From: Chara braunii
Taxonomy: Eukaryota; Plantae; Charophyceae
DNA length: 64,000 bases
Direction of reading: 5' to 3'
NCBI GenBank assembly: GCA_003427395.1
Contig: BFEA01000001.1
Span: forward strand, 1,281,314 to 1,345,313
Below the pieces are notes generated by a model. The model was given only the letters and a program-made list of their open reading frames with translations, ran no database searches and was not told the DNA's origin. The position numbers and the translations under genes are program-made. Positions within the stretch are counted from its first letter, which is position 1. Every line of letters begins with the position of its first letter. Positions 1-64,000 of this stretch are shown in pieces.

Positions 1-700
1 AAGTGGTGCAGGCAAGTGGTCAAGTGGTGCAGGCAAGTGGTCAAGTGGTGCAGGCAAGTGGGCAAGTGGTGTGACTAAAGCAAGCCCATGTTGGAGAGAG
101 TCTAGAAGCCCATGTTGGAGAGAGTCTAGAAGGTACCACGGGGGGAACTGTGTGCACCATGGGCCAGGGACACAAGGCAGACCAATGCAGCACAGAAGTA
201 TAAATCAAGAGGCTGCGTCCATTCATTCATTCATTCCTGCGGATGCCATGCAGAAGCACTGACTAGCAGCTTGTGCGAGGAGGCCTGCAGAGTGCCCGAA
301 GACGAAGTGGGCAGAGGAGTAGAGTGCAGCGATAGGTAGTGGCAGCTAGCGCTGCCATAGCTGTAGCCTAGCATGTGTGTGTATGAAGTGTGATACTGAG
401 TGTTGCGTGTGGGACATCCAGGGTGATCCAGAGTGCGAACAGTGAGTTGTGTGGGCGCTCAGTCGCCATAGCCAGTTTGAAGAGAACTCTTATGTGGATA
501 CGATATCTTGAGTACTGAGTGGGCGCCTGTCGCCAATTTGCTGTTTCGCTGTTTGCATACATGACAAGTTGAATAATCAGAAGTGTGATTTCAGCGCACA
601 GCGCACAGCGCACAGTGCGCGCGTTGTTGTTCCAGCGCACAGCGACTTCCGCACCGCCCCGCACCGCACTGCGCACTGGTGCGCCACAACTATGGTTACA
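1..700 (+). mobile_element. LTR (3' part) of an LTR retrotransposon, inserted into a LINE 3' region
   Basis: TATA box (TATAAA 199-204), short internal tandem repeats (1-130) and an end in ...GGTTACA at 700. The TATA context resembles the LTR at 61728-62481. Confidence 0.6.
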
Positions 701-1730
701 CTGGAAGAACTGGCATAATCCAGAAATGAGCGGACGGGACCAGAAGGCGGAAGTAACAGAGAGAAAATTGAGCTAAGCGAAGTCAGAGACATCCGGTAGG
801 CGACAGTATGGGGTATCCCGAAGGTCAGAGACGTCAGAACCATCGAAGGTTAGCCAATTTCTGAGAGAAAATGAGGGCAGAGACGAAGTCCTTGTTGCAG
901 AATGAAATTTCTGGCAGATGGCAAAGGCGGAAGTCCTCGCTGCCTGAGGATGAGGGAGAGCAAGAGAAGAACAGTAAGAGACTCTTCAGACTGTGGTGGG
1001 GAAGGACTAAGGTGGCAGAGCTTCGTGTTAACCACTCCTAAGGGAAGGCTCTCAAAACTCCGAGACAGAGACTCCGGCACAGCGGATACTGGCAGAGTAG
1101 TGGCAATTGAACCAAACGAGATCAGACGTTCTCGGTAGGAGCAGGGACCTCAAGAAGTAAAGGGGGGGAAAGGAGAGGTGGTGGAGTCAGGTTACAATGG
1201 AAAGATGACTACATATCACTTCAGGGTGAACAGGCAAGGTCCCAGCAATTAATCTGTAAGGCCCAGCTCAGGCGGGGAGTTGAAGAGTTGCGGAAGTTTG
1301 GACAATGGTTTCCGGATGTGGATTCAGGGTTTAGGGCTTTAGTGATCTTCTTAAAAACAGGGGAAGGTAAGGTGGGACTGAGGGTATTGTGGCTCACGGG
1401 TAGGACGGGTAAGTGGGGGTACAAAGGCTAGCTTGGACAATGGGTGAGCTCTTTCTAGGTGGCATGGATCTATCTGGCAGATCTGGTTATCAGGTCTGAG
1501 AGGAAAGAGTGAGGCTTGGCAAGCTGGCAGTCAATCCTCCACCAAGGTGGAGCAATCAATGCTGCTCAGGGGTCCTTCGGCCAGACGGAAGGAAGCGTGG
1601 GTGGTTCTTATTGTAATATCTATTCTGACTTGCCGGTGGAATAGGAACCAGACTGATGCTCCCCAGAATGGAAAGGAGCCAGGGCCATAAGGCCCTGGTT
1701 TGTTAAAAAAAAAGAAAAAGGAAAAAAAAA
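701..1730 (+). mobile_element. LINE 3' UTR fragment with conserved 3' tail and A-rich end
   Basis: 1520-1700 matches the tail of the LINE ending at 60674 (CAGTCAATCCTCC...GGGGTCCTTCGGCC...GGAATAGGAACC...GGAGCCAGG.CCATAAGGCCCTG). An A-run follows at 1704-1730. Confidence 0.85.
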
Positions 1731-2130
1731 GGCCTAATCAGAGGTTAGGGCAGGTTCTAAAGCCTGAGCGGTCTCGCAAGTGGGTAGTGGTTCAATTCCT
1801 CTTTGTGAGGGATAGTGATTCCAAACCGAGGTCGATATAGACTGTTCTTACTAATAGTGAAAAACAATTCCTTAACATTTGGCATGCAACATGCCTTTTC
1901 GGCAAATGTGCTCTCGTAAAAGGGAGCGAAGATGAAGTGTAATAAATGGTGGTGAAAATTGAAAGGGCTGAAGCGAATATTGAATACTGAATAATAATGT
2001 TAAAACGAAGAAAGTTGAATACTGAATAATTATTAATAATGTTAAAAAGAATGTTAAAAAGAGTGAAATAAATAATCTAAATTTCCTGCGCTTCCGGATC
2101 TGAGTTCCTTGCTGATGGTGTGTTCGATGG

Positions 2131-2163
2131 TCTTATACACATCTAGATGTGTATAAGAGACAG
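2131..2163. other. Nextera mate-pair junction adapter (Tn5 mosaic ends); assembly artefact
   Basis: TCTTATACACATCT-AGATGTGTATAAGAGACAG is the back-to-back Tn5 mosaic-end junction adapter, lacking its first 5 nt. Confidence 0.97.
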
Positions 2164-2966
2164 GGATAGGATGTGTCGGGGGAATTGATTGGGGAGAGGG
2201 TGGGGAGATTGAGTAGACGGCGGTGGGGCTGGGGCTAGGGTGTTAGGTTGAGGTGGGAGGGTGGGGATCGTCGCTTCTCGGGAATGCGACTGCCAAAAAC
2301 GACGGGCGGAAAGGCAGATCTGGGTCGGTTTGCGGAGTGCTGTTGGTGGTTTGAACTTCTTCTACGTGCTGTGATTGGGTGTCGGCTAGACGTTTGGGTA
2401 TGCGCTGTTAGCTCTGGTAGTGTTTGGTTCTACGATTTGTGGTTCTTGTCTTCCTGATTGCTATTCCCAGGTCTGGCTGGGAGTCCTCGAGCGCGCTTGT
2501 CCCTTTCGTTCTCGCTGATGTCCTTCGCTGTCGCTTGGGTTCTTGTCCTTCCACTGTCGCTCGCGCCAGGTGGGGTCGGAAGTGGTGCTTGAGTGGGTTC
2601 TAACTTACCGTAGACGTTCTTGGGAGTTTTCGGAACTTGCGTGATGTGGGGATGCGTTGCATAAGAGGTTTTACCGATTCCTGCTCCCTGTCTGGGCGTG
2701 TCTCTCCTCCTGTTGGCCGAAATTCTCTTGACCTCGCTCCCTTGCTATCATTGCTCCATTCCTGCTTTTGTCCTCTTCCTGGGTCCTTTTCCGTCCCTTG
2801 TCTTTCCTTGCTAATAGCCGTGCTTCGCGCTGTTCATTCGGTTGTTCCTACTCTCCTTGTCCCCCACTCTCCTCTCTCTCTCCCCCCTTGTCTTCTCCGT
2901 TCTTCGTGTGGCCACGCCCGTAGGCGTGGCGTGGCGTCGTGGGGGGGCTTCTCGCCCTCGCGTCAC

Positions 2967-3022
2967 TTTCCCGCGCAGAATCGTATGTTCGAAAAAGGAG
3001 AAAAGGCGCGGCAGTTTCGCGC
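2967..3022. promoter_or_regulatory. Pair of E2F-consensus sites in a CpG-rich promoter-like segment
   Basis: TTTCCCGC (2967-2974) and TTTCGCGC (3015-3022) fit TTTSSCGC. A minus-strand donor-like CG|GTAAGT lies near 2609. Confidence 0.35.
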
Positions 3023-4127
3023 CCGACTTCGCGCCGTGCGTGCCCTTCTGAATTAGTGCATGCGCTCACCGGTACGGCGCAGTCGCCCGTCTGTTACTTT
3101 TGCCTTTCTGAACAGATCTTTTTTCAATCTTGTCATCCCATGATTTTCAACTTGGTTCAATGCTAATGGAAAAAAAAAAAACAGGCGATGGATCATGACC
3201 AACAGACATTTCATTTTGGCCACAGAGCTAAACAACACGACAGGAGGGGAAGGTCTCGTTGTCTTATTTCATGCTTCTCGATTTCTGCCAATCCATGCCC
3301 TCCAGCATGGGCAAGAGGTGCAAGTCTCTCTTTCTTATTTCTTGCCTCGATTCTCTGGCAATCCAGACCCTCTCCTTTGATTGATGATTACTGTGCAGTC
3401 TCTCTGTGGGGCATCTAGGCGCATGGGTGGCATAACAATAGCACACCAAATTAAAATTCCACAGCACTAGAACAGAGACAAAAAAGTATCCGAAGTAAAA
3501 TTTACAACTGTCAGTCTTGTGATAGCATGTGCAAACACCCTGATGCTCATAACATCCCGCACATCCCCCGCATGTCCATCTTCACACCGAAAGTTCATAA
3601 CTATTGTACACATGCTCATGTACGTGCATCATCATCTTTTCTTCAACTCGCAGTTCCTGTTGCATGACTTGTCTAGAATAACATGCTCGCTTGTGCGAAT
3701 CAATACTTTTTCTTTTGCTTGCACTTGCTGCTGTATGGCATGCCTAGACTAAGTAGCGGTTGAGAAATAGCGGTTGAGTGCTTAATCAGCAGATCTTACG
3801 ATTGGCACTAGCTTTTTGCCTGAATCAGTAGTATTGAAGCACTGTCAAAGTCTCCCAACCGCTCATGCAACTTTAGTTTTCCAAGTGTGCTTGAATGGAT
3901 TTAGATCATTTCAGAATAACTTGGCAAATTGGCATCCATAACATATTTGATTACCTCAAAATCCTCCTTATCTTCATCTCAGCAATGGCTTTCCACGTTC
4001 AGCTGGCTTGGTATCATGCAAAACTACTTTACCTAGCTCGCAAGACTTGCTTCATAGGCCAACAATTTCACATTTCACAGTCTACATCCCATTTCCTTCT
4101 GTGTCAATGCTTGCTGTTGCTACTCAC

Positions 4128-6434
4128 CGCTAGTTGATCCCGAAAGGACTCGTTGATTCCCCCATGATGTGGTGCATCAAGAATAAGCTGGCTGGCAGGT
4201 TCAGAAAGCGCTTGGGTGGCAAGAATGCCCACTGCCTCGCCAGGTTGAATTACTTGACTTGAAGACCCATCTTTCGTTGCCTGGGTCACACCCCAGTCCA
4301 GGCCCCCGTACTTGAACTGCACGATGACCTGACCAAATCGCACAGTGCCATCATAGGCCAGAATGAGGTCTTCCATGCTCCGTGCAAGCCGCCTTGCTTG
4401 GAACGCTGGATCACCCAGCCCCACATACTTCTGCACAAGCCCAGTACGTTCCCCCATGGCATGCATGAAGAACTCTGATGGGCTAAGCCCATCTACAAGG
4501 GAAGATACCACTAATCCATTCTCTTCCCAGCAGCTTGCTGCTATTGTTTCATTTGTGGAGGGCGGTAGATTTGGTCCACCGGGATCACTGTTGAAGTGAG
4601 GAAGAGTACGTCCACCAATTTGTCCAGGAAAGACCCCACCATTCCACCCCAGATGCATTCCTACACATGCGGACTGCTTAACAAAATTCGTCATTGAACC
4701 TTTTGATCTTGCCCGAATCATTTGCATGATTGAATTCTCTCTTCGCACATGCAGCTCCAACTCCTTCCCCACCTTCTCTGTAACTCTCATCAGTGGAGCG
4801 GTAACCCTTGTGAAGAGCTGAGGTCGCTTTCTGAGACTCTGCAACCCACGCAATGATTTGAAAGTGTTCCAGCATTCCTCATTGACTTCTATACCCTTCA
4901 GAATCACGGTCCGATCATCTTTGCCGTCGCCACCTTCCTTGGACTTCCGTCTGCACCAATCTTGGACATGTCCCATTGGCGAGACTGTCGCCAGTAACCA
5001 CTCATTAATTGCTTCTTCCTTCGCATCCCTGATGAGGTCTGCTTTCTTTCGCTGGAACTCCCCCTGACCGTCTTCTATCAAAAAGTCGCCCAACCCGACA
5101 CTGAAACCGGCTTGCATCAGGTACTCGTGTCCAAATGACTGCAGCAAGTCGAGATGCTTGAGTACAAGCTTTCCTTGGCAACCTATCCCAGAGCTTGCCA
5201 ATCCTTTCTGATCCCAGATGGCTCTTAGCAAGCTTCTCTCTGTAGATCCTAACCATTTCATCCCCTCGACCCTCGTCAGGAGCTCGCCCTCATGTACCAA
5301 GACACTTTCCTTCTCACATTCGTATCTAAGCCATCTGGGCAAGGACATCCCAAAAACCTGCTGGCCCGTCCACAACGGAGTCCTGATGATCTTACCTGCG
5401 AAATCTGCTTTTGCTGACTCATGCGATGATGATTCGCCACTGCCATATATGCCGTTCACTGGGCCACACTTGATGATCGCAGGAGGTGGTATGCCCCTGT
5501 GCACAGCGCTTGTGATTCTGCTGGGGGTGACCTTCCCACTCTTCTGGGAAGATTCCCACCAACCATTACAATCACTGTCAACATCAAGCAGTGGCAAGAA
5601 CTGGGAAATATCCTCTCTTTTGAAAAAAACAAAAGTACTGGTCAACTTGTAAGCCGCCAAAAGAGTATCCTGGTTCAAACTCACAGTGATGCATCCATTT
5701 TGCACAGAGAGAACTTGTTTATCGACAGCTATGAGCTCACGGGCTTCTGCCTGAGACTCCAAACGACCAGGGACAAACACACTCATTTCGTCTCCATCAA
5801 AATCTGCATTGAATGGCTTAACCACAACTGGATTGATTTTGATTGCCTTGCCATCATGCAACTTTACCTTGAGTGCCATCATCGAATGTTGATGCAGGGA
5901 TGGCTGTCGATTCAGAACCACATAATCATTCTCCCTCAATGGTCTCCGGAAAAGGTTTCCAGACTGTGGACGCTGATCATAACTTCTGAGCTCCCTCCTC
6001 GCCTGCCGCTCGCAATCTTCCACACTGCTGCTTGTACTTCCATCCCTCGACCTTCGCATCTGGTTCAACTTTGTGGCTAGTAATGCTTCACCTCCATACT
6101 CATCTTTCTGGGCTAGCCTCAAGTTCTCTCTCTCCCACTCATCCATAACCGAGTTCAACAACCGCTCATTCTTATCAGTTACAACTTCGTTGACCTTTAG
6201 CGCCTTCTTCCATGTTTGGTAAATGAATCGCTTCGGAAGTCCAACCTCACAAATTTTAAGGCAGGGATCAGGCTCGATCACAGAGCGTGCACTATTGTCT
6301 GTCCGCTTCCCGATTATATTGTCTCGCAGTCGTCCCTTTGTCTTTTCTGTATTGCCGTTCGCATTGATTTGTTTTCGCCTGGAAAATCTTTGACCAAAGC
6401 TCAGCCTGTTCCGATAATCCCAATCATCCCAGAC
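4128..6434 (-). CDS. NRPD1: DNA-directed RNA polymerase IV/V-like largest subunit (NRPD1/NRPE1-like), main exon of 769 codons
   Basis: The ORF carries GKRTDNSARSVIEPDP, LNRQPSLH, PFNADFDGDEM (Metal A), QDTLLAAYKLT, GFSVGLGD, SKGS, GLSPSEFFMHAMGER, EDL..YDGTVR..QFKYG and, only ~20 aa later, PGEAVGILATQALSEP (foot deletion). Splice sites are TTGCAG|GTC at 6434 and GCG|GTGAGT at 4128. NRPD1 versus NRPE1 is not resolvable here. Confidence 0.88.
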
Positions 6435-6639
6435 CTGCAATCGAACACCAAGGCTCCACAGAGTCCACACAGTTGAAATCCAAGCCAGAACGCAGTTCAC
6501 AACACTGTCCAAACACCAACAAAAAAAAAAGACACCATTCTACAGCTACATTATGATACTCTTCAAATTGGAATAACAACTGCAACAAATCACACATGGA
6601 GAGACACCGCATCATCTTGGGCCTCAAACTGATGCATAT

Positions 6640-7234
6640 TGTGGCATACTGCTCCGCCACATGGGCCTGCAGGGCCCGACCAGACGGAAAATAAGGGCCC
6701 TACAGGCCCTGTGTCGTTTCAGCCTAAAAGCCTGAAAAGGAGGGCCATTTTCAGGCCCTCATAAAGTCGACCTGCCCTGAAACTTAGGCGCCAGACCAGG
6801 GTTGAGCACAGGCAAGTTTTGGGCCTGTTTCAAGACAACGAACTTCAACGCCAGGGTCTGGCACGTTTCGGCATTGGCAAGAGCAGCCTCCCGGACGGGC
6901 CAGCACTATATAGTACTGGCCCGCCCTGCAGGCTGCAGGTAGTTCACTGGGACTTCTTAGGCAGTTCACGGGCACTTCACATGCAGGAGGCAGGAGGCAG
7001 TCTTCAGGATTCGGCAGCAGCACTCTGGAGGAGCACTGCAGTAGCAGTTGTGGCATTAGGAGTAGTCTTCAGCGCTGGGCGCTATTAGGAGCTTAGAGTA
7101 GCATTGGAGAGAGAGAGAGAGTTGGCGGAGGCCAGGGAGACTTACCTGCGGCGCCATAACCTGCGGCGCCATAGCTCCAGCTTGGTCTTCGATGTACCTG
7201 CAACAAGGCACCACCTTCACAGGTTAGTACCGGA
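6640..7234 (+). mobile_element. LTR-like sequence, probably the 5' LTR of a gypsy element, running into a gap
   Basis: Starts TGTGG. It has a GGCC/CCTACAGG-rich U3-like region and a TATATA near 6908, the same style as the LTRs at 27142 and 60675. Confidence 0.5.
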
Positions 7235-8169
7235 NNNNNNNNNNNNNNNNNNNNNNNNNNNNNNNNNNNNNNNNNNNNNNNNNNNNNNNNNNNNNNNNNN
7301 NNNNNNNNNNNNNNNNNNNNNNNNNNNNNNNNNNNNNNNNNNNNNNNNNNNNNNNNNNNNNNNNNNNNNNNNNNNNNNNNNNNNNNNNNNNNNNNNNNNN
7401 NNNNNNNNNNNNNNNNNNNNNNNNNNNNNNNNNNNNNNNNNNNNNNNNNNNNNNNNNNNNNNNNNNNNNNNNNNNNNNNNNNNNNNNNNNNNNNNNNNNN
7501 NNNNNNNNNNNNNNNNNNNNNNNNNNNNNNNNNNNNNNNNNNNNNNNNNNNNNNNNNNNNNNNNNNNNNNNNNNNNNNNNNNNNNNNNNNNNNNNNNNNN
7601 NNNNNNNNNNNNNNNNNNNNNNNNNNNNNNNNNNNNNNNNNNNNNNNNNNNNNNNNNNNNNNNNNNNNNNNNNNNNNNNNNNNNNNNNNNNNNNNNNNNN
7701 NNNNNNNNNNNNNNNNNNNNNNNNNNNNNNNNNNNNNNNNNNNNNNNNNNNNNNNNNNNNNNNNNNNNNNNNNNNNNNNNNNNNNNNNNNNNNNNNNNNN
7801 NNNNNNNNNNNNNNNNNNNNNNNNNNNNNNNNNNNNNNNNNNNNNNNNNNNNNNNNNNNNNNNNNNNNNNNNNNNNNNNNNNNNNNNNNNNNNNNNNNNN
7901 NNNNNNNNNNNNNNNNNNNNNNNNNNNNNNNNNNNNNNNNNNNNNNNNNNNNNNNNNNNNNNNNNNNNNNNNNNNNNNNNNNNNNNNNNNNNNNNNNNNN
8001 NNNNNNNNNNNNNNNNNNNNNNNNNNNNNNNNNNNNNNNNNNNNNNNNNNNNNNNNNNNNNNNNNNNNNNNNNNNNNNNNNNNNNNNNNNNNNNNNNNNN
8101 NNNNNNNNNNNNNNNNNNNNNNNNNNNNNNNNNNNNNNNNNNNNNNNNNNNNNNNNNNNNNNNNNNNNN

Positions 8170-8217
8170 AATTTGGACCATTTCTCGATTTATGCGTGTC
8201 ATCCTTGCGCAGGCGCC

Positions 8218-8249
<32 letters not shown>

Positions 8250-8267
8250 ACGGATGTCCCGAAGGAC
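8170..8267 (-). ncRNA. U6: U6 snRNA, near-intact copy (probably a retrocopy) fused to a LINE 3' end
   Basis: The reverse complement reads GTCCTTCGGGACATCCGTTAAAATTGGAACGATACAGAGAAGATTAGCATGGCGCCTGCGCAAGGATGACACGCATAAATCGAGAAATGGTCCAAATT, a plant-type U6. No USE/TATA is present upstream. Confidence 0.95.
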
Positions 8268-9773
8268 TGTCAGTCCGGTTCCTATTCCACCGGCAAGTCA
8301 GAAAATGCATTACATTACAGCAGAAACTCACGCTTACTTCCGTTGGTGGAGGATCGACTGTCAGCTTGCCATGACTCACTCTTTCCTCTCAGACCTGAAA
8401 AACCAGCTCTGCCAGATAGTGCTATGTCACCTAGAAAAAGCTCGCCCATTATTTCTGCTTGCCTGTGCTTTCCCCCTCATCAGCCCTGCCCATGAGTCAA
8501 GGTATCCCCTATCCCATTAAGCCTTTCCCCTTCTTTTGAACGCTACAAAAACCTAAACCCTAACCCCTCTGCCAGCGGACCTCACTGTCCCTTCTGGGCT
8601 GGGATTTAGGACTGTGTATCTGTTTCCTTTGAGTGATATGGGAGCCTGTCTTCCTTGTATCCTTACTCTAACATCCTCTGAGTCAACCCATTCCTCCCTT
8701 GCTCCAGCCTTCCGGTGGCGTACATCCATTCCCAGACTGTTCCTCAACGGACATGATGGTATAGGTTCGTCGTTTTCTCTTTGGGATTCTGATCAGGAGG
8801 TGCCTTGCCCGTGCACATCTATCTGCTGCCGAACGCTTCTTCCTGAGTTTGAGTTGTGCCAGTCCTTCCAGCAGATGCGGTCGTCTCGTAAATCAGGAAC
8901 TTTCCCGTTTCTCAACCATACCCTGCTGAATCTCAGTCTCGCCTTCTTTTGTTGTTCCTCATCGTCCAACCATGATAGTTTGATTTTCCGCCATCTGCAA
9001 AGGATTTCAGCCTGTATCATTGTTTTCGTCTCCGCCTTCTCATGAGTTGGACACTCTTTCGATCGTTCTGCTGCATCTTTCCTTCCATATGACCCATAGG
9101 GTCACCTTCCTGATAAGTCCATACCATACTTGCAAGCGCACGTCGTGCGCGAGTTTCCCGACGTCCGGCGCACGGGCCCGACCGTTCCCGCGCGGCGCAC
9201 GAGGTGTGCGGGGAACGGCCCGCCCCCCCCCCCCCCCCCCCGAAAAAAAAAAAAAAGGCAGGGGTCGAAACGGCACATCGGACGCCCCCCGCCAAAATTG
9301 TTGCGTAAGGCCAATTTTATTTTTTTTTCGGACCGCGCTCAAGGCCGGACCGCGAGGTTTCAAATTTTCGGAACCTGTTTCCAGTTCTTTCTACTCTGTG
9401 TGGGGTTGGCTGGGCCTCTTGGGTAGGTGTGTGGTCAGTCACGGCCATTCCTGCGAGGAGTGCCGTTGCCATTTCAAGGAGGAGCTGCCACCGTTCTCAA
9501 GTGCCGCCCCGTGCTGCCGTGCTGCCGTGCTGCCGTGTGAGGGAGGAGCTGCCGCCATCGCCCGGTGAGTATCACCGGCCTCGACCTCCCCTTCATCATC
9601 CTCACTGCCTCCTCCTCCTCCTCCTCCTCCTCCTCCTCCTCCTCTCCTCCTGCTCGTCCTACTCCTCCTCCCCTTCCTCGTCCTCCATCTCTCCTCCTCG
9701 TCCTCCGTTCTCGTCGTCGTCGTCCTCCTTCTCTCCCACAGGTGTCGAATCTGTCGAGTTTCTTTTTTTTTTT

Positions 9774-10604
9774 CCGACCTTTTCTCGATTTGTGCGTATC
9801 ATCCTTGCGCAGAGGTCGTGCTAATCTTCTCTGTATCGTTCCCATCCCTCCGTTTCATCTCCTCCTCCAGGTCGTCGTCCTCCCCTTCCTCGTCGCCCTC
9901 GTCGTTCACGACCTCCTCCTCTCCCACCCGGGTAATGTACTAGTGAATCTATCGAGCTTTTTTTTTTTTTCAACCTTTTCTCCATTTGTGTGTATCATCC
10001 TTGCGCAGAGGTTGTGCTAATCTTCTCTGTAGCGTTCCCATCCCTCCGTTTCGTCTCCTCCTCCAGGTCGTCCTCCTCCCCTTCCTTGTCACCCTCGTCG
10101 TTCACGACCTCCTCCTCTCCCACCCGGGTAATGTACTAATGAATCTATCGAGCTTTTTTTTTTTTTTTCCAACCTTTTGCGTGTCATCCTTGCGCAGAGG
10201 TCGTGCTAATCTTCTCTGTATCGTTCCCAAAGATTGAGAACGACACAGAGAAGATTAGCACGACCTCTGCGCAAGGATGACACGGGCTCGTCCTCCTCCA
10301 CCTCCCCTTCATCTGCGTGCTTCTCCTCCTCCTTCCGCTCGTCCTCCTCCTCCCTTCCTCGCCGTCCACCTCCTCCTCCTCTCCCACCTAGGTATCGAAA
10401 TTTCGAAAACAATCCAATCTATCGAGCTTTTTTTTTTTTTTTTTTTGGACCTTTTCTCGAATCGTGTGTCATCCTTGCGCCAGGGTCATGCTAATCATCT
10501 CTGTGTCGTTCCCATTGCGCCGGATGTCCCGAAGGACCCCGGTTTTTTTGTTCGACCTTTTCTCGATTTGTGTTTGTCATCCTTGCGCAGGGGTCATGCT
10601 GATC
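9774..10604 (-). repeat. Array of six degenerate U6 snRNA-derived segments
   Basis: Minus-strand copies lie at ~9774-9845, 9971-10041, 10169-10230, 10444-10537 (full length, including the GTCCTTCGGGAC 5' stem) and 10553-10604. A plus-strand copy lies at 10234-10284. All keep GCGCAAGGATGA and most keep ACAGAGAAGATTAGCA. Minus copies end in A-runs. Confidence 0.92.
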
Positions 10605-11196
10605 TAGACGGGCCTTTAGGGTTTGATGCGCAGGGGCCGTTAGGGCTTGATGTACAGGTACGGTCTTTTCCTCCCTCCACCTCTTCTCCTCCTCCATCTC
10701 CACTCTCCTTCGTCGTCCTCCAGGTCCTACTATAACCCCCCATCTCCTTGCCACATCCCCTCCGCTGGAAAACGCTGGAAATACCGAAAGTTTTTTTTTT
10801 TTTTTTTCGTTATTTACTGTCCCTGGACTTGCTGCTCGCCATATCCCAGTCTCCTGCATCTGCCATACTTCTCTCCTCCACTTGATTAGAAGGCAGACAA
10901 CATACCCCTTTTTTTTTGTCTGTTTTTCTTCGTTTCTGTTATATTATTAATTATTTTTATAATCGTCCACTTGATTTGAAGGCAGACTTCCGAAGACAGC
11001 GACTGCTGGCAATTGTTTTGTCTTTTTTTTTAAGTTTTTCCTGTTTGGCCAGCCGTGTTGAAAGGGGGCGGTGGTTCTGGAGGAGTCTACGCCGGGAGGG
11101 GGGAGGACATAGAGTCTGGTGTGGGTGAATTGGGGATGTAATGGGGACTATGGCTGATTTGGTGGTCCTGCCCGTTTTCGATGCGTGCAGGTCGCA

Positions 11197-13645
11197 ATGG
11201 CGAGCCGCAAGTTCACTGGCGACATGGTCAAGCGCCATTTCACTCCCGTTTCCACGGCAGGTAAGGATCCGTCGAAGGGGTCGTGCTGGTGCGTATGTAA
11301 TTACTGCGACCTCAAATTGTCCGGCACTCTTTCCCGTCTGAAGGATCATTTCTTAAAGGGAGTGTTGTGTTTAGAAAAGCCCAAGACGTCTCACGGCGGA
11401 GGAGATACTGCGCCGGAAAGAGGGGCAGCGGCGAGGAAGGATAGATGCGGGCATGCCAGCGGAGGGTTGCAGCATGCTTGCCACCGTCTCCAATTTGGTT
11501 ACTGCATCCATGGGTGGGGTTGTNNNNNNNNNNNNNNNNNNNNNNNNNNNNNNNNNNNNNNNNNNNNNNNNNNCGGACAGCATTGTCACAAAGAACGAGC
11601 AGACGTCAAGGAGGGTCGACCGCTGGATGACCTGCACCAATCAACCATTTAACATGGTCGACAACGAGTTCTTTGAGGACATGACGGACGCCGTACGGAA
11701 CGCCCCTGCTTCCTGGCAACTTCATTCGAGAGAGGCAGCACGCAATGGGAGATTGGACGGGCAAAACAAGAGCGCCATTGAAGATGTGGCAGGGATCGCA
11801 AAAAAGTGGGCACGCACGGGGTGCATGATACAGGTTGATGGGTGGTCTGCCCGGCGGGGAAGACCAAACATCAACGTTATGGTGTCCTCCCACATGGCAC
11901 AGTGTTCTGGAAATCGTTGTGTGTCGAAGGGAAGGACAAGGATGCGCAGGCTTACTTCCGTATACTCGAGGGGGCGATTGAGGAGATTGGGCCAAAGAGC
12001 GTGGTGGGCGTGGTCATGGACAACGCCAGAGTTTGTGTGAAGGTTGGGAAGATGGTGGAACAAAAGTATCCATGGATCTTCCGGATTGGTTGTACGGCAC
12101 ATGCCCTCGACCTTGCCTTGGAGGACATGAACAAGTCGTTAGTGGTTCAGAATGACGGTGAAGAGGGGGAATCAATTGGGGAAGTTTATCATGAGCCACG
12201 ACAAGGTGTGTGCTTTATTCCTCAGCAAATCCGGAGGTGCACAGATCAAGAGGCCGGGTGTGACTCGATTTGCCACAAACATCATCATGCTGAAGTCGCT
12301 GTCGGATGCGAGCAATGCCCTCAAGCTGGCAGTGGGCGATAAGGGGTGGGTGCCCGACATTGTGTGGCCCGACCTTGCCACGCAGTTCGAGGAGGCGATG
12401 TGGTGGGATGCATTTGGGTCGCGACTGTACCTTTTGCAGCCGCAAGCCATCAGACTGCTCGGCCAGGCAAGGTCATCTGCTGCATGCGAACGCAACTGGA
12501 GCTTACATGAGCTCATTTTCGGGAGTAGGAGGACGAGGATTTTGCCAACCCGCCTGTCGAAGTTGGTTTATAACAACTGGAACCTTCACCTGCAGCGGAG
12601 GCAAGAACACGGTCAGGGCGAGGTTGATGTTCACATCCCTTGGTTGGAGGACATGCCTGATGAGGAGAGGAAGCACGAGGCGGAGGCGTATTACAATGAG
12701 TGGGTGCGGCGCGTCAAGAGGCGTGCGAAGGATGGGGGGAGTGACTTGGAGGAAGGAGATGGGGGGGGAGTTGGGGAGGGGGATGATGACGAAGTCCCTA
12801 TGGCACGGAGGTGGCTGCACAATGACGACATGGACGACTACATGGACCAGCAGGACGGCATCAGGCAGCTCGACAATTACACACACCATTGGCACTTCAA
12901 CACAATGTCGGGGAGGCACCGAGAACGTCTCTTGAGGAGGCTGTCAGGCCAAGAGCTCCCAGCACCAGAAGTCCACTACAACTTGGAGGAGCGGGACCGT
13001 GTGCTGCGGGCCAGAGAGACGGGGGCATGGGTGGATGGCAGGGAAGAAGGTGGAAGCAGGAGGCAGCATCGGCGAGCACGTCCTGGTGAGGGGGACGGTG
13101 GCGGGAAGCGTACCGCGGAGGTAGACATTGCGCCTGCTCCGAAACGGGGGAGAGGACGACCGAGCAACAAGGAGAAGGCAGAAAGAAAAGCAGTAGAGAA
13201 AGCTGCGAAGAAGGAGTCCGCATCTGCAAAGAAAAAGAGTTCTGCTGCAAAGAAAAAAGCAGCAGCAGCGAAGAAAAAGAAGGGGAAAGTCATTGACGAT
13301 GACAACACCCCTCCGTGTTCGGCTTCATCGTCGTCATCCTCTGATGATGATGACGGTGATGATGATGCCGATGGTGATGATGACCGTGATGATGATGATG
13401 ATCGTGATGGTGATGATGATGGTGATGGTGATGATGATGGTGATGGTGATGACGGGGAACAGGATGGAGGTTCTGAATCTTCTGATGATGAGGACGAGGG
13501 GGGCAAACAAGAGGAAGAGAGTGGGAGGAAGGCGCTGCGGAGGGACAGGACGGAGGTTCTGAATCTTCTGATGATGGAGAGGCTGAGAATTAGGATCTGG
13601 CCCACAGCGAACTCGGAGGTTCACTGTTTTGCTGACTATAAGTGA
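11197..13645 (+). pseudogene. hAT transposase (BED finger, DUF659-type core, hAT dimerisation motif), frameshifted and internally deleted
   Basis: Motifs are CNYC...RLKDHF, GCMIQVDGWS..RGRPNINVMV, VVMDNA, CTAHALDLALED, RPGVTRFAT and WWDAFG...SSAACERNWS. The C-terminus has KRGRGRPS plus Lys-rich and Asp-rich tracts. Confidence 0.9.
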
Positions 13646-14213
13646 TATAACTGACTTAGCAACATTGCAATGGGGAAGCTATTTCGGATGTTGTCTTGTC
13701 CCAGGCTGTTTGTGGTTTCTTCGTGATGTGTCCGACAACTTTAACTTTCTGACACTGTGTCCCTCTGCAGTTGTCTGTTTTCATGACGAGGCACTCAGAT
13801 GCAGTGTTTCTGCATCTACAAACGTGAACAGGTGTGTACCGACCGAACAACCCGACCCACGGCATGAAATTTGATATTCGTGCAATGTCTTGGCAGTTGG
13901 AGTTCAAACTCCAAACTTCAAAGTTGAAGCTTGAAACTCAGTTGAAATTTCACTATTTGTGGTTCTCAGTCATATCAGCACAGGTAACACCTCTCGGACC
14001 CTCAGACCCCCCTTAAAAAAANNNNNNNNNNNNNNNNNNNNNNNNNNNNNNNNNNNNNNNNNNNNNNNNNNNNNNNNNNNNNNNNNNNNNNNNNNNNNNN
14101 NNNNNNNNNNNNNCCCCCGCACGGATCTCCGCACGGATCCGGTCTGTGCGGGTGCGGAATGTGCGGAGATCGAGCACCCCCCGTATGGATCTCCGCACAG
14201 ATCCGGTCTGCGC

Positions 14214-17200
14214 GGGTTGTTAGTCAGAAGGGGAAGTTGGATGGGTTGTTCAGGGAAAGGGCTCAGGAAAAGGGAGTCCCAGAGGGTCGAGGCTCTCACC
14301 CAGTAATCTGTCGCCTCCCTACAGTGTACTAAGCAGTGTACTATGTCCTCTACTGCACTCTCCGTACATACCTTACATTGATCAGAACTGTCGGGGTCTG
14401 AACTCTTCCGCCTAACGTGTAACCACTGATTAACTGGTAGTGCCGCGTATATGATCAGCCATTGAAGGCTTCTGATTTTGATTGGTCTGATTGTTTTATA
14501 AATCTTCCATGGGATCTGTGTGATGTTGTCGGCTTCCTGACCTATTAGCTTCTGCCACCTGGTCTTGATTGCCGGTTCTGGGTCTTTTGTTTTTAGCAGT
14601 AGCTTGTACCCAAATTTGACCGTGTAATCCTGTATGGCGGTGAGCGTCTTAATGTTTGTCCTCTTTTCTGGTTTCCATGCCCACTCCATCGGGTCAAACT
14701 CCAGGTTGTGTAATGCCGTATCGAATCTGAAGATAAACTTCAGCCATGTGCCTAACACCCTTACTTTTCTGAGCAAGAAGTAATCCATGACTGTCGTTTC
14801 CACGCTGGTGTTCATAATCGACGGCATTCCCTTCGTGCAATGTGCAATCGGAAAGGAGGTGAACACCGCTTGAGTAGCTGATCCCTGTTGTAGGTGTGAG
14901 AATTGGAAGGCCCTAGAGGGAGGATTCTCCTGTACTTTGACCCCCCATTCTTCGCTTTTCCAAGGGCCCCCTTGTTTCATCATACCTTTCCACTCCTGAG
15001 GGACAAGATTAGTAATGTACTGCAGGTTAGGTCCTCTTCTATGACAACCCTTCAATCATGCACTTAGCTCCTGCTCAGACACCCATTCCTTCTTCTCTTC
15101 GTTCCACAAGTGGCTAATTGTCCAAACTCCATTCTTTACCCACGACAGCCATTTGTGGTCTAAGAACAAGGGTTCATCGCTTTCTCCCTTCAACCACTCG
15201 TTGCCAAAAAGAAGCTGTTGCAGCACCTCATCCTTAGATTTCGGTCTATTNATCTTTTTTGGCATTATTTCCCTCCAAATCCGGATTAGAGCCGCCCAGT
15301 ACGGCGTTTGGCGGTTGTCTATGTTCCGCTCTATTTCCCTCCTGGGTCTTCTCCTCACCTTTTTCAAAGACCATTCCTTATTCATTACCCATAATAGATC
15401 CGTCATGTTGCTTGGCGATGACACCAGGGCTAGGGCCCTTATGCTGTCCAGGGCCAGCTTATTCCATGCCGTTTCTGGTTTCGTCAACAGACGGACTATC
15501 CATTTGACTTGAAGGGCTCTCGTCTCGCACCTCGGGTCAATGATTCCTGTATTGGTTTTCTTGAGATGTACTTCCATGATATCTCTGGAATACAACCTTC
15601 CTTGTTGGGGTTGCCCGTCCATAGATATGTTCTAGCCACTCGATTTAGTTCCTTTAATGAGTCATCCAAAATTGTCCATGCCGACGCAATGTACCACATC
15701 ATGGAGAAGACTGAAGTGTTGAGTACCAGGACCCTACCTATCAATGAGGTGAATGTATTCCCCCATCTTCCCAGGCGTGTCCCAGGACATGGCAGCCTCA
15801 GACCCTTGCAGGTTCGGGATTTGTTCGTCGGACAGCCACCAACCTATGGTCTTCTTCCAATTAATCTTCATTTTTTATGCCAATCCGAACGCTTCCATTG
15901 CCCTGGACAGTGCTTTAAAAGACGAATCTGATGCTCTAATCAGCACTGTCATGTCGTCTGCGAACAAGATTACTGTCAGAAACTTGAGATGATGAGACGT
16001 CCCTATGTTGACCTCTAGGAATCTGTGTACAGAGGGGTCTTTCCGTAGGAAAGAGGCAATGGCCTCCATCACAAATAGGAAGATCGAGGAAGCGAGCGGG
16101 TCCCCTTGCCTGACTGAGCGTGATATTGGGTAGCTATCAGACAGGAACCCGTTAATCTGTACATAGCCTGAGGCATCATTGTACAAGACCTGGACCCATT
16201 TCCTAAAGATTGGTCCCACCCCCATGAGTTCCATACTTGCGTCCATAAAGGACCAATTGACTTGATCATAAGCTTTCTCAAAATAAAAAAAGAGTATGGT
16301 TGTGTTTATCCTCCTTTCTCTGATTTTATTGGCTGCTTCGTTTAGAGTCAGCACATTGTCTAATATGTAGCGTCCAGGGATAAAGCCCGTCTGATCGATA
16401 TGAAAACATTTATCCGTTATTTTCATGATTCTGGCAGCCAGGGTCTTGGCAAGGATTTCGTATGGGAGAGTTAGTAAGGAAATAGGTCTATAGTTCCTAA
16501 TGTCCTCCTTGTCCCCCTTCTTATATAGTAGTGTAACAACACTGCTACTCAGTAAGCTGCCTAGGCCCCCTTTCTCATAGCTATCTTTGTAGAAGTTCAA
16601 TCGGTCCCCCCCTAGGTTCGGCCAAAATTTTCCCAGAATTCCCTCGTCAGCTCGTCAATGCCTGGTGCCTTGTCATTGTTCATGCTCTTAAGGGCTTGCA
16701 GAAACTCATCCAATGATAGGGTCTTGTCCAACTCTTCTGCTTGTTCTGCCGATATCGTTTGTTCCAAATATTGTAACATTCTTTGTCTTGCTTCCAATGC
16801 GTTGCTTGGGGTAGGTGTTTGGGTCTTGGCCTGATATAATTCTTGGTAGAATTCTTTAGCAATTCTCATAATCCCTTCACTAGTTTCCGCCGTCACTTCC
16901 AGGTTGCTGAGGGTTTTCAGTTTCTCTATTGTGGCTGCTCTTGTATTCGCCTTCATTCGGGCAAAGAAGTGCTTCGACATCAATTCGCTGAGTTCATATT
17001 CACACATTCTGGCTCTTACTTGCAGACCTTTTAGCTCCCACCACTTCCACATAGCTAACTCTTCCCGTGGTTTCTCAAATATGCCTGCATATAGTGTTGA
17101 GGACGGGTAGTCCCTCAGGTTGTATTCCACTATCTTCAGCGCCTTCTTCAGGCTTTGCTTCCTCTGCTTCCTTATAGAGGCCAGTTTTCTTGACATGTTG

Positions 17201-18224
17201 GCTGCTGCCTTCGCGAGTAAAGAGTAGCTCTCTATGAATCACTCCCACCGGTCATGGGCAAGTAGGCGGGTCATACACCTCTCGCTCCAATATTCCTGTA
17301 TCCCTTCTTGGAAAGTTTGACTAAGCAAGAGGGAATTGTTCAATTTGTGAAAGCTAGCCCCTTTCCTTACTCGTTCCTCAAAGCAGGTAGTGAGCTCGAT
17401 GGGTTTGTGGTCCAGTCCTTGGTAGGGTGCTAAGGGCAGGATCTCCGCCTCTTTCACCGCCCCCATCATTGTACCTGATACCAAGAAATAGTCTATCCTC
17501 GAGAAGGCTGTGTGATGCGCATGGTTCTTCTTGACCAGTGAGAAAACTCTCGACGTCGGGTGGAAAGTTCTGAAGGGATCTACTAGGCCACAATCTACCA
17601 TCAACCTCTGGACAAGGCCTCTTGTGAGTTGTATGTGTTGGAAGATCTGGATATGCGGTCTGATACCGGGTCTAGGGTTGCATTCCAGTCACCCACTACT
17701 ATGCACGACGTCAGAGGTGGGATCCTGGTCCCCATCTCTAACAAAAAGGATGTTCTTTCAAATGTGTTATTTGGGGCATAAATGTTGAGAAGAAAGAACT
17801 CTTCATCCTTCCACCTAAGATGCATAGAACACCATCTGCCCTCATTGAGGTCCGCTTCCTTGTTCAGAACACTTCCTGCCACGTAAAAACGTGAGGAGTT
17901 GGGGATCAAGATTGTTGTGCCCTTCGTACTCGAGACGTTATCTGCCGCCCATATTTCATCTTTGATGCCTCCCAGCTTCCTTGTCACGAATTTTTTGATT
18001 CTGTTGTGTTCTGTCAAAAATGATAGATGGGTTTCTTGCAGCATTATCAAGTCAGCTGGTGTTTTGTTTTTAACTGTTAATCCTTGGGCTATGTCATTCC
18101 ATTTTTCTTCTTTATCTATGACATTTCCCAATCCATTCACGTTCCACCACCGAATGATGATCCCTTGATCTTTCCGGTCCCTCCGGCACTCCCTCGAGTT
18201 TGCCATCTTCCTGAACCCCTCCAT
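14214..18224 (-). pseudogene. LINE ORF2 (APE endonuclease, reverse transcriptase, C-terminal zinc finger), frameshifted
   Basis: Consecutive ORF fragments 17601-18224, 17239-17604, 16612-17196, 15875-16600, 15496-15744, 15056-15622 and 13970-15055. Confidence 0.9.
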
Positions 18225-21200
18225 CCTCCAGGTATTACCGGGCTAGATCAGGTTAGCATCGTCCCACGAAACAGCCTACGAAGGCGCACTCCCCCCTGTG
18301 TCCATATCCAACGGCCCCTCCCCTTCTTGGGAACCTGAGGTGAACTGTCCTAAGTTTGTCATCCTATCCTTATCCTGCCGGGGGATCTCAAATAGGTCTT
18401 CACCGTCCTCATTGTTTGAGACTATCCCACCCACCTGGTCCTCTTCTTCCTTCTCGTCATCCGAATGCCATTCCAACGCCTCGTCGTCAGATCCGTCACT
18501 CATGTAAAACCTGTCCCAGTCCACCGGGTATGCTCTCGCATCCAGGTCTCCATCACCCTCCAACATTCCTGTAGCAACCAGCAGAGCCAATGAGACTGCC
18601 GCCATCTCTGCCGGCAGACTCGAGCCCACTAAGACACTATATGGCACTGCTGTGACCATCCTCCAGGGTCTCCATTTCATCCCTGATCTCAACTTTGTCG
18701 TGTTCGACAGCTTGACGATCAGCGGTCAGAAGGCTTGAGGTGAATGTCTTCCTTGTTCTGAGTGCTGCGAAGCTGAACCCTCGTGCTCTGGTTGGGGATG
18801 TGCGTCCTCGTGATCGAAGTTGCATGGCATGGAGTCGTACACCCCCAATGGGTACTCCGTGGATATCTTTTCGCAGAGTGTGGCAGCCACGTTTTGCCCT
18901 TCCTCAAAACACGGGATCTCGGGATCTGGAACGAGACATCTGTTGCAATCTGCCACTCCTCGAATTTTTCCACATACCTTGCAGCAATCAATGGGCGAAT
19001 ATTCATCAGTGTCATCTTGACGACCTGGCAGTCTCCACCACCAGAGGAGCCTGGTGTCCTTGGCTATGTGTGTGATCGTTGTGAATTCTGTTGAGTATTC
19101 CTCGTTCAATTTTTTCAGCTTGTCCATTTGCGCAATTACCACCGCCGCTTCCTTTTCCAGCTGTGGGCGCGCTGGGTCATCCTCAGCATCCATCTGAGAC
19201 ATATCCAGATTCTTCTTCTTCTGATTTTTCCCTGACCTCCATTTCTTAGGGCACAGATCTTGGAAGGACTCTGGAACAGTTCTAGCTCTGTCCTTCACCC
19301 CCTGTTCCCTTGATCTCTTCTTTTCAGCATTTCTGAATGTTGTGTATTCCGATAATTCTTCCGCCTTAACCTTCCTGAGGATGTCAAATTGGTTATTAGG
19401 TTTCCTTGATTCACCCAACCCCTTCTTACCACTTCTCTGAGATTTTTCTGCATGCTTGAGACAAGTTGCATGAATATCAAAAGCATGTTCCCTCTCCCTC
19501 TTCACCTTCTCCCCATAATCACTAAGCCACTGTAGAGACCTGTGAAGATCCTCCTCACTATCTGTCGTTGTGCTGTCCCCTTCACCTTTGCTCCCCTCTC
19601 TTGTCTTCTCGGACCCTGTTCCTCTCGAATCTGTTCTCATTTCCTCTCCTTCCTTATCTGCAGGAAGGCTTACCACCTCCTCTTTCCCTTCCGCATCCAC
19701 TGCCTTCCGCCTCTTAGGGCCCCCTTCCTGGATCCCTTGTGTCTTTCCATTTTCCATCGTCCTTTTGTTCTCTGCTTGAGCCCCTGTTCTGGTTTGAACT
19801 GTTGTTTGTTCCATCTTTGTCAGCATGCTTCTGAAACTCGTCGACTCCTTGCTAAATTCCAGTATTGCTTGTTCTCTTACTACTTCCAGATCCCATAGCA
19901 AGTCTTCTCTGTCTTTCTCTTCCTTGATAACCCGTGAATCGATCAGTGGGTCAGTGGTGATTTTCGACGGGTTGCCCGATACTTTCCCTGTGGCTCTTTT
20001 CTGCCATCTGCTGTCAGCCGGGGGGAAGATGTTTTTTTTTTTTACTACCGGTTCCTAGTCGGCATAATGCCAGACCCAGTCCGGATCCTCCAAGTTGTCG
20101 TCAAACACCCACCCGTTGTAGTTGCTGTCCGGAATGAACCAAATTCCAGGGGCATCCTCCACCTCTACTATCATGTTAGGGAGGAGTTTTCGTTCCTTCG
20201 GTTGATTCGGGTATTTGGGGCAGTTCGGGCTTGTTCCCATGTGTCCCCTTTCTCTGCAACGAAAGCAGATTGGGAAGGATTTGGTCGACATTTTGACTTC
20301 TACCAATCTACTTTCAATCTGAAAACAAAAACTTTGCGAAACCTTGCCTAGATCTCGTTCATAGCACTCCTCCGTACTGCCTCACTGATAACAAATAAAA
20401 AAATAAAAAAAAAGGGGGGGTGTTATCCTCTTCTTTTATTTTTTCATTTTATTATATTCTGTTGATTAGGACTGAGAATGAAAGTGCAGTTTTGTTACCT
20501 TTCTGCGTTTCCCTCCCACCTAGCCCTTTGTTTGCATTCCCGGTTTGGTTAAGTGCCTCGTCAGCAGTGCCACGACAACAGCAGTGACACGTCTGCAACA
20601 GTGCCACGTCAGCAGTACCCGCCACCATGACGGTTTCAGTTTTGGGCATGCCAGGCCAATTGGCCAATGAGTCCATTGCCGAGTACCGACAACGGTTCCA
20701 AGCTCAGCTCGCACTGATCGAGGCTGAGGAACAGCGCCAGGCGGAAGCCGAGGCTGCCCGCCTACAAGCTGAAGCAGACGCAACAGCTGAAAGCAGCGGC
20801 TCCAGGCCACAGCTGACGCAGACGCCCAGGTCCACCGCAAGGAGGCCCAGGATCTGCTGCAGCGGCACGAAGCCGCCAGCGTCGACAGGCTCAAGTTCTG
20901 GCATTTTGAACCATCCGAGGACCATGACAACGCGACAGCGGAAGAGCAGCACAAGGAGTTTCTCTCCAAACTCGTGACCAGGTTGGTTTACACTTGTAAC
21001 CACCTGCAGTCCGAGCTGGGGAATCTCCGACGGACAGTGCGGAACCACAAGGATCTGCATGAGGATGCCACACGGGCACTCCATTCCCGTGTACAGGACC
21101 TAGAGCAAGCAGCACCAGGACCAGATGCTCGCGAACCCAGCAGTGCAGCCTCAACCCGCCAGTTGGAGCAACGAGTTGAGCATGTAGTCGCAACGGTCGG

Positions 21201-23563
21201 CAACATCATCACCTTCGTCGCACCAGCTACCATCAGCAGCTCGGCACCTTGAAGACTGAGCTCAGGCAGCTACACCAGCCGCCCGACAACGATGGCAGCA
21301 CCAGTGCATCGCGGCCGTATAAGATGCCGACGTTTCGGATCGAGAAGTTTGATGACTACACGCATCAGGACCCAGTCGTCTGGTGGCAAGGCTTTACAAC
21401 GGAGATTGGGATTCATAAGGTCCCTAATCACTTGTACATCTCGGCGTTGTTCCTCAACGCCAAGGGCGGACGCCAGATCTGGCTCAGCCACATGGCAAGC
21501 ATCCACGACGTCCAGGTCTCCGATCTGCACAAGAAGATCTCCTGGGACGAGATGACGAGGGAATGGAAGAAACGGTTCATTGTCGACGACGCCCCGACGC
21601 TTGCCATTAACCGCCTCTTCAGCATGACTCATGGCAACACACCAATACACGACTACCTCACGGAATGGCAAAAGATCGTGGCAACACCCGATCTTGACTT
21701 ACCATTTTCGCATCTGCGCTGGGAGTTCTACAACCGGTCGTGTGTCGCCTTGAGCCTCGGACTTGGTTAACGAGAACAGTACACGACCGTCACCGACATC
21801 ATCGACAAGGCACGTGAGATCATCAAGAACAACCGGGCTGCTGCACACGAGAAGTCAGTGTGGCAGCCAGCCCATGTGGAGAAAGGAAAATTTGGTCCGC
21901 GTCCACAGCAAGTCGCTGCAGTCCAACCGAACAACATTGTGGAAGACCCGGCAGCCACCCCAGCATCGCGTGAGGGAGATCAGGTGGCCGCTGTCCAGCC
22001 GCGAAGCAACAACACAACTCCCGTGGAAAAGGGAAGGCGAAAACCGCATCGCCGACCAGAAATGGACAGCCAGTACCATGGGTCAAGTTGAACTTGACCG
22101 AGGCCGAATACAAGTACCACAGCCGATACGATTGTGCTATTGGTGCAACAGCACCAAGCACAAGACCTCCCAGTGCCAAGATTAAGGCAAGGAGGATGTT
22201 CGACCTCGAATCAGCTCGTGAAACTGAGCTGCGCGGGAGGTGAGACGACTCCACCTCTCACTCCGCCAGATTCGACCGCCTTGCTAGGCAGCCTCCTACA
22301 CATCTGGGGAGAATGCGGATGTTGTGAGTCCTCGGTTCACTTATGAGGATTACGTTGTCCGCTTGGTCCCACCGTTGGACCAGCCACTCCACGTGCAACA
22401 ATCCACTGCATGCACAGTTTCACCACCATCGACAACCGATTCGGCAGCTTCGCCGCCAAATTTCGTCAGGGATTCGACGCGGTCACGACTTGAGAGGCTC
22501 GACCCTTTGACGTTCGCGGACTTCCAATGGATACCCCTTCCCCCGACCGGTTGATTGTCGAAACCACATTGCAACGTGCTCATGGCACAATTGTGGGATT
22601 ACTTGCATTGCAGTACCAACTTCGTTGATGGACGCTGGAGTAGAGGTTGTTGACCTTCACGACTACGTTGTGAAGATCGACCGCGAGTTCAGGACACAAC
22701 GGTACGACGACAACGACACGCCATTGCTGTATATACACATTCAGATCGGAGAGGCAACCTGCAGCGCTTTGATCAACTGCGGAGCTACTCGCAATTATAT
22801 CAACCAAAACTTTATGGTACGCGCTCACCTTCGGCCATGCGTTCGGAGGAAGTCGCAGCCCACACAAGTCACTTTGGCCGACGGACACACGCACAAGTCA
22901 ATCGACCGGTGCATTGATTTCGTCCCCGTGTACTTCGCCCCGCATGCAAGTGAGGCCCCGTCCTTCGATATTTTGGACACCCAGTTCGACATGATTTTCG
23001 GCATGTCATGGCTGCGAAGCTCGGATCACCCGGTGAACTTCTACCACCGCAACGTTCACGTTCGTGATCGGAATGGAGTACTAGTCCCATGCACAGTGCC
23101 TCCACCTCACCCTTCGATCAGCTGTCACGTGGTGTCCGCAAGCATTCGAGCTTCCATCACCAGGAACGACATCGAGGAGATGGGGGGGTGTTTTCTCCAC
23201 GCCCTCCCTCCCCATGACATCCCATCGACAAATGCATCAACGGACCCACGCATCACCGAGCTTCTCGATGCCTACGGCAACGTGTTCGAAGCCCCGCACG
23301 GAGTAGTACCGAATTGACCCATCCGCCACGAGATCATCCTCGAGGCCGGGGTCGTACCTCCACGTGGTTGCATCTACCGCATGAGCAAGGAAGAGTTGGG
23401 TATGCTACGGGCACAACTCGACAACCGTCTTAAGAAAGGTTGGATTCAGCCTAGCTCTTCGCCATACGGTGCTCCCGTTCTCTTCGTCCGAAACAATAGC
23501 AAGGATTTGCGGTTGTGCATCGATTATCGCAAGCTCAACGCAGAGACCGTCAAGAATGCCGGC

Positions 23564-24011
23564 CTATGAAACACCCGCGGACGCGTCCGCGAGGCCGAGC
23601 TCGGAGGGCGGACGTATTCACGGCCGCCTCCGCGGCCTATCGGGTCCGCGCCGCGGACCCGATTTTACCAGATTTTTCCTGAATTCAATAATAGGCCAAA
23701 AACAAAAACAAATATATGGGGTTGTAGGGAATTTTAAGCCCTACAATCCCATTTTTTTTTTTTGAAATCCGACTTTGTTTAGGATTTTTAAAAAATCAAA
23801 AACTAAATTCGATTTAAAGAAAATTAAAAATATATATATAAAGAAAAGCTGGAATTTTTTTTTGTCCTTTTTTATCATAAGATATATGGTCCCTGAGCTC
23901 ACCTGTATTTTTTAGAAATGAATTTCTGTTTTTTGCAGGGGTACGAGGTGTGTTAGAAAAATAAAGATGCAAAATTTGAAAATAAATAAACAAAAAACTT
24001 GAAAAAAAAGG

Positions 24012-24047
<36 letters not shown>

Positions 24048-24994
24048 NNNNNNNNNNNNNNNNNNNNNNNNNNNNNNNNNNNNNNNNNNNNNNNNNNNNN
24101 NNNNNNNNNNNNNNNNNNNNNNNNNNNNNNNNNNNNNNNNNNNNNNNNNNNNNNNNNNNNNNNNNNNNNNNNNNNNNNNNNNNNNNNNNNNNNNNNNNNN
24201 NNNNNNNNNNNNNNNNNNNNNNNNNNNNNNNNNNNNNNNNNNNNNNNNNNNNNNNNNNNNNNNNNNNNNNNNNNNNNNNNNNNNNNNNNNNNNNNNNNNN
24301 NNNNNNNNNNNNNNNNNNNNNNNNNNNNNNNNNNNNNNNNNNNNNNNNNNNNNNNNNNNNNNNNNNNNNNNNNNNNNNNNNNNNNNNNNNNNNNNNNNNN
24401 NNNNNNNNNNNNNNNNNNNNNNNNNNNNNNNNNNNNNNNNNNNNNNNNNNNNNNNNNNNNNNNNNNNNNNNNNNNNNNNNNNNNNNNNNNNNNNNNNNNN
24501 NNNNNNNNNNNNNNNNNNNNNNNNNNNNNNNNNNNNNNNNNNNNNNNNNNNNNNNNNNNNNNNNNNNNNNNNNNNNNNNNNNNNNNNNNNNNNNNNNNNN
24601 NNNNNNNNNNNNNNNNNNNNNNNNNNNNNNNNNNNNNNNNNNNNNNNNNNNNNNNNNNNNNNNNNNNNNNNNNNNNNNNNNNNNNNNNNNNNNNNNNNNN
24701 NNNNNNNNNNNNNNNNNNNNNNNNNNNNNNNNNNNNTTTTTTTTTTTTCAATTTCTTTCGATTTCGCCCATACCCCCCATCCAAAAGTTGATCTTTTTCA
24801 TTTTTTTTTTGTGTAGGGGGGTGGGGCCGGGGATGCGCCGCCACGTGGCGTCTCTCGTTTTTTGAAAGTCGCTCCTGCGCGGCCGCCACGTGGCTTCAAA
24901 GCCGCGCGTCCGCGCAGACGCATCTGCGGGGTCCGCGGACTGGCCGCGTCCGCGGATTCGGCCGCGGATGGCCGACGCCGAGGGTGTTTCATAG
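23564..24994. mobile_element. Non-autonomous hAT-type element (MITE) inserted in the gypsy RT
   Basis: 13-bp terminal inverted repeat (TIR) CTATGAAACACCC...GGGTGTTTCATAG and 8-bp TSD ATGCCGGC (23556-23563 / 24995-25002). Removal restores KNAGPLPRIDD. Confidence 0.95.
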
Positions 24995-25534
24995 ATGCCG
25001 GCCCTCTTCCGCGCATCGACGACCTTCTCGAACGACGGGCGACACTAATTTTTTCTCCAAGCTTGACCTCAAATCGGAATATCACGAACTCGAGATCCGG
25101 CAGGAGGATGGCTACAAGACCGCGTTCAAGACACGATATGGGCATTTTGAATGGCTGGTTATGCCATTTGGCCTTACGAATGCCCCGGCCACGTTCCAAG
25201 CAGCTATGACGACGGAGTTCCGACACATGCTGGACAGATTTGTACTCATCGACGATATCTTGGTGTACAGCCGGAGTTTGGACGAGCATGTGGAGCACCT
25301 ACGGACCATTTTGGAGCGGCTACGACAAGCCAAGTACAAGGCCAACCGTGACAAATGTGAATTCACGCGGCAGGAGCTCGAGTACTTGGGCCATTATGTG
25401 ACGTCACAAGGCATTCGTCTGCTTACAGACAAGATCGAGGTCATCTGCATATGGCCCGAGCCCACCAACATCACGGACGTTCGCTCATTCATGGGGTTGG
25501 CGGGCTACTATCAATGCTTTATCACCGGGTACTA

Positions 25535-26092
25535 AGAACAGACTGGAGACGACTGTACGACACTGAAAAAGGGGAGCGAGGAAGGGAAAGTTGACCAAAG
25601 GGATGTTGGAAGTAAGGGTGCAAGGAATACAGGCTCCCAAATCACTCAATGAGAACAGATTCCTAACTTCCAGCCCAGAAAGGGACAGTAAGGTCCACAG
25701 GTTGAGGGTTTAGGGTCAAGGGTTTTAGTAGCATTTAGAAGAAAGGGACAGGCTTAACGGGATAGAGGATACCACGATTCACAGGTAGGACAGTTAAGTG
25801 GGGAATACACAAGTATGCAGAAATGATGGGCGAGCTCTTTCTAGGAGACACAGGATTATTTGGCAGAACTGATTTTTCAGGTCTGAGAGGGAAGAGTGAG
25901 ACACGGCAAGCTGACAGTCAATCCTCCTCCTAACGGTGGAGCAATCAATGCTGTTCAGGGGTCCTTCGGCCATACGGAAGGAAGCGTGCGTTTCTGCTGC
26001 AATGTAATGTGTATTCTGACTTGCCAGTGGAATAGGAACCAGACTGACGCTCCCCAGAATAGAAGGAGCCAGGACCATAAGGCCCTGTTTTG

Positions 26093-26132
<40 letters not shown>
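25535..26132 (+). mobile_element. 5'-truncated LINE 3' tail with long poly(A), replacing gypsy RNase H and the integrase N-terminus
   Basis: Conserved tail at 25910-26090 and poly(A) at 26093-26132. No TSD; the gypsy pol jumps from the RT end to mid-integrase. Confidence 0.88.
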
Positions 26133-26136
<4 letters not shown>

Positions 26137-28482
26137 GGTCAGAGACTTCGGGCTTCCAAAGTCTATTGTGAGTGACAGGGATGTCAGATTTACTAGTGAT
26201 TTGTGGAAAGACGCAGCTGCAGAACTGGGAACACAGCTGCAGATGACTTCTGGGAACCATCCAGAGGCCAATGGCCAAGCAGAGCAGATGAACCGCGCGG
26301 TACAACACCTGTTGCGGCATTACATTAAGCCCAATCAGGTGGACTGGGATGGGAAACTTGCTCTCATCGCCAGCCTGTACAACAACGCTGTGCACAGCGC
26401 CACTGGAGTTAAGTCCTAACAGTCTGCTACTGACTTTCAAGCCTAGACTGCCCCTAGACTTTCTGCTACCTGACAATCAGTCAACTGCTGCACCGGGCAC
26501 ACTTGAGTTTGCCTATCGCTATGAACAATTGATGCAGCAGTCAGTAGAACAAATGCATAAGGCACAGGCGGCAATGATAGAGTCTGAGAACAAACACTGC
26601 CGCCCTTCCACATTTCAGGTAGGGGACAGAGTCTGGGTAAAATCCTCAGAACTGGGCCAGGAGCACGGGATCTCCCGTAAGCTCATGCCACAGTACTTTG
26701 GACCATGGGAGGTTCTGGATGTTGTTGGGGAAGATCCGGATGGGCCATCCTATGTTATCCGGATCCCTGGTCATCTCCGCACTTACCCTGTCTTTCACGC
26801 CTCCAAGCTTGCACCATTCAAGGAAACTGACCAGTTTCCCTCTCGTCGCTCTATGCTGCCCCCAGCCATGGACGGAGAGGTCGACATCGATGATATCGTT
26901 GAGGGAGATGCCAGTTCCAAGACCGACAGGCAGAGGACGTCCGCCAAAACCGAAGATGCAGTACCGAGTTCGGTTCAGACATCACACTGATCCAAAGGAG
27001 GATAGATGGTTCACACGGGAGGAACTGATGCAGACCGCTACACAGGTTGTCGCTCACTACAAGAAAACTCTGCAGAAGGGAAAACGCCAGATTATCGAAG
27101 ACTGAACTTCTCATAGGACTATCGAAGTGTGGAGGAGGGAATGTGAGGCACAGGACCTCGATATGCCCTACAGGGCCTATTTTTCACACATTCGGCCGCC
27201 CTAAGTGAAGGCAGGCACAACCGAGGCCTACAGGCCATTTTGGGGTCACCACGCAACTGTGGAAATTCAGCCAGTTGCACAGCGCCAGTTGGTTGGAAGC
27301 GCCCAGGCCCAGGCCCAGGCTACCTTGCATCGCATGTAACTGAGGCAGGCCCTGGGCCAGATGCACAAAGAGGACCGAACAAAGGCTGAGGGCAGCTGGG
27401 TGCTGGTAACCACCACAGGCTCTGGGCCTGTTTACTTCGAACTGAGGCTCAGCCGTGGGGTCTACCGGAAGCTTCTGGGCCAAGGCCCAGTACCGCACTA
27501 CCGCACGCAGCAGCAGGCCACTTCGATATAGAGAAGGGCCTGCCTACGCATTGGACTTTCGGGCACTGGCTGCATGCTGCGCAAGCGCTCCTGCACTAAC
27601 GCTGGCCAGGCTCACGCGCTCTCGGGCGAGCTGGAAGGAGCAGGCAGCCATAGCCGAGCTGCGCTGCTGTATGCTGGATGGGGCGCATGGTGGTCCTTCG
27701 GTGCAAGTGGCATCTGTGAGTTGGGGAACGAGGTTGTGAGTGATACGAGAGACATACCCGGTGCTTGAGGCGTGCGGCATTGGCCGAGATCTGCTCGTAC
27801 TTGGGAAGCTGTTGACGTCATCAGCGGCATTGTAGTCTAGGCTAGATAGGATCTGCCATTCGTAGTCTTGGCGCCGAGCGCCAGATTGGATATCAACATT
27901 GGTTCTTCGTTGATGATGATGAGACCATTCCAGCATTGTCAATTATGAGCTTTTGGTGTGCTCTTATTTGGTGAAACTTGTGATGCAATTCTGCTATTGG
28001 TTCGAGGTCACGACTATCTGGTCTCATGTGCATGATGCTGTTTGATTTCTGAGGTTCACTATTGCTCATCTTCCTTGCACTTTTAGAGTCTCTTTTACTA
28101 ATTGACTGAACAAATCCTGATCCAGAGCCTGTGGTAAAGACTTGCTCTTCTATCCTTACCTGAACCCCATTAAACCGTGTACCGTTTCTGACTGGTAGGT
28201 CTACCATATTAAATATGCCGATCGAAAAATGGATCATCCTGACAGCATTAATTGCTTTCCTGTGGAAGGATGAACTGTCAGGCTCTGCCTCTCCATTACT
28301 TCACAGTCCTTTTTTTTTCAAAAAAACTGGAAACCAGGTCCAGCGTCCCTTATATCCAACAAAACGTATGCAATGCCTCCCTTCGTTATAATCAAGGGAG
28401 GTGTTCAGGTTGTAGTAATTCTCATGAACAATCACTTTCAAATTTCTTTTTGTGAAAAGAACACATTTGGCATGAAGAATCC

Positions 28483-29169
28483 AGTCAATCACTAGCTACA
28501 CAAGGTGAAAGAACAGCAACCCCAGTAGCTCAGATAGGTGTGCTGTATGCTCAGACCAAGGACTTCATTGCAGCCGAGTTTAGATGCAAATGGAGGCAAA
28601 CAAGACCAGAGGACTTCATTGAAGCCGAGATTAGGTGCAAATGGAGGCAAACAAGACCAGAGGACAAGGGTAGACTCAAAGCACGGTTCAGTTGATTATC
28701 ACTGTTGCAAGGGAAGATTGCAAGGGTGGAGGAATTTCGGATCAAGCGGAAGAAACGACACAACTCAGTTACATCCAACAGGGAAATCACCAGGCTGCCA
28801 CTGAGGGAACAGAACCAAGACAGATTCTGATACTGAGAATCAAGCCGACAAACCCACTGAGATCAAGGCTGCACCTAAGTACATATCTCGTGATTCTCTA
28901 CATATCTCGTGATTCTCGTTTCACTGGTCAAAGCTGACAGGTTCCACAATGGAACTTGGTAGGAACTCATGAGAAAGGCAAGGGGCAGTCAATCCTCCTG
29001 AAATATGGACCAATCAATACCGGTCAGGGGTCCTTCGGCCAGACAGAAGGAAGCATGCGGGTGTAATTGATGTACATCGCGGACTTGTCGGGGGGAAGGA
29101 ACCGAACTGATGCTCCACAGAATGGATATGGAGCCAGGTCTCATAAGGACATGTTTTTCAAGAAAAAAA
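28483..29169 (+). mobile_element. 5'-truncated LINE 3' fragment
   Basis: Diverged conserved tail at 28985-29155, an A-rich end, and a candidate TSD GAAGAATCC (28474-28482 / 29170-29178). Confidence 0.8.
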
Positions 29170-29743
29170 GAAGAATCCTAATCTAGCCTAGCTAGGTCAC
29201 ATTTCCATTACATACTTATTCTCCTCTGCTGTTACTGACACTGGGTATGATGGTGGGGAAGAACTCACACATGCCCACACTTCAACACGAACGTTGCCAG
29301 CAGCAACTCAATGCCAAATTTCTTTTGATGGCTTCAATCAGAACAAACTAACAAGATGCTCGCTATGGGCATCAAGGTTGCACTTTCAGCATGTTGTATT
29401 GAATACAAAACAGTAGGTTGCCACAATGCACTCTGACTCCGAACTTGCAACAGGCAGGCCGCAAGCATAGGATGACAATGCAGAGGTGGGCTTGTGAGCA
29501 AACGTAGGCATCCTGAAATGTGGGCTGCGAGCATGGACAGGCAACAAAGTCACGGATTTGAAGCAAAAAGTGGCAGTTGAAAACTGAAGTTCAGGGCGTG
29601 CTAGCATTTTTGTGAGCTTTGCATGTCCTAATGGGCTTCGCATGTTTTGGCAGGTTTTCACCAACAGGTCCACGGATTGATCCCTGGCCATGGACTACCA
29701 ATCTTTGACCATTGCTTTTTCAGTACTCTGACTGAGTCCTCAC

Positions 29744-29926
29744 CTGCCTCGCTCGAGCAAATTTACTCGTCTTGGGATTGTCAGTTCCTTTGAAGTACTT
29801 ATGCACAGCATCTCGCAACTTCATCTCGGCCTCCCTTGTGTCTGATGCTGAAGGATCATTCAATCTTGCGCTTTTTAGCGCATTGTTCGCCCTGCAGATC
29901 TCTTCCAATGCAACCGTGATGAGATC
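29744..29926 (-). CDS. NRPD1: Upstream exon of the same Pol IV/V-like largest subunit (61 codons)
   Basis: DLITVALEEICRANNALK...EAEMKLRDAVHKYF resembles RPB1 DDLTHKLADIVKANNQL...LLQFHVATM. The sites CCAG|GAT and CAG|GTGAGG are phase 0 and join in frame to the 6434 exon (…FARARQ|VWDDWD…). Confidence 0.75.
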
Positions 29927-30840
29927 CTGGCAGAACAAATGATTTTGTCAAATCAGTCACCAGTGCCACTATCCACTGCTGCAAATTAGAAAAACCATGT
30001 GAATCATGTGGATGACAACAATTACAAAAATCAAAGGGTTCCACCCAGTTTGTGCAACATTGTAGATAGCAGGAGTCGATCCCCAGACATTCCCTAGCCC
30101 ACTGTATAGTTGCCTGTTGACCCTGTGTGCTTTGAACCCGAGAGCTGTCCCTCAAACCGTGTACAAATGTTTTGTGTGTGCAGGTTGGGCCGTGTGGATT
30201 TGATCCATAGATTATTTGTTTAGAAGTCTTAAGGGTCGTCTGTAAGTTTCCTAAAATGACAAATTTACAGTTGACCTTTCGGAAGGTCAACTTGCAACGA
30301 CTTGCTGGTTTCAGTGGCCTGTAGCCTCTCTTGTCGAGGCTGTACCATAGGTAGGACAGATTCGCAATTTTGTTTGGCTGAGGGCTAACCGAGAGACCTG
30401 CCTGTAAGGAAAATTCGAGAGGACATATCTGCAAATTCGGGAAAATGTAGGCCCGTACTAACTAGAATTGCCTACAGTTGAACAGTGACCAACTTGGTCT
30501 TGGACCTGGACGGAAAATTGCACCAGCGCCACCGGTTAGCGCTCAGGAGTGACCGCCCCGCGACGCTTCGTTTCGCGCCACGCCTTGCCGCGCACTGACT
30601 TTCGTTCGAATTCGAAACTTCCCCGCACGCGACCCACACACGCCGTCCCCTACGCCCGCCATCGCACAACAGCATCAACGCGCCCATTACAGGAACCGCG
30701 AAGGAAACGGAGTCCCCCAATTGTGCGGCTCCCTACGAGGCCGCCATCGCACGGCCAATCGCCAAGCAACCCGTGGACCTATCAACAAGTGGCAACTTTC
30801 GGCGAAGGACTTTTCCATTTGAAGCGAGAGAGACGGAGAA

Positions 30841-30843
<3 letters not shown>

Positions 30844-30930
<87 letters not shown>
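30844..30930 (+). repeat. (GA)n microsatellite running into a gap
   Basis: Seen directly. Confidence 0.97.
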
Positions 30931-33358
30931 NNNNNNNNNNNNNNNNNNNNNNNNNNNNNNNNNNNNNNNNNNNNNNNNNNNNNNNNNNNNNNNNNNNNNN
31001 NNNNNNNNNNNNNNNNNNNNNNNNNNNNNNNNNNNNNNNNNNNNNNNNNNNNNNNNNNNNNNNNNNNNNNNNNNNNNNNNNNNNNNNNNNNNNNNNNNNN
31101 NNNNNNNNNNNNNNNNNNNNNNNNNNNNNNNNNNNNNNNNNNNNNNNNNNNNNNNNNNNNNNNNNNNNNNCAAGAAGGAATACGAAGACGAAGTTAGAAG
31201 CAAGAGACAAAGAGAGACAGAAAAGCTGAATCCTTGTTCTAGCCCGTGAGGTTGACACCTACATGCTTCGAGGACGTGCAAAGGACAATCATCATCACAA
31301 GCCCGTCATGGTTAGATATGACGTTCTAGTGTTTAGGTCATGTTTCGGCCTAAAAGGAATCTCAAGAGACCGACGTGTAAACACTGTGAGAAGTTACCAC
31401 GAAAACTTGCTTGATAGCCCCCCTCCACTCGCTCCCCCCATCACTCCCGCTACCCCCCTGCTTCTAACAATTTTGTTGTTCAAATCTCCTCACCAGACAT
31501 ACAATCTGTTCTAGACATATGAACCCACTCTCCCAAAACTTAATCCCCCCTCGTCCGAAATAATCGACCCACTCATCAAGAACCCGCCTTCCCAACTCCG
31601 ACTCGCACCTACCCCACTCCCGACTCACTTTATTTGCGCGCCCATCCCGTCACAATCCCCACAACTCTTCCTCCTTCCCCATACCCCCCCGTCTTCCTGA
31701 TCCCATCTCCTACTTAGTTCGCGCGCCCATCAAAACTCACTGATCCCGTCTTCTACACTACTTCCGGGCCCGTCTTCATGATACCGACTCAAACTTCCTA
31801 CCTTAGTTGCGCGCCCATCAGAACTTCCTGACCCTGTCTTCCCCACAAACACACCCGCTCCACCTTCCTACTTTATTCGCGCGCCCATCCCGTCGCATTC
31901 CCCACCACCCTTCTTCCTTCACCATTCCCCCCGTCACTCGTCCTCCTCTGTTTTGACGTCATCCCGACTTCCTCCCGCTACATCCCCGCTCCGATTCATC
32001 CCAGTTCGGAGCCATTACCCCGGTTCCTCCCGCTCCATCCCAGCTCCAACCCAACGCCCCCCCCTCCATCCCGGCCCATCTTGTTCCAGCCCGACTCCTT
32101 TCGCTCCTTCCCAACTCCTCCCGCCCTGTTTCTTCCCTTCATCACAGTCATGCTCCATTTCGGCTCCTCCCGCTCCATCCCCGTCCTGATTCATCCCAAC
32201 CCTGACGTATTCTCTATCCGAGAACCATCCCAACCCCGATCCTATCCCAGCCCGGTGTAGGGCCAAACCCCGGTAGACTTTTGAGCCTTAGTCGACCCCA
32301 CTGCGGGTCCCAGTTGGCTCGGCCCGCCCACGCTCATGCTCAGGGCGCGGGCCATTCGTCCCAGGGTCACCCCCACCTAGTGCTTTGAGATGGATGGGGG
32401 TGGGCCATCGCGCGAGAGAGCTTTGACATTGGGGATGTAGCTCAGCCCTCACGCCGGGTGGTAGTCTCGCTGGTCACTCCGCAACGCTCACTTTTTTTCG
32501 ATTCTTAGTTATGTTCTCAGGCAATTGCTCCTTCCAATACGCAGGCAGTCCAAGGGCTCTTTGAGTGTTTCTCTTCTCTTGTGCGCAGGCTAAGCGTCAT
32601 CCTTAGGCTGAGCACCATTTCCCTAAGTATTGTGATCCCCCGGCGTCATCGGGGTGCGGCGAAGCCGTCCTCCCCCTCGCCTCTACGCACCCCTCAGGTC
32701 TCATACTTCTCATTAAACCCTATTGACGTAGGCCCCTTAGTCTTTTCGGGGCCTTTACGTGCATGCGCACACAACTTCACATTTCCCTTGGCGAGATTGC
32801 ACTTCATTTTCTTATTTACACTCCAAGTCTCAAACACAAAGGTCATTTCCATGGGTTAGCCTTATGCTAAGGGTCCCGTAACCCCTTTGCCCCTCTTCCC
32901 TTTTCCTTTTGATGCCCGATTCCTCCCGACCCTATTCCGCTCAAGACATCCTTAGCCTTCACTTACCTGCACAATCCCGCACAAAGCAAAGATCCATACA
33001 ATCCCCCGTTGGGTGTCAACACAATACCTCCCCACATGCCTATCTTTCCATGCTCTTTGGCTGCTCTTTGTTCCCTTTCTTTGCTCAATCAGCCCATCCT
33101 CTTCTCATAGTCATGCAGTCGGGGGAATGGTTGAGTCAAACTGACCTCGCTTCAACTTATGCTTTCTTCCGGATTCCGCCTCTTTCCCACTCTTTTCAAA
33201 CGTCCTTTCCTTTGCCTTCTTGGTGGCACAAGGGACCGGCTACCCTCCCTTTGCCCTCTTTCTCCACCAAGTGAGGTCTGATCTCTTTTTACCGTTCGTA
33301 CCCGGCATTGTAACAAGTGAGGGGAGAAGAGTTAGTCATATGCCAAGTGAGGGGAAGC

Positions 33359-33385
33359 GAGAGAGAGAGAGCAAGAACGAAGAGG

Positions 33386-33436
<51 letters not shown>

Positions 33437-33480
33437 AGAAAGTGAGAAAGAGAGAGAGAGAAAGAGAAGAGAGAGAAGGG

Positions 33481-33570
<90 letters not shown>

Positions 33571-33574
33571 AGAG
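33359..33574 (+). repeat. Imperfect (GA)n microsatellite
   Basis: Seen directly. Confidence 0.95.
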
Positions 33575-33689
33575 ATTTCTAATCCTAATCAAATCATCAC
33601 CCGTAGTAACAGCCAAATGTCGGTCACCCATCCCATAGTAGTAGCAGCCAAATGTCAGTCACCCATCCCATAGTGAAAGATCAACTAAG

Positions 33690-35388
33690 CATGGACCGGA
33701 ATACTACAATACACATGAATTTGACAATGAGAGATTGATAAGCACATGCACACGTAGGAAGGAGCATCTAAGTACGACCGGAACACTAGAACACACATGT
33801 ACTTAACAATATGAGGATTGAATTAGTGAAAAGCACATCCATATGGAGGAGAAATCAACTAACTGTGAACCGGAACACTACAACACACATGTACTTGAAA
33901 ATGGGAACATTGGACTAGTGAAAGGGCACATGCATATAGAGGAGAGATCAACTAAGTATGAACCGGAACATCACAACCTGCATGAACTTGACAATGAGGA
34001 GCTTGAATTAGTGAAGGACATATGCATATAGAGGAGAGATCAAACTTAGTACGAATAGGAACATCACAACATGCATGAACTTGACAATGAGGACCTTGAA
34101 CTAGTAAAGGGCACATGCACATGGAGGAAAGATCAACTAAGTATGAACCGGAACATCACAACATACATGAACTTGACAATGAGAAGATTGGACTAGTAAA
34201 AGGGCACACGCATATAGAGGAGAAATCAACTAAGTATGAACTGAAACATCACAACATGCATGAACTTGACAATAAGGAGCTTGAACTAGTGAAGGACACA
34301 TGCACATAGGAGAGATCAAACTTAGTATGAAACGGAACATCACAACATGCATGAACTTGACGATGAGGAGCTTGAACTAGTGAAGGACACATGCACATGG
34401 AGGAAAGATCAACTAAGTATGAACCGGAACATCACAACATACATGAATTTGACAATGAGAAGATTGAACCAGTGAAGGACACATGCACATAGAGGAGAGA
34501 TCAACTAAGTATGAACCGGAACATCACAACATACATAAACTTGACAATGAGAAGATTGGACTAGTGAAAAGGCANNNNNNNNNNNNNNNNNNNNNNNNNN
34601 NNNNNNNNNNNNNNNNNNNNNNNNNNNNNNNNNNNNNNNNNNNNNNNNNNNNNNNNNNNNNNNNNNNNNNNNNNNNNNNNNNNNNNNNNNNNNNNNNNNN
34701 NNNNNNNNNNNNNNNNNNNNNNNNNNNNNNNNNNNNNNNNNNNNNNNNNNNNNNNNNNNNNNNNNNNNNNNNNNNNNNNNNNNNNNNNNNNNNNNNNNNN
34801 NNNNNNNNNNNNNNNNNNNNNNNNNNNNNNNNNNNNNNNNNNNNNNNNNNNNNNNNNNNNNNNNNNNNNNNNNNNNNNNNNNNNNNNNNNNNNNNNNNNN
34901 NNNNNNNNNNNNNNNNNNNNNNNNNNNNNNNNNNNNNNNNNNNNNNNNNNNNNNNNNNNNNNNNNNNNNNNNNNNNNNNNNNNNNNNNNNNNNNNNNNNN
35001 NNNNNNNNNNNNNNNNNNNNNNNNNNNNNNNNNNNNNNNNNNNNNNNNNNNNNNNNNNNNNNNNNNNNNNNNNNNNNNNNNNNNNNNNNNNNNNNNNNNN
35101 NNNNNNNNNNNNNNNNNNNNNNNNNNNNNNNNNNNNNNNNNNNNNNNNNNNNNNNNNNNNNNNNNNNNNNNNNNNNNNNNNNNNNNNNNNNNNNNNNNNN
35201 NNNNNNNNNNNNNNNNNNNNNNNNNNNNNNNNNNNNNNNNNNNNNNNNNNNNNNNNNNNNNNNNNNNNNNNNNNNNNNNNNNNNNNNNNNNNNNNNNNNN
35301 NNNNNNNNNNNNNNNNNNGCTTGGACTAGTGAAAAGGCACATGCACATAGAGGAGAGATCAACTAAGTATGAACCGGAACATCATCAT
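33690..35388 (+). repeat. Tandem satellite A, ~92-93 bp unit
   Basis: GAACATCACAAC...GAACTTGACAATGAG...ACTAGTGAA...GAGGAGAGATCAACTAAGTATGAACCG recurs every 92-93 bp and spans a gap. Confidence 0.93.
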
Positions 35389-37909
35389 GTGAGAGTTGAG
35401 CCATGTATGTGAGTGAGACTTGCGCAAACACATGCTCATGGCTCATGTATGCAACCAAGTTTGAAACGGAATGTCATCGTCCACCATGTGAGTGGAAGGC
35501 ACAAGCTCGACTAGTCCCAAAACACAAGTCTTGAGCACGAAATCACTTATCGAAGAATCGGATCATTTCCTACTAACATATGGGTAAGAATCAAGACTTA
35601 CATTAGACAAAATCACAAGTCTTGAGCAAGAGATCATCCATGAAAGAATCGGAGCATTTTCTACTAGCATGTGAGTGAAAGGCAAGAGTTACACTAGGCT
35701 ATATCACAAGACTTGAGCAAGAGATCATCCATGGAAGAATCGGAGCATCTGCTACTAGCATGTGATTGAAAAGCAAGATCTACACTAGTCCAAATCACAA
35801 GTAATGAGCATAAGATCATTCATAGAAGAAGCGGAGCATCTCCTACTAGCATGTGAGTGAAATGCAAGAGTTGAAGTAGCCCAAATCACAAAGTTTGAAC
35901 ATGAGATCACCCATAAAAGAATCGGGACATCTCCCACTAGCATATGAGTGAAATGCAAGAATTGAAGTAGCCCAAATCACAAAGATGAATATGAGATCAT
36001 CCATAGAAGAATCGAAACATCTCCTACTAGTGTGTGAGTGAAATGCAAGGGTTACACTAGGCTATATCACAAGATTTGAACAAGAGATCATCCATGGAAG
36101 AATCGGAGGATCTCCTACTGGCATGTGAGTGAAAAGCAAGATCTACACTAGTCCAAATCACAAGTAATGAGCATGAGATCATCCATGAAAGAATCGGAGC
36201 ATCACCTACTAGTGTGTGAGTGAAATGCAAGAGTTTGAGTAACCCAAATCACAAGTGTTGAGCATGAGATCATTCATAGAAGAATCGGAGCATCATCTAC
36301 TAGCGTGTGAGTGAAATGCAAGAGTTATACTAGGCCAAATCACAAGAATTGAACATGAGATCATCCATGGAAGAATCGGAGCATCCCCTACTAGCATTTG
36401 AGTGGAAAGCAAGATCTACACTAGACCAAATCACAAGAATTGAGCATGAGATCATCCATGAAAGAATCGGAGCATCACCTACTAGTGTGTGAATGAAATG
36501 CAAGAGTTTGAGTAACCCAAATCACAAGTGTTGAGCATGAGATAATTCGTAGAAGAATCGGAGCATCTCCTACTAGCATGTGAGTGAAAAGCAAGATCTA
36601 CACTGAGCATGAGATCATCCATGAAAGAATCGGAGCATCACCTACTAATGTGTGAATGAAATGCAAGAGTTTGAGTAGCCCAAAACACAAGTGTTGCGCA
36701 TGAGATCATTCATAGAAAAATCGGAGCATCTCCTATTAGCACGTGAGTGAAAAGCAAGATCTACACTCTTCCAAATCACAAGTAATGAGCATGAGATCAT
36801 TCATGAAAGAATCGGAACATCTCCTTTTACTGTGTGAGCGAAATGCAAGAGTTACACTAGTCCAAATCACAAGTAATGAGCATAAGATCATTCATAGAAG
36901 AATCGGAGCATCTCCTACTAATGTGTGAGTGAAATGCACGAGTTATACTAGGCTATATCACAAGATTTGAGCAAGAGATCATCCATGGAGGAATCAGAGG
37001 ATCTCCTACTAGCATATAAGTGAAAACAAGATCTACACTAGCCCAAATCATAAGTAATGAGCATGAGATCATCCATGAAAGAATCGGAGCATCATCTACT
37101 AATGTGTGAGTGAAATGCAAGAGTTATACTAGGCTATATCACAAGATTTGAGCAAGAGATCATCCATGGAGGAATCGGAGGATCTCCTACTAACATGTGA
37201 GCGAAATGCAAGATCTACACTAGTCCAAATCACAAGTAATGAGCATGAGATCATTCATGAAAGAATCGGAACATCTCCTACTAGTGTGTGAGTGAAATGC
37301 AAGAGTTAAGGTCTCGTTAGACACTCTTAAAAGTTTCTGTTTTTTGGATTGCGTCTTCGTTGCACGCGATCCTAAATCCAATTTCGAGATCGAAAATGTG
37401 AAAACGGCGTTAGAACGAGTCCTAAAGGATTTAGGATTCCCCAGGCAAAATCGTCCTAAATTTTCCAGTAGCCCCCGACCTACTGAAAAATTTAGGATTC
37501 CCGCGTTTCACGAACTCGTTGCGTCGCGCGCATGGCACCGTTGCCACGGGGTTGCTGGTCCAGGAGTGGTCCGTCGGGTGGGTGGCCGGACATCGGAGGT
37601 TTTCTGCGGGTCGGGGCCGGCAACGGCCACCAGCGGTAGCCGTTGGCCGACGGGGTGCAGCGCGAGGGGGGGCGACGGTGGGCGGGCTGGCGTCCGTAGT
37701 GGACCGTTGGCTCGGTTGCGGGTGACGAAGGAGGACGACGACGTGCGCGGGACACAGTACGGAGGCATTTGGGGCGGTGCGCGGGCGGCGACGGTCGATT
37801 TTCGAATCGCAGGCAGGCAGCTTTGTCGTTTTTTGTGTGTGTTGTCGGCATATGAAGGTCGAGCGGCCCTATCCCCCGGCATGTCGGAACACTCTTCTGC
37901 AGTAGTTGC

Positions 37910-39193
37910 ATGCGAGGGTGGCTCCCGAGGTTAATTTCATGGCTGACGTGCAAAGGAGATTGCCTCTGCTCGTACTCGTTGTCGTCGTGTTCCTCATCGT
38001 CGTCTTCCTCCACGTGTGTTTGTCGTGGCGGTCGTGAAAACAACATCGCAAGAGGAGGGATTCAACGAAACGGGCGGGCAGGGGAACGTCCGATGGCGGG
38101 CATGCAGGCACACGCAGGTGTTGGTGCAGGTCAGGGCGGAAGACGACCTCCGACTGCGGACCCTCCACGGCGGTACGACCCATCTTTGTACAGCCATCTA
38201 GAGTCGTGGGAGACGCCACTGCCCCCGTCGGACGAGGACCCGCAGACGGAAGAACTTCCAACGTTGCCTCTTGCCAGCGGGTCGACGCAGCTGTTGTCGC
38301 AGACGGTGCGAGCATGCGAGTCGGCTAGCAACGAAGGCGACGAGTTCACCTCACTGCTGCACCAAGGCTTGGGAGACGACGACGACGGAGGACTTGATCT
38401 CAGGTTCGGGTTGTGTTCCGGCGGCGCTAGGGAGGCGAGCCGCACGTTCATCATCGACGCCGATCCTTCGCCACATGGCGTTCAACAATCTGGAAGTCAG
38501 CATACGGAGCACTCCACACTTCGTGGCGGTGCGTCCGTTACTAGCGGTGTCGGGCCATTGGCAGTAGGCCGGCAACACGGATCGAGTGCACCGTCCGCCG
38601 ATCGATTGACGAGTACCTGCCCCGCACCCAATGGAGTCGCAGCCGGGTCCTTGCGCATCGGCGGTGCACGTCCTTCGATGCCCAAACGCACAACGCCGAC
38701 CCAACCCAACCCGACCTCCGAGACGACGGCGCGTGCAGACCAGCGGTGCGTCCAACACCCACTGTGGAGAACATCACACGAGGAGTGTCAAACATGAGGC
38801 CACACAGCGATGGTGGCGACGACGATGGTGGTGGCGGTGACGATGCCGACGAATGATTCAGGAAGGACGTGGAAGCAGGGGACGACGACTACGACATTCC
38901 TATTCGGCCTTTGGGGAAGACGGGTGGGAGGGGGAGAGGACGCAGCAAAGGTGCTGTTCGTGGTCGATCCGTTGGTCGTGGGGACAAAGGTGGCGTCAAC
39001 GACGACGGCGGGAAGTCTGCGACGTACTGGTCTTCAAAAGAGCAAATGCAACTAGTGAGATGCAAGCGGGAGCAAGAGATGCACCTCGCCGGGCTGGGTC
39101 ACAATTACGGGCGGATGCGGACCAAGGAGTGGAAGTGGGACGACATTGCGAAGCGCATGGCGAACGCGGGGAGGCCTAAAGACGCGGACGACT
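37910..39193 (+). pseudogene. Harbinger accessory Myb/SANT (trihelix-like) DNA-binding protein, frameshifted
   Basis: YWSSKEQMQLVRCKRE...KEWKWDDIAKRMANAGRPKDADD follows a low-complexity N-terminus and runs into a gap. Confidence 0.8.
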
Positions 39194-41148
39194 NNNNNNN
39201 NNNNNNNNNNNNNNNNNNNNNNNNNNNNNNNNNNNNNNNNNNNNNNNNNNNNNNNNNNNNNNNNNNNNNNNNNNNNNNNNNNNNNNNNNNNNNNNNNNNN
39301 NNNNNNNNNNNNNNNNNNNNNNNNNNNNNNNNNNNNNNNNNNNNNNNNNNNNNNNNNNNNNNNNNNNNNNNNNNNNNNNNNNNNNNNNNNNNNNNNNNNN
39401 NNNNNNNNNNNNNNNNNNNNNNNNNNNNNNNNNNNNNNNNNNNNNNNNNNNNNNNNNNNNNNNNNNNNNNNNNNNNNNNNNNNNNNNNNNNNNNNNNNNN
39501 NNNNNNNNNNNNNNNNNNNNNNNNNNNNNNNNNNNNNNNNNNNNNNNNNNNNNNNNNNNNNNNNNNNNNNNNNNNNNNNNNNNNNNNNNNNNNNNNNNNN
39601 NNNNNNNNNGGTGCGGGGGTGTTTGGTGGCTGCGAGGGGTAGAGGCGATGGGATGGCCCAGGGTTCGGTCCCTGGCGAGTGCATTGACGCGCGTCGCCAG
39701 GGACGTCGAAGGGTCTTTTCGCACCTTGGGGAGGATTGAAATGACACGCCAGGGTGGGCAAGGAGGTCGCACGTGCCACCGTCGACGACGTCGTTTCCCG
39801 CCACAGAGAAGCGACGTCGCGGGAGGTCCATCTGCGAGAGAGTACTTAAGTCCTGCGCATCCCAACCCGCATGTATGTTGTCCGCACGAAGGTGTCTCCA
39901 GTACAGAAGCCCGTCGCGCCTACTGCACACCAACCGCAACGACGTGGAAGTGGTACAAGCCTGCTCACCGCGGATAAATGTCGCCCGCTCCGCGCGGACA
40001 TCTTCAGTTCCTTGGACGACCACCGCCGACGCCATTCTAGCCATCTCGTCTCGTGGACAATGTTCGATGGAGTCGTCGTCCTTCTGTCTGCCACGCCGAC
40101 GTCGCCCGTCAATCATCTCGCCGCGCATCACTGTGAGCGTCGCTCTTCTATTCTTCTCGCCACCAGTCTTTTCGCCACGGAGTACTCTCGCCGGGGTCGT
40201 CGTCCTTCTGTCTACCACGTGCACGTCGTCGTCTTCTTCCCGCGAAGGACAGATCTTCTGCGTCACGAGGGTATCCGTCGTCGTCACGCCACAGCAGCAC
40301 GGGAGACATATTTCTCGCCAGATCGGCGACACTTCAAATGGCGGTCGGCGAAGCACTTCCTGCTCATCCGATCACACCACCAAGCTCGCCTACAGAGGTC
40401 GCCACGAAGCATGTACACGCGAGGGAACACCCATGGGAAGAAGCGCGACGTAGTCCCTGGCGACAGCCAAGGGCAGGGAAGAGGTCGGCGGCATGCCCCG
40501 AAAGCGAAGAGGGTGCGTTCGGAAGATGCGTCAGCAAGGGTGCCTCGTCGTGGAGCGCAAGGTTGGGCGGCAGCAGCGGAAGGGGACTACGACGAAGAGT
40601 TCACAACGGAGGAGGAGCAGACAGAGGCGACCACGTCGGCAGTACGGGAGAGCGGTCGACAGCGCTCTTCTGATCAGAGCGTTTCGAAGAGGATGCTGAC
40701 CCCTCCACCCGAGGCGCAGCAGCTGCGAAACGCGGAATGAGAAGGCTGCCGTCGTCAATCTTGGCGGCGAGGATGACGAGCCCTTGGATAGACGTTGCAT
40801 GCGCACTCGTACAACGGCGACCACACCGACGGCACGCGCTGCTGTAAACGAAAGGCCAGTCTCGGGTAGGCTGCCTGCCACGCCGTCTCAGCCACGTCAG
40901 CGCAATGAGGGTGGTGACGGAGGGTCCGTCCAATACGGCGGCGAGGGGAAAGCCGTGGCAGACACGCGCGCAGTTGGGGTCGAAGCGGCAGGTGCTGCGG
41001 GGGCGGGTGGTTCAGGCACTGTGGCCCCCATTGCGACGGCGAGAGAGGAGGCAGCAGTTGTGGCGACGGCGAGAGAGGAGGCGCGTGGCGAGAAGAAAGG
41101 CGATCGAGAGGGCGGCGAGCCCGGTTCAAGCCGGGTACGTAGGGGAGT

Positions 41149-42113
41149 GATGACAAAAGACCTCATCGATCGTGTCGTCCTTTGGGTTGATGACAAAGCT
41201 TTCTGGACGACGGGGGAGGGGCGAAGACTGTACAACATTGTCCACGATACGAGAGAGTACTTCGTCGCCATCGCCAACGGATTTCCACCGTCCCTCGAAG
41301 CGTCGTACTGCCCAAATCCAGCACACGCGTAGGCAGGATCGTCGACCAATCACAGCTACAGCAAGCGATCTCCCGTGCGGCGGCAGTGGAGAACGTTGCT
41401 CTGCGCATCTTGCACGGCTGGGTATTCAAGTCCGGGAACTGCCCAAGGGGATACAATGTGGCTTTCCAGTACTCGCTGGAATCCTTTGCTACGGACATTG
41501 CGCGTGCTATGTGGTACGGCGAGGAGTGGTGCAACGTCGTCAGTCCGACGGTTTGCGCGCACACGATAGATCTGTCCATGGACTTGCCACTGTGGTTCGT
41601 CGGCGACAGACCGGACGACAACGAAATGACGGCGCACCAGAGTCCACCGTCGTCTGCGTCGCGCATGCATTCCGCATGGCGGTGCAAATGGGGGCGCTCA
41701 TCGACGGCGAGTTCATCTCGCACGTTCGTCTTTGTCGGGTGGGTGATTGCTTCAGGTTGTTGTTGGCGGCGTGCATGTGGATAATGCGCATGGCGGGGGA
41801 CGATCCGTGCAGCCACTACGAGGCTTTCTACTTCGCGAACCTCGTGGCGAAGCCCACACTCGTCGCGTCCATGCATCGCTCCTTCGATCATCGACAATTC
41901 GTCGTCCACGCCGCGAAAGTCGTCACAGAGAGGCTCAGGAAGGCGAACACTACGTTCGGACAGTACCCCGACTACATCCCTCAATGGGCACCCTGCGGCA
42001 TTGGTTTCAGGCACGACGCGAGCATAACGGGGCCGGAGGATGCGAAGATGCTAGATTGGTTGGGTTCGGGCCCCCCCGATGATGACAACAACAACGAGGA
42101 GAAAGATGACGCG

Positions 42114-42116
<3 letters not shown>
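41149..42116 (+). pseudogene. Unidentified globular domain inside the Harbinger element, frameshifted
   Basis: Three overlapping frames give a continuous protein-like sequence, MTKDLIDRVVLWVDDKAFW...ALRILHGWVF...HYEAFYFANLVAKP...LDWLGSGP. Confidence 0.55.
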
Positions 42117-42144
<28 letters not shown>

Positions 42145-42901
42145 GCTGCTTGTGTGGCCGCGGGCGCATGTACATGTGGCTGGTCGTGATGGGCTTCACT
42201 GTGGTTGCACCGTCGCAAAGTGCGCACCTGTTTAGTGTGTCCGTGAGAGGGATTCAGAAGAATCGTCGTCGGTTGCGCACATGTTTCGCGTCGGCTGTGC
42301 CACGAAGACGGGTTGATTGATTTCAATGGTGTATGTTGCGTTTAGTGTAGGTGTTTAGTGTGTCGCTCGTTGGAGTCGACGGGAGATCAATGAATGTCGT
42401 CCTGTATTCTGTTTTTATAATCGCAGTTCATTGCGCAAGAAGTTCATAGCGCTTTTAGCGCACCTTTTTTTTAATGTGATGTGTCCGCTGTTCTCGTTTC
42501 GTCTGTGGAATGATTTAAAGATGATTGCAGATGATTGCCTCCTATGCATGCACACAATCTATGTTCATCTCTCTCTGTTTTTATGTTTCGTCGTTAAGTA
42601 ACGTTAAGCAACTTGCATCAACAATTTGAACACCCATGTTTGACGTCCCGCCAGAGAACCACACGAAAACATTCGTGACAAACGAACTGAAGAGAAAAAA
42701 AAAAAAAGGAAATGAAGAGATACACATAAAAAGAATAAACTTCCCACCACACCAAACCATTCGAGACAGACGATTTGAAGACACACATAAAAAAATAAAA
42801 AAATTTGAGAGAGACACAAAAAAAAGGTTCTTCCAATATTAAACGTTCGTACAACTGTAGGAACCACGCAACCGTCCACACGATGAAAACAAGAAAGGAA
42901 G

Positions 42902-43648
42902 TCACAGACAACAACCATGCCGCCATACAATCGACCCAACAACTTCACGCACGACGCCATGTGTCAATTCCACCACCACCTGCGCCTGCACGGAGAACTT
43001 TTGTTTGCGGTCATAGTAGTTGTTTGAAGGTGCGCCGGCGGGCTTGTCAATGTAGATGTGTGTACAGTCGATCGCGCCGAAGCAGTTCGAGAAACCCTTG
43101 TCACGGAATGCGCGCAGAATCTGCGCACGTCTACAGCCAACTGGCCACTTGATCGCGTCGGGGTACGCCTGCAGCAGCGCCGAAGTGACGTCACGGACGG
43201 CCTGCAGTCCAGTTGCCCTGCTGATTCCGAAGGCTGACGTGCCGCTCTCGTACGTCTCTCCTGACGCCCACCTGTACAACGAGAAAGCGATCACCTGCTC
43301 CACTGGCAATGACATCCTATAGTGCGTCACCTTTTTCTCCACGTACGCGGCGCACGCGGCTACGATCTGCCTGAACATGGTCATCGACATGCGCAACTTC
43401 TGGCGGTAGTACTCGTCTGTCGCGTCATCACAGAGGCGGAGATCATCCCATGTTCCGCCAGTCCGTCGTTTAATCCACCAACGCAGGGTCTGCCGCGGGA
43501 AAACGCTAGATGACAGCGCGGCACACAACTGGACGACTGCCTCATACATGGCCACGCAATCCGACGCTTCGGCAATGCGATGCAACAACGCTCTTCGTTT
43601 ACGGAGCTGCGTCAACATGTCGCGCGAGGACGACGACATGTCGCTCAT
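42902..43648 (-). pseudogene. Harbinger/PIF DDE transposase, C-terminally deleted
   Basis: Motifs are LRMSMTMFRQI, PVEQVIAFSLYRWASG, FGAIDCTHI and YYDRKQKFSVQAQVVV. The later catalytic D and E are missing. Confidence 0.92.
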
Positions 43649-45837
43649 CGTGTTCAGGATATCGTGTTCACGATGACGACAGTAACCGCCATCGCCATCG
43701 CGTCGATCTCCTCTTCGTGCAGACCGTGCCCGCTGCCGCGAACGTCCATCTTTGGGAATCGTTCCGCCCCCACAGCGTGACGCCTGCCACAGTCGCCAAA
43801 AACACGCCCGCTGCTCAACCCTGCCGCAGGAGACCACGCACGCCGGACCCATAGATGCGCCCGCTGCCGTACTCTGCCACAGGAGATGGCGTACGCCGGA
43901 GCCGACGACGCACCCGTTGCTCTACGCTTCCGCAGGACAGCATGCACAACGGAGGTGAAGATGCGCCTTGCAGGAAAATGCCCCCGCTGGTCACAACTTG
44001 CGTGGAGTCGGAAGATGGATACCCATGCCGAACGGTTCGCCAGCGCCGTCTTTTGTACGTCACACGCGTCGCCTGGCCGTCCTCCGCCCCGCCGCCCTGC
44101 GTCTGCGAGAATTCGAATTTGAATTTTTGAAGCTCGGGGTGACCGTGCTTTTCACCCACCCCTCCTCACCCGTCCAAGGCCTTCGCAGTGTGTACTACGG
44201 ACACCAGCCAGGACCCGACAGACATCGGCGACGCGACTACTTATACGAATATGAAAACAAGCCGCGGGACACCTTTTAGGACGAATCCTAAAAGATGATT
44301 TTTAGGACTGCGTGTAACGACGCCTCACGAAATCCTAAAAAAACTTTAGGACTCGTCCTAAAAATTTAAAAAAAAATTTAGGAGTGTCTAACGAGACCCT
44401 TACACTAGTCCAAATCAGAAGTAATGAGCATGAGATCATTCATAGAAGAATCGGAGCATCTCCTACTAGTGTGTGAGTGAGATGCAAGAGTTACACTAGG
44501 CTATATCACAAGATTTGAGCAAGAGATCATCCATGGAAGAATCGGAGGATCTCCTACTAGCATGTGAGTGAAAAGCAANNNNNNNNNNNNNNNNNNNNNN
44601 NNNNNNNNNNNNNNNNNNNNNNNNNNNNNNNNNNNNNNNNNNNNNNNNNNNNNNNNNNNNNNNNNNNNNNNNNNNNNNNNNNNNNNNNNNNNNNNNNNNN
44701 NNNNNNNNNNNNNNNNNNNNNNNNNNNNNNNNNNNNNNNNNNNNNNNNNNNNNNNNNNNNNNNNNNNNNNNNNNNNNNNNNNNNNNNNNNNNNNNNNNNN
44801 NNNNNNNNNNNNNNNNNNNNNNNNNNNNNNNNNNNNNNNNNNNNNNNNNNNNNNNNNNNNNNNNNNNNNNNNNNNNNNNNNNNNNNNNNNNNNNNNNNNN
44901 NNNNNNNNNNNNNNNNNNNNNNNNNNNNNNNNNNNNNNNNNNNNNNNNNNNNNNNNNNNNNNNNNNNNNNNNNNNNNNNNNNNNNNNNNNNNNNNNNNNN
45001 NNNNNNNNNNNNNNNNNNNNNNNNNNNNNNNNNNNNNNNNNNNNNNNNNNNNNNNNNNNNNNNNNNNNNNNNNNNNNNNNNNNNNNNNNNNNNNNNNNNN
45101 NNNNNNNNNNNNNNNNNNNNNNNNNNNNNNNNNNNNNNNNNNNNNNNNNNNNNNNNNNNNNNNNNNNNNNNNNNNNNNNNNNNNNNNNNNNNNNNNNNNN
45201 NNNNNNNNNNNNNNNNNNNNNNNNNNNNNNNNNNNNNNNNNNNNNNNNNNNNNNNNNNNNNNNNNNNNNNNNNNNNNNNNNNNNNNNNNNNNNNNNNNNN
45301 NNNNNNNNNNNNNNNNNNNNNNNNNNNNNNNNNNNNNNNNNNNNNNNNNNNNNNNNNNNNNNNNNNNNNNNNNNNNNNNNNNNNNNNNNNNNNNNNNNNN
45401 NNNGGAGGATCTCCTACTAGCATGTGAGTGAAAAGCAACATCTACACTAGTCCAAATCACAAGTAATGAGCATGAGATCATCCATGAAAGAATCGGAGCA
45501 TCACCTACTAGTGTGTGAGTAAAATGCAAGAGTTTGAGTAGCCCAAATCACACGTGTTGAGCATGAGATCATTCATAGAGGAATCGGAGCATCACCTACT
45601 AGTCTGTGAGTAAAATGCAAGAGTTACACTAGGCTATATCACAAGATTTGAGCAAGAGATCATCCATGGAAGAATCGGAGCATCTCCTACTAGCATGTGA
45701 GTGAAAAGCAAGGTCTATACTAGTCCAAATCACAAGTAATGAGCATGAGGTCATTCATACAAAAATCGGAGCACTACCTACTAGTGTGTGAGTAAAAAAA
45801 AACAAGAGTTTGAATAGCCCAATAGGAAGAAAACGAT

Positions 45838-45915
45838 GAGGAAGAAGAAGAAAAAGAAGGAGAGGAGGAGGAAGAGGAAGAAGGAGAAGAAGAAGGAGAT
45901 GAAGAAGAAGAAAAA

Positions 45916-45948
<33 letters not shown>

Positions 45949-45981
45949 GAAGAAGAAGAAGAAGAAGAAGAAGAAGAAGAA
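45838..45981 (+). repeat. (GAA)n-rich microsatellite
   Basis: Seen directly. Confidence 0.95.
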
Positions 45982-48960
45982 GCATCCTCTTCCTTCCACC
46001 CACCTTGTTAATGTCTTGGAGATGAAGTCTCAATCTTGATGAGGCTTCTTCCTCCTTGCACAAAACACCTTCTTGCCTATGGCCTCCTCCTTTTTCAAGC
46101 CCCTCTCCTCTCTTTCTCACTTCCTCCCAAGTTACCACAAGTTTCAATCACCGTAGCTATGGAGTCCTCCCCTCTAGGAGGGCAACTGGGACTCCCTCCA
46201 ACCTCTCTCTCATCCTCACACCCAGGGGCTATGGCGCATCACCTCCCTAGGGCCAGCCTCACTACCACTAGTCTCTAGAGCTCCTCTCCCTAGCTCATGG
46301 CCTCCACCAAGCTCCTTAACTGGCATGGGTTCCCCTCTCCTCTCTCGAAGTGAAAGAGTGCTCCTATGAACTCACTCGGGCATTATGGGCACTCCTCATG
46401 CAATTGTGAAAGTGGCTGACTGAATTCCCAGCTTTTGTAGGTTGAAGCCAGCAGTCTGGCAAACCCATGGGCCTCCCCATGTGCCTTGAGGTGAACCGAG
46501 GTACCCCCAAGGCAAAATTTTACTACTAGGCCCTTCCGGAGGTACCCAAGCCTCTTGGCCTACTTCGGCCTCCTTTTCACCTCACAAATGTTGCCCCCTT
46601 GGGTCCTAATGCCCAAGGGGCAATTTTACTTGAGAGAAAAAGGCCTTGTGGGCCTTTTTCTCGATTTTTTCAGTTTGTACCCCATTTTTGGTAGCCCGAG
46701 ATATTTTTCCATGCAGCGGCGCATTTTCAGCCTTCGATCTGGCTAAGATCCAAGGCCGACAATTTTTCGTGTCACCCCCAAGTAGCCCTTGCTTCAATTT
46801 TGAGCCCCTAAGTCCACTTTTTCAATTTTTGGTGCATCTGGTTCTCTTTTTGGGCCAAATGCACAGTTTTGTCTCTTTCCCTCTTTTGTTTCTTTCCATT
46901 TTGGGCTGCCACCTCATTCCGGAGCTAGCCGTTTTGAGCTGGCCCACACAAAACGGCTAGTTTCTCTCCACCATGAGATCTGATCTCAGATCCATGGTCC
47001 AAAAAAAAAACGGTCATTTCTCTTTTGCATTTTCTCTCATTTTTTTTTTTTAATTCAGATTTTATTGGGATATGGCCCCAAGGACCATATCTCTGCAATC
47101 CGGATTGCCCTCCCTCATTCTAGGAGGGACGAGGTCACAGTTGGGACCTGCCAGTCCCTACTGTGCAGGTCCCAATAGGCCGGCACTCTCCTCCACTCTT
47201 TTCTCCTTTTTGTCTCATTCTCCCTCATTTTTTTTTTATATTTCTTCCTTTTTCTTTTATTTCAGTTGTGACAAGTGTCAAACTGTTGTTCACTCTCTTT
47301 CTAGGCCTTAGGGCCTTATTCAAGGTCAGGTTCATGGCTAATACTTGACCGTTATATCTCGGATTTCAACAATGGCACCCCCATGTTCCTAGAGGGCTCC
47401 ATTATGCCTCCGTTTGTCCTATTTTGAACGCCTTTTGCTCCGATTTTCCAAGGACAACCTTTTTTTCATGTTGAGCCTCTTGAGGCTTAATTTTCTCATG
47501 CCTAGCTAATCCGAGATATCTCGGACTGTTGGGCAGCCCTCCCAATATCATTATTTTACTTTCTTTTCTCCCTATGGCTCTCCCACTTGCCCCCACTAGT
47601 GCTTGCACTAGTGGTGCTAATATTTCCCACCGTCTTGATCCTTGATCTCGACGGTGCCGTTTGCTTGCACAATTATTCCTTGTGCTTGCTCATGGTTCCC
47701 TTGGGATATCCCAAGTCCCCGCCACTTTCCTCCATACTAGTCCCATTTTCTTGTCCCGCCGGCGGTCCCGCCGACGCGTGTCCCGTTTTTCGACTTTTTA
47801 TTATTTGGACCCACTTGGTCCCCGGCAACATTCCGGATGGTGTCCCATTTTTATTTTTGGGACCCCCTTGCCCTTGGTGGTCCCATCATCTCTACATGTG
47901 TGCCGATTTTTCTAGGCCGTGAAATCTCATCTCACGGTTGTCGTTTATCGTCTCCACTTGCCCCATGCCGAAATTGCTCTTTTCTAGCCTTTCGGGATTG
48001 CCATGGCTCATTTTCCCTTAGCCTAGGCACCCCCATGCAGTCCATTATTTCTCGGACTGCAGTCATAGCTATTTTCCTAGTCCCACGGCCCCACAACTTG
48101 CCCCATGCCAAAAGAAAATGAAGCGTTAAATTTTTAAGTGCATCCGGGCTCAATATTGGCTCCGGATGCACCTAAAACATGTGTTTCTCCTCCCCAATGT
48201 AATCCGTTTTATTTCGGTTTTATGGGGCCTTGATATTCTTTGATTTTCTCTGCAAAAGTCAAAGAAAATCAAAGTCAATTGCAACAGCCATATTCCAGAA
48301 TGAATCTGGTCATGGATGTATCTCCCCAAGTGACCGTTTTTTACCGTTAAGGCCTTTTTCTTTTCTTTTTTCTTTTCTCTTTTCTTTTCTTTTCTTTTTC
48401 CTCCTTTCTTGGATAGTAGGAACCTGCCAGTCCCTACTGACGGCCAACTCACTCACTCCCTCTCACTCTTTTTGTCTTATTCTTCCACTTTTTTTTTTTT
48501 TTTTTTTTTTTATAGCATGCCAAGTGTCAAGTGTCATTAAGGCCCTTTTCTAACCCCTTCCTCTTAGTTTTGACCCTTCCTATGCCCAAGGTGCAGTTAT
48601 ATCTCGGACTGCAACAATGGCCTTCTCATGCCCATGGGAGCTTTCTTTTACTCCTATTTTTCTCCCACAGTGGCCCCTCCTACTCCGATTTTCTCCCGGA
48701 GGCCTATTTTTTACATGGGGTCTCTTTTGACTCTATTTTCTTGAGGGAGGTTGATCCGAGATTTTCCGGATTGCTCCCATGCCTTACTTCAAGTTTTTTT
48801 CTTTTCCTTTTGGCCTTCCCGTTTGCTACCGCTAGTGCTTGTACTAGTGGTGCTAATATTCTTGGCCATCAAGATGTCGATCTTGACGGTGCACCTTGCC
48901 TTTATTATTTTCCCTCACGTGGTGCCGCCGTTTCTTCTTGAGACCTTCATATGTCCCCGC

Positions 48961-49092
48961 CACTTGTCCCGTCGGTGGTCCCCGACACTTGGTCCCACCG
49001 GCGGTCCCCGACACTTAGTCCCATCGGTGGTCCCCGACACTTAGTCCCTTCGGCGGTCCCCGACACTTAGTCCCGCGGGTGGTCCCCGACAC
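48961..49092 (+). repeat. 26-bp minisatellite, five copies
   Basis: GGTCCCCGACAC starts at 48977, 49003, 49029, 49055 and 49081. Confidence 0.92.
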
Positions 49093-52000
49093 ATTTCGCC
49101 CCGGATGCCATTATTTTTCCTTAGTCCCACGTGGCCCCGGGTGCCTTTCCCCGAGGTGTCCCACGTCCCTTGGGCGTTTTGCCGCCCCATAGTGACCCCT
49201 CTCCCTTGTCTTTCTTGCGCCTTGCGCGCCCCTGTTTCTTTGGTCGCGGGGCCTCCAATCCGAGGCTCCCATGTTGGGCCTTCGTTCTTCAGTTTCCCAC
49301 GGCCTCCGGGCCGTCCCTCTCTCGACTCCCTCATTCCTTTGTCGCTGCCGCGCCGCGTTTGCTGGTTCGAAGGTCCTTTGGCCTTAGTCTTGTTGAGTTC
49401 CAACGGCCCTCCCGGCCTCATACTACGTCCTATATGCCCCTGTTCCTGCGCTTATTCTCGTGTCGTCGCTGGTTTTCCCCTCCTGTGGTTCTCACCCCAG
49501 GGCATCACTCCCTCCTGTGGGCTAATCCTTTGTCTTTTCTCTCTCCTGCGTCCTCACTCCAGATTTCTGTTGTGCGCAATTCGTCTATATTCAGTCTCTA
49601 GAGTGATGGGAAGTTATTCGGGACTCACCAGTCCCGACACCAGACAACACCCCGACAACTCTCACTCAAATCCGGACGCGATCCCACCCCAGACGCTACC
49701 TCTCTCACACCACCTAAATCTAGATTTGCCCCTCACCCCGATCTCTCCCCCAACCACAATCTCTATTCCATCCCAATACGCTACCCCATCCCAAAATTTC
49801 CCCCACACCACTCTCGGCTACGACGCGTTCCCACCCCGTTTCAAATCAATCTTGCTCCAAATCAATCTTGATCCGCTCCCACCCTAACCCAACCCCAACC
49901 TCGACCAACTAGGCAACCCGGATCCATCCCAATCTCGACCCAGTTCCACTGCAGCTCCCCCCTCTCGGTCCCATTCTAACCCAGTTCAGACCGCCGCATC
50001 CAGATCTCCCTCTTCCCAAACATTAGCTCTATCCCAAAACGCCCCCCACAACTGAACCTACTCTGATCGGACCCATCACCAGACGCCTATCCACAACCCC
50101 CCCCGATCCGGACCAACCTCTTTCCATCCCAATTCTGACAGGTCTACCTCCTCGTTTTCGCCATCATCTCAGTCCGTTCCCTCCCCAGTTCCACTATTTT
50201 TTCTCCCCATTTCAACTAAAGCCCCCACCTTGAGCCCATCCCGACCATAATCCGGAATCCGTACCTTACTCGAATCCTCACCTTACTCGAATCCTCACCT
50301 GATCCCACCCCAATCGCCCCACAATCAGATTTCGAATCCAACCCACCCCCACTTCGAACCAACCCAATCCCGATCTGGATCCCCTCCCAACGCCATCCCT
50401 GCCCCATCCCCAACCCCGACCCAGACCTATATCACACACGAACCAACTTACACCCAGAGCCCACCCATCCCCTCTCATTCCCTCTTCAATACCACAACCA
50501 ACACAGTTCCCGAGTCCGTACTGCTCACGATTGATTTTCCCCCCTCTCTCCCCCCCTCCACATTTCGCAACTCAATCCAATCTCATCCTAATCATCCCAC
50601 CCGGCCCCCCACTCCTCTCCAACACAGTCATCAAGAAAAATTGTCACAGTCACACTCATTATCTTTAAAGTAACACCTTTAACAAGCAGTAAACCTTTCA
50701 AATCACAGTCAAACACAACAATGGAAGGAATGGGCATGGAAACGCAAAACTGGCTCGCAGAACAGACCAAAACTCCCCTTGTCAAGATCACAGTCACACT
50801 CCACGATTGATTGTGGAGGTAACAACAAGGAAGAAGTGGTAATCTACGAATGCCCCAAGGAGCTGCCATCCAAGCAAGAGGAGCTCCACAGCAAACATGC
50901 GGTCTTATTCACCTTTTCCAAAAAAAGCCAGGAATTGGACAGACAGGCAAAATTAAAATGAATCTTGGAAAAGTTGAAGTCCCTAGAACCAATCTAAGGG
51001 CAGGAACCAAGAGTGTCTTTTCACCCAAGAACAAGAAACGTCATCATGGTTCTGTGTATGGAGGAAACACTTGCCACATTTTTGAAAAACAAGTGTTTCA
51101 CTTGTAATTCGTCAGTGGTTACAGTTCAACCGTGGAAAAAGACGGCAAATTATCAGCAAACGCCCTTCAGGTACTGACAGGAATTGATCAAAAAACATTT
51201 CTCGATTCAATTTGACAATGTGCCAGAAGGAATGCACGACAACAAAGTGGAATACGGTCACTTCAGGGAAACAAAGTGGATTGTTTCAACACCGGACTTT
51301 CTCACCCCACAACACAATCAGATGACAGTAGTACTGGACACGGGAGACAGTCCTCCACCTTTCACTCCTGACGAATGGTTTTTCTCTCAGGAAAACAAAG
51401 TCATCAGAATCACAGTGTCCAGCAAAACCAACCCGGTATGCTTCAAGTGGAGACAAAGAGGTCACCTGGGCACGGATGCCAGCTGCCCGAAAACAAGAGA
51501 GAGCACAAAGCCCAAACCTCTCTGAACCGCAAATCTGCAAGAGGTAGAGAACAAAAAGGGATATTGGTACATCCCTGATCCACAGTATGCGGGCTGGGTA
51601 TTCAATGACAACCTGGACACACCGGACTGGGTCTGGACCATCGATCGGGAGCCAACGCCCAGGCCGGATGTATACCCCCCCGTATGACAGCAGGTGGCAA
51701 ACGCTCAAAACAGAAAGAAAGCCACCCAAATGCTTCACCAAAGACCCAGTGATAAATCTGGACACGCTAAACCAAGAGATTTGGGAAAGGGACCTGTGTG
51801 CCAACCTGCAAACAGTGCAGGAAACTACAGAAAGACAATGGGTGGAAGCAGTCAAGAGGTACCAGCAAGAGGAAAAGGCAGGGGAACAACAACCCAAACA
51901 AAAAACCTACTCCAGAAGGGCACAAAAGGGAAGAGGAAAAGCCGCCAGCGAACGGGGAGCAGAGGCAGAAGGGACAGATGAGAGCACAGGGGGGGAAGTA

Positions 52001-54103
52001 GGTGACACAACTATGAAGGAGGGGGAGGGAGAGAAAAACCCGGTGGTGGGGGAGAAAAGGAAACACGTTGAAGACCAAAAGGAGAGAGAGGACACAAAGG
52101 AGGAGCAGGAACACCCAAAGTTTGAGGGCTATCCATGGTCAGGACAACAGGAAAATGAACTCCTTGAATACATTCACTTCTTCGAGAAAAGAAGGCAAGA
52201 CAAGTATGAACTGCAACTTATATTACACAAGGAAGAGCAGAAAAACAAGTAGAAAGCAGAGATCTCCAACCCATCACAGCTAATCCCACTGTCTGAGAAT
52301 CCCTTCGCACCTCTAGAAAGAGAAGAGGAGCTGATAGCTTTCTGTGCAGAAAAATACTGTGCAACGAAAGAAGACCAGGAAATGGAAGTTGGGGAGAACG
52401 GCCCAAGCACACTGAAGGAGGCAACACAGAATAAGGGAAAAAGACTGCCGGCATACAAACCAACTCAGCTCCTAATTGAACAAGAGAAACAAAAGGGGCA
52501 AGAAGAATCAGGCAAGACGCTGACTTCCACCACGCAACTGGGCATCCAAGTCGAGGCCTTGCATGCACAGAATGCACGTCTCACAGATCTGAACAGAGAA
52601 ATGCAACTTCGCACAGTTTCTGTCCTGGATTCGCAGCACAAAGCACACGAAGCTTTCTGGGAAAGGGCCAAAAAGGAAGCAAGTATGCTATTCCCATCTC
52701 GAGCAGTAATCCCCATCCAGAGAGATCCGGTAACAGAGGAATGGAACGTGGCAGTACACGAGGACCTGTCAATACCCAGATGGCAGTTGGGATAAAAGAA
52801 GGAGGATGTGCTAGGAAAGATCAGCAAGGGGAGGGAACCAAACCTTATGGGTTTAGCTGGCAAAACGAAAGAGGCAGAGGTGCCAGGACGAACAGAATCC
52901 TCAGGGGCAAAGAAGGGAAAAAATCACGCACAGTATAACGCTAGACCACTGGTGGTCCGCTTGGACCAAAAGACAGAACTCTCTGAAGACTTAGAATGGA
53001 AACCCTGGTGGTGGATGGAGGCTTTACCAGTCACAACACTGGGGAATGAAACAACCATGACTAAGAACGCAGCTGCACTAGCAACTCTAGTGGAATCATG
53101 TGTCCTCGAACAGGAGGAGAGCGAGCTACCTTCCCTCCCCACTCCACTGGAGGAGGAGACGCTGAGCAGCTCTGAGACCTAAAGAGAGTTCCATAAATTC
53201 AAGGGAAGACTAGTCCAGGTAAACTATGAAACCACCAAGAGAGGACCTAGTGATCCAATCCTGGAATGTGAGGGGATTAACAACTATTCTAACAAACCAA
53301 GAAAAGTGGCACTGTCTGATGAACACAACAGGCTGGAATGGTCCCAACCCCCCAGACATAGTTTGCATACAGGAAACGCATCTAACTAGCACAGATGCAC
53401 ATAGAACAATTGAGAATGAAGTCATCAGAAGGTTAAAAAACTGTGCAGCAGTAGCAATAGCCCATAACCCACAACCATCTTCAGCAGGTGCTCTAACCTT
53501 AATACACAACCAAGCGATAGCGTCGCAACAACTACAAATGAAATCATCTGCGACGGATCCATTCGATGGTAGATGGACAAAAGTAGAGCTAACGCTTAAA
53601 GGCGAAGACATTACAATAATAAACCTATATGCCCCTAATGCGTCAACGGAGAGAACAATATTCTTTGAAGAGTTAGGGAGGCTAATTCAACCACAAACGC
53701 ACACAATTCTGGTAGGCGACTGCAACACAACCCAGAACTCTCAGTTGGACAGAATCTCAAGGGCGGATGAAATCTCGTAAGGCCCAGCGGAGGCAGCCCT
53801 AGCTCAGTTAACAACAAAATATAACCTAATAGACCCCTATAGACTTCCTAACCCGCAAAAAAAAAACTATACATGCATCAAGAAAACAGCTCAGGGTAAA
53901 ACCTCTTTCTCCAGGATAGACTTCTTTCTTATATCGGAATCCTTAGAGGGAGCGATCCTAGACACCATAATAGGTAGAATTCCCCACTATGATGGCTTTG
54001 ACCACAACCCCATCACTATGAACTTGGCTCTAACAGTCGACAACTCTCCCGGAAAAGTTTTTTTAAGTTGAACACCTCACTCCTTAAATTGGAATCATTT
54101 AAA

Positions 54104-55124
54104 CCACCAGTCCATCACCCCCTGTACTGTTCATTTTTTTTGCCGACAAGTACCAAACCAAAATCTACAGTGATCAGGCATGGAGGAGGCTTGGTGGGGG
54201 TGGGGCTGGCGGGCCCACAATTGAAAGAGAGTGCCACTGTGTGACAACCACACCGCACTCGGCACACTCTGCAAGTTTTTGGATGCCTCGTCGTTTCCGT
54301 GAAAACCGCCCTCCCAGCTCAGCAGGGCGGACTGCTGTTCCTCAGTTGGTACACCCAAGAAATGTTGAAATGCAGACCGGAGTTCAAGTCCATCTGCCAT
54401 AAGATTATTTCTCGACTTTCTCGGCGTTTTGGCTAGGGAAGTGCAATCATGACACCTCAAGGCCGTGGCCCTTTCTAAAGAAAAAGGAAGGAAAAAAAAT
54501 ATCAAAAAAAAAAAAAAAAAAAAAAAAAACTGCATACCAACTCAGCAGGGCGGAAAGCTGCATTCGAAACAAAGCAAAGGAAAGAGCCCACAGACATAGA
54601 TCAGGGCAGACTCACAGTAGGAATGTATCTGACTAAAATTACGGTCAGACCTGGATGAATCTGACTGCGATCACGTCCAGAGCTTAGTGGAACAAGAGTT
54701 CGAGCATGCCCTCAGTTGGTACACCGACGAACTCTTGAAATACAGCCCTAAGTTCGAATCCAGATCCAATAGACATAATTCGAAAATACCTGTTGCTCTC
54801 ATTGATGATACCTCGTTTTTTTTTTGTTTTTTTTTTTTTCCAATGATGATACCTCAAGCACGTGGCCCTGTAAAAGCAAAGAAAAAGAAATGCAACCCCA
54901 CAAAAAAAAGCAGACAAACAGAAAATTCGAAAAAAAAAAAATCCAAACAGAATGAACAGGCAGGCTGCAATGATGAGGGCTGCTTGCCTGCCTTTCCTTT
55001 TTGTCACACATGTTGCTGGTACCGGTACCATGTCCCGCGTGGTTGAATCTGCGGTCACTGTAGATGTCAGGCTCGGGCAAATGCACTTTTTGGTTCGGCA
55101 ATTTAGCCTCCGATGGACTGGTGG
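54104..55124. mobile_element. Non-autonomous TIR element in a TTTAAA site
   Basis: 13-bp TIR CCACCAGTCCATC...GATGGACTGGTGG with TTTAAA on both sides (54098-54103 / 55125-55130). Removal restores LINE ORF2 (LESFKPEF). Confidence 0.92.
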
Positions 55125-56604
55125 TTTAAACCGGAATTCAGAACCAAATGGGAAGAAATTAAGGATAAACTGGAAGAGGGGAAGCTAGTGAGAGACCTCC
55201 CTCCTTCCATCCGAGAGGTAAGCCATTGGGCAAGTATTTTCTCAAGACGGGAAGCAAACAAAAGGAAGGCACGACAACAAAGCCTTGAAGCTATGGTTGA
55301 AATAGCCAAATTCAACCTCATCGCTAACTCGGGGGAAGCTTGTACGAACATCTTCTAGAGGAAACACGAACAGAGCTTAGGCAATGGGCTGAGTGGAGAA
55401 GACAGGGACTAGCCATCAGGGCCAGAGTAAAGGACTGGGAAAGCAATGAGAGCATGATGAAATTCTTCTTCCAAAAGATTAAATCAGTCCACAGGAATAG
55501 TAGGATACAAGCCTTAAGGGATACCCTAGGAAACACGCAGACGTCACAGGAAGCAATATTGAAAGTAGCTGCAGGCTTCTATCAGAACCTATACGCATTT
55601 AAAACCTTCCTTGAAAACCCAAGCAACGTGCGTAGCTGCAGGCTTCTATCAGAACCTATACGCATCTAAAACCTTCCTTGAAAACCCAAGCAACGTGCGA
55701 AAAGCCAGAGAGAAATTCCTAAAATATCTAGATAAAAGTCTCAATCAGGAAGCAACAAACCTCTTAGAAAAGGAAATCACAAACGAAGAACTTTTTGAAG
55801 CACTCAGGAGTATGCAACCCAATAAAACCCCAGGTAACGATGGACTCCCGAAAGAGTTCTGGCAAGCAAATTGGCACCTAGTAGGGGAATTTGTTACCGC
55901 CTTTTTCAAAGAGGCCTTTACTAAAGGATCTATAGGACAGGACCTGAGCACGAGCATAGTCACTCTACTATACAAGAAAGGAGATCGCGAAGGCATTAGA
56001 AATTATAGTCCCATAACCCTTTTACCATTAATATACAAAATACTAGCTAAAACCCTAGCCAATAGAATCAAGAATGTTACAGACAAATGCTTCCACATAG
56101 ACCAAACAGGTTTCATACCAGGAAGATATATTTCAGATAATGTAGTAACACTAAACAAAGCCACCAAGATCATAAAAGATAAAAGAGTACATGCAGCTAT
56201 ATTATTCTTTGACTTCGAAAAGGCCTATGATCAGGTAAATTGGGATTTCCTTCAACAGAGTATGGAAAAGATGGGAGTAGGACCAAATTTCAGAAGATGG
56301 GTAAGAGTTCTATATGGAGACGCCAGAGGTATGGTACAGGTTAACGGACACCTCTCAGAGAAATATGAAACGACCAGATCCGTAAGACAGGGTGATCCAC
56401 TCGCAGCACCAATTTTCCTCTTCGTGATGGAAGCAATAGCAGCCTACCTCCGCAAGGACCCATCAATAGAAAGACTAGTAGTCCAGCAAGACGGAAGATC
56501 ACTCGCTATTCCCACAACTATACTATTCGCAGACGACCTGACTGTCCTCATTAGAGCGTCCGACTCTTCGTTCCAAGCTCTCACATGAGCAATGCAAGCC
56601 TTCC

Positions 56605-57176
56605 TTTTTTTTTTTTTTTTTGACAAACACACCCCGGCCAGTGTTAGAGGTGCTGATAAGAGAAGACACCACTAACACCTGGGGAGAGGCTCCATCTATT
56701 GGTGGGGAGCATCACCTGCTGGGAAACGGGCCCAGCGTCCCATATACAGATTGAATTTGCAGCATGTCAGAGCCATAAACATTGTGGAAGAGTCATGTCA
56801 GCATTGATTACCCTAGCATCGAGGGGATTGACGGAGCAGGAGGTACGGGAGGGGGGCAACCTCTACACCTTGAAACCGGCGCCAGATACCTACTGTAACT
56901 CTCTAGTTCCTCCCTTCCTTCACCCAGTTTGAAATGTCACTTCCCACCGCTGGAAACCAGGTCCAGCGTCCCATTTATACATCCTGTAGCACTTTTTTAA
57001 TAGAACCTGAGTTTCCGCCAGCATTGATTACCTTGGGTTCCAGGGGCCGCCTCTTCCATCAGCCTTATCTGGTTCCTGTTCCTGTACAATCAGTCAGCAC
57101 CGTACCATTGCATATCCACCATTGCCAGCTGGTGGGGCGGGAAGGGGTCGGGGAAGTCTGTGGCGGGTCGCAGCGG
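56605..57176 (-). mobile_element. Short poly(A) retro-insertion (SINE-like or LINE 3' fragment)
   Basis: T-run at 56605-56621 and a 14-bp TSD AATGCAAGCCTTCC (56591-56604 / 57177-57190). Confidence 0.93.
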
Positions 57177-60100
57177 AATGCAAGCCTTCCAATTAGCATC
57201 AGAAATGAAAATCAACTAGAACAAGACAATAGGTTGGTGGTTAGCTCCCTCCCAACCCCCCCAACAAACCCAAGACACACAAGGACTACAATGGCTTGAC
57301 CCACAGCAGCCGATGCGCTTCCTAGGGATCCAAATATCGTCTGAAGGAACCAGCAACTCCTCAGGAACCAGCCTCCTACTCAAAATGGCGAACAGACTTG
57401 CAGGGTGGCAAGCAGCCAACGTATCACTCATGGGAAGAGCTTTAGTACTCAATACTTCAATTCTATCCACAGGATGGTATGTGGCTTCCCTCTGGAACCC
57501 ACCAGCAAGCTTTTTCGCAAGTCTCAAAAAAAACTGGGGTCCTACCTTTGGACTGGGAAGGCCGAAAACGAACATTGCATCTCTAAAGTGGCCTGGAAAT
57601 ACATCACCAAACCCAAACTTCAAGGAGGATTGGGACTTTTAAACCCCGCAATACAATTTCAAGCACTGCAACACAAGTGGGTAATAAAACTCCTGTTCAA
57701 TAGAGAGCTGCCATGGCATGAGATGGCCCTTCACCAGATCCGAAACCTAGTACCCTTCAAGGTAGACCCTTCCATAGAAGGGTACCATTGGATCCTCAAC
57801 CCCTCTTGGAACCCAAGAAGAAAAGAGGGGGGGAGACAAGCAAAAGACAAAGATCCCACAAGCGAGCACTGGGCCACACTAATAAAACACTGGAGGACCT
57901 GCTTCCCGCAAAAAATAAGAACACCAAGAATAAGAGAAGAAGTACTAAGGCAACCGCTTTTGGGGAATCCCTTGCTAACGGACCAAAATCATAAACCATG
58001 GTCCTCAAACACAAAAGGCAAACATTGGAGGAAGTGGATGAGCAAGGAAGTGTGGAAAATAGAACATATATGGAACTCAGAGGAAAACAGAAGGCTGACA
58101 ACGCAAGACCTCAGAACTAAACTCAAAGGGATTCACAAACTGAAAGAACAGTTAGTAAGCCTACTGGAAAGCGTCCCATTGAAATGGATTCTCCTCCTGA
58201 AAAGCAAAAAAAAGTGGACAGTGGGGGACTGGGCCACAAAAACAGAATCTGAAACAGACCCCCCAACCATTGCTTATAAACTGCTCCAAATAACAGATGT
58301 AGAGGATGGGAAAGCAGACTTCGCCGCGTATGAACTAGCGGAAGAACACAAATCTTGGGTAAGACCAGTCAGGGTAATAGAACCAAGGACAACGGAAAAG
58401 CTCAATACCCTAAAAAAGGTACGTTCACGTACACTCAAAAAGCACAGAAAACAAAACCCTACTAACCAACTTGATCTAAATGGAACTCGGCTATACAGAC
58501 CAGACTTAGACATCAAAGATCTAGAAGTGGACCCAGCGGAATGGGGGTGGATGGTACCTAGCACTTCGGGGAGAGCCAAAAAGCTCACCCCAATATATGA
58601 TTATGAAGTTAAAACAGGCTACAAACTGGGCAATCTCACAAAGGATCCTCTCCCAGTAATCTCAGACAGGTGGAAAAGAAACTTGGGCGAAAACGCAGGT
58701 TGGACAAATAAAATCCCATGGAGCCAGTACACAAACATAAGACCGGTAAGGATCAGAAGTCTACAGTGGCTCATACTATATTGGGCAGTGCCAGTCAACC
58801 AATGGTTGGCTAAAAGGAGAAAACAGGAAGATCCCCAACAACAAATGTCCCTCTGCAAAGTGTGTAATGACCATGCTGAAGAATCTCTGGTCCACTGCGT
58901 AATATCCTGCCAACAAGCACAAGAAGTGTGGATAAAAACAAAAAACCTCTGGCAAAAGCTAACGAACCATAATCTCCCCAGTAATCCACTGTATCTGCTA
59001 ACGGGAAGACTGGAAAGCAAAGAACTAGAAGAAGGTGCAGTGTTAATGGCAGACCTACAACGCTCTGGGCAATCTGGAAAGCAAGGTGCAAAGGCACTTT
59101 AGAAGGACAATTGTCAACCTTAGAAGATAAATGGGTTGAAATAAAAAACATAATACAAACGGAAGTAAGAGCATGTTGGATCAAAGAACAAAAAGAACAA
59201 CAGAAGATAATACTACCAGACAAAAAAGAATTGAGTCTGAGAAAATTTTAAAAAATATGGCTTTTAGAGAACAAAATCGCAAAAATAGGTGAGGTACTCT
59301 ACTCTTCACAAACTGGGACTAACAACAAGGCTCTACCTTATTTCCACCCACCCACTGCGTTTCCACAACTCCGGACTCGACTAAACCACAACACTTCCCG
59401 TCAACCACCGCCCCAATGCAGTTTGCACCTACTATCCCCAGCACGATCTAGCACACATCCCCCATTAAAAAAGGATCAGAGGGATGCAGCGACTGATTGC
59501 ACACGAACCCCTACTGGTGAACCAATGACTGCACACTAGACGGAAAGCTGCGGACCCGGATAGCCAAGAGCTATGAACAGTTTGCACAGAATGAGGGACA
59601 AAAGAGGTGGATCACTGTTTACTGGCGTGTAAAGAGACGACAGAATACTAGAAGAGAGCTACATCACTCCGGGTCTCCCTGTTCACGTCTCCCTTCCCTG
59701 ATCAACCCACAACTGCTCCTCTTGACTAACATCCCGGATCAGACACAGAAGACAGAAGGGACCAGTGTTGTATTCATCAGGAAAGTGTCCCTTTGGGGCA
59801 GATGGAAGGAGAAATGCAGCAGAACAGCTGAGCGACTGCCCAACCCACGGGGGAAGGCGCAGACAGAAACCAGAACAACGATTCAAGCTGAGATCCTTTG
59901 CAGACGGTGGAAGATCAAATAAACCTGGACAGAAGGGGAAGAACAGCACTAAAAGGAGAGGCAGACTTTTTATAAGAATGGGCTGGAAAAAGGCAAGGAT
60001 GTTTAATGCTACAGGACCAGATCATGCTGGAGAGTTTGGCACAGTACTCCAGAAAGAGGCTTTCAACAACAGATAACGTTTGAAGGCATATTCACATCTT

Positions 60101-60674
60101 TGGTCGCAAATGAAGGTATACAACTCTCAAGAGGCCCAGAGGGTACAGACAAAGAGGGAGCGTGGGGGAAAGGAGGATAAATTGGGGAGAGCGACTACAC
60201 CAGAGCAAGAACGAGGGTTGCAAAGAAGGATTTCATCACAGAAGTCCGAAAGCAAATGAAGCCCCGCCAGGTCCAAGGTGGAAGATCGGAAGACAGGACC
60301 GCAGGCGAAAGTTTTAGGGTTTAAGGACAGATCGTTGATCATCCAAAGGGTCAGGGAGATGAGTGGGGAGGGAACAGGTCGACAAGGACAACGGATGAGC
60401 TCTTTCTAGGGTCAAGGGCGCTATCTGGCAGATCTGGTACCCAGGTCTGAGAGGAAAGAGAGGGACAGGGCAAGCTGACAGTCAATCCTCCACCGCAGTG
60501 GAGTAATCAATGCTGTTCAGGGGTCCTTCGGCCTGACGGAAGGAAGCGTGTGTGAGTGTTTATTGATGTAATGTACTTTTGACTTGCCGGTGGAATAGGA
60601 ACCGGACTGACGCTCCCCGGAATAGAAGGAGCCAGGTCCATAAGGCCCTGTTTTATATATATAAAAAAAAAAAA

Positions 60675-61727
60675 GCCTACAGTTGCCCTAACTGCGAATA
60701 GCAGGCCCGGGCTACCCCTAGGACAGACAGGCCGTATGGGCCCAAGCTGATAGACGGTCCTATAGCCTATAGCCAGGTAGGGAGAGGCCCCAGAGGCCAA
60801 AATTGAAACGGTACCGGTCGGTCCAGACAGTCCGGTCTAGGTCGTGTCTAGGCTAGTGTAGATTATAGATAGGATGGGGACATTGAATCAGGGCTTTTGG
60901 CAGTTGGTACTGTGTACGTCGCTGCTGTGCAACGCGTGAACTGGACGTGGTGACAGCTTCAGCGTTGGAGGAGACGAACATAGCCAGATCTGCGGAGTGG
61001 TGGCCATAGCTGGGACCGACACTGTACTCTGACAGCACGTGGGGCTGTCCAGAGGTCTGGGTTAAGTCTGCTGGAGGCGAGAGAAGTTGGAGCCCTGCTG
61101 AACCCTCCTCAGGAGTAGTGTGTCAGAGTGTGCTTCCTCAGAGATCATCGTGTCAGCGGAGGTGGTGCTGCTGTAGACTTCCACCCTGGAAGTCATCCAA
61201 CACTTCATCATTGTCAGATACTGTGGTGCTGGTCTTTTTCTTCATCCTCTGAGTGGCGCCTGGCCTCAGAGGCCAATTTCAGGGTGGCGCTTCCCTCTGG
61301 AGGGTGTATCTGGGTGGCACTTGATGTTTCAGGGACTCAGAGGTAGTAAACAGCGGTTCGTGAGCAGCGCACCATAGTTCTATCTGGGTGGCACTTGGGG
61401 AGTGAAGCGTTGCTCATCCCTGAGCAGCGCACCATGGGGTTATTCTGGCAATTCGAGACTCTGAGTTTAATAAACAGTGTTGATACTGAGTTTGGACTAT
61501 CATTGTTTCATTGTTTCCTGGATGTGATCTACTCGGCTTTCCTTTGTGACTGGTTGTGAGGATTTTGTGGAGCAACTTGCACTGTTAGTGCTCTCTGTCA
61601 TATCACATGGTTAAGTCTTCCACTGTGTTTCTCTCTCCCTATGTGTTGTGATACTCCCATCCTCTCCCCTTCCTTCTGTGTATGTATGGGCATACCTGGA
61701 AGTTTAAGTGAGCGAGTGTTAGTCATT
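60675..61727 (+). mobile_element. LTR-like sequence hosting a nested element
   Basis: GGCC/CCTACAG-rich start in the style of the LTRs at 6640 and 27142; non-coding. Confidence 0.45.
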
Positions 61728-62494
61728 TGATAACAAGCAACCAGGACCATAACAAACTGGTCATACGTCCTCCGAAAGGTCAGTACGCCGTGGCTAGAGT
61801 AGTGCTCGAAGAGTCAACTTGACCTCTCGCAGGTTGAAAAGGCAGTCTGTCGATCTCCGAAAGGTCACGAGTTCCAAGTCAACACCGAAGGGGCAAGTGA
61901 AAAGGCAGTCCCAGTCCAGTCCGTTTTGCAGCAAGTATCAGAGTGGGACTGCACATCTTGAGGACCTGGGACATCGGACAGGCCCAGACCACCAAACAAA
62001 ACAGTATAAATAAAGAGGCAGCGATCAGTCATGCACTCATTATCTGGGGAACTACGCGGAAGCGCTGCTCGAGTGACTTGTGCGCTGAGTTCACCGGTGG
62101 TCCGCAAGAGAGCCCGAAGGTGGAAGAGGACAAGCGGCCATAGCCGCTAGAAAGGAAGAAGACGACGGCGGCCATAGCCGCCAGTGTGACGAGTTAGTAG
62201 TTAGTTTGTGTGTATATGCAGACATTCAGGGGAGATCCAAGTGTTGTGTGCGTTTGTGCGGGTGGGAATTCCAGACTGGGGTTCTGACACCATAGCCATG
62301 AAATGTAACAAGTTGTTTTGAGCTGAGTTCGTGGTTGATGGCCATATCTCTGAGTTTTTTTGTGTGGGCGCACCGCGCTATCTCAAGTCTGTTGCTGATC
62401 CTGCGCCTGTGGACGTTACTGTTGCCATCGCCAGCTGCATGCATGCATGTTGCACGTGAGGTCAAGACAAGACTGATTGCAGTGGTATCAGAGC
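61728..62494 (+). mobile_element. 5' LTR (TG...CA, start tentative) followed by a tRNA-iMet primer-binding site
   Basis: TGATAAC start, TATAAATA near 62005, end ...TTGCA at 62481, and PBS TGGTATCAGAGC at 62483-62494. Confidence 0.8.
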
Positions 62495-63749
62495 AGGTTC
62501 ACGTTGTTTGTGCAAGCATCGTGGAGTTCGAAGAGAAGGAAGGAGCCAACTGACACAAAGAAGGAGATGATGATGACGATGAGAGAGAGACGCGTGTGAG
62601 GGAAGAAGACCGCCATAGCAGACGACGGCCATAGCTGCCAGCTTGGAGAAGAAAAAGAACGACGATGAAAGAGAAGTGACGGGAGAGGAGAGAGGTGACG
62701 AAGAAGAAGGTGATAGCAGCCATAGCCGACAAAGAAGAAGAAGAAGTCGGCCATAGCCGAGCTCGAGGACGAAGAAGAAGAGGGTGAAGTAAACGAAGGA
62801 GACGAAGAGAGAGAAAGCCACCATAGCTGGATGGTCTAAGAGTTGACCAGCGAGAGTTAACCGGTGAGCGTAGACCGGCAAGCATTGACCGCCATGGTTG
62901 ACTAAGTTGACCATTGACCAAGCTTGGAGTGCGGAGCGAGGAGCAGTTCAATCTCTTCAAGGCTTGACCCTTGTCCTTTTATGCTCTGTGGATGTTGCAT
63001 ATTCATCTTCGTACTTGCTGCAGTCAAATTTGTCTTGTAGAGTCTGGCATCTCTTTCTGCATTGAGTCACACCTGTCCAGGTTGTGGTAGGTTCCATGCA
63101 TGTGGTCTGATAGAGGTTGAGGGGCCGACGCCTGCACGGGACTTAGTAGGCGTGAGGTGTATCTGACGCTAGACTATTTGGGGAAAAGCCCCCAAGGACT
63201 GGTACAGACCGCCAGGCTGCTCTGGGTGGTACACTATACCTGAACTCTGAGCTGCAGATCACGCGTCCAGTCTGTCTAAGTCTTGAGAGAACTCTGGCTG
63301 TTATCGTCATCCTCACTATGATGTCAAATAATTCCTGAGGAGCTATGGGGGATTTCCTTAAATGCATGCTGATCAACCAGTAGTTCTATAGTGACAAACT
63401 AGTAACAGTATAGTCTCGAGTAGCTGACATAGGGCCAATTGGAAGCCAAAGCCAGACAGGATTGAACTGTGGGCGCACAAGCATCCGACGGTTGTGGAAA
63501 GAATGGACTGTGGTTGTGAAAGCATCTGACAGCAGTGGTAGCCTGGCTAAGGTGGAAGAGAGAACGTTTGTAGTCCTCTAAGCAAACAGTGCCTATGTGG
63601 GTTGATCTAAGTGCTGAGTGGAATTGTTTGTAATTGTGCCCTTGTCCAACATGGACGACTAACCCTTGTTCGCCTTCATAATGGGCCTCTCCCTTTGGGG
63701 GCCCTTGCTCCATTTCCTCTTTCCGTTGGGATTCTGGAGGACCGTTCGC

Positions 63750-64000
63750 TGTGATGCGACTACCCAGCCCGGACTCCAGACTCGTCCGTATAGTAAGAAC
63801 AGGAGGAGAAGGCTGCTGCGATTCTCCGGGAGCATGAGAGAAAGGAGAAGAAAGCTCTCGAGAAACAGACCAAAAAATTGGCCTTGCTGGAAGAAGCGTC
63901 CAGAAAAGGGGAGATGGAGGCATGGAAGAAGGAACAGGAGGCGAAGTTGGCCAAAGAATTGGCCGAAGAAGAAGAAGAGGGGAAAAAAAGTGAAGAAGAG
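63750..64000 (+). pseudogene. Probable start of a degenerate gypsy gag-like coiled-coil ORF
   Basis: Frameshifted PGLQTRPYS..QEEKAAAILRE..KLALLEE..KLAKELAEEEE, a charged helical sequence like the gag N-terminus at 20627. Confidence 0.4.

What the first reader, a model, noticed from the sequence alone, without database searches (positions are those of the whole stretch)
9140..14209. hAT-like DNA transposon carrying a tandem array of U6 snRNA copies upstream of its transposase
Seen: six U6-derived segments lie within ~830 bp of the element's 5' region. The first three are ~190-bp units of U6 3' part, A-run and a shared spacer. All keep the GCGCAAGGATGA stem-loop core and most keep the ACAGAGA box and AGC triad. 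Five are antisense to the transposase. Established: Dada transposons and some Tx1 LINEs target snRNA genes, but I do not know U6 cargo as a hAT feature. Inference: if the array is family-wide, it could be an antisense or decoy module acting on the spliceosome, a silencing shield that mimics an essential RNA, or a targeting element. The element sits ~870 bp from a near-intact U6 copy.
Basis: partly seen in the sequence, partly recalled or inferred. Interest (0 to 1): 0.88.

Follow-up and report, generated by a model that had tools for sequence, protein, structure and literature searches.

The report
hAT transposon carrying decayed U6 copies
A jumping gene in the alga Chara picked up one copy of the splicing RNA U6 inside an intron, multiplied it to six and carries it along, most likely as a decaying passenger, because U6 copies are very common in this genome.

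Summary
Six U6-derived segments (82-92% identical to U6; five antisense, one inverted into a 51-bp hairpin) lie at 9763-10605 in a dead hAT (DUF659) element. All close relatives are from Chara braunii. The left terminal repeat is at 9125, not 9140. The right one was deleted. Relatives show 8-bp target duplications.

The array lies inside a predicted 5'-UTR intron (9565-11190) whose splice motifs are conserved across sister families. All units share a derived substitution and three share flanking spacer, so this is one A-tailed U6 retrocopy later duplicated as DNA. A second family copy (L001) carries units 4-5; sister families show none.

No extra conservation was found (2.7-4.1% divergence versus 4.9-5.6% for intron). 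U6 retrocopies occur about every 19 kb in the sampled flanks. The nearby U6 belongs to the host LINE's 3' end, so targeting is unsupported.

Best reading: neutral transduplication, like the fungal histone-H3 hAT. First readers noted similar arrays on other pieces of this genome (unchecked).

The parts
9125..9141 (+). Left terminal inverted repeat of the hAT element (17 bp)
   Evidence: 16/17 match to the reverse complement of the right end of family copy L001 (12668-12684); the same CATAC-starting repeat bounds L002, L004, L006, L009 and L010
9117..9124 (.). Left half of the expected 8-bp target duplication (LINE sequence); the right half was lost
   Evidence: Inferred from 8-bp duplications in relatives; about 12 codons of the LINE are missing at the junction
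9142..9564 (+). 5' subterminal region and predicted non-coding exon 1
   Evidence: Precedes the conserved donor motif; similar layout in L002 and L006; no unusual fold over 9125-9420, z -0.8
9565..11190 (+). Predicted 5'-UTR intron of the transposase gene; pyrimidine-rich, 7 T-runs; holds the whole U6 array
   Evidence: Donor motif shared with L002, L006, L010; acceptor a few bases before the ATG in window, L001, L006, L010, L011. Splicing is inferred, not shown by reads
9763..9845 (-). U6 unit 1: U6 positions 23-92 plus A-run, 90% identical
9959..10041 (-). U6 unit 2: positions 23-96 plus A-run, 82% identical; the 196-bp unit is 94% identical to unit 1 with its spacer
10155..10230 (-). U6 unit 3: positions 26-78, internally deleted, plus A-run
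10234..10284 (+). Inverted U6 unit (positions 23-73); forms a 51-bp hairpin with unit 3
   Evidence: (array fold z -9.3; the hairpin is its one long helix)
10428..10537 (-). U6 unit 4: full-length (1-96) A-tailed U6 copy, 85% identical; closest to the founding retrocopy
   Evidence: also present in L001
10543..10605 (-). U6 unit 5: positions 41-95 plus short A-run, 87% identical
   Evidence: also present in L001
11197..13645 (+). Broken hAT transposase: BED-like Cys/His N-terminus, DUF659, hAT dimerisation region, K/D-rich tail; three frameshifts, a 453-nt deletion and an assembly gap
   Evidence: Pfam DUF659 E 4e-21, Dimer_Tnp_hAT E 2e-4; 91% to CBR_g51014; breaks; the BED-like part is read by eye, with no Pfam hit
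14114..14216 (+). 3' subterminal repeats; the last ~20-25 bp including the right terminal repeat are deleted, joined to the LINE through a short shared motif
   Evidence: 92% to L001 12570-12660, where the element runs on to a terminal repeat
14214..19901 (-). Host LINE, 5' part (ORF1, endonuclease, reverse transcriptase, zf-RVT)
8269..9124 (-). Host LINE, end of ORF2 and 3' UTR
   Evidence: Frame continues across the hAT insertion; homologous to four other LINE 3' ends in the window
8167..8267 (-). Near-intact U6 copy fused to the LINE 3' UTR in place of its last ~35 nt and poly(A); not part of the hAT
   Evidence: 96 bits; alignment

Best explanation
A passenger. The element is an ordinary cut-and-paste hAT of a Chara DUF659 clade whose members have a long, fast-changing, pyrimidine-rich intron in the 5' UTR. 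Steps: (1) inferred: a LINE reverse transcriptase copied an A-ended U6 RNA into a T-run of this intron in an ancestor of one family, which fixes the antisense orientation; (2) shown by shared substitutions and shared spacer: DNA-level tandem duplication, deletion and one inversion turned that single copy into six; (3) shown for two or three copies: the element then transposed with its cargo; (4) inferred: the cargo is tolerated because it is spliced out, and it decays without selection. The window's copy landed in a LINE, lost its right end and accumulated frameshifts, so it is dead.
For: All units share G52A and, where covered, nearly all share T25G, T76C and T88A; units 1-4 share the motif after the A-run. 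Divergence window vs L001: U6 4/148 and 6/148, intron 14/287 and 12/214, coding 13/446, 37/940, 17/326; Fisher p 0.32 and 0.63. Core versus periphery changes are not skewed overall, p 0.28. Ten U6 copies, several A-tailed, in 188 kb of flanks give about 8% odds for any 1.6-kb intron to receive one. Sister-family introns without U6 also hold 5-6 T-runs, no A-runs, and internal duplications up to 886 bp. A-tailed snRNA retrocopies are a known class (PMC4476161). A DUF659 hAT carrying one or two inactive retrocopies of histone H3 is published (PMC6710886).
Against: The ACAGAGA box and AGC triad have 0 of 31 distinct changes against 6 of 42 in free retrocopies (p 0.035; post hoc, units not independent). 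Five duplications all retained U6. Only one other locus of the family could be read, so the neutrality test is weak. The target duplication of the original retrocopy is not recognisable.
Confidence: 0.72

Rival explanations
1. Splicing regulator in cis. The antisense U6 segments in the transposase pre-mRNA pair with U6 snRNA (or compete with U4) and slow or tune removal of the 5'-UTR intron, limiting transposase. [quoted passage not shown]
For: The array lies in the predicted first intron. Five of six units are antisense, with 50-95 nt at 82-92% complementarity. Box and triad are unchanged (p 0.035). P-element precedent uses U1 snRNP (PMC7776569 and PMC4647562, listed; mechanism from my own knowledge).
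Against: Sister families show no U6. No excess conservation overall. Orientation is explained by T-runs. Another note in this genome reports sense-oriented copies in a hAT intron (unchecked).
Confidence: 0.1
2. Small-RNA source or decoy in trans. The 51-bp U6 hairpin is diced into small RNAs matching U6 and the many U6-containing repeats, or the array soaks up U6-binding factors.
For: A near-perfect hairpin of U6 core sequence on either strand. Its arms differ at two sites and one indel, so it is not a simple read echo.
Against: Seen in one copy only; that part of L001 is in a gap. Inversions arise readily in unstable repeats. Attacking U6 would harm the host. No small-RNA data.
Confidence: 0.06
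3. Silencing shield. Resemblance to an essential RNA gene protects the element from methylation or siRNA attack.
For: Only the argument that U6 pieces recur in several Chara repeat families (notes s1-529360 and others, unchecked).
Against: The units show C-to-T and G-to-A changes like free retrocopies. Among annotated proteins the U6-bearing family has one hit (P0001) against five or more for its U6-free sister family, so there is no sign of advantage, though this is a crude count.
Confidence: 0.04
4. Targeting module. The array guides insertion to U6 loci, as in Dada-U6.
For: 3 of 11 sampled elements have a U6 copy within 900 bp of an end (p about 0.07).
Against: The insertion site is LINE ORF2. 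The near U6 is part of a LINE-U6 chimera. Two of the three close cases are other families with no U6 in their visible sequence. Terminal repeats and 8-bp duplications contradict Dada.
Confidence: 0.03
5. The number of units is partly an assembly artefact.
For: A short-read assembly with gaps; L001 holds a Nextera junction adapter and a falsely doubled block. No reads could be laid.
Against: Units differ from each other by 6-20% with private changes; units 4-5 recur in L001; no adapter or N lies inside the window's array.
Confidence: 0.05

Closest known systems
Histone H3-carrying hAT of Pseudocercospora fijiensis and Pyrenophora tritici-repentis (transduplication; PMC6710886)
   Same: DUF659 hAT, 8-bp target duplication, cargo captured as a retrocopy of a housekeeping RNA, more than one copy per element, inactive
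   Different: Cargo here is a spliceosomal snRNA, amplified to six units with an inversion, antisense and inside a predicted intron
Plant DUF659 / Dimer_Tnp_hAT hAT transposons
   Same: Domains, D-D-CxxH-E motifs, short terminal repeats, 8-bp duplications, subterminal repeats; land-plant relatives at about 30% identity
   Different: U6 cargo; this copy is broken and lacks the right end
Poly(A)-extended U6 processed pseudogenes and U6-LINE chimeras (PMC4476161)
   Same: U6 followed by an A-rich tail, no external promoter
   Different: Spread afterwards by a DNA transposon; the neighbouring chimera has the LINE upstream of U6, the reverse of the mammalian order
Dada-U6 DNA transposons (PMC3706591)
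   Same: DNA transposon associated with U6, transposase often opposite to U6
   Different: Dada inserts into U6 with a 6-bp duplication and has no terminal inverted repeats; here U6 is internal cargo of a hAT with terminal repeats and an 8-bp duplication
SINEU (PMC4494074) and Pack-TYPE elements (PMC8903248)
   Same: snRNA-derived sequence in a mobile element; capture of host sequence by plant DNA transposons
   Different: SINEU are retroposons with snRNA heads (U1/U2, from memory); Pack-TYPE elements are non-autonomous and carry coding DNA

Membership tests
hAT superfamily | Transposase with DUF659 and hAT dimerisation region, D-D-CxxH-E motifs | tested here: met
   Pfam hits on window pieces and P0002; motifs visible in translations. 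No solved-structure hit by sequence
hAT superfamily | Short terminal inverted repeats | tested here: met
   Left repeat at 9125 matches the right repeat of family copy L001 at 16/17; both ends present in L002, L004, L006, L009, L010. Right repeat deleted in the window copy
hAT superfamily | 8-bp target site duplication | tested here: met
   Met at clade level: perfect in L004, L006, L010; 7/8 in L002; no match in L009. Not testable in the window copy or L001, each missing one end
hAT superfamily | N-terminal BED zinc finger | tested here: inconclusive
   W-x-C-x-Y-C...H...C pattern conserved in window, L006, L010; no Pfam hit
Dada | Inserted inside a small-RNA gene with a 6-7 bp duplication | tested here: not met
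   Inserted in LINE ORF2; relatives give 8 bp
Dada | No terminal inverted repeats | tested here: not met
   Terminal repeats present
Transduplicating hAT (captured host RNA copy) | Host sequence between the termini, shared by several copies | tested here: met
   Units 4-5 at the same place in L001, in two slightly different versions
Poly(A)-extended U6 retrocopy | A-rich tail directly after U6 | tested here: met
   All five antisense units
Poly(A)-extended U6 retrocopy | Flanking target duplication | tested here: inconclusive
   Obscured by later duplications; no empty site of this family available
Functional U6 snRNA gene | Full length, intact stems, T-run terminator, upstream promoter | tested here: not met
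   Only unit 4 is full length; 14 substitutions; A-run replaces the T-run; another U6 piece lies directly upstream
Functional antisense or small-RNA module | Transcribed and processed in vivo | not testable with these tools

The most novel reading that the evidence does not exclude
A DNA transposon family has kept and amplified antisense copies of the U6 catalytic core in its transposase's first intron because they pair with U6 snRNA and tune splicing (or yield small RNAs), so the element regulates itself through the spliceosome's catalytic RNA.
Probability: 0.12. Interest if true: 0.82.

Novelty: new variant of a known kind. Interest (0 to 1): 0.36.

Why it matters
As it stands it extends transduplication by hAT elements to a spliceosomal RNA, for which I found no report in the papers searched. 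It shows how U6 sequence spreads in Chara by a second, DNA-level route. The more striking fact is the background, about one U6 retrocopy per 19 kb in the sampled DNA; if representative, that means tens of thousands per genome, against hundreds and up in the mammals surveyed in PMC4476161. If the array were shown to control splicing, it would be a new form of transposon self-regulation, and the U6-free sister families would be a natural control.

Tried and rejected
Expression, splicing, gap content and copy number are therefore untested by reads. The run search showed only 6-14% of words in presumed RNA contigs, which may come from relatives.

More family copies: three protein searches gave only one close member, P0001. 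Sister elements L005, L006, L010 and L011 have gaps in the intron, so absence of U6 is fully shown only for L002.

Other checks: other Rfam hits (miRNA models) are generic hairpin matches below threshold. No solved-structure match. The first tree run timed out; the FastTree version was used.

Rejected: Dada membership; an element without terminal repeats and with a 4-bp duplication (note s1-555341); independent insertions of six U6 copies (shared derived changes); the doubled block in L001 as real (Nextera adapter). Literature searches found no hAT with U6 cargo and nothing on Chara U6 copies.
Full report
Source and element. All close relatives of the transposase are Chara braunii proteins, the best at 91% (CBR_g51014, P0001). 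Land-plant DUF659 proteins follow at about 30%. The window's pieces hit DUF659 and the hAT dimerisation region. Comparing loci defined the ends. A 17-bp repeat starting at 9125 matches the right end of family copy L001 at 16/17, and the same repeat bounds five other elements of the clade; three have perfect 8-bp target duplications, one 7/8 and one none. This is a normal hAT. The window copy interrupts ORF2 of a full-length LINE on the minus strand. Against another LINE copy in the window, about 12 codons are missing at the junction along with the hAT's last 20-25 bp, so one deletion removed the right repeat and the right target duplication.

Assembly gaps. Both sides of 11524-11573 map in order on three relatives. 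L006 has about 155 nt there against 56 here, so the gap is probably underestimated and the frame unknown. The gene is broken regardless: frameshifts at 11361, about 11895 and 12140, and a 453-nt deletion at 12394. The sides of 14022-14113 match the 3' region of L002/L010 (a short match) and the subterminal repeats of L001. Continuity is by synteny only.

The array. Rfam finds five segments above threshold and a sixth at E 6e-6. They are 82-92% identical to U6. All share G52A and, where covered, nearly all share T25G, T76C and T88A; units 1-3 and the inverted unit also share T50C and C55T. Units 1-4 share the motif after the A-run, and units 1 and 2 are a 196-bp repeat at 94%. So one full-length A-tailed U6 copy was captured and then duplicated with its flanking DNA. 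Unit 3 and the inverted unit form a 51-bp hairpin.

Position. A donor motif at 9565 is conserved in L002, L006 and L010, and an acceptor lies a few bases before the start codon in the window, L001, L006, L010 and L011. The array therefore falls inside a predicted 1.6-kb 5'-UTR intron. In relatives this intron is 2.2-5 kb, pyrimidine-rich, with T-runs but no A-runs on the sense strand and with large internal duplications. From established knowledge of target-primed reverse transcription, an A-tailed RNA primes at a T-run and ends up antisense to the T-rich strand, so the orientation needs no function. Splicing itself is inferred.

Distribution. L001 has units 4 and 5 at the same place, in two versions about 3% apart and separated by a Nextera junction adapter. 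That is an assembly artefact, probably reads from two copies. The tree places P0001 with two sister families. Their visible sequence holds no U6, and neither do four more distant elements (about 44 kb in all), though most have gaps in the intron. First readers noted U6 arrays in hAT-like elements on at least four other pieces (unchecked). The cargo is thus family-level, not clade-wide.

Selection. Between the window and L001, U6 segments differ at 2.7% and 4.1% of sites, the intron at 4.9-5.6% and coding DNA at 2.9-5.2%; the differences are not significant. The internal stem-loop has 11 distinct changes, including one in the loop core in L001. One signal points the other way: no change in the ACAGAGA box or AGC triad (0 of 31, against 6 of 42 in free retrocopies; p 0.035, post hoc, non-independent). 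Power is low.

Background and targeting. Ten U6 copies lie in 188 kb of flanking DNA, one per 19 kb, several A-tailed. These flanks were chosen around hAT elements, so the rate may be biased. At that rate a 1.6-kb intron has about 8% odds of receiving one, and the clade has many families. The near-intact U6 at 8167-8267 replaces the last 35 nt and poly(A) of the host LINE. Its distance is simply the rest of the LINE, and such proximity has about 9% odds. Three of 11 elements have a U6 within 900 bp (p 0.07). Dada's defining features are not met.

Expression could not be tested.

Comparison. It works like the fungal DUF659 hAT that carries one or two dead histone H3 retrocopies (PMC6710886), with a founding event of the A-tailed snRNA pseudogene class (PMC4476161). 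I found no report of U6 cargo in a hAT.

Verdict. Real, a member of hAT, not of Dada; a new variant of a known kind. Most likely a neutral passenger (0.72). Regulatory readings together are about 0.2, of which the antisense-splicing idea is the one worth testing. Interest 0.36.

Noticed in passing
window 8167-8742 (minus strand): LINE 3' UTR fused directly to a full-length, 99%-intact U6 in place of its last ~35 nt and poly(A); reverse of the mammalian U6-L1 order. Four other copies of this 3' UTR (1326-1730, 25536-26120, 28970-29200, 60386-60680) end normally. The 3' end of the U6 runs into a gap.
   Followed up: partly
window ~25880-25930 and homologous LINE 3' UTRs: The LINE 3' UTR contains a 9-nt match to U6 positions 1-9, inside a 42-nt stretch deleted in the chimeric copy. 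It may be chance or may bear on why this LINE copies U6 so often.
   Followed up: no
L002 16462; L004 10158, 11755; L007 6342; L008 269, 1752, 11846; L009 652; L010 7432, 8015: Very high density of U6 retrocopies, about 1 per 19 kb, several A-tailed or 3'-truncated, some with small internal insertions.
   Followed up: partly
L001 8965-9005: Nextera mate-pair junction adapter inside the public assembly, joining two near-identical pieces of the element.
   Followed up: yes
window 10606-10867: A 262-bp stretch after unit 5 that is absent from L001; it holds two telomere-like boxes and a possible extra splice donor near 10659.
   Followed up: no
window 4104-6512 (minus strand): An 802-codon ORF with RNA polymerase largest-subunit domains 2-5, divergent, possibly Pol IV/V-like.
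   Followed up: partly
window 33675-37308 and 44400-45822: Two tandem arrays with periods near 90 bp (self-comparison).
   Followed up: no
window 38869-43852: Myb/SANT-like ORF and an ORF that looks by eye like a Harbinger-type transposase; no Pfam hit for the latter at E 0.001.
   Followed up: no
L005 11579, L002 13460-14900: Further elements start right next to the sampled hATs (a second left terminal repeat of the same clade in L005), suggesting clustering.
   Followed up: no
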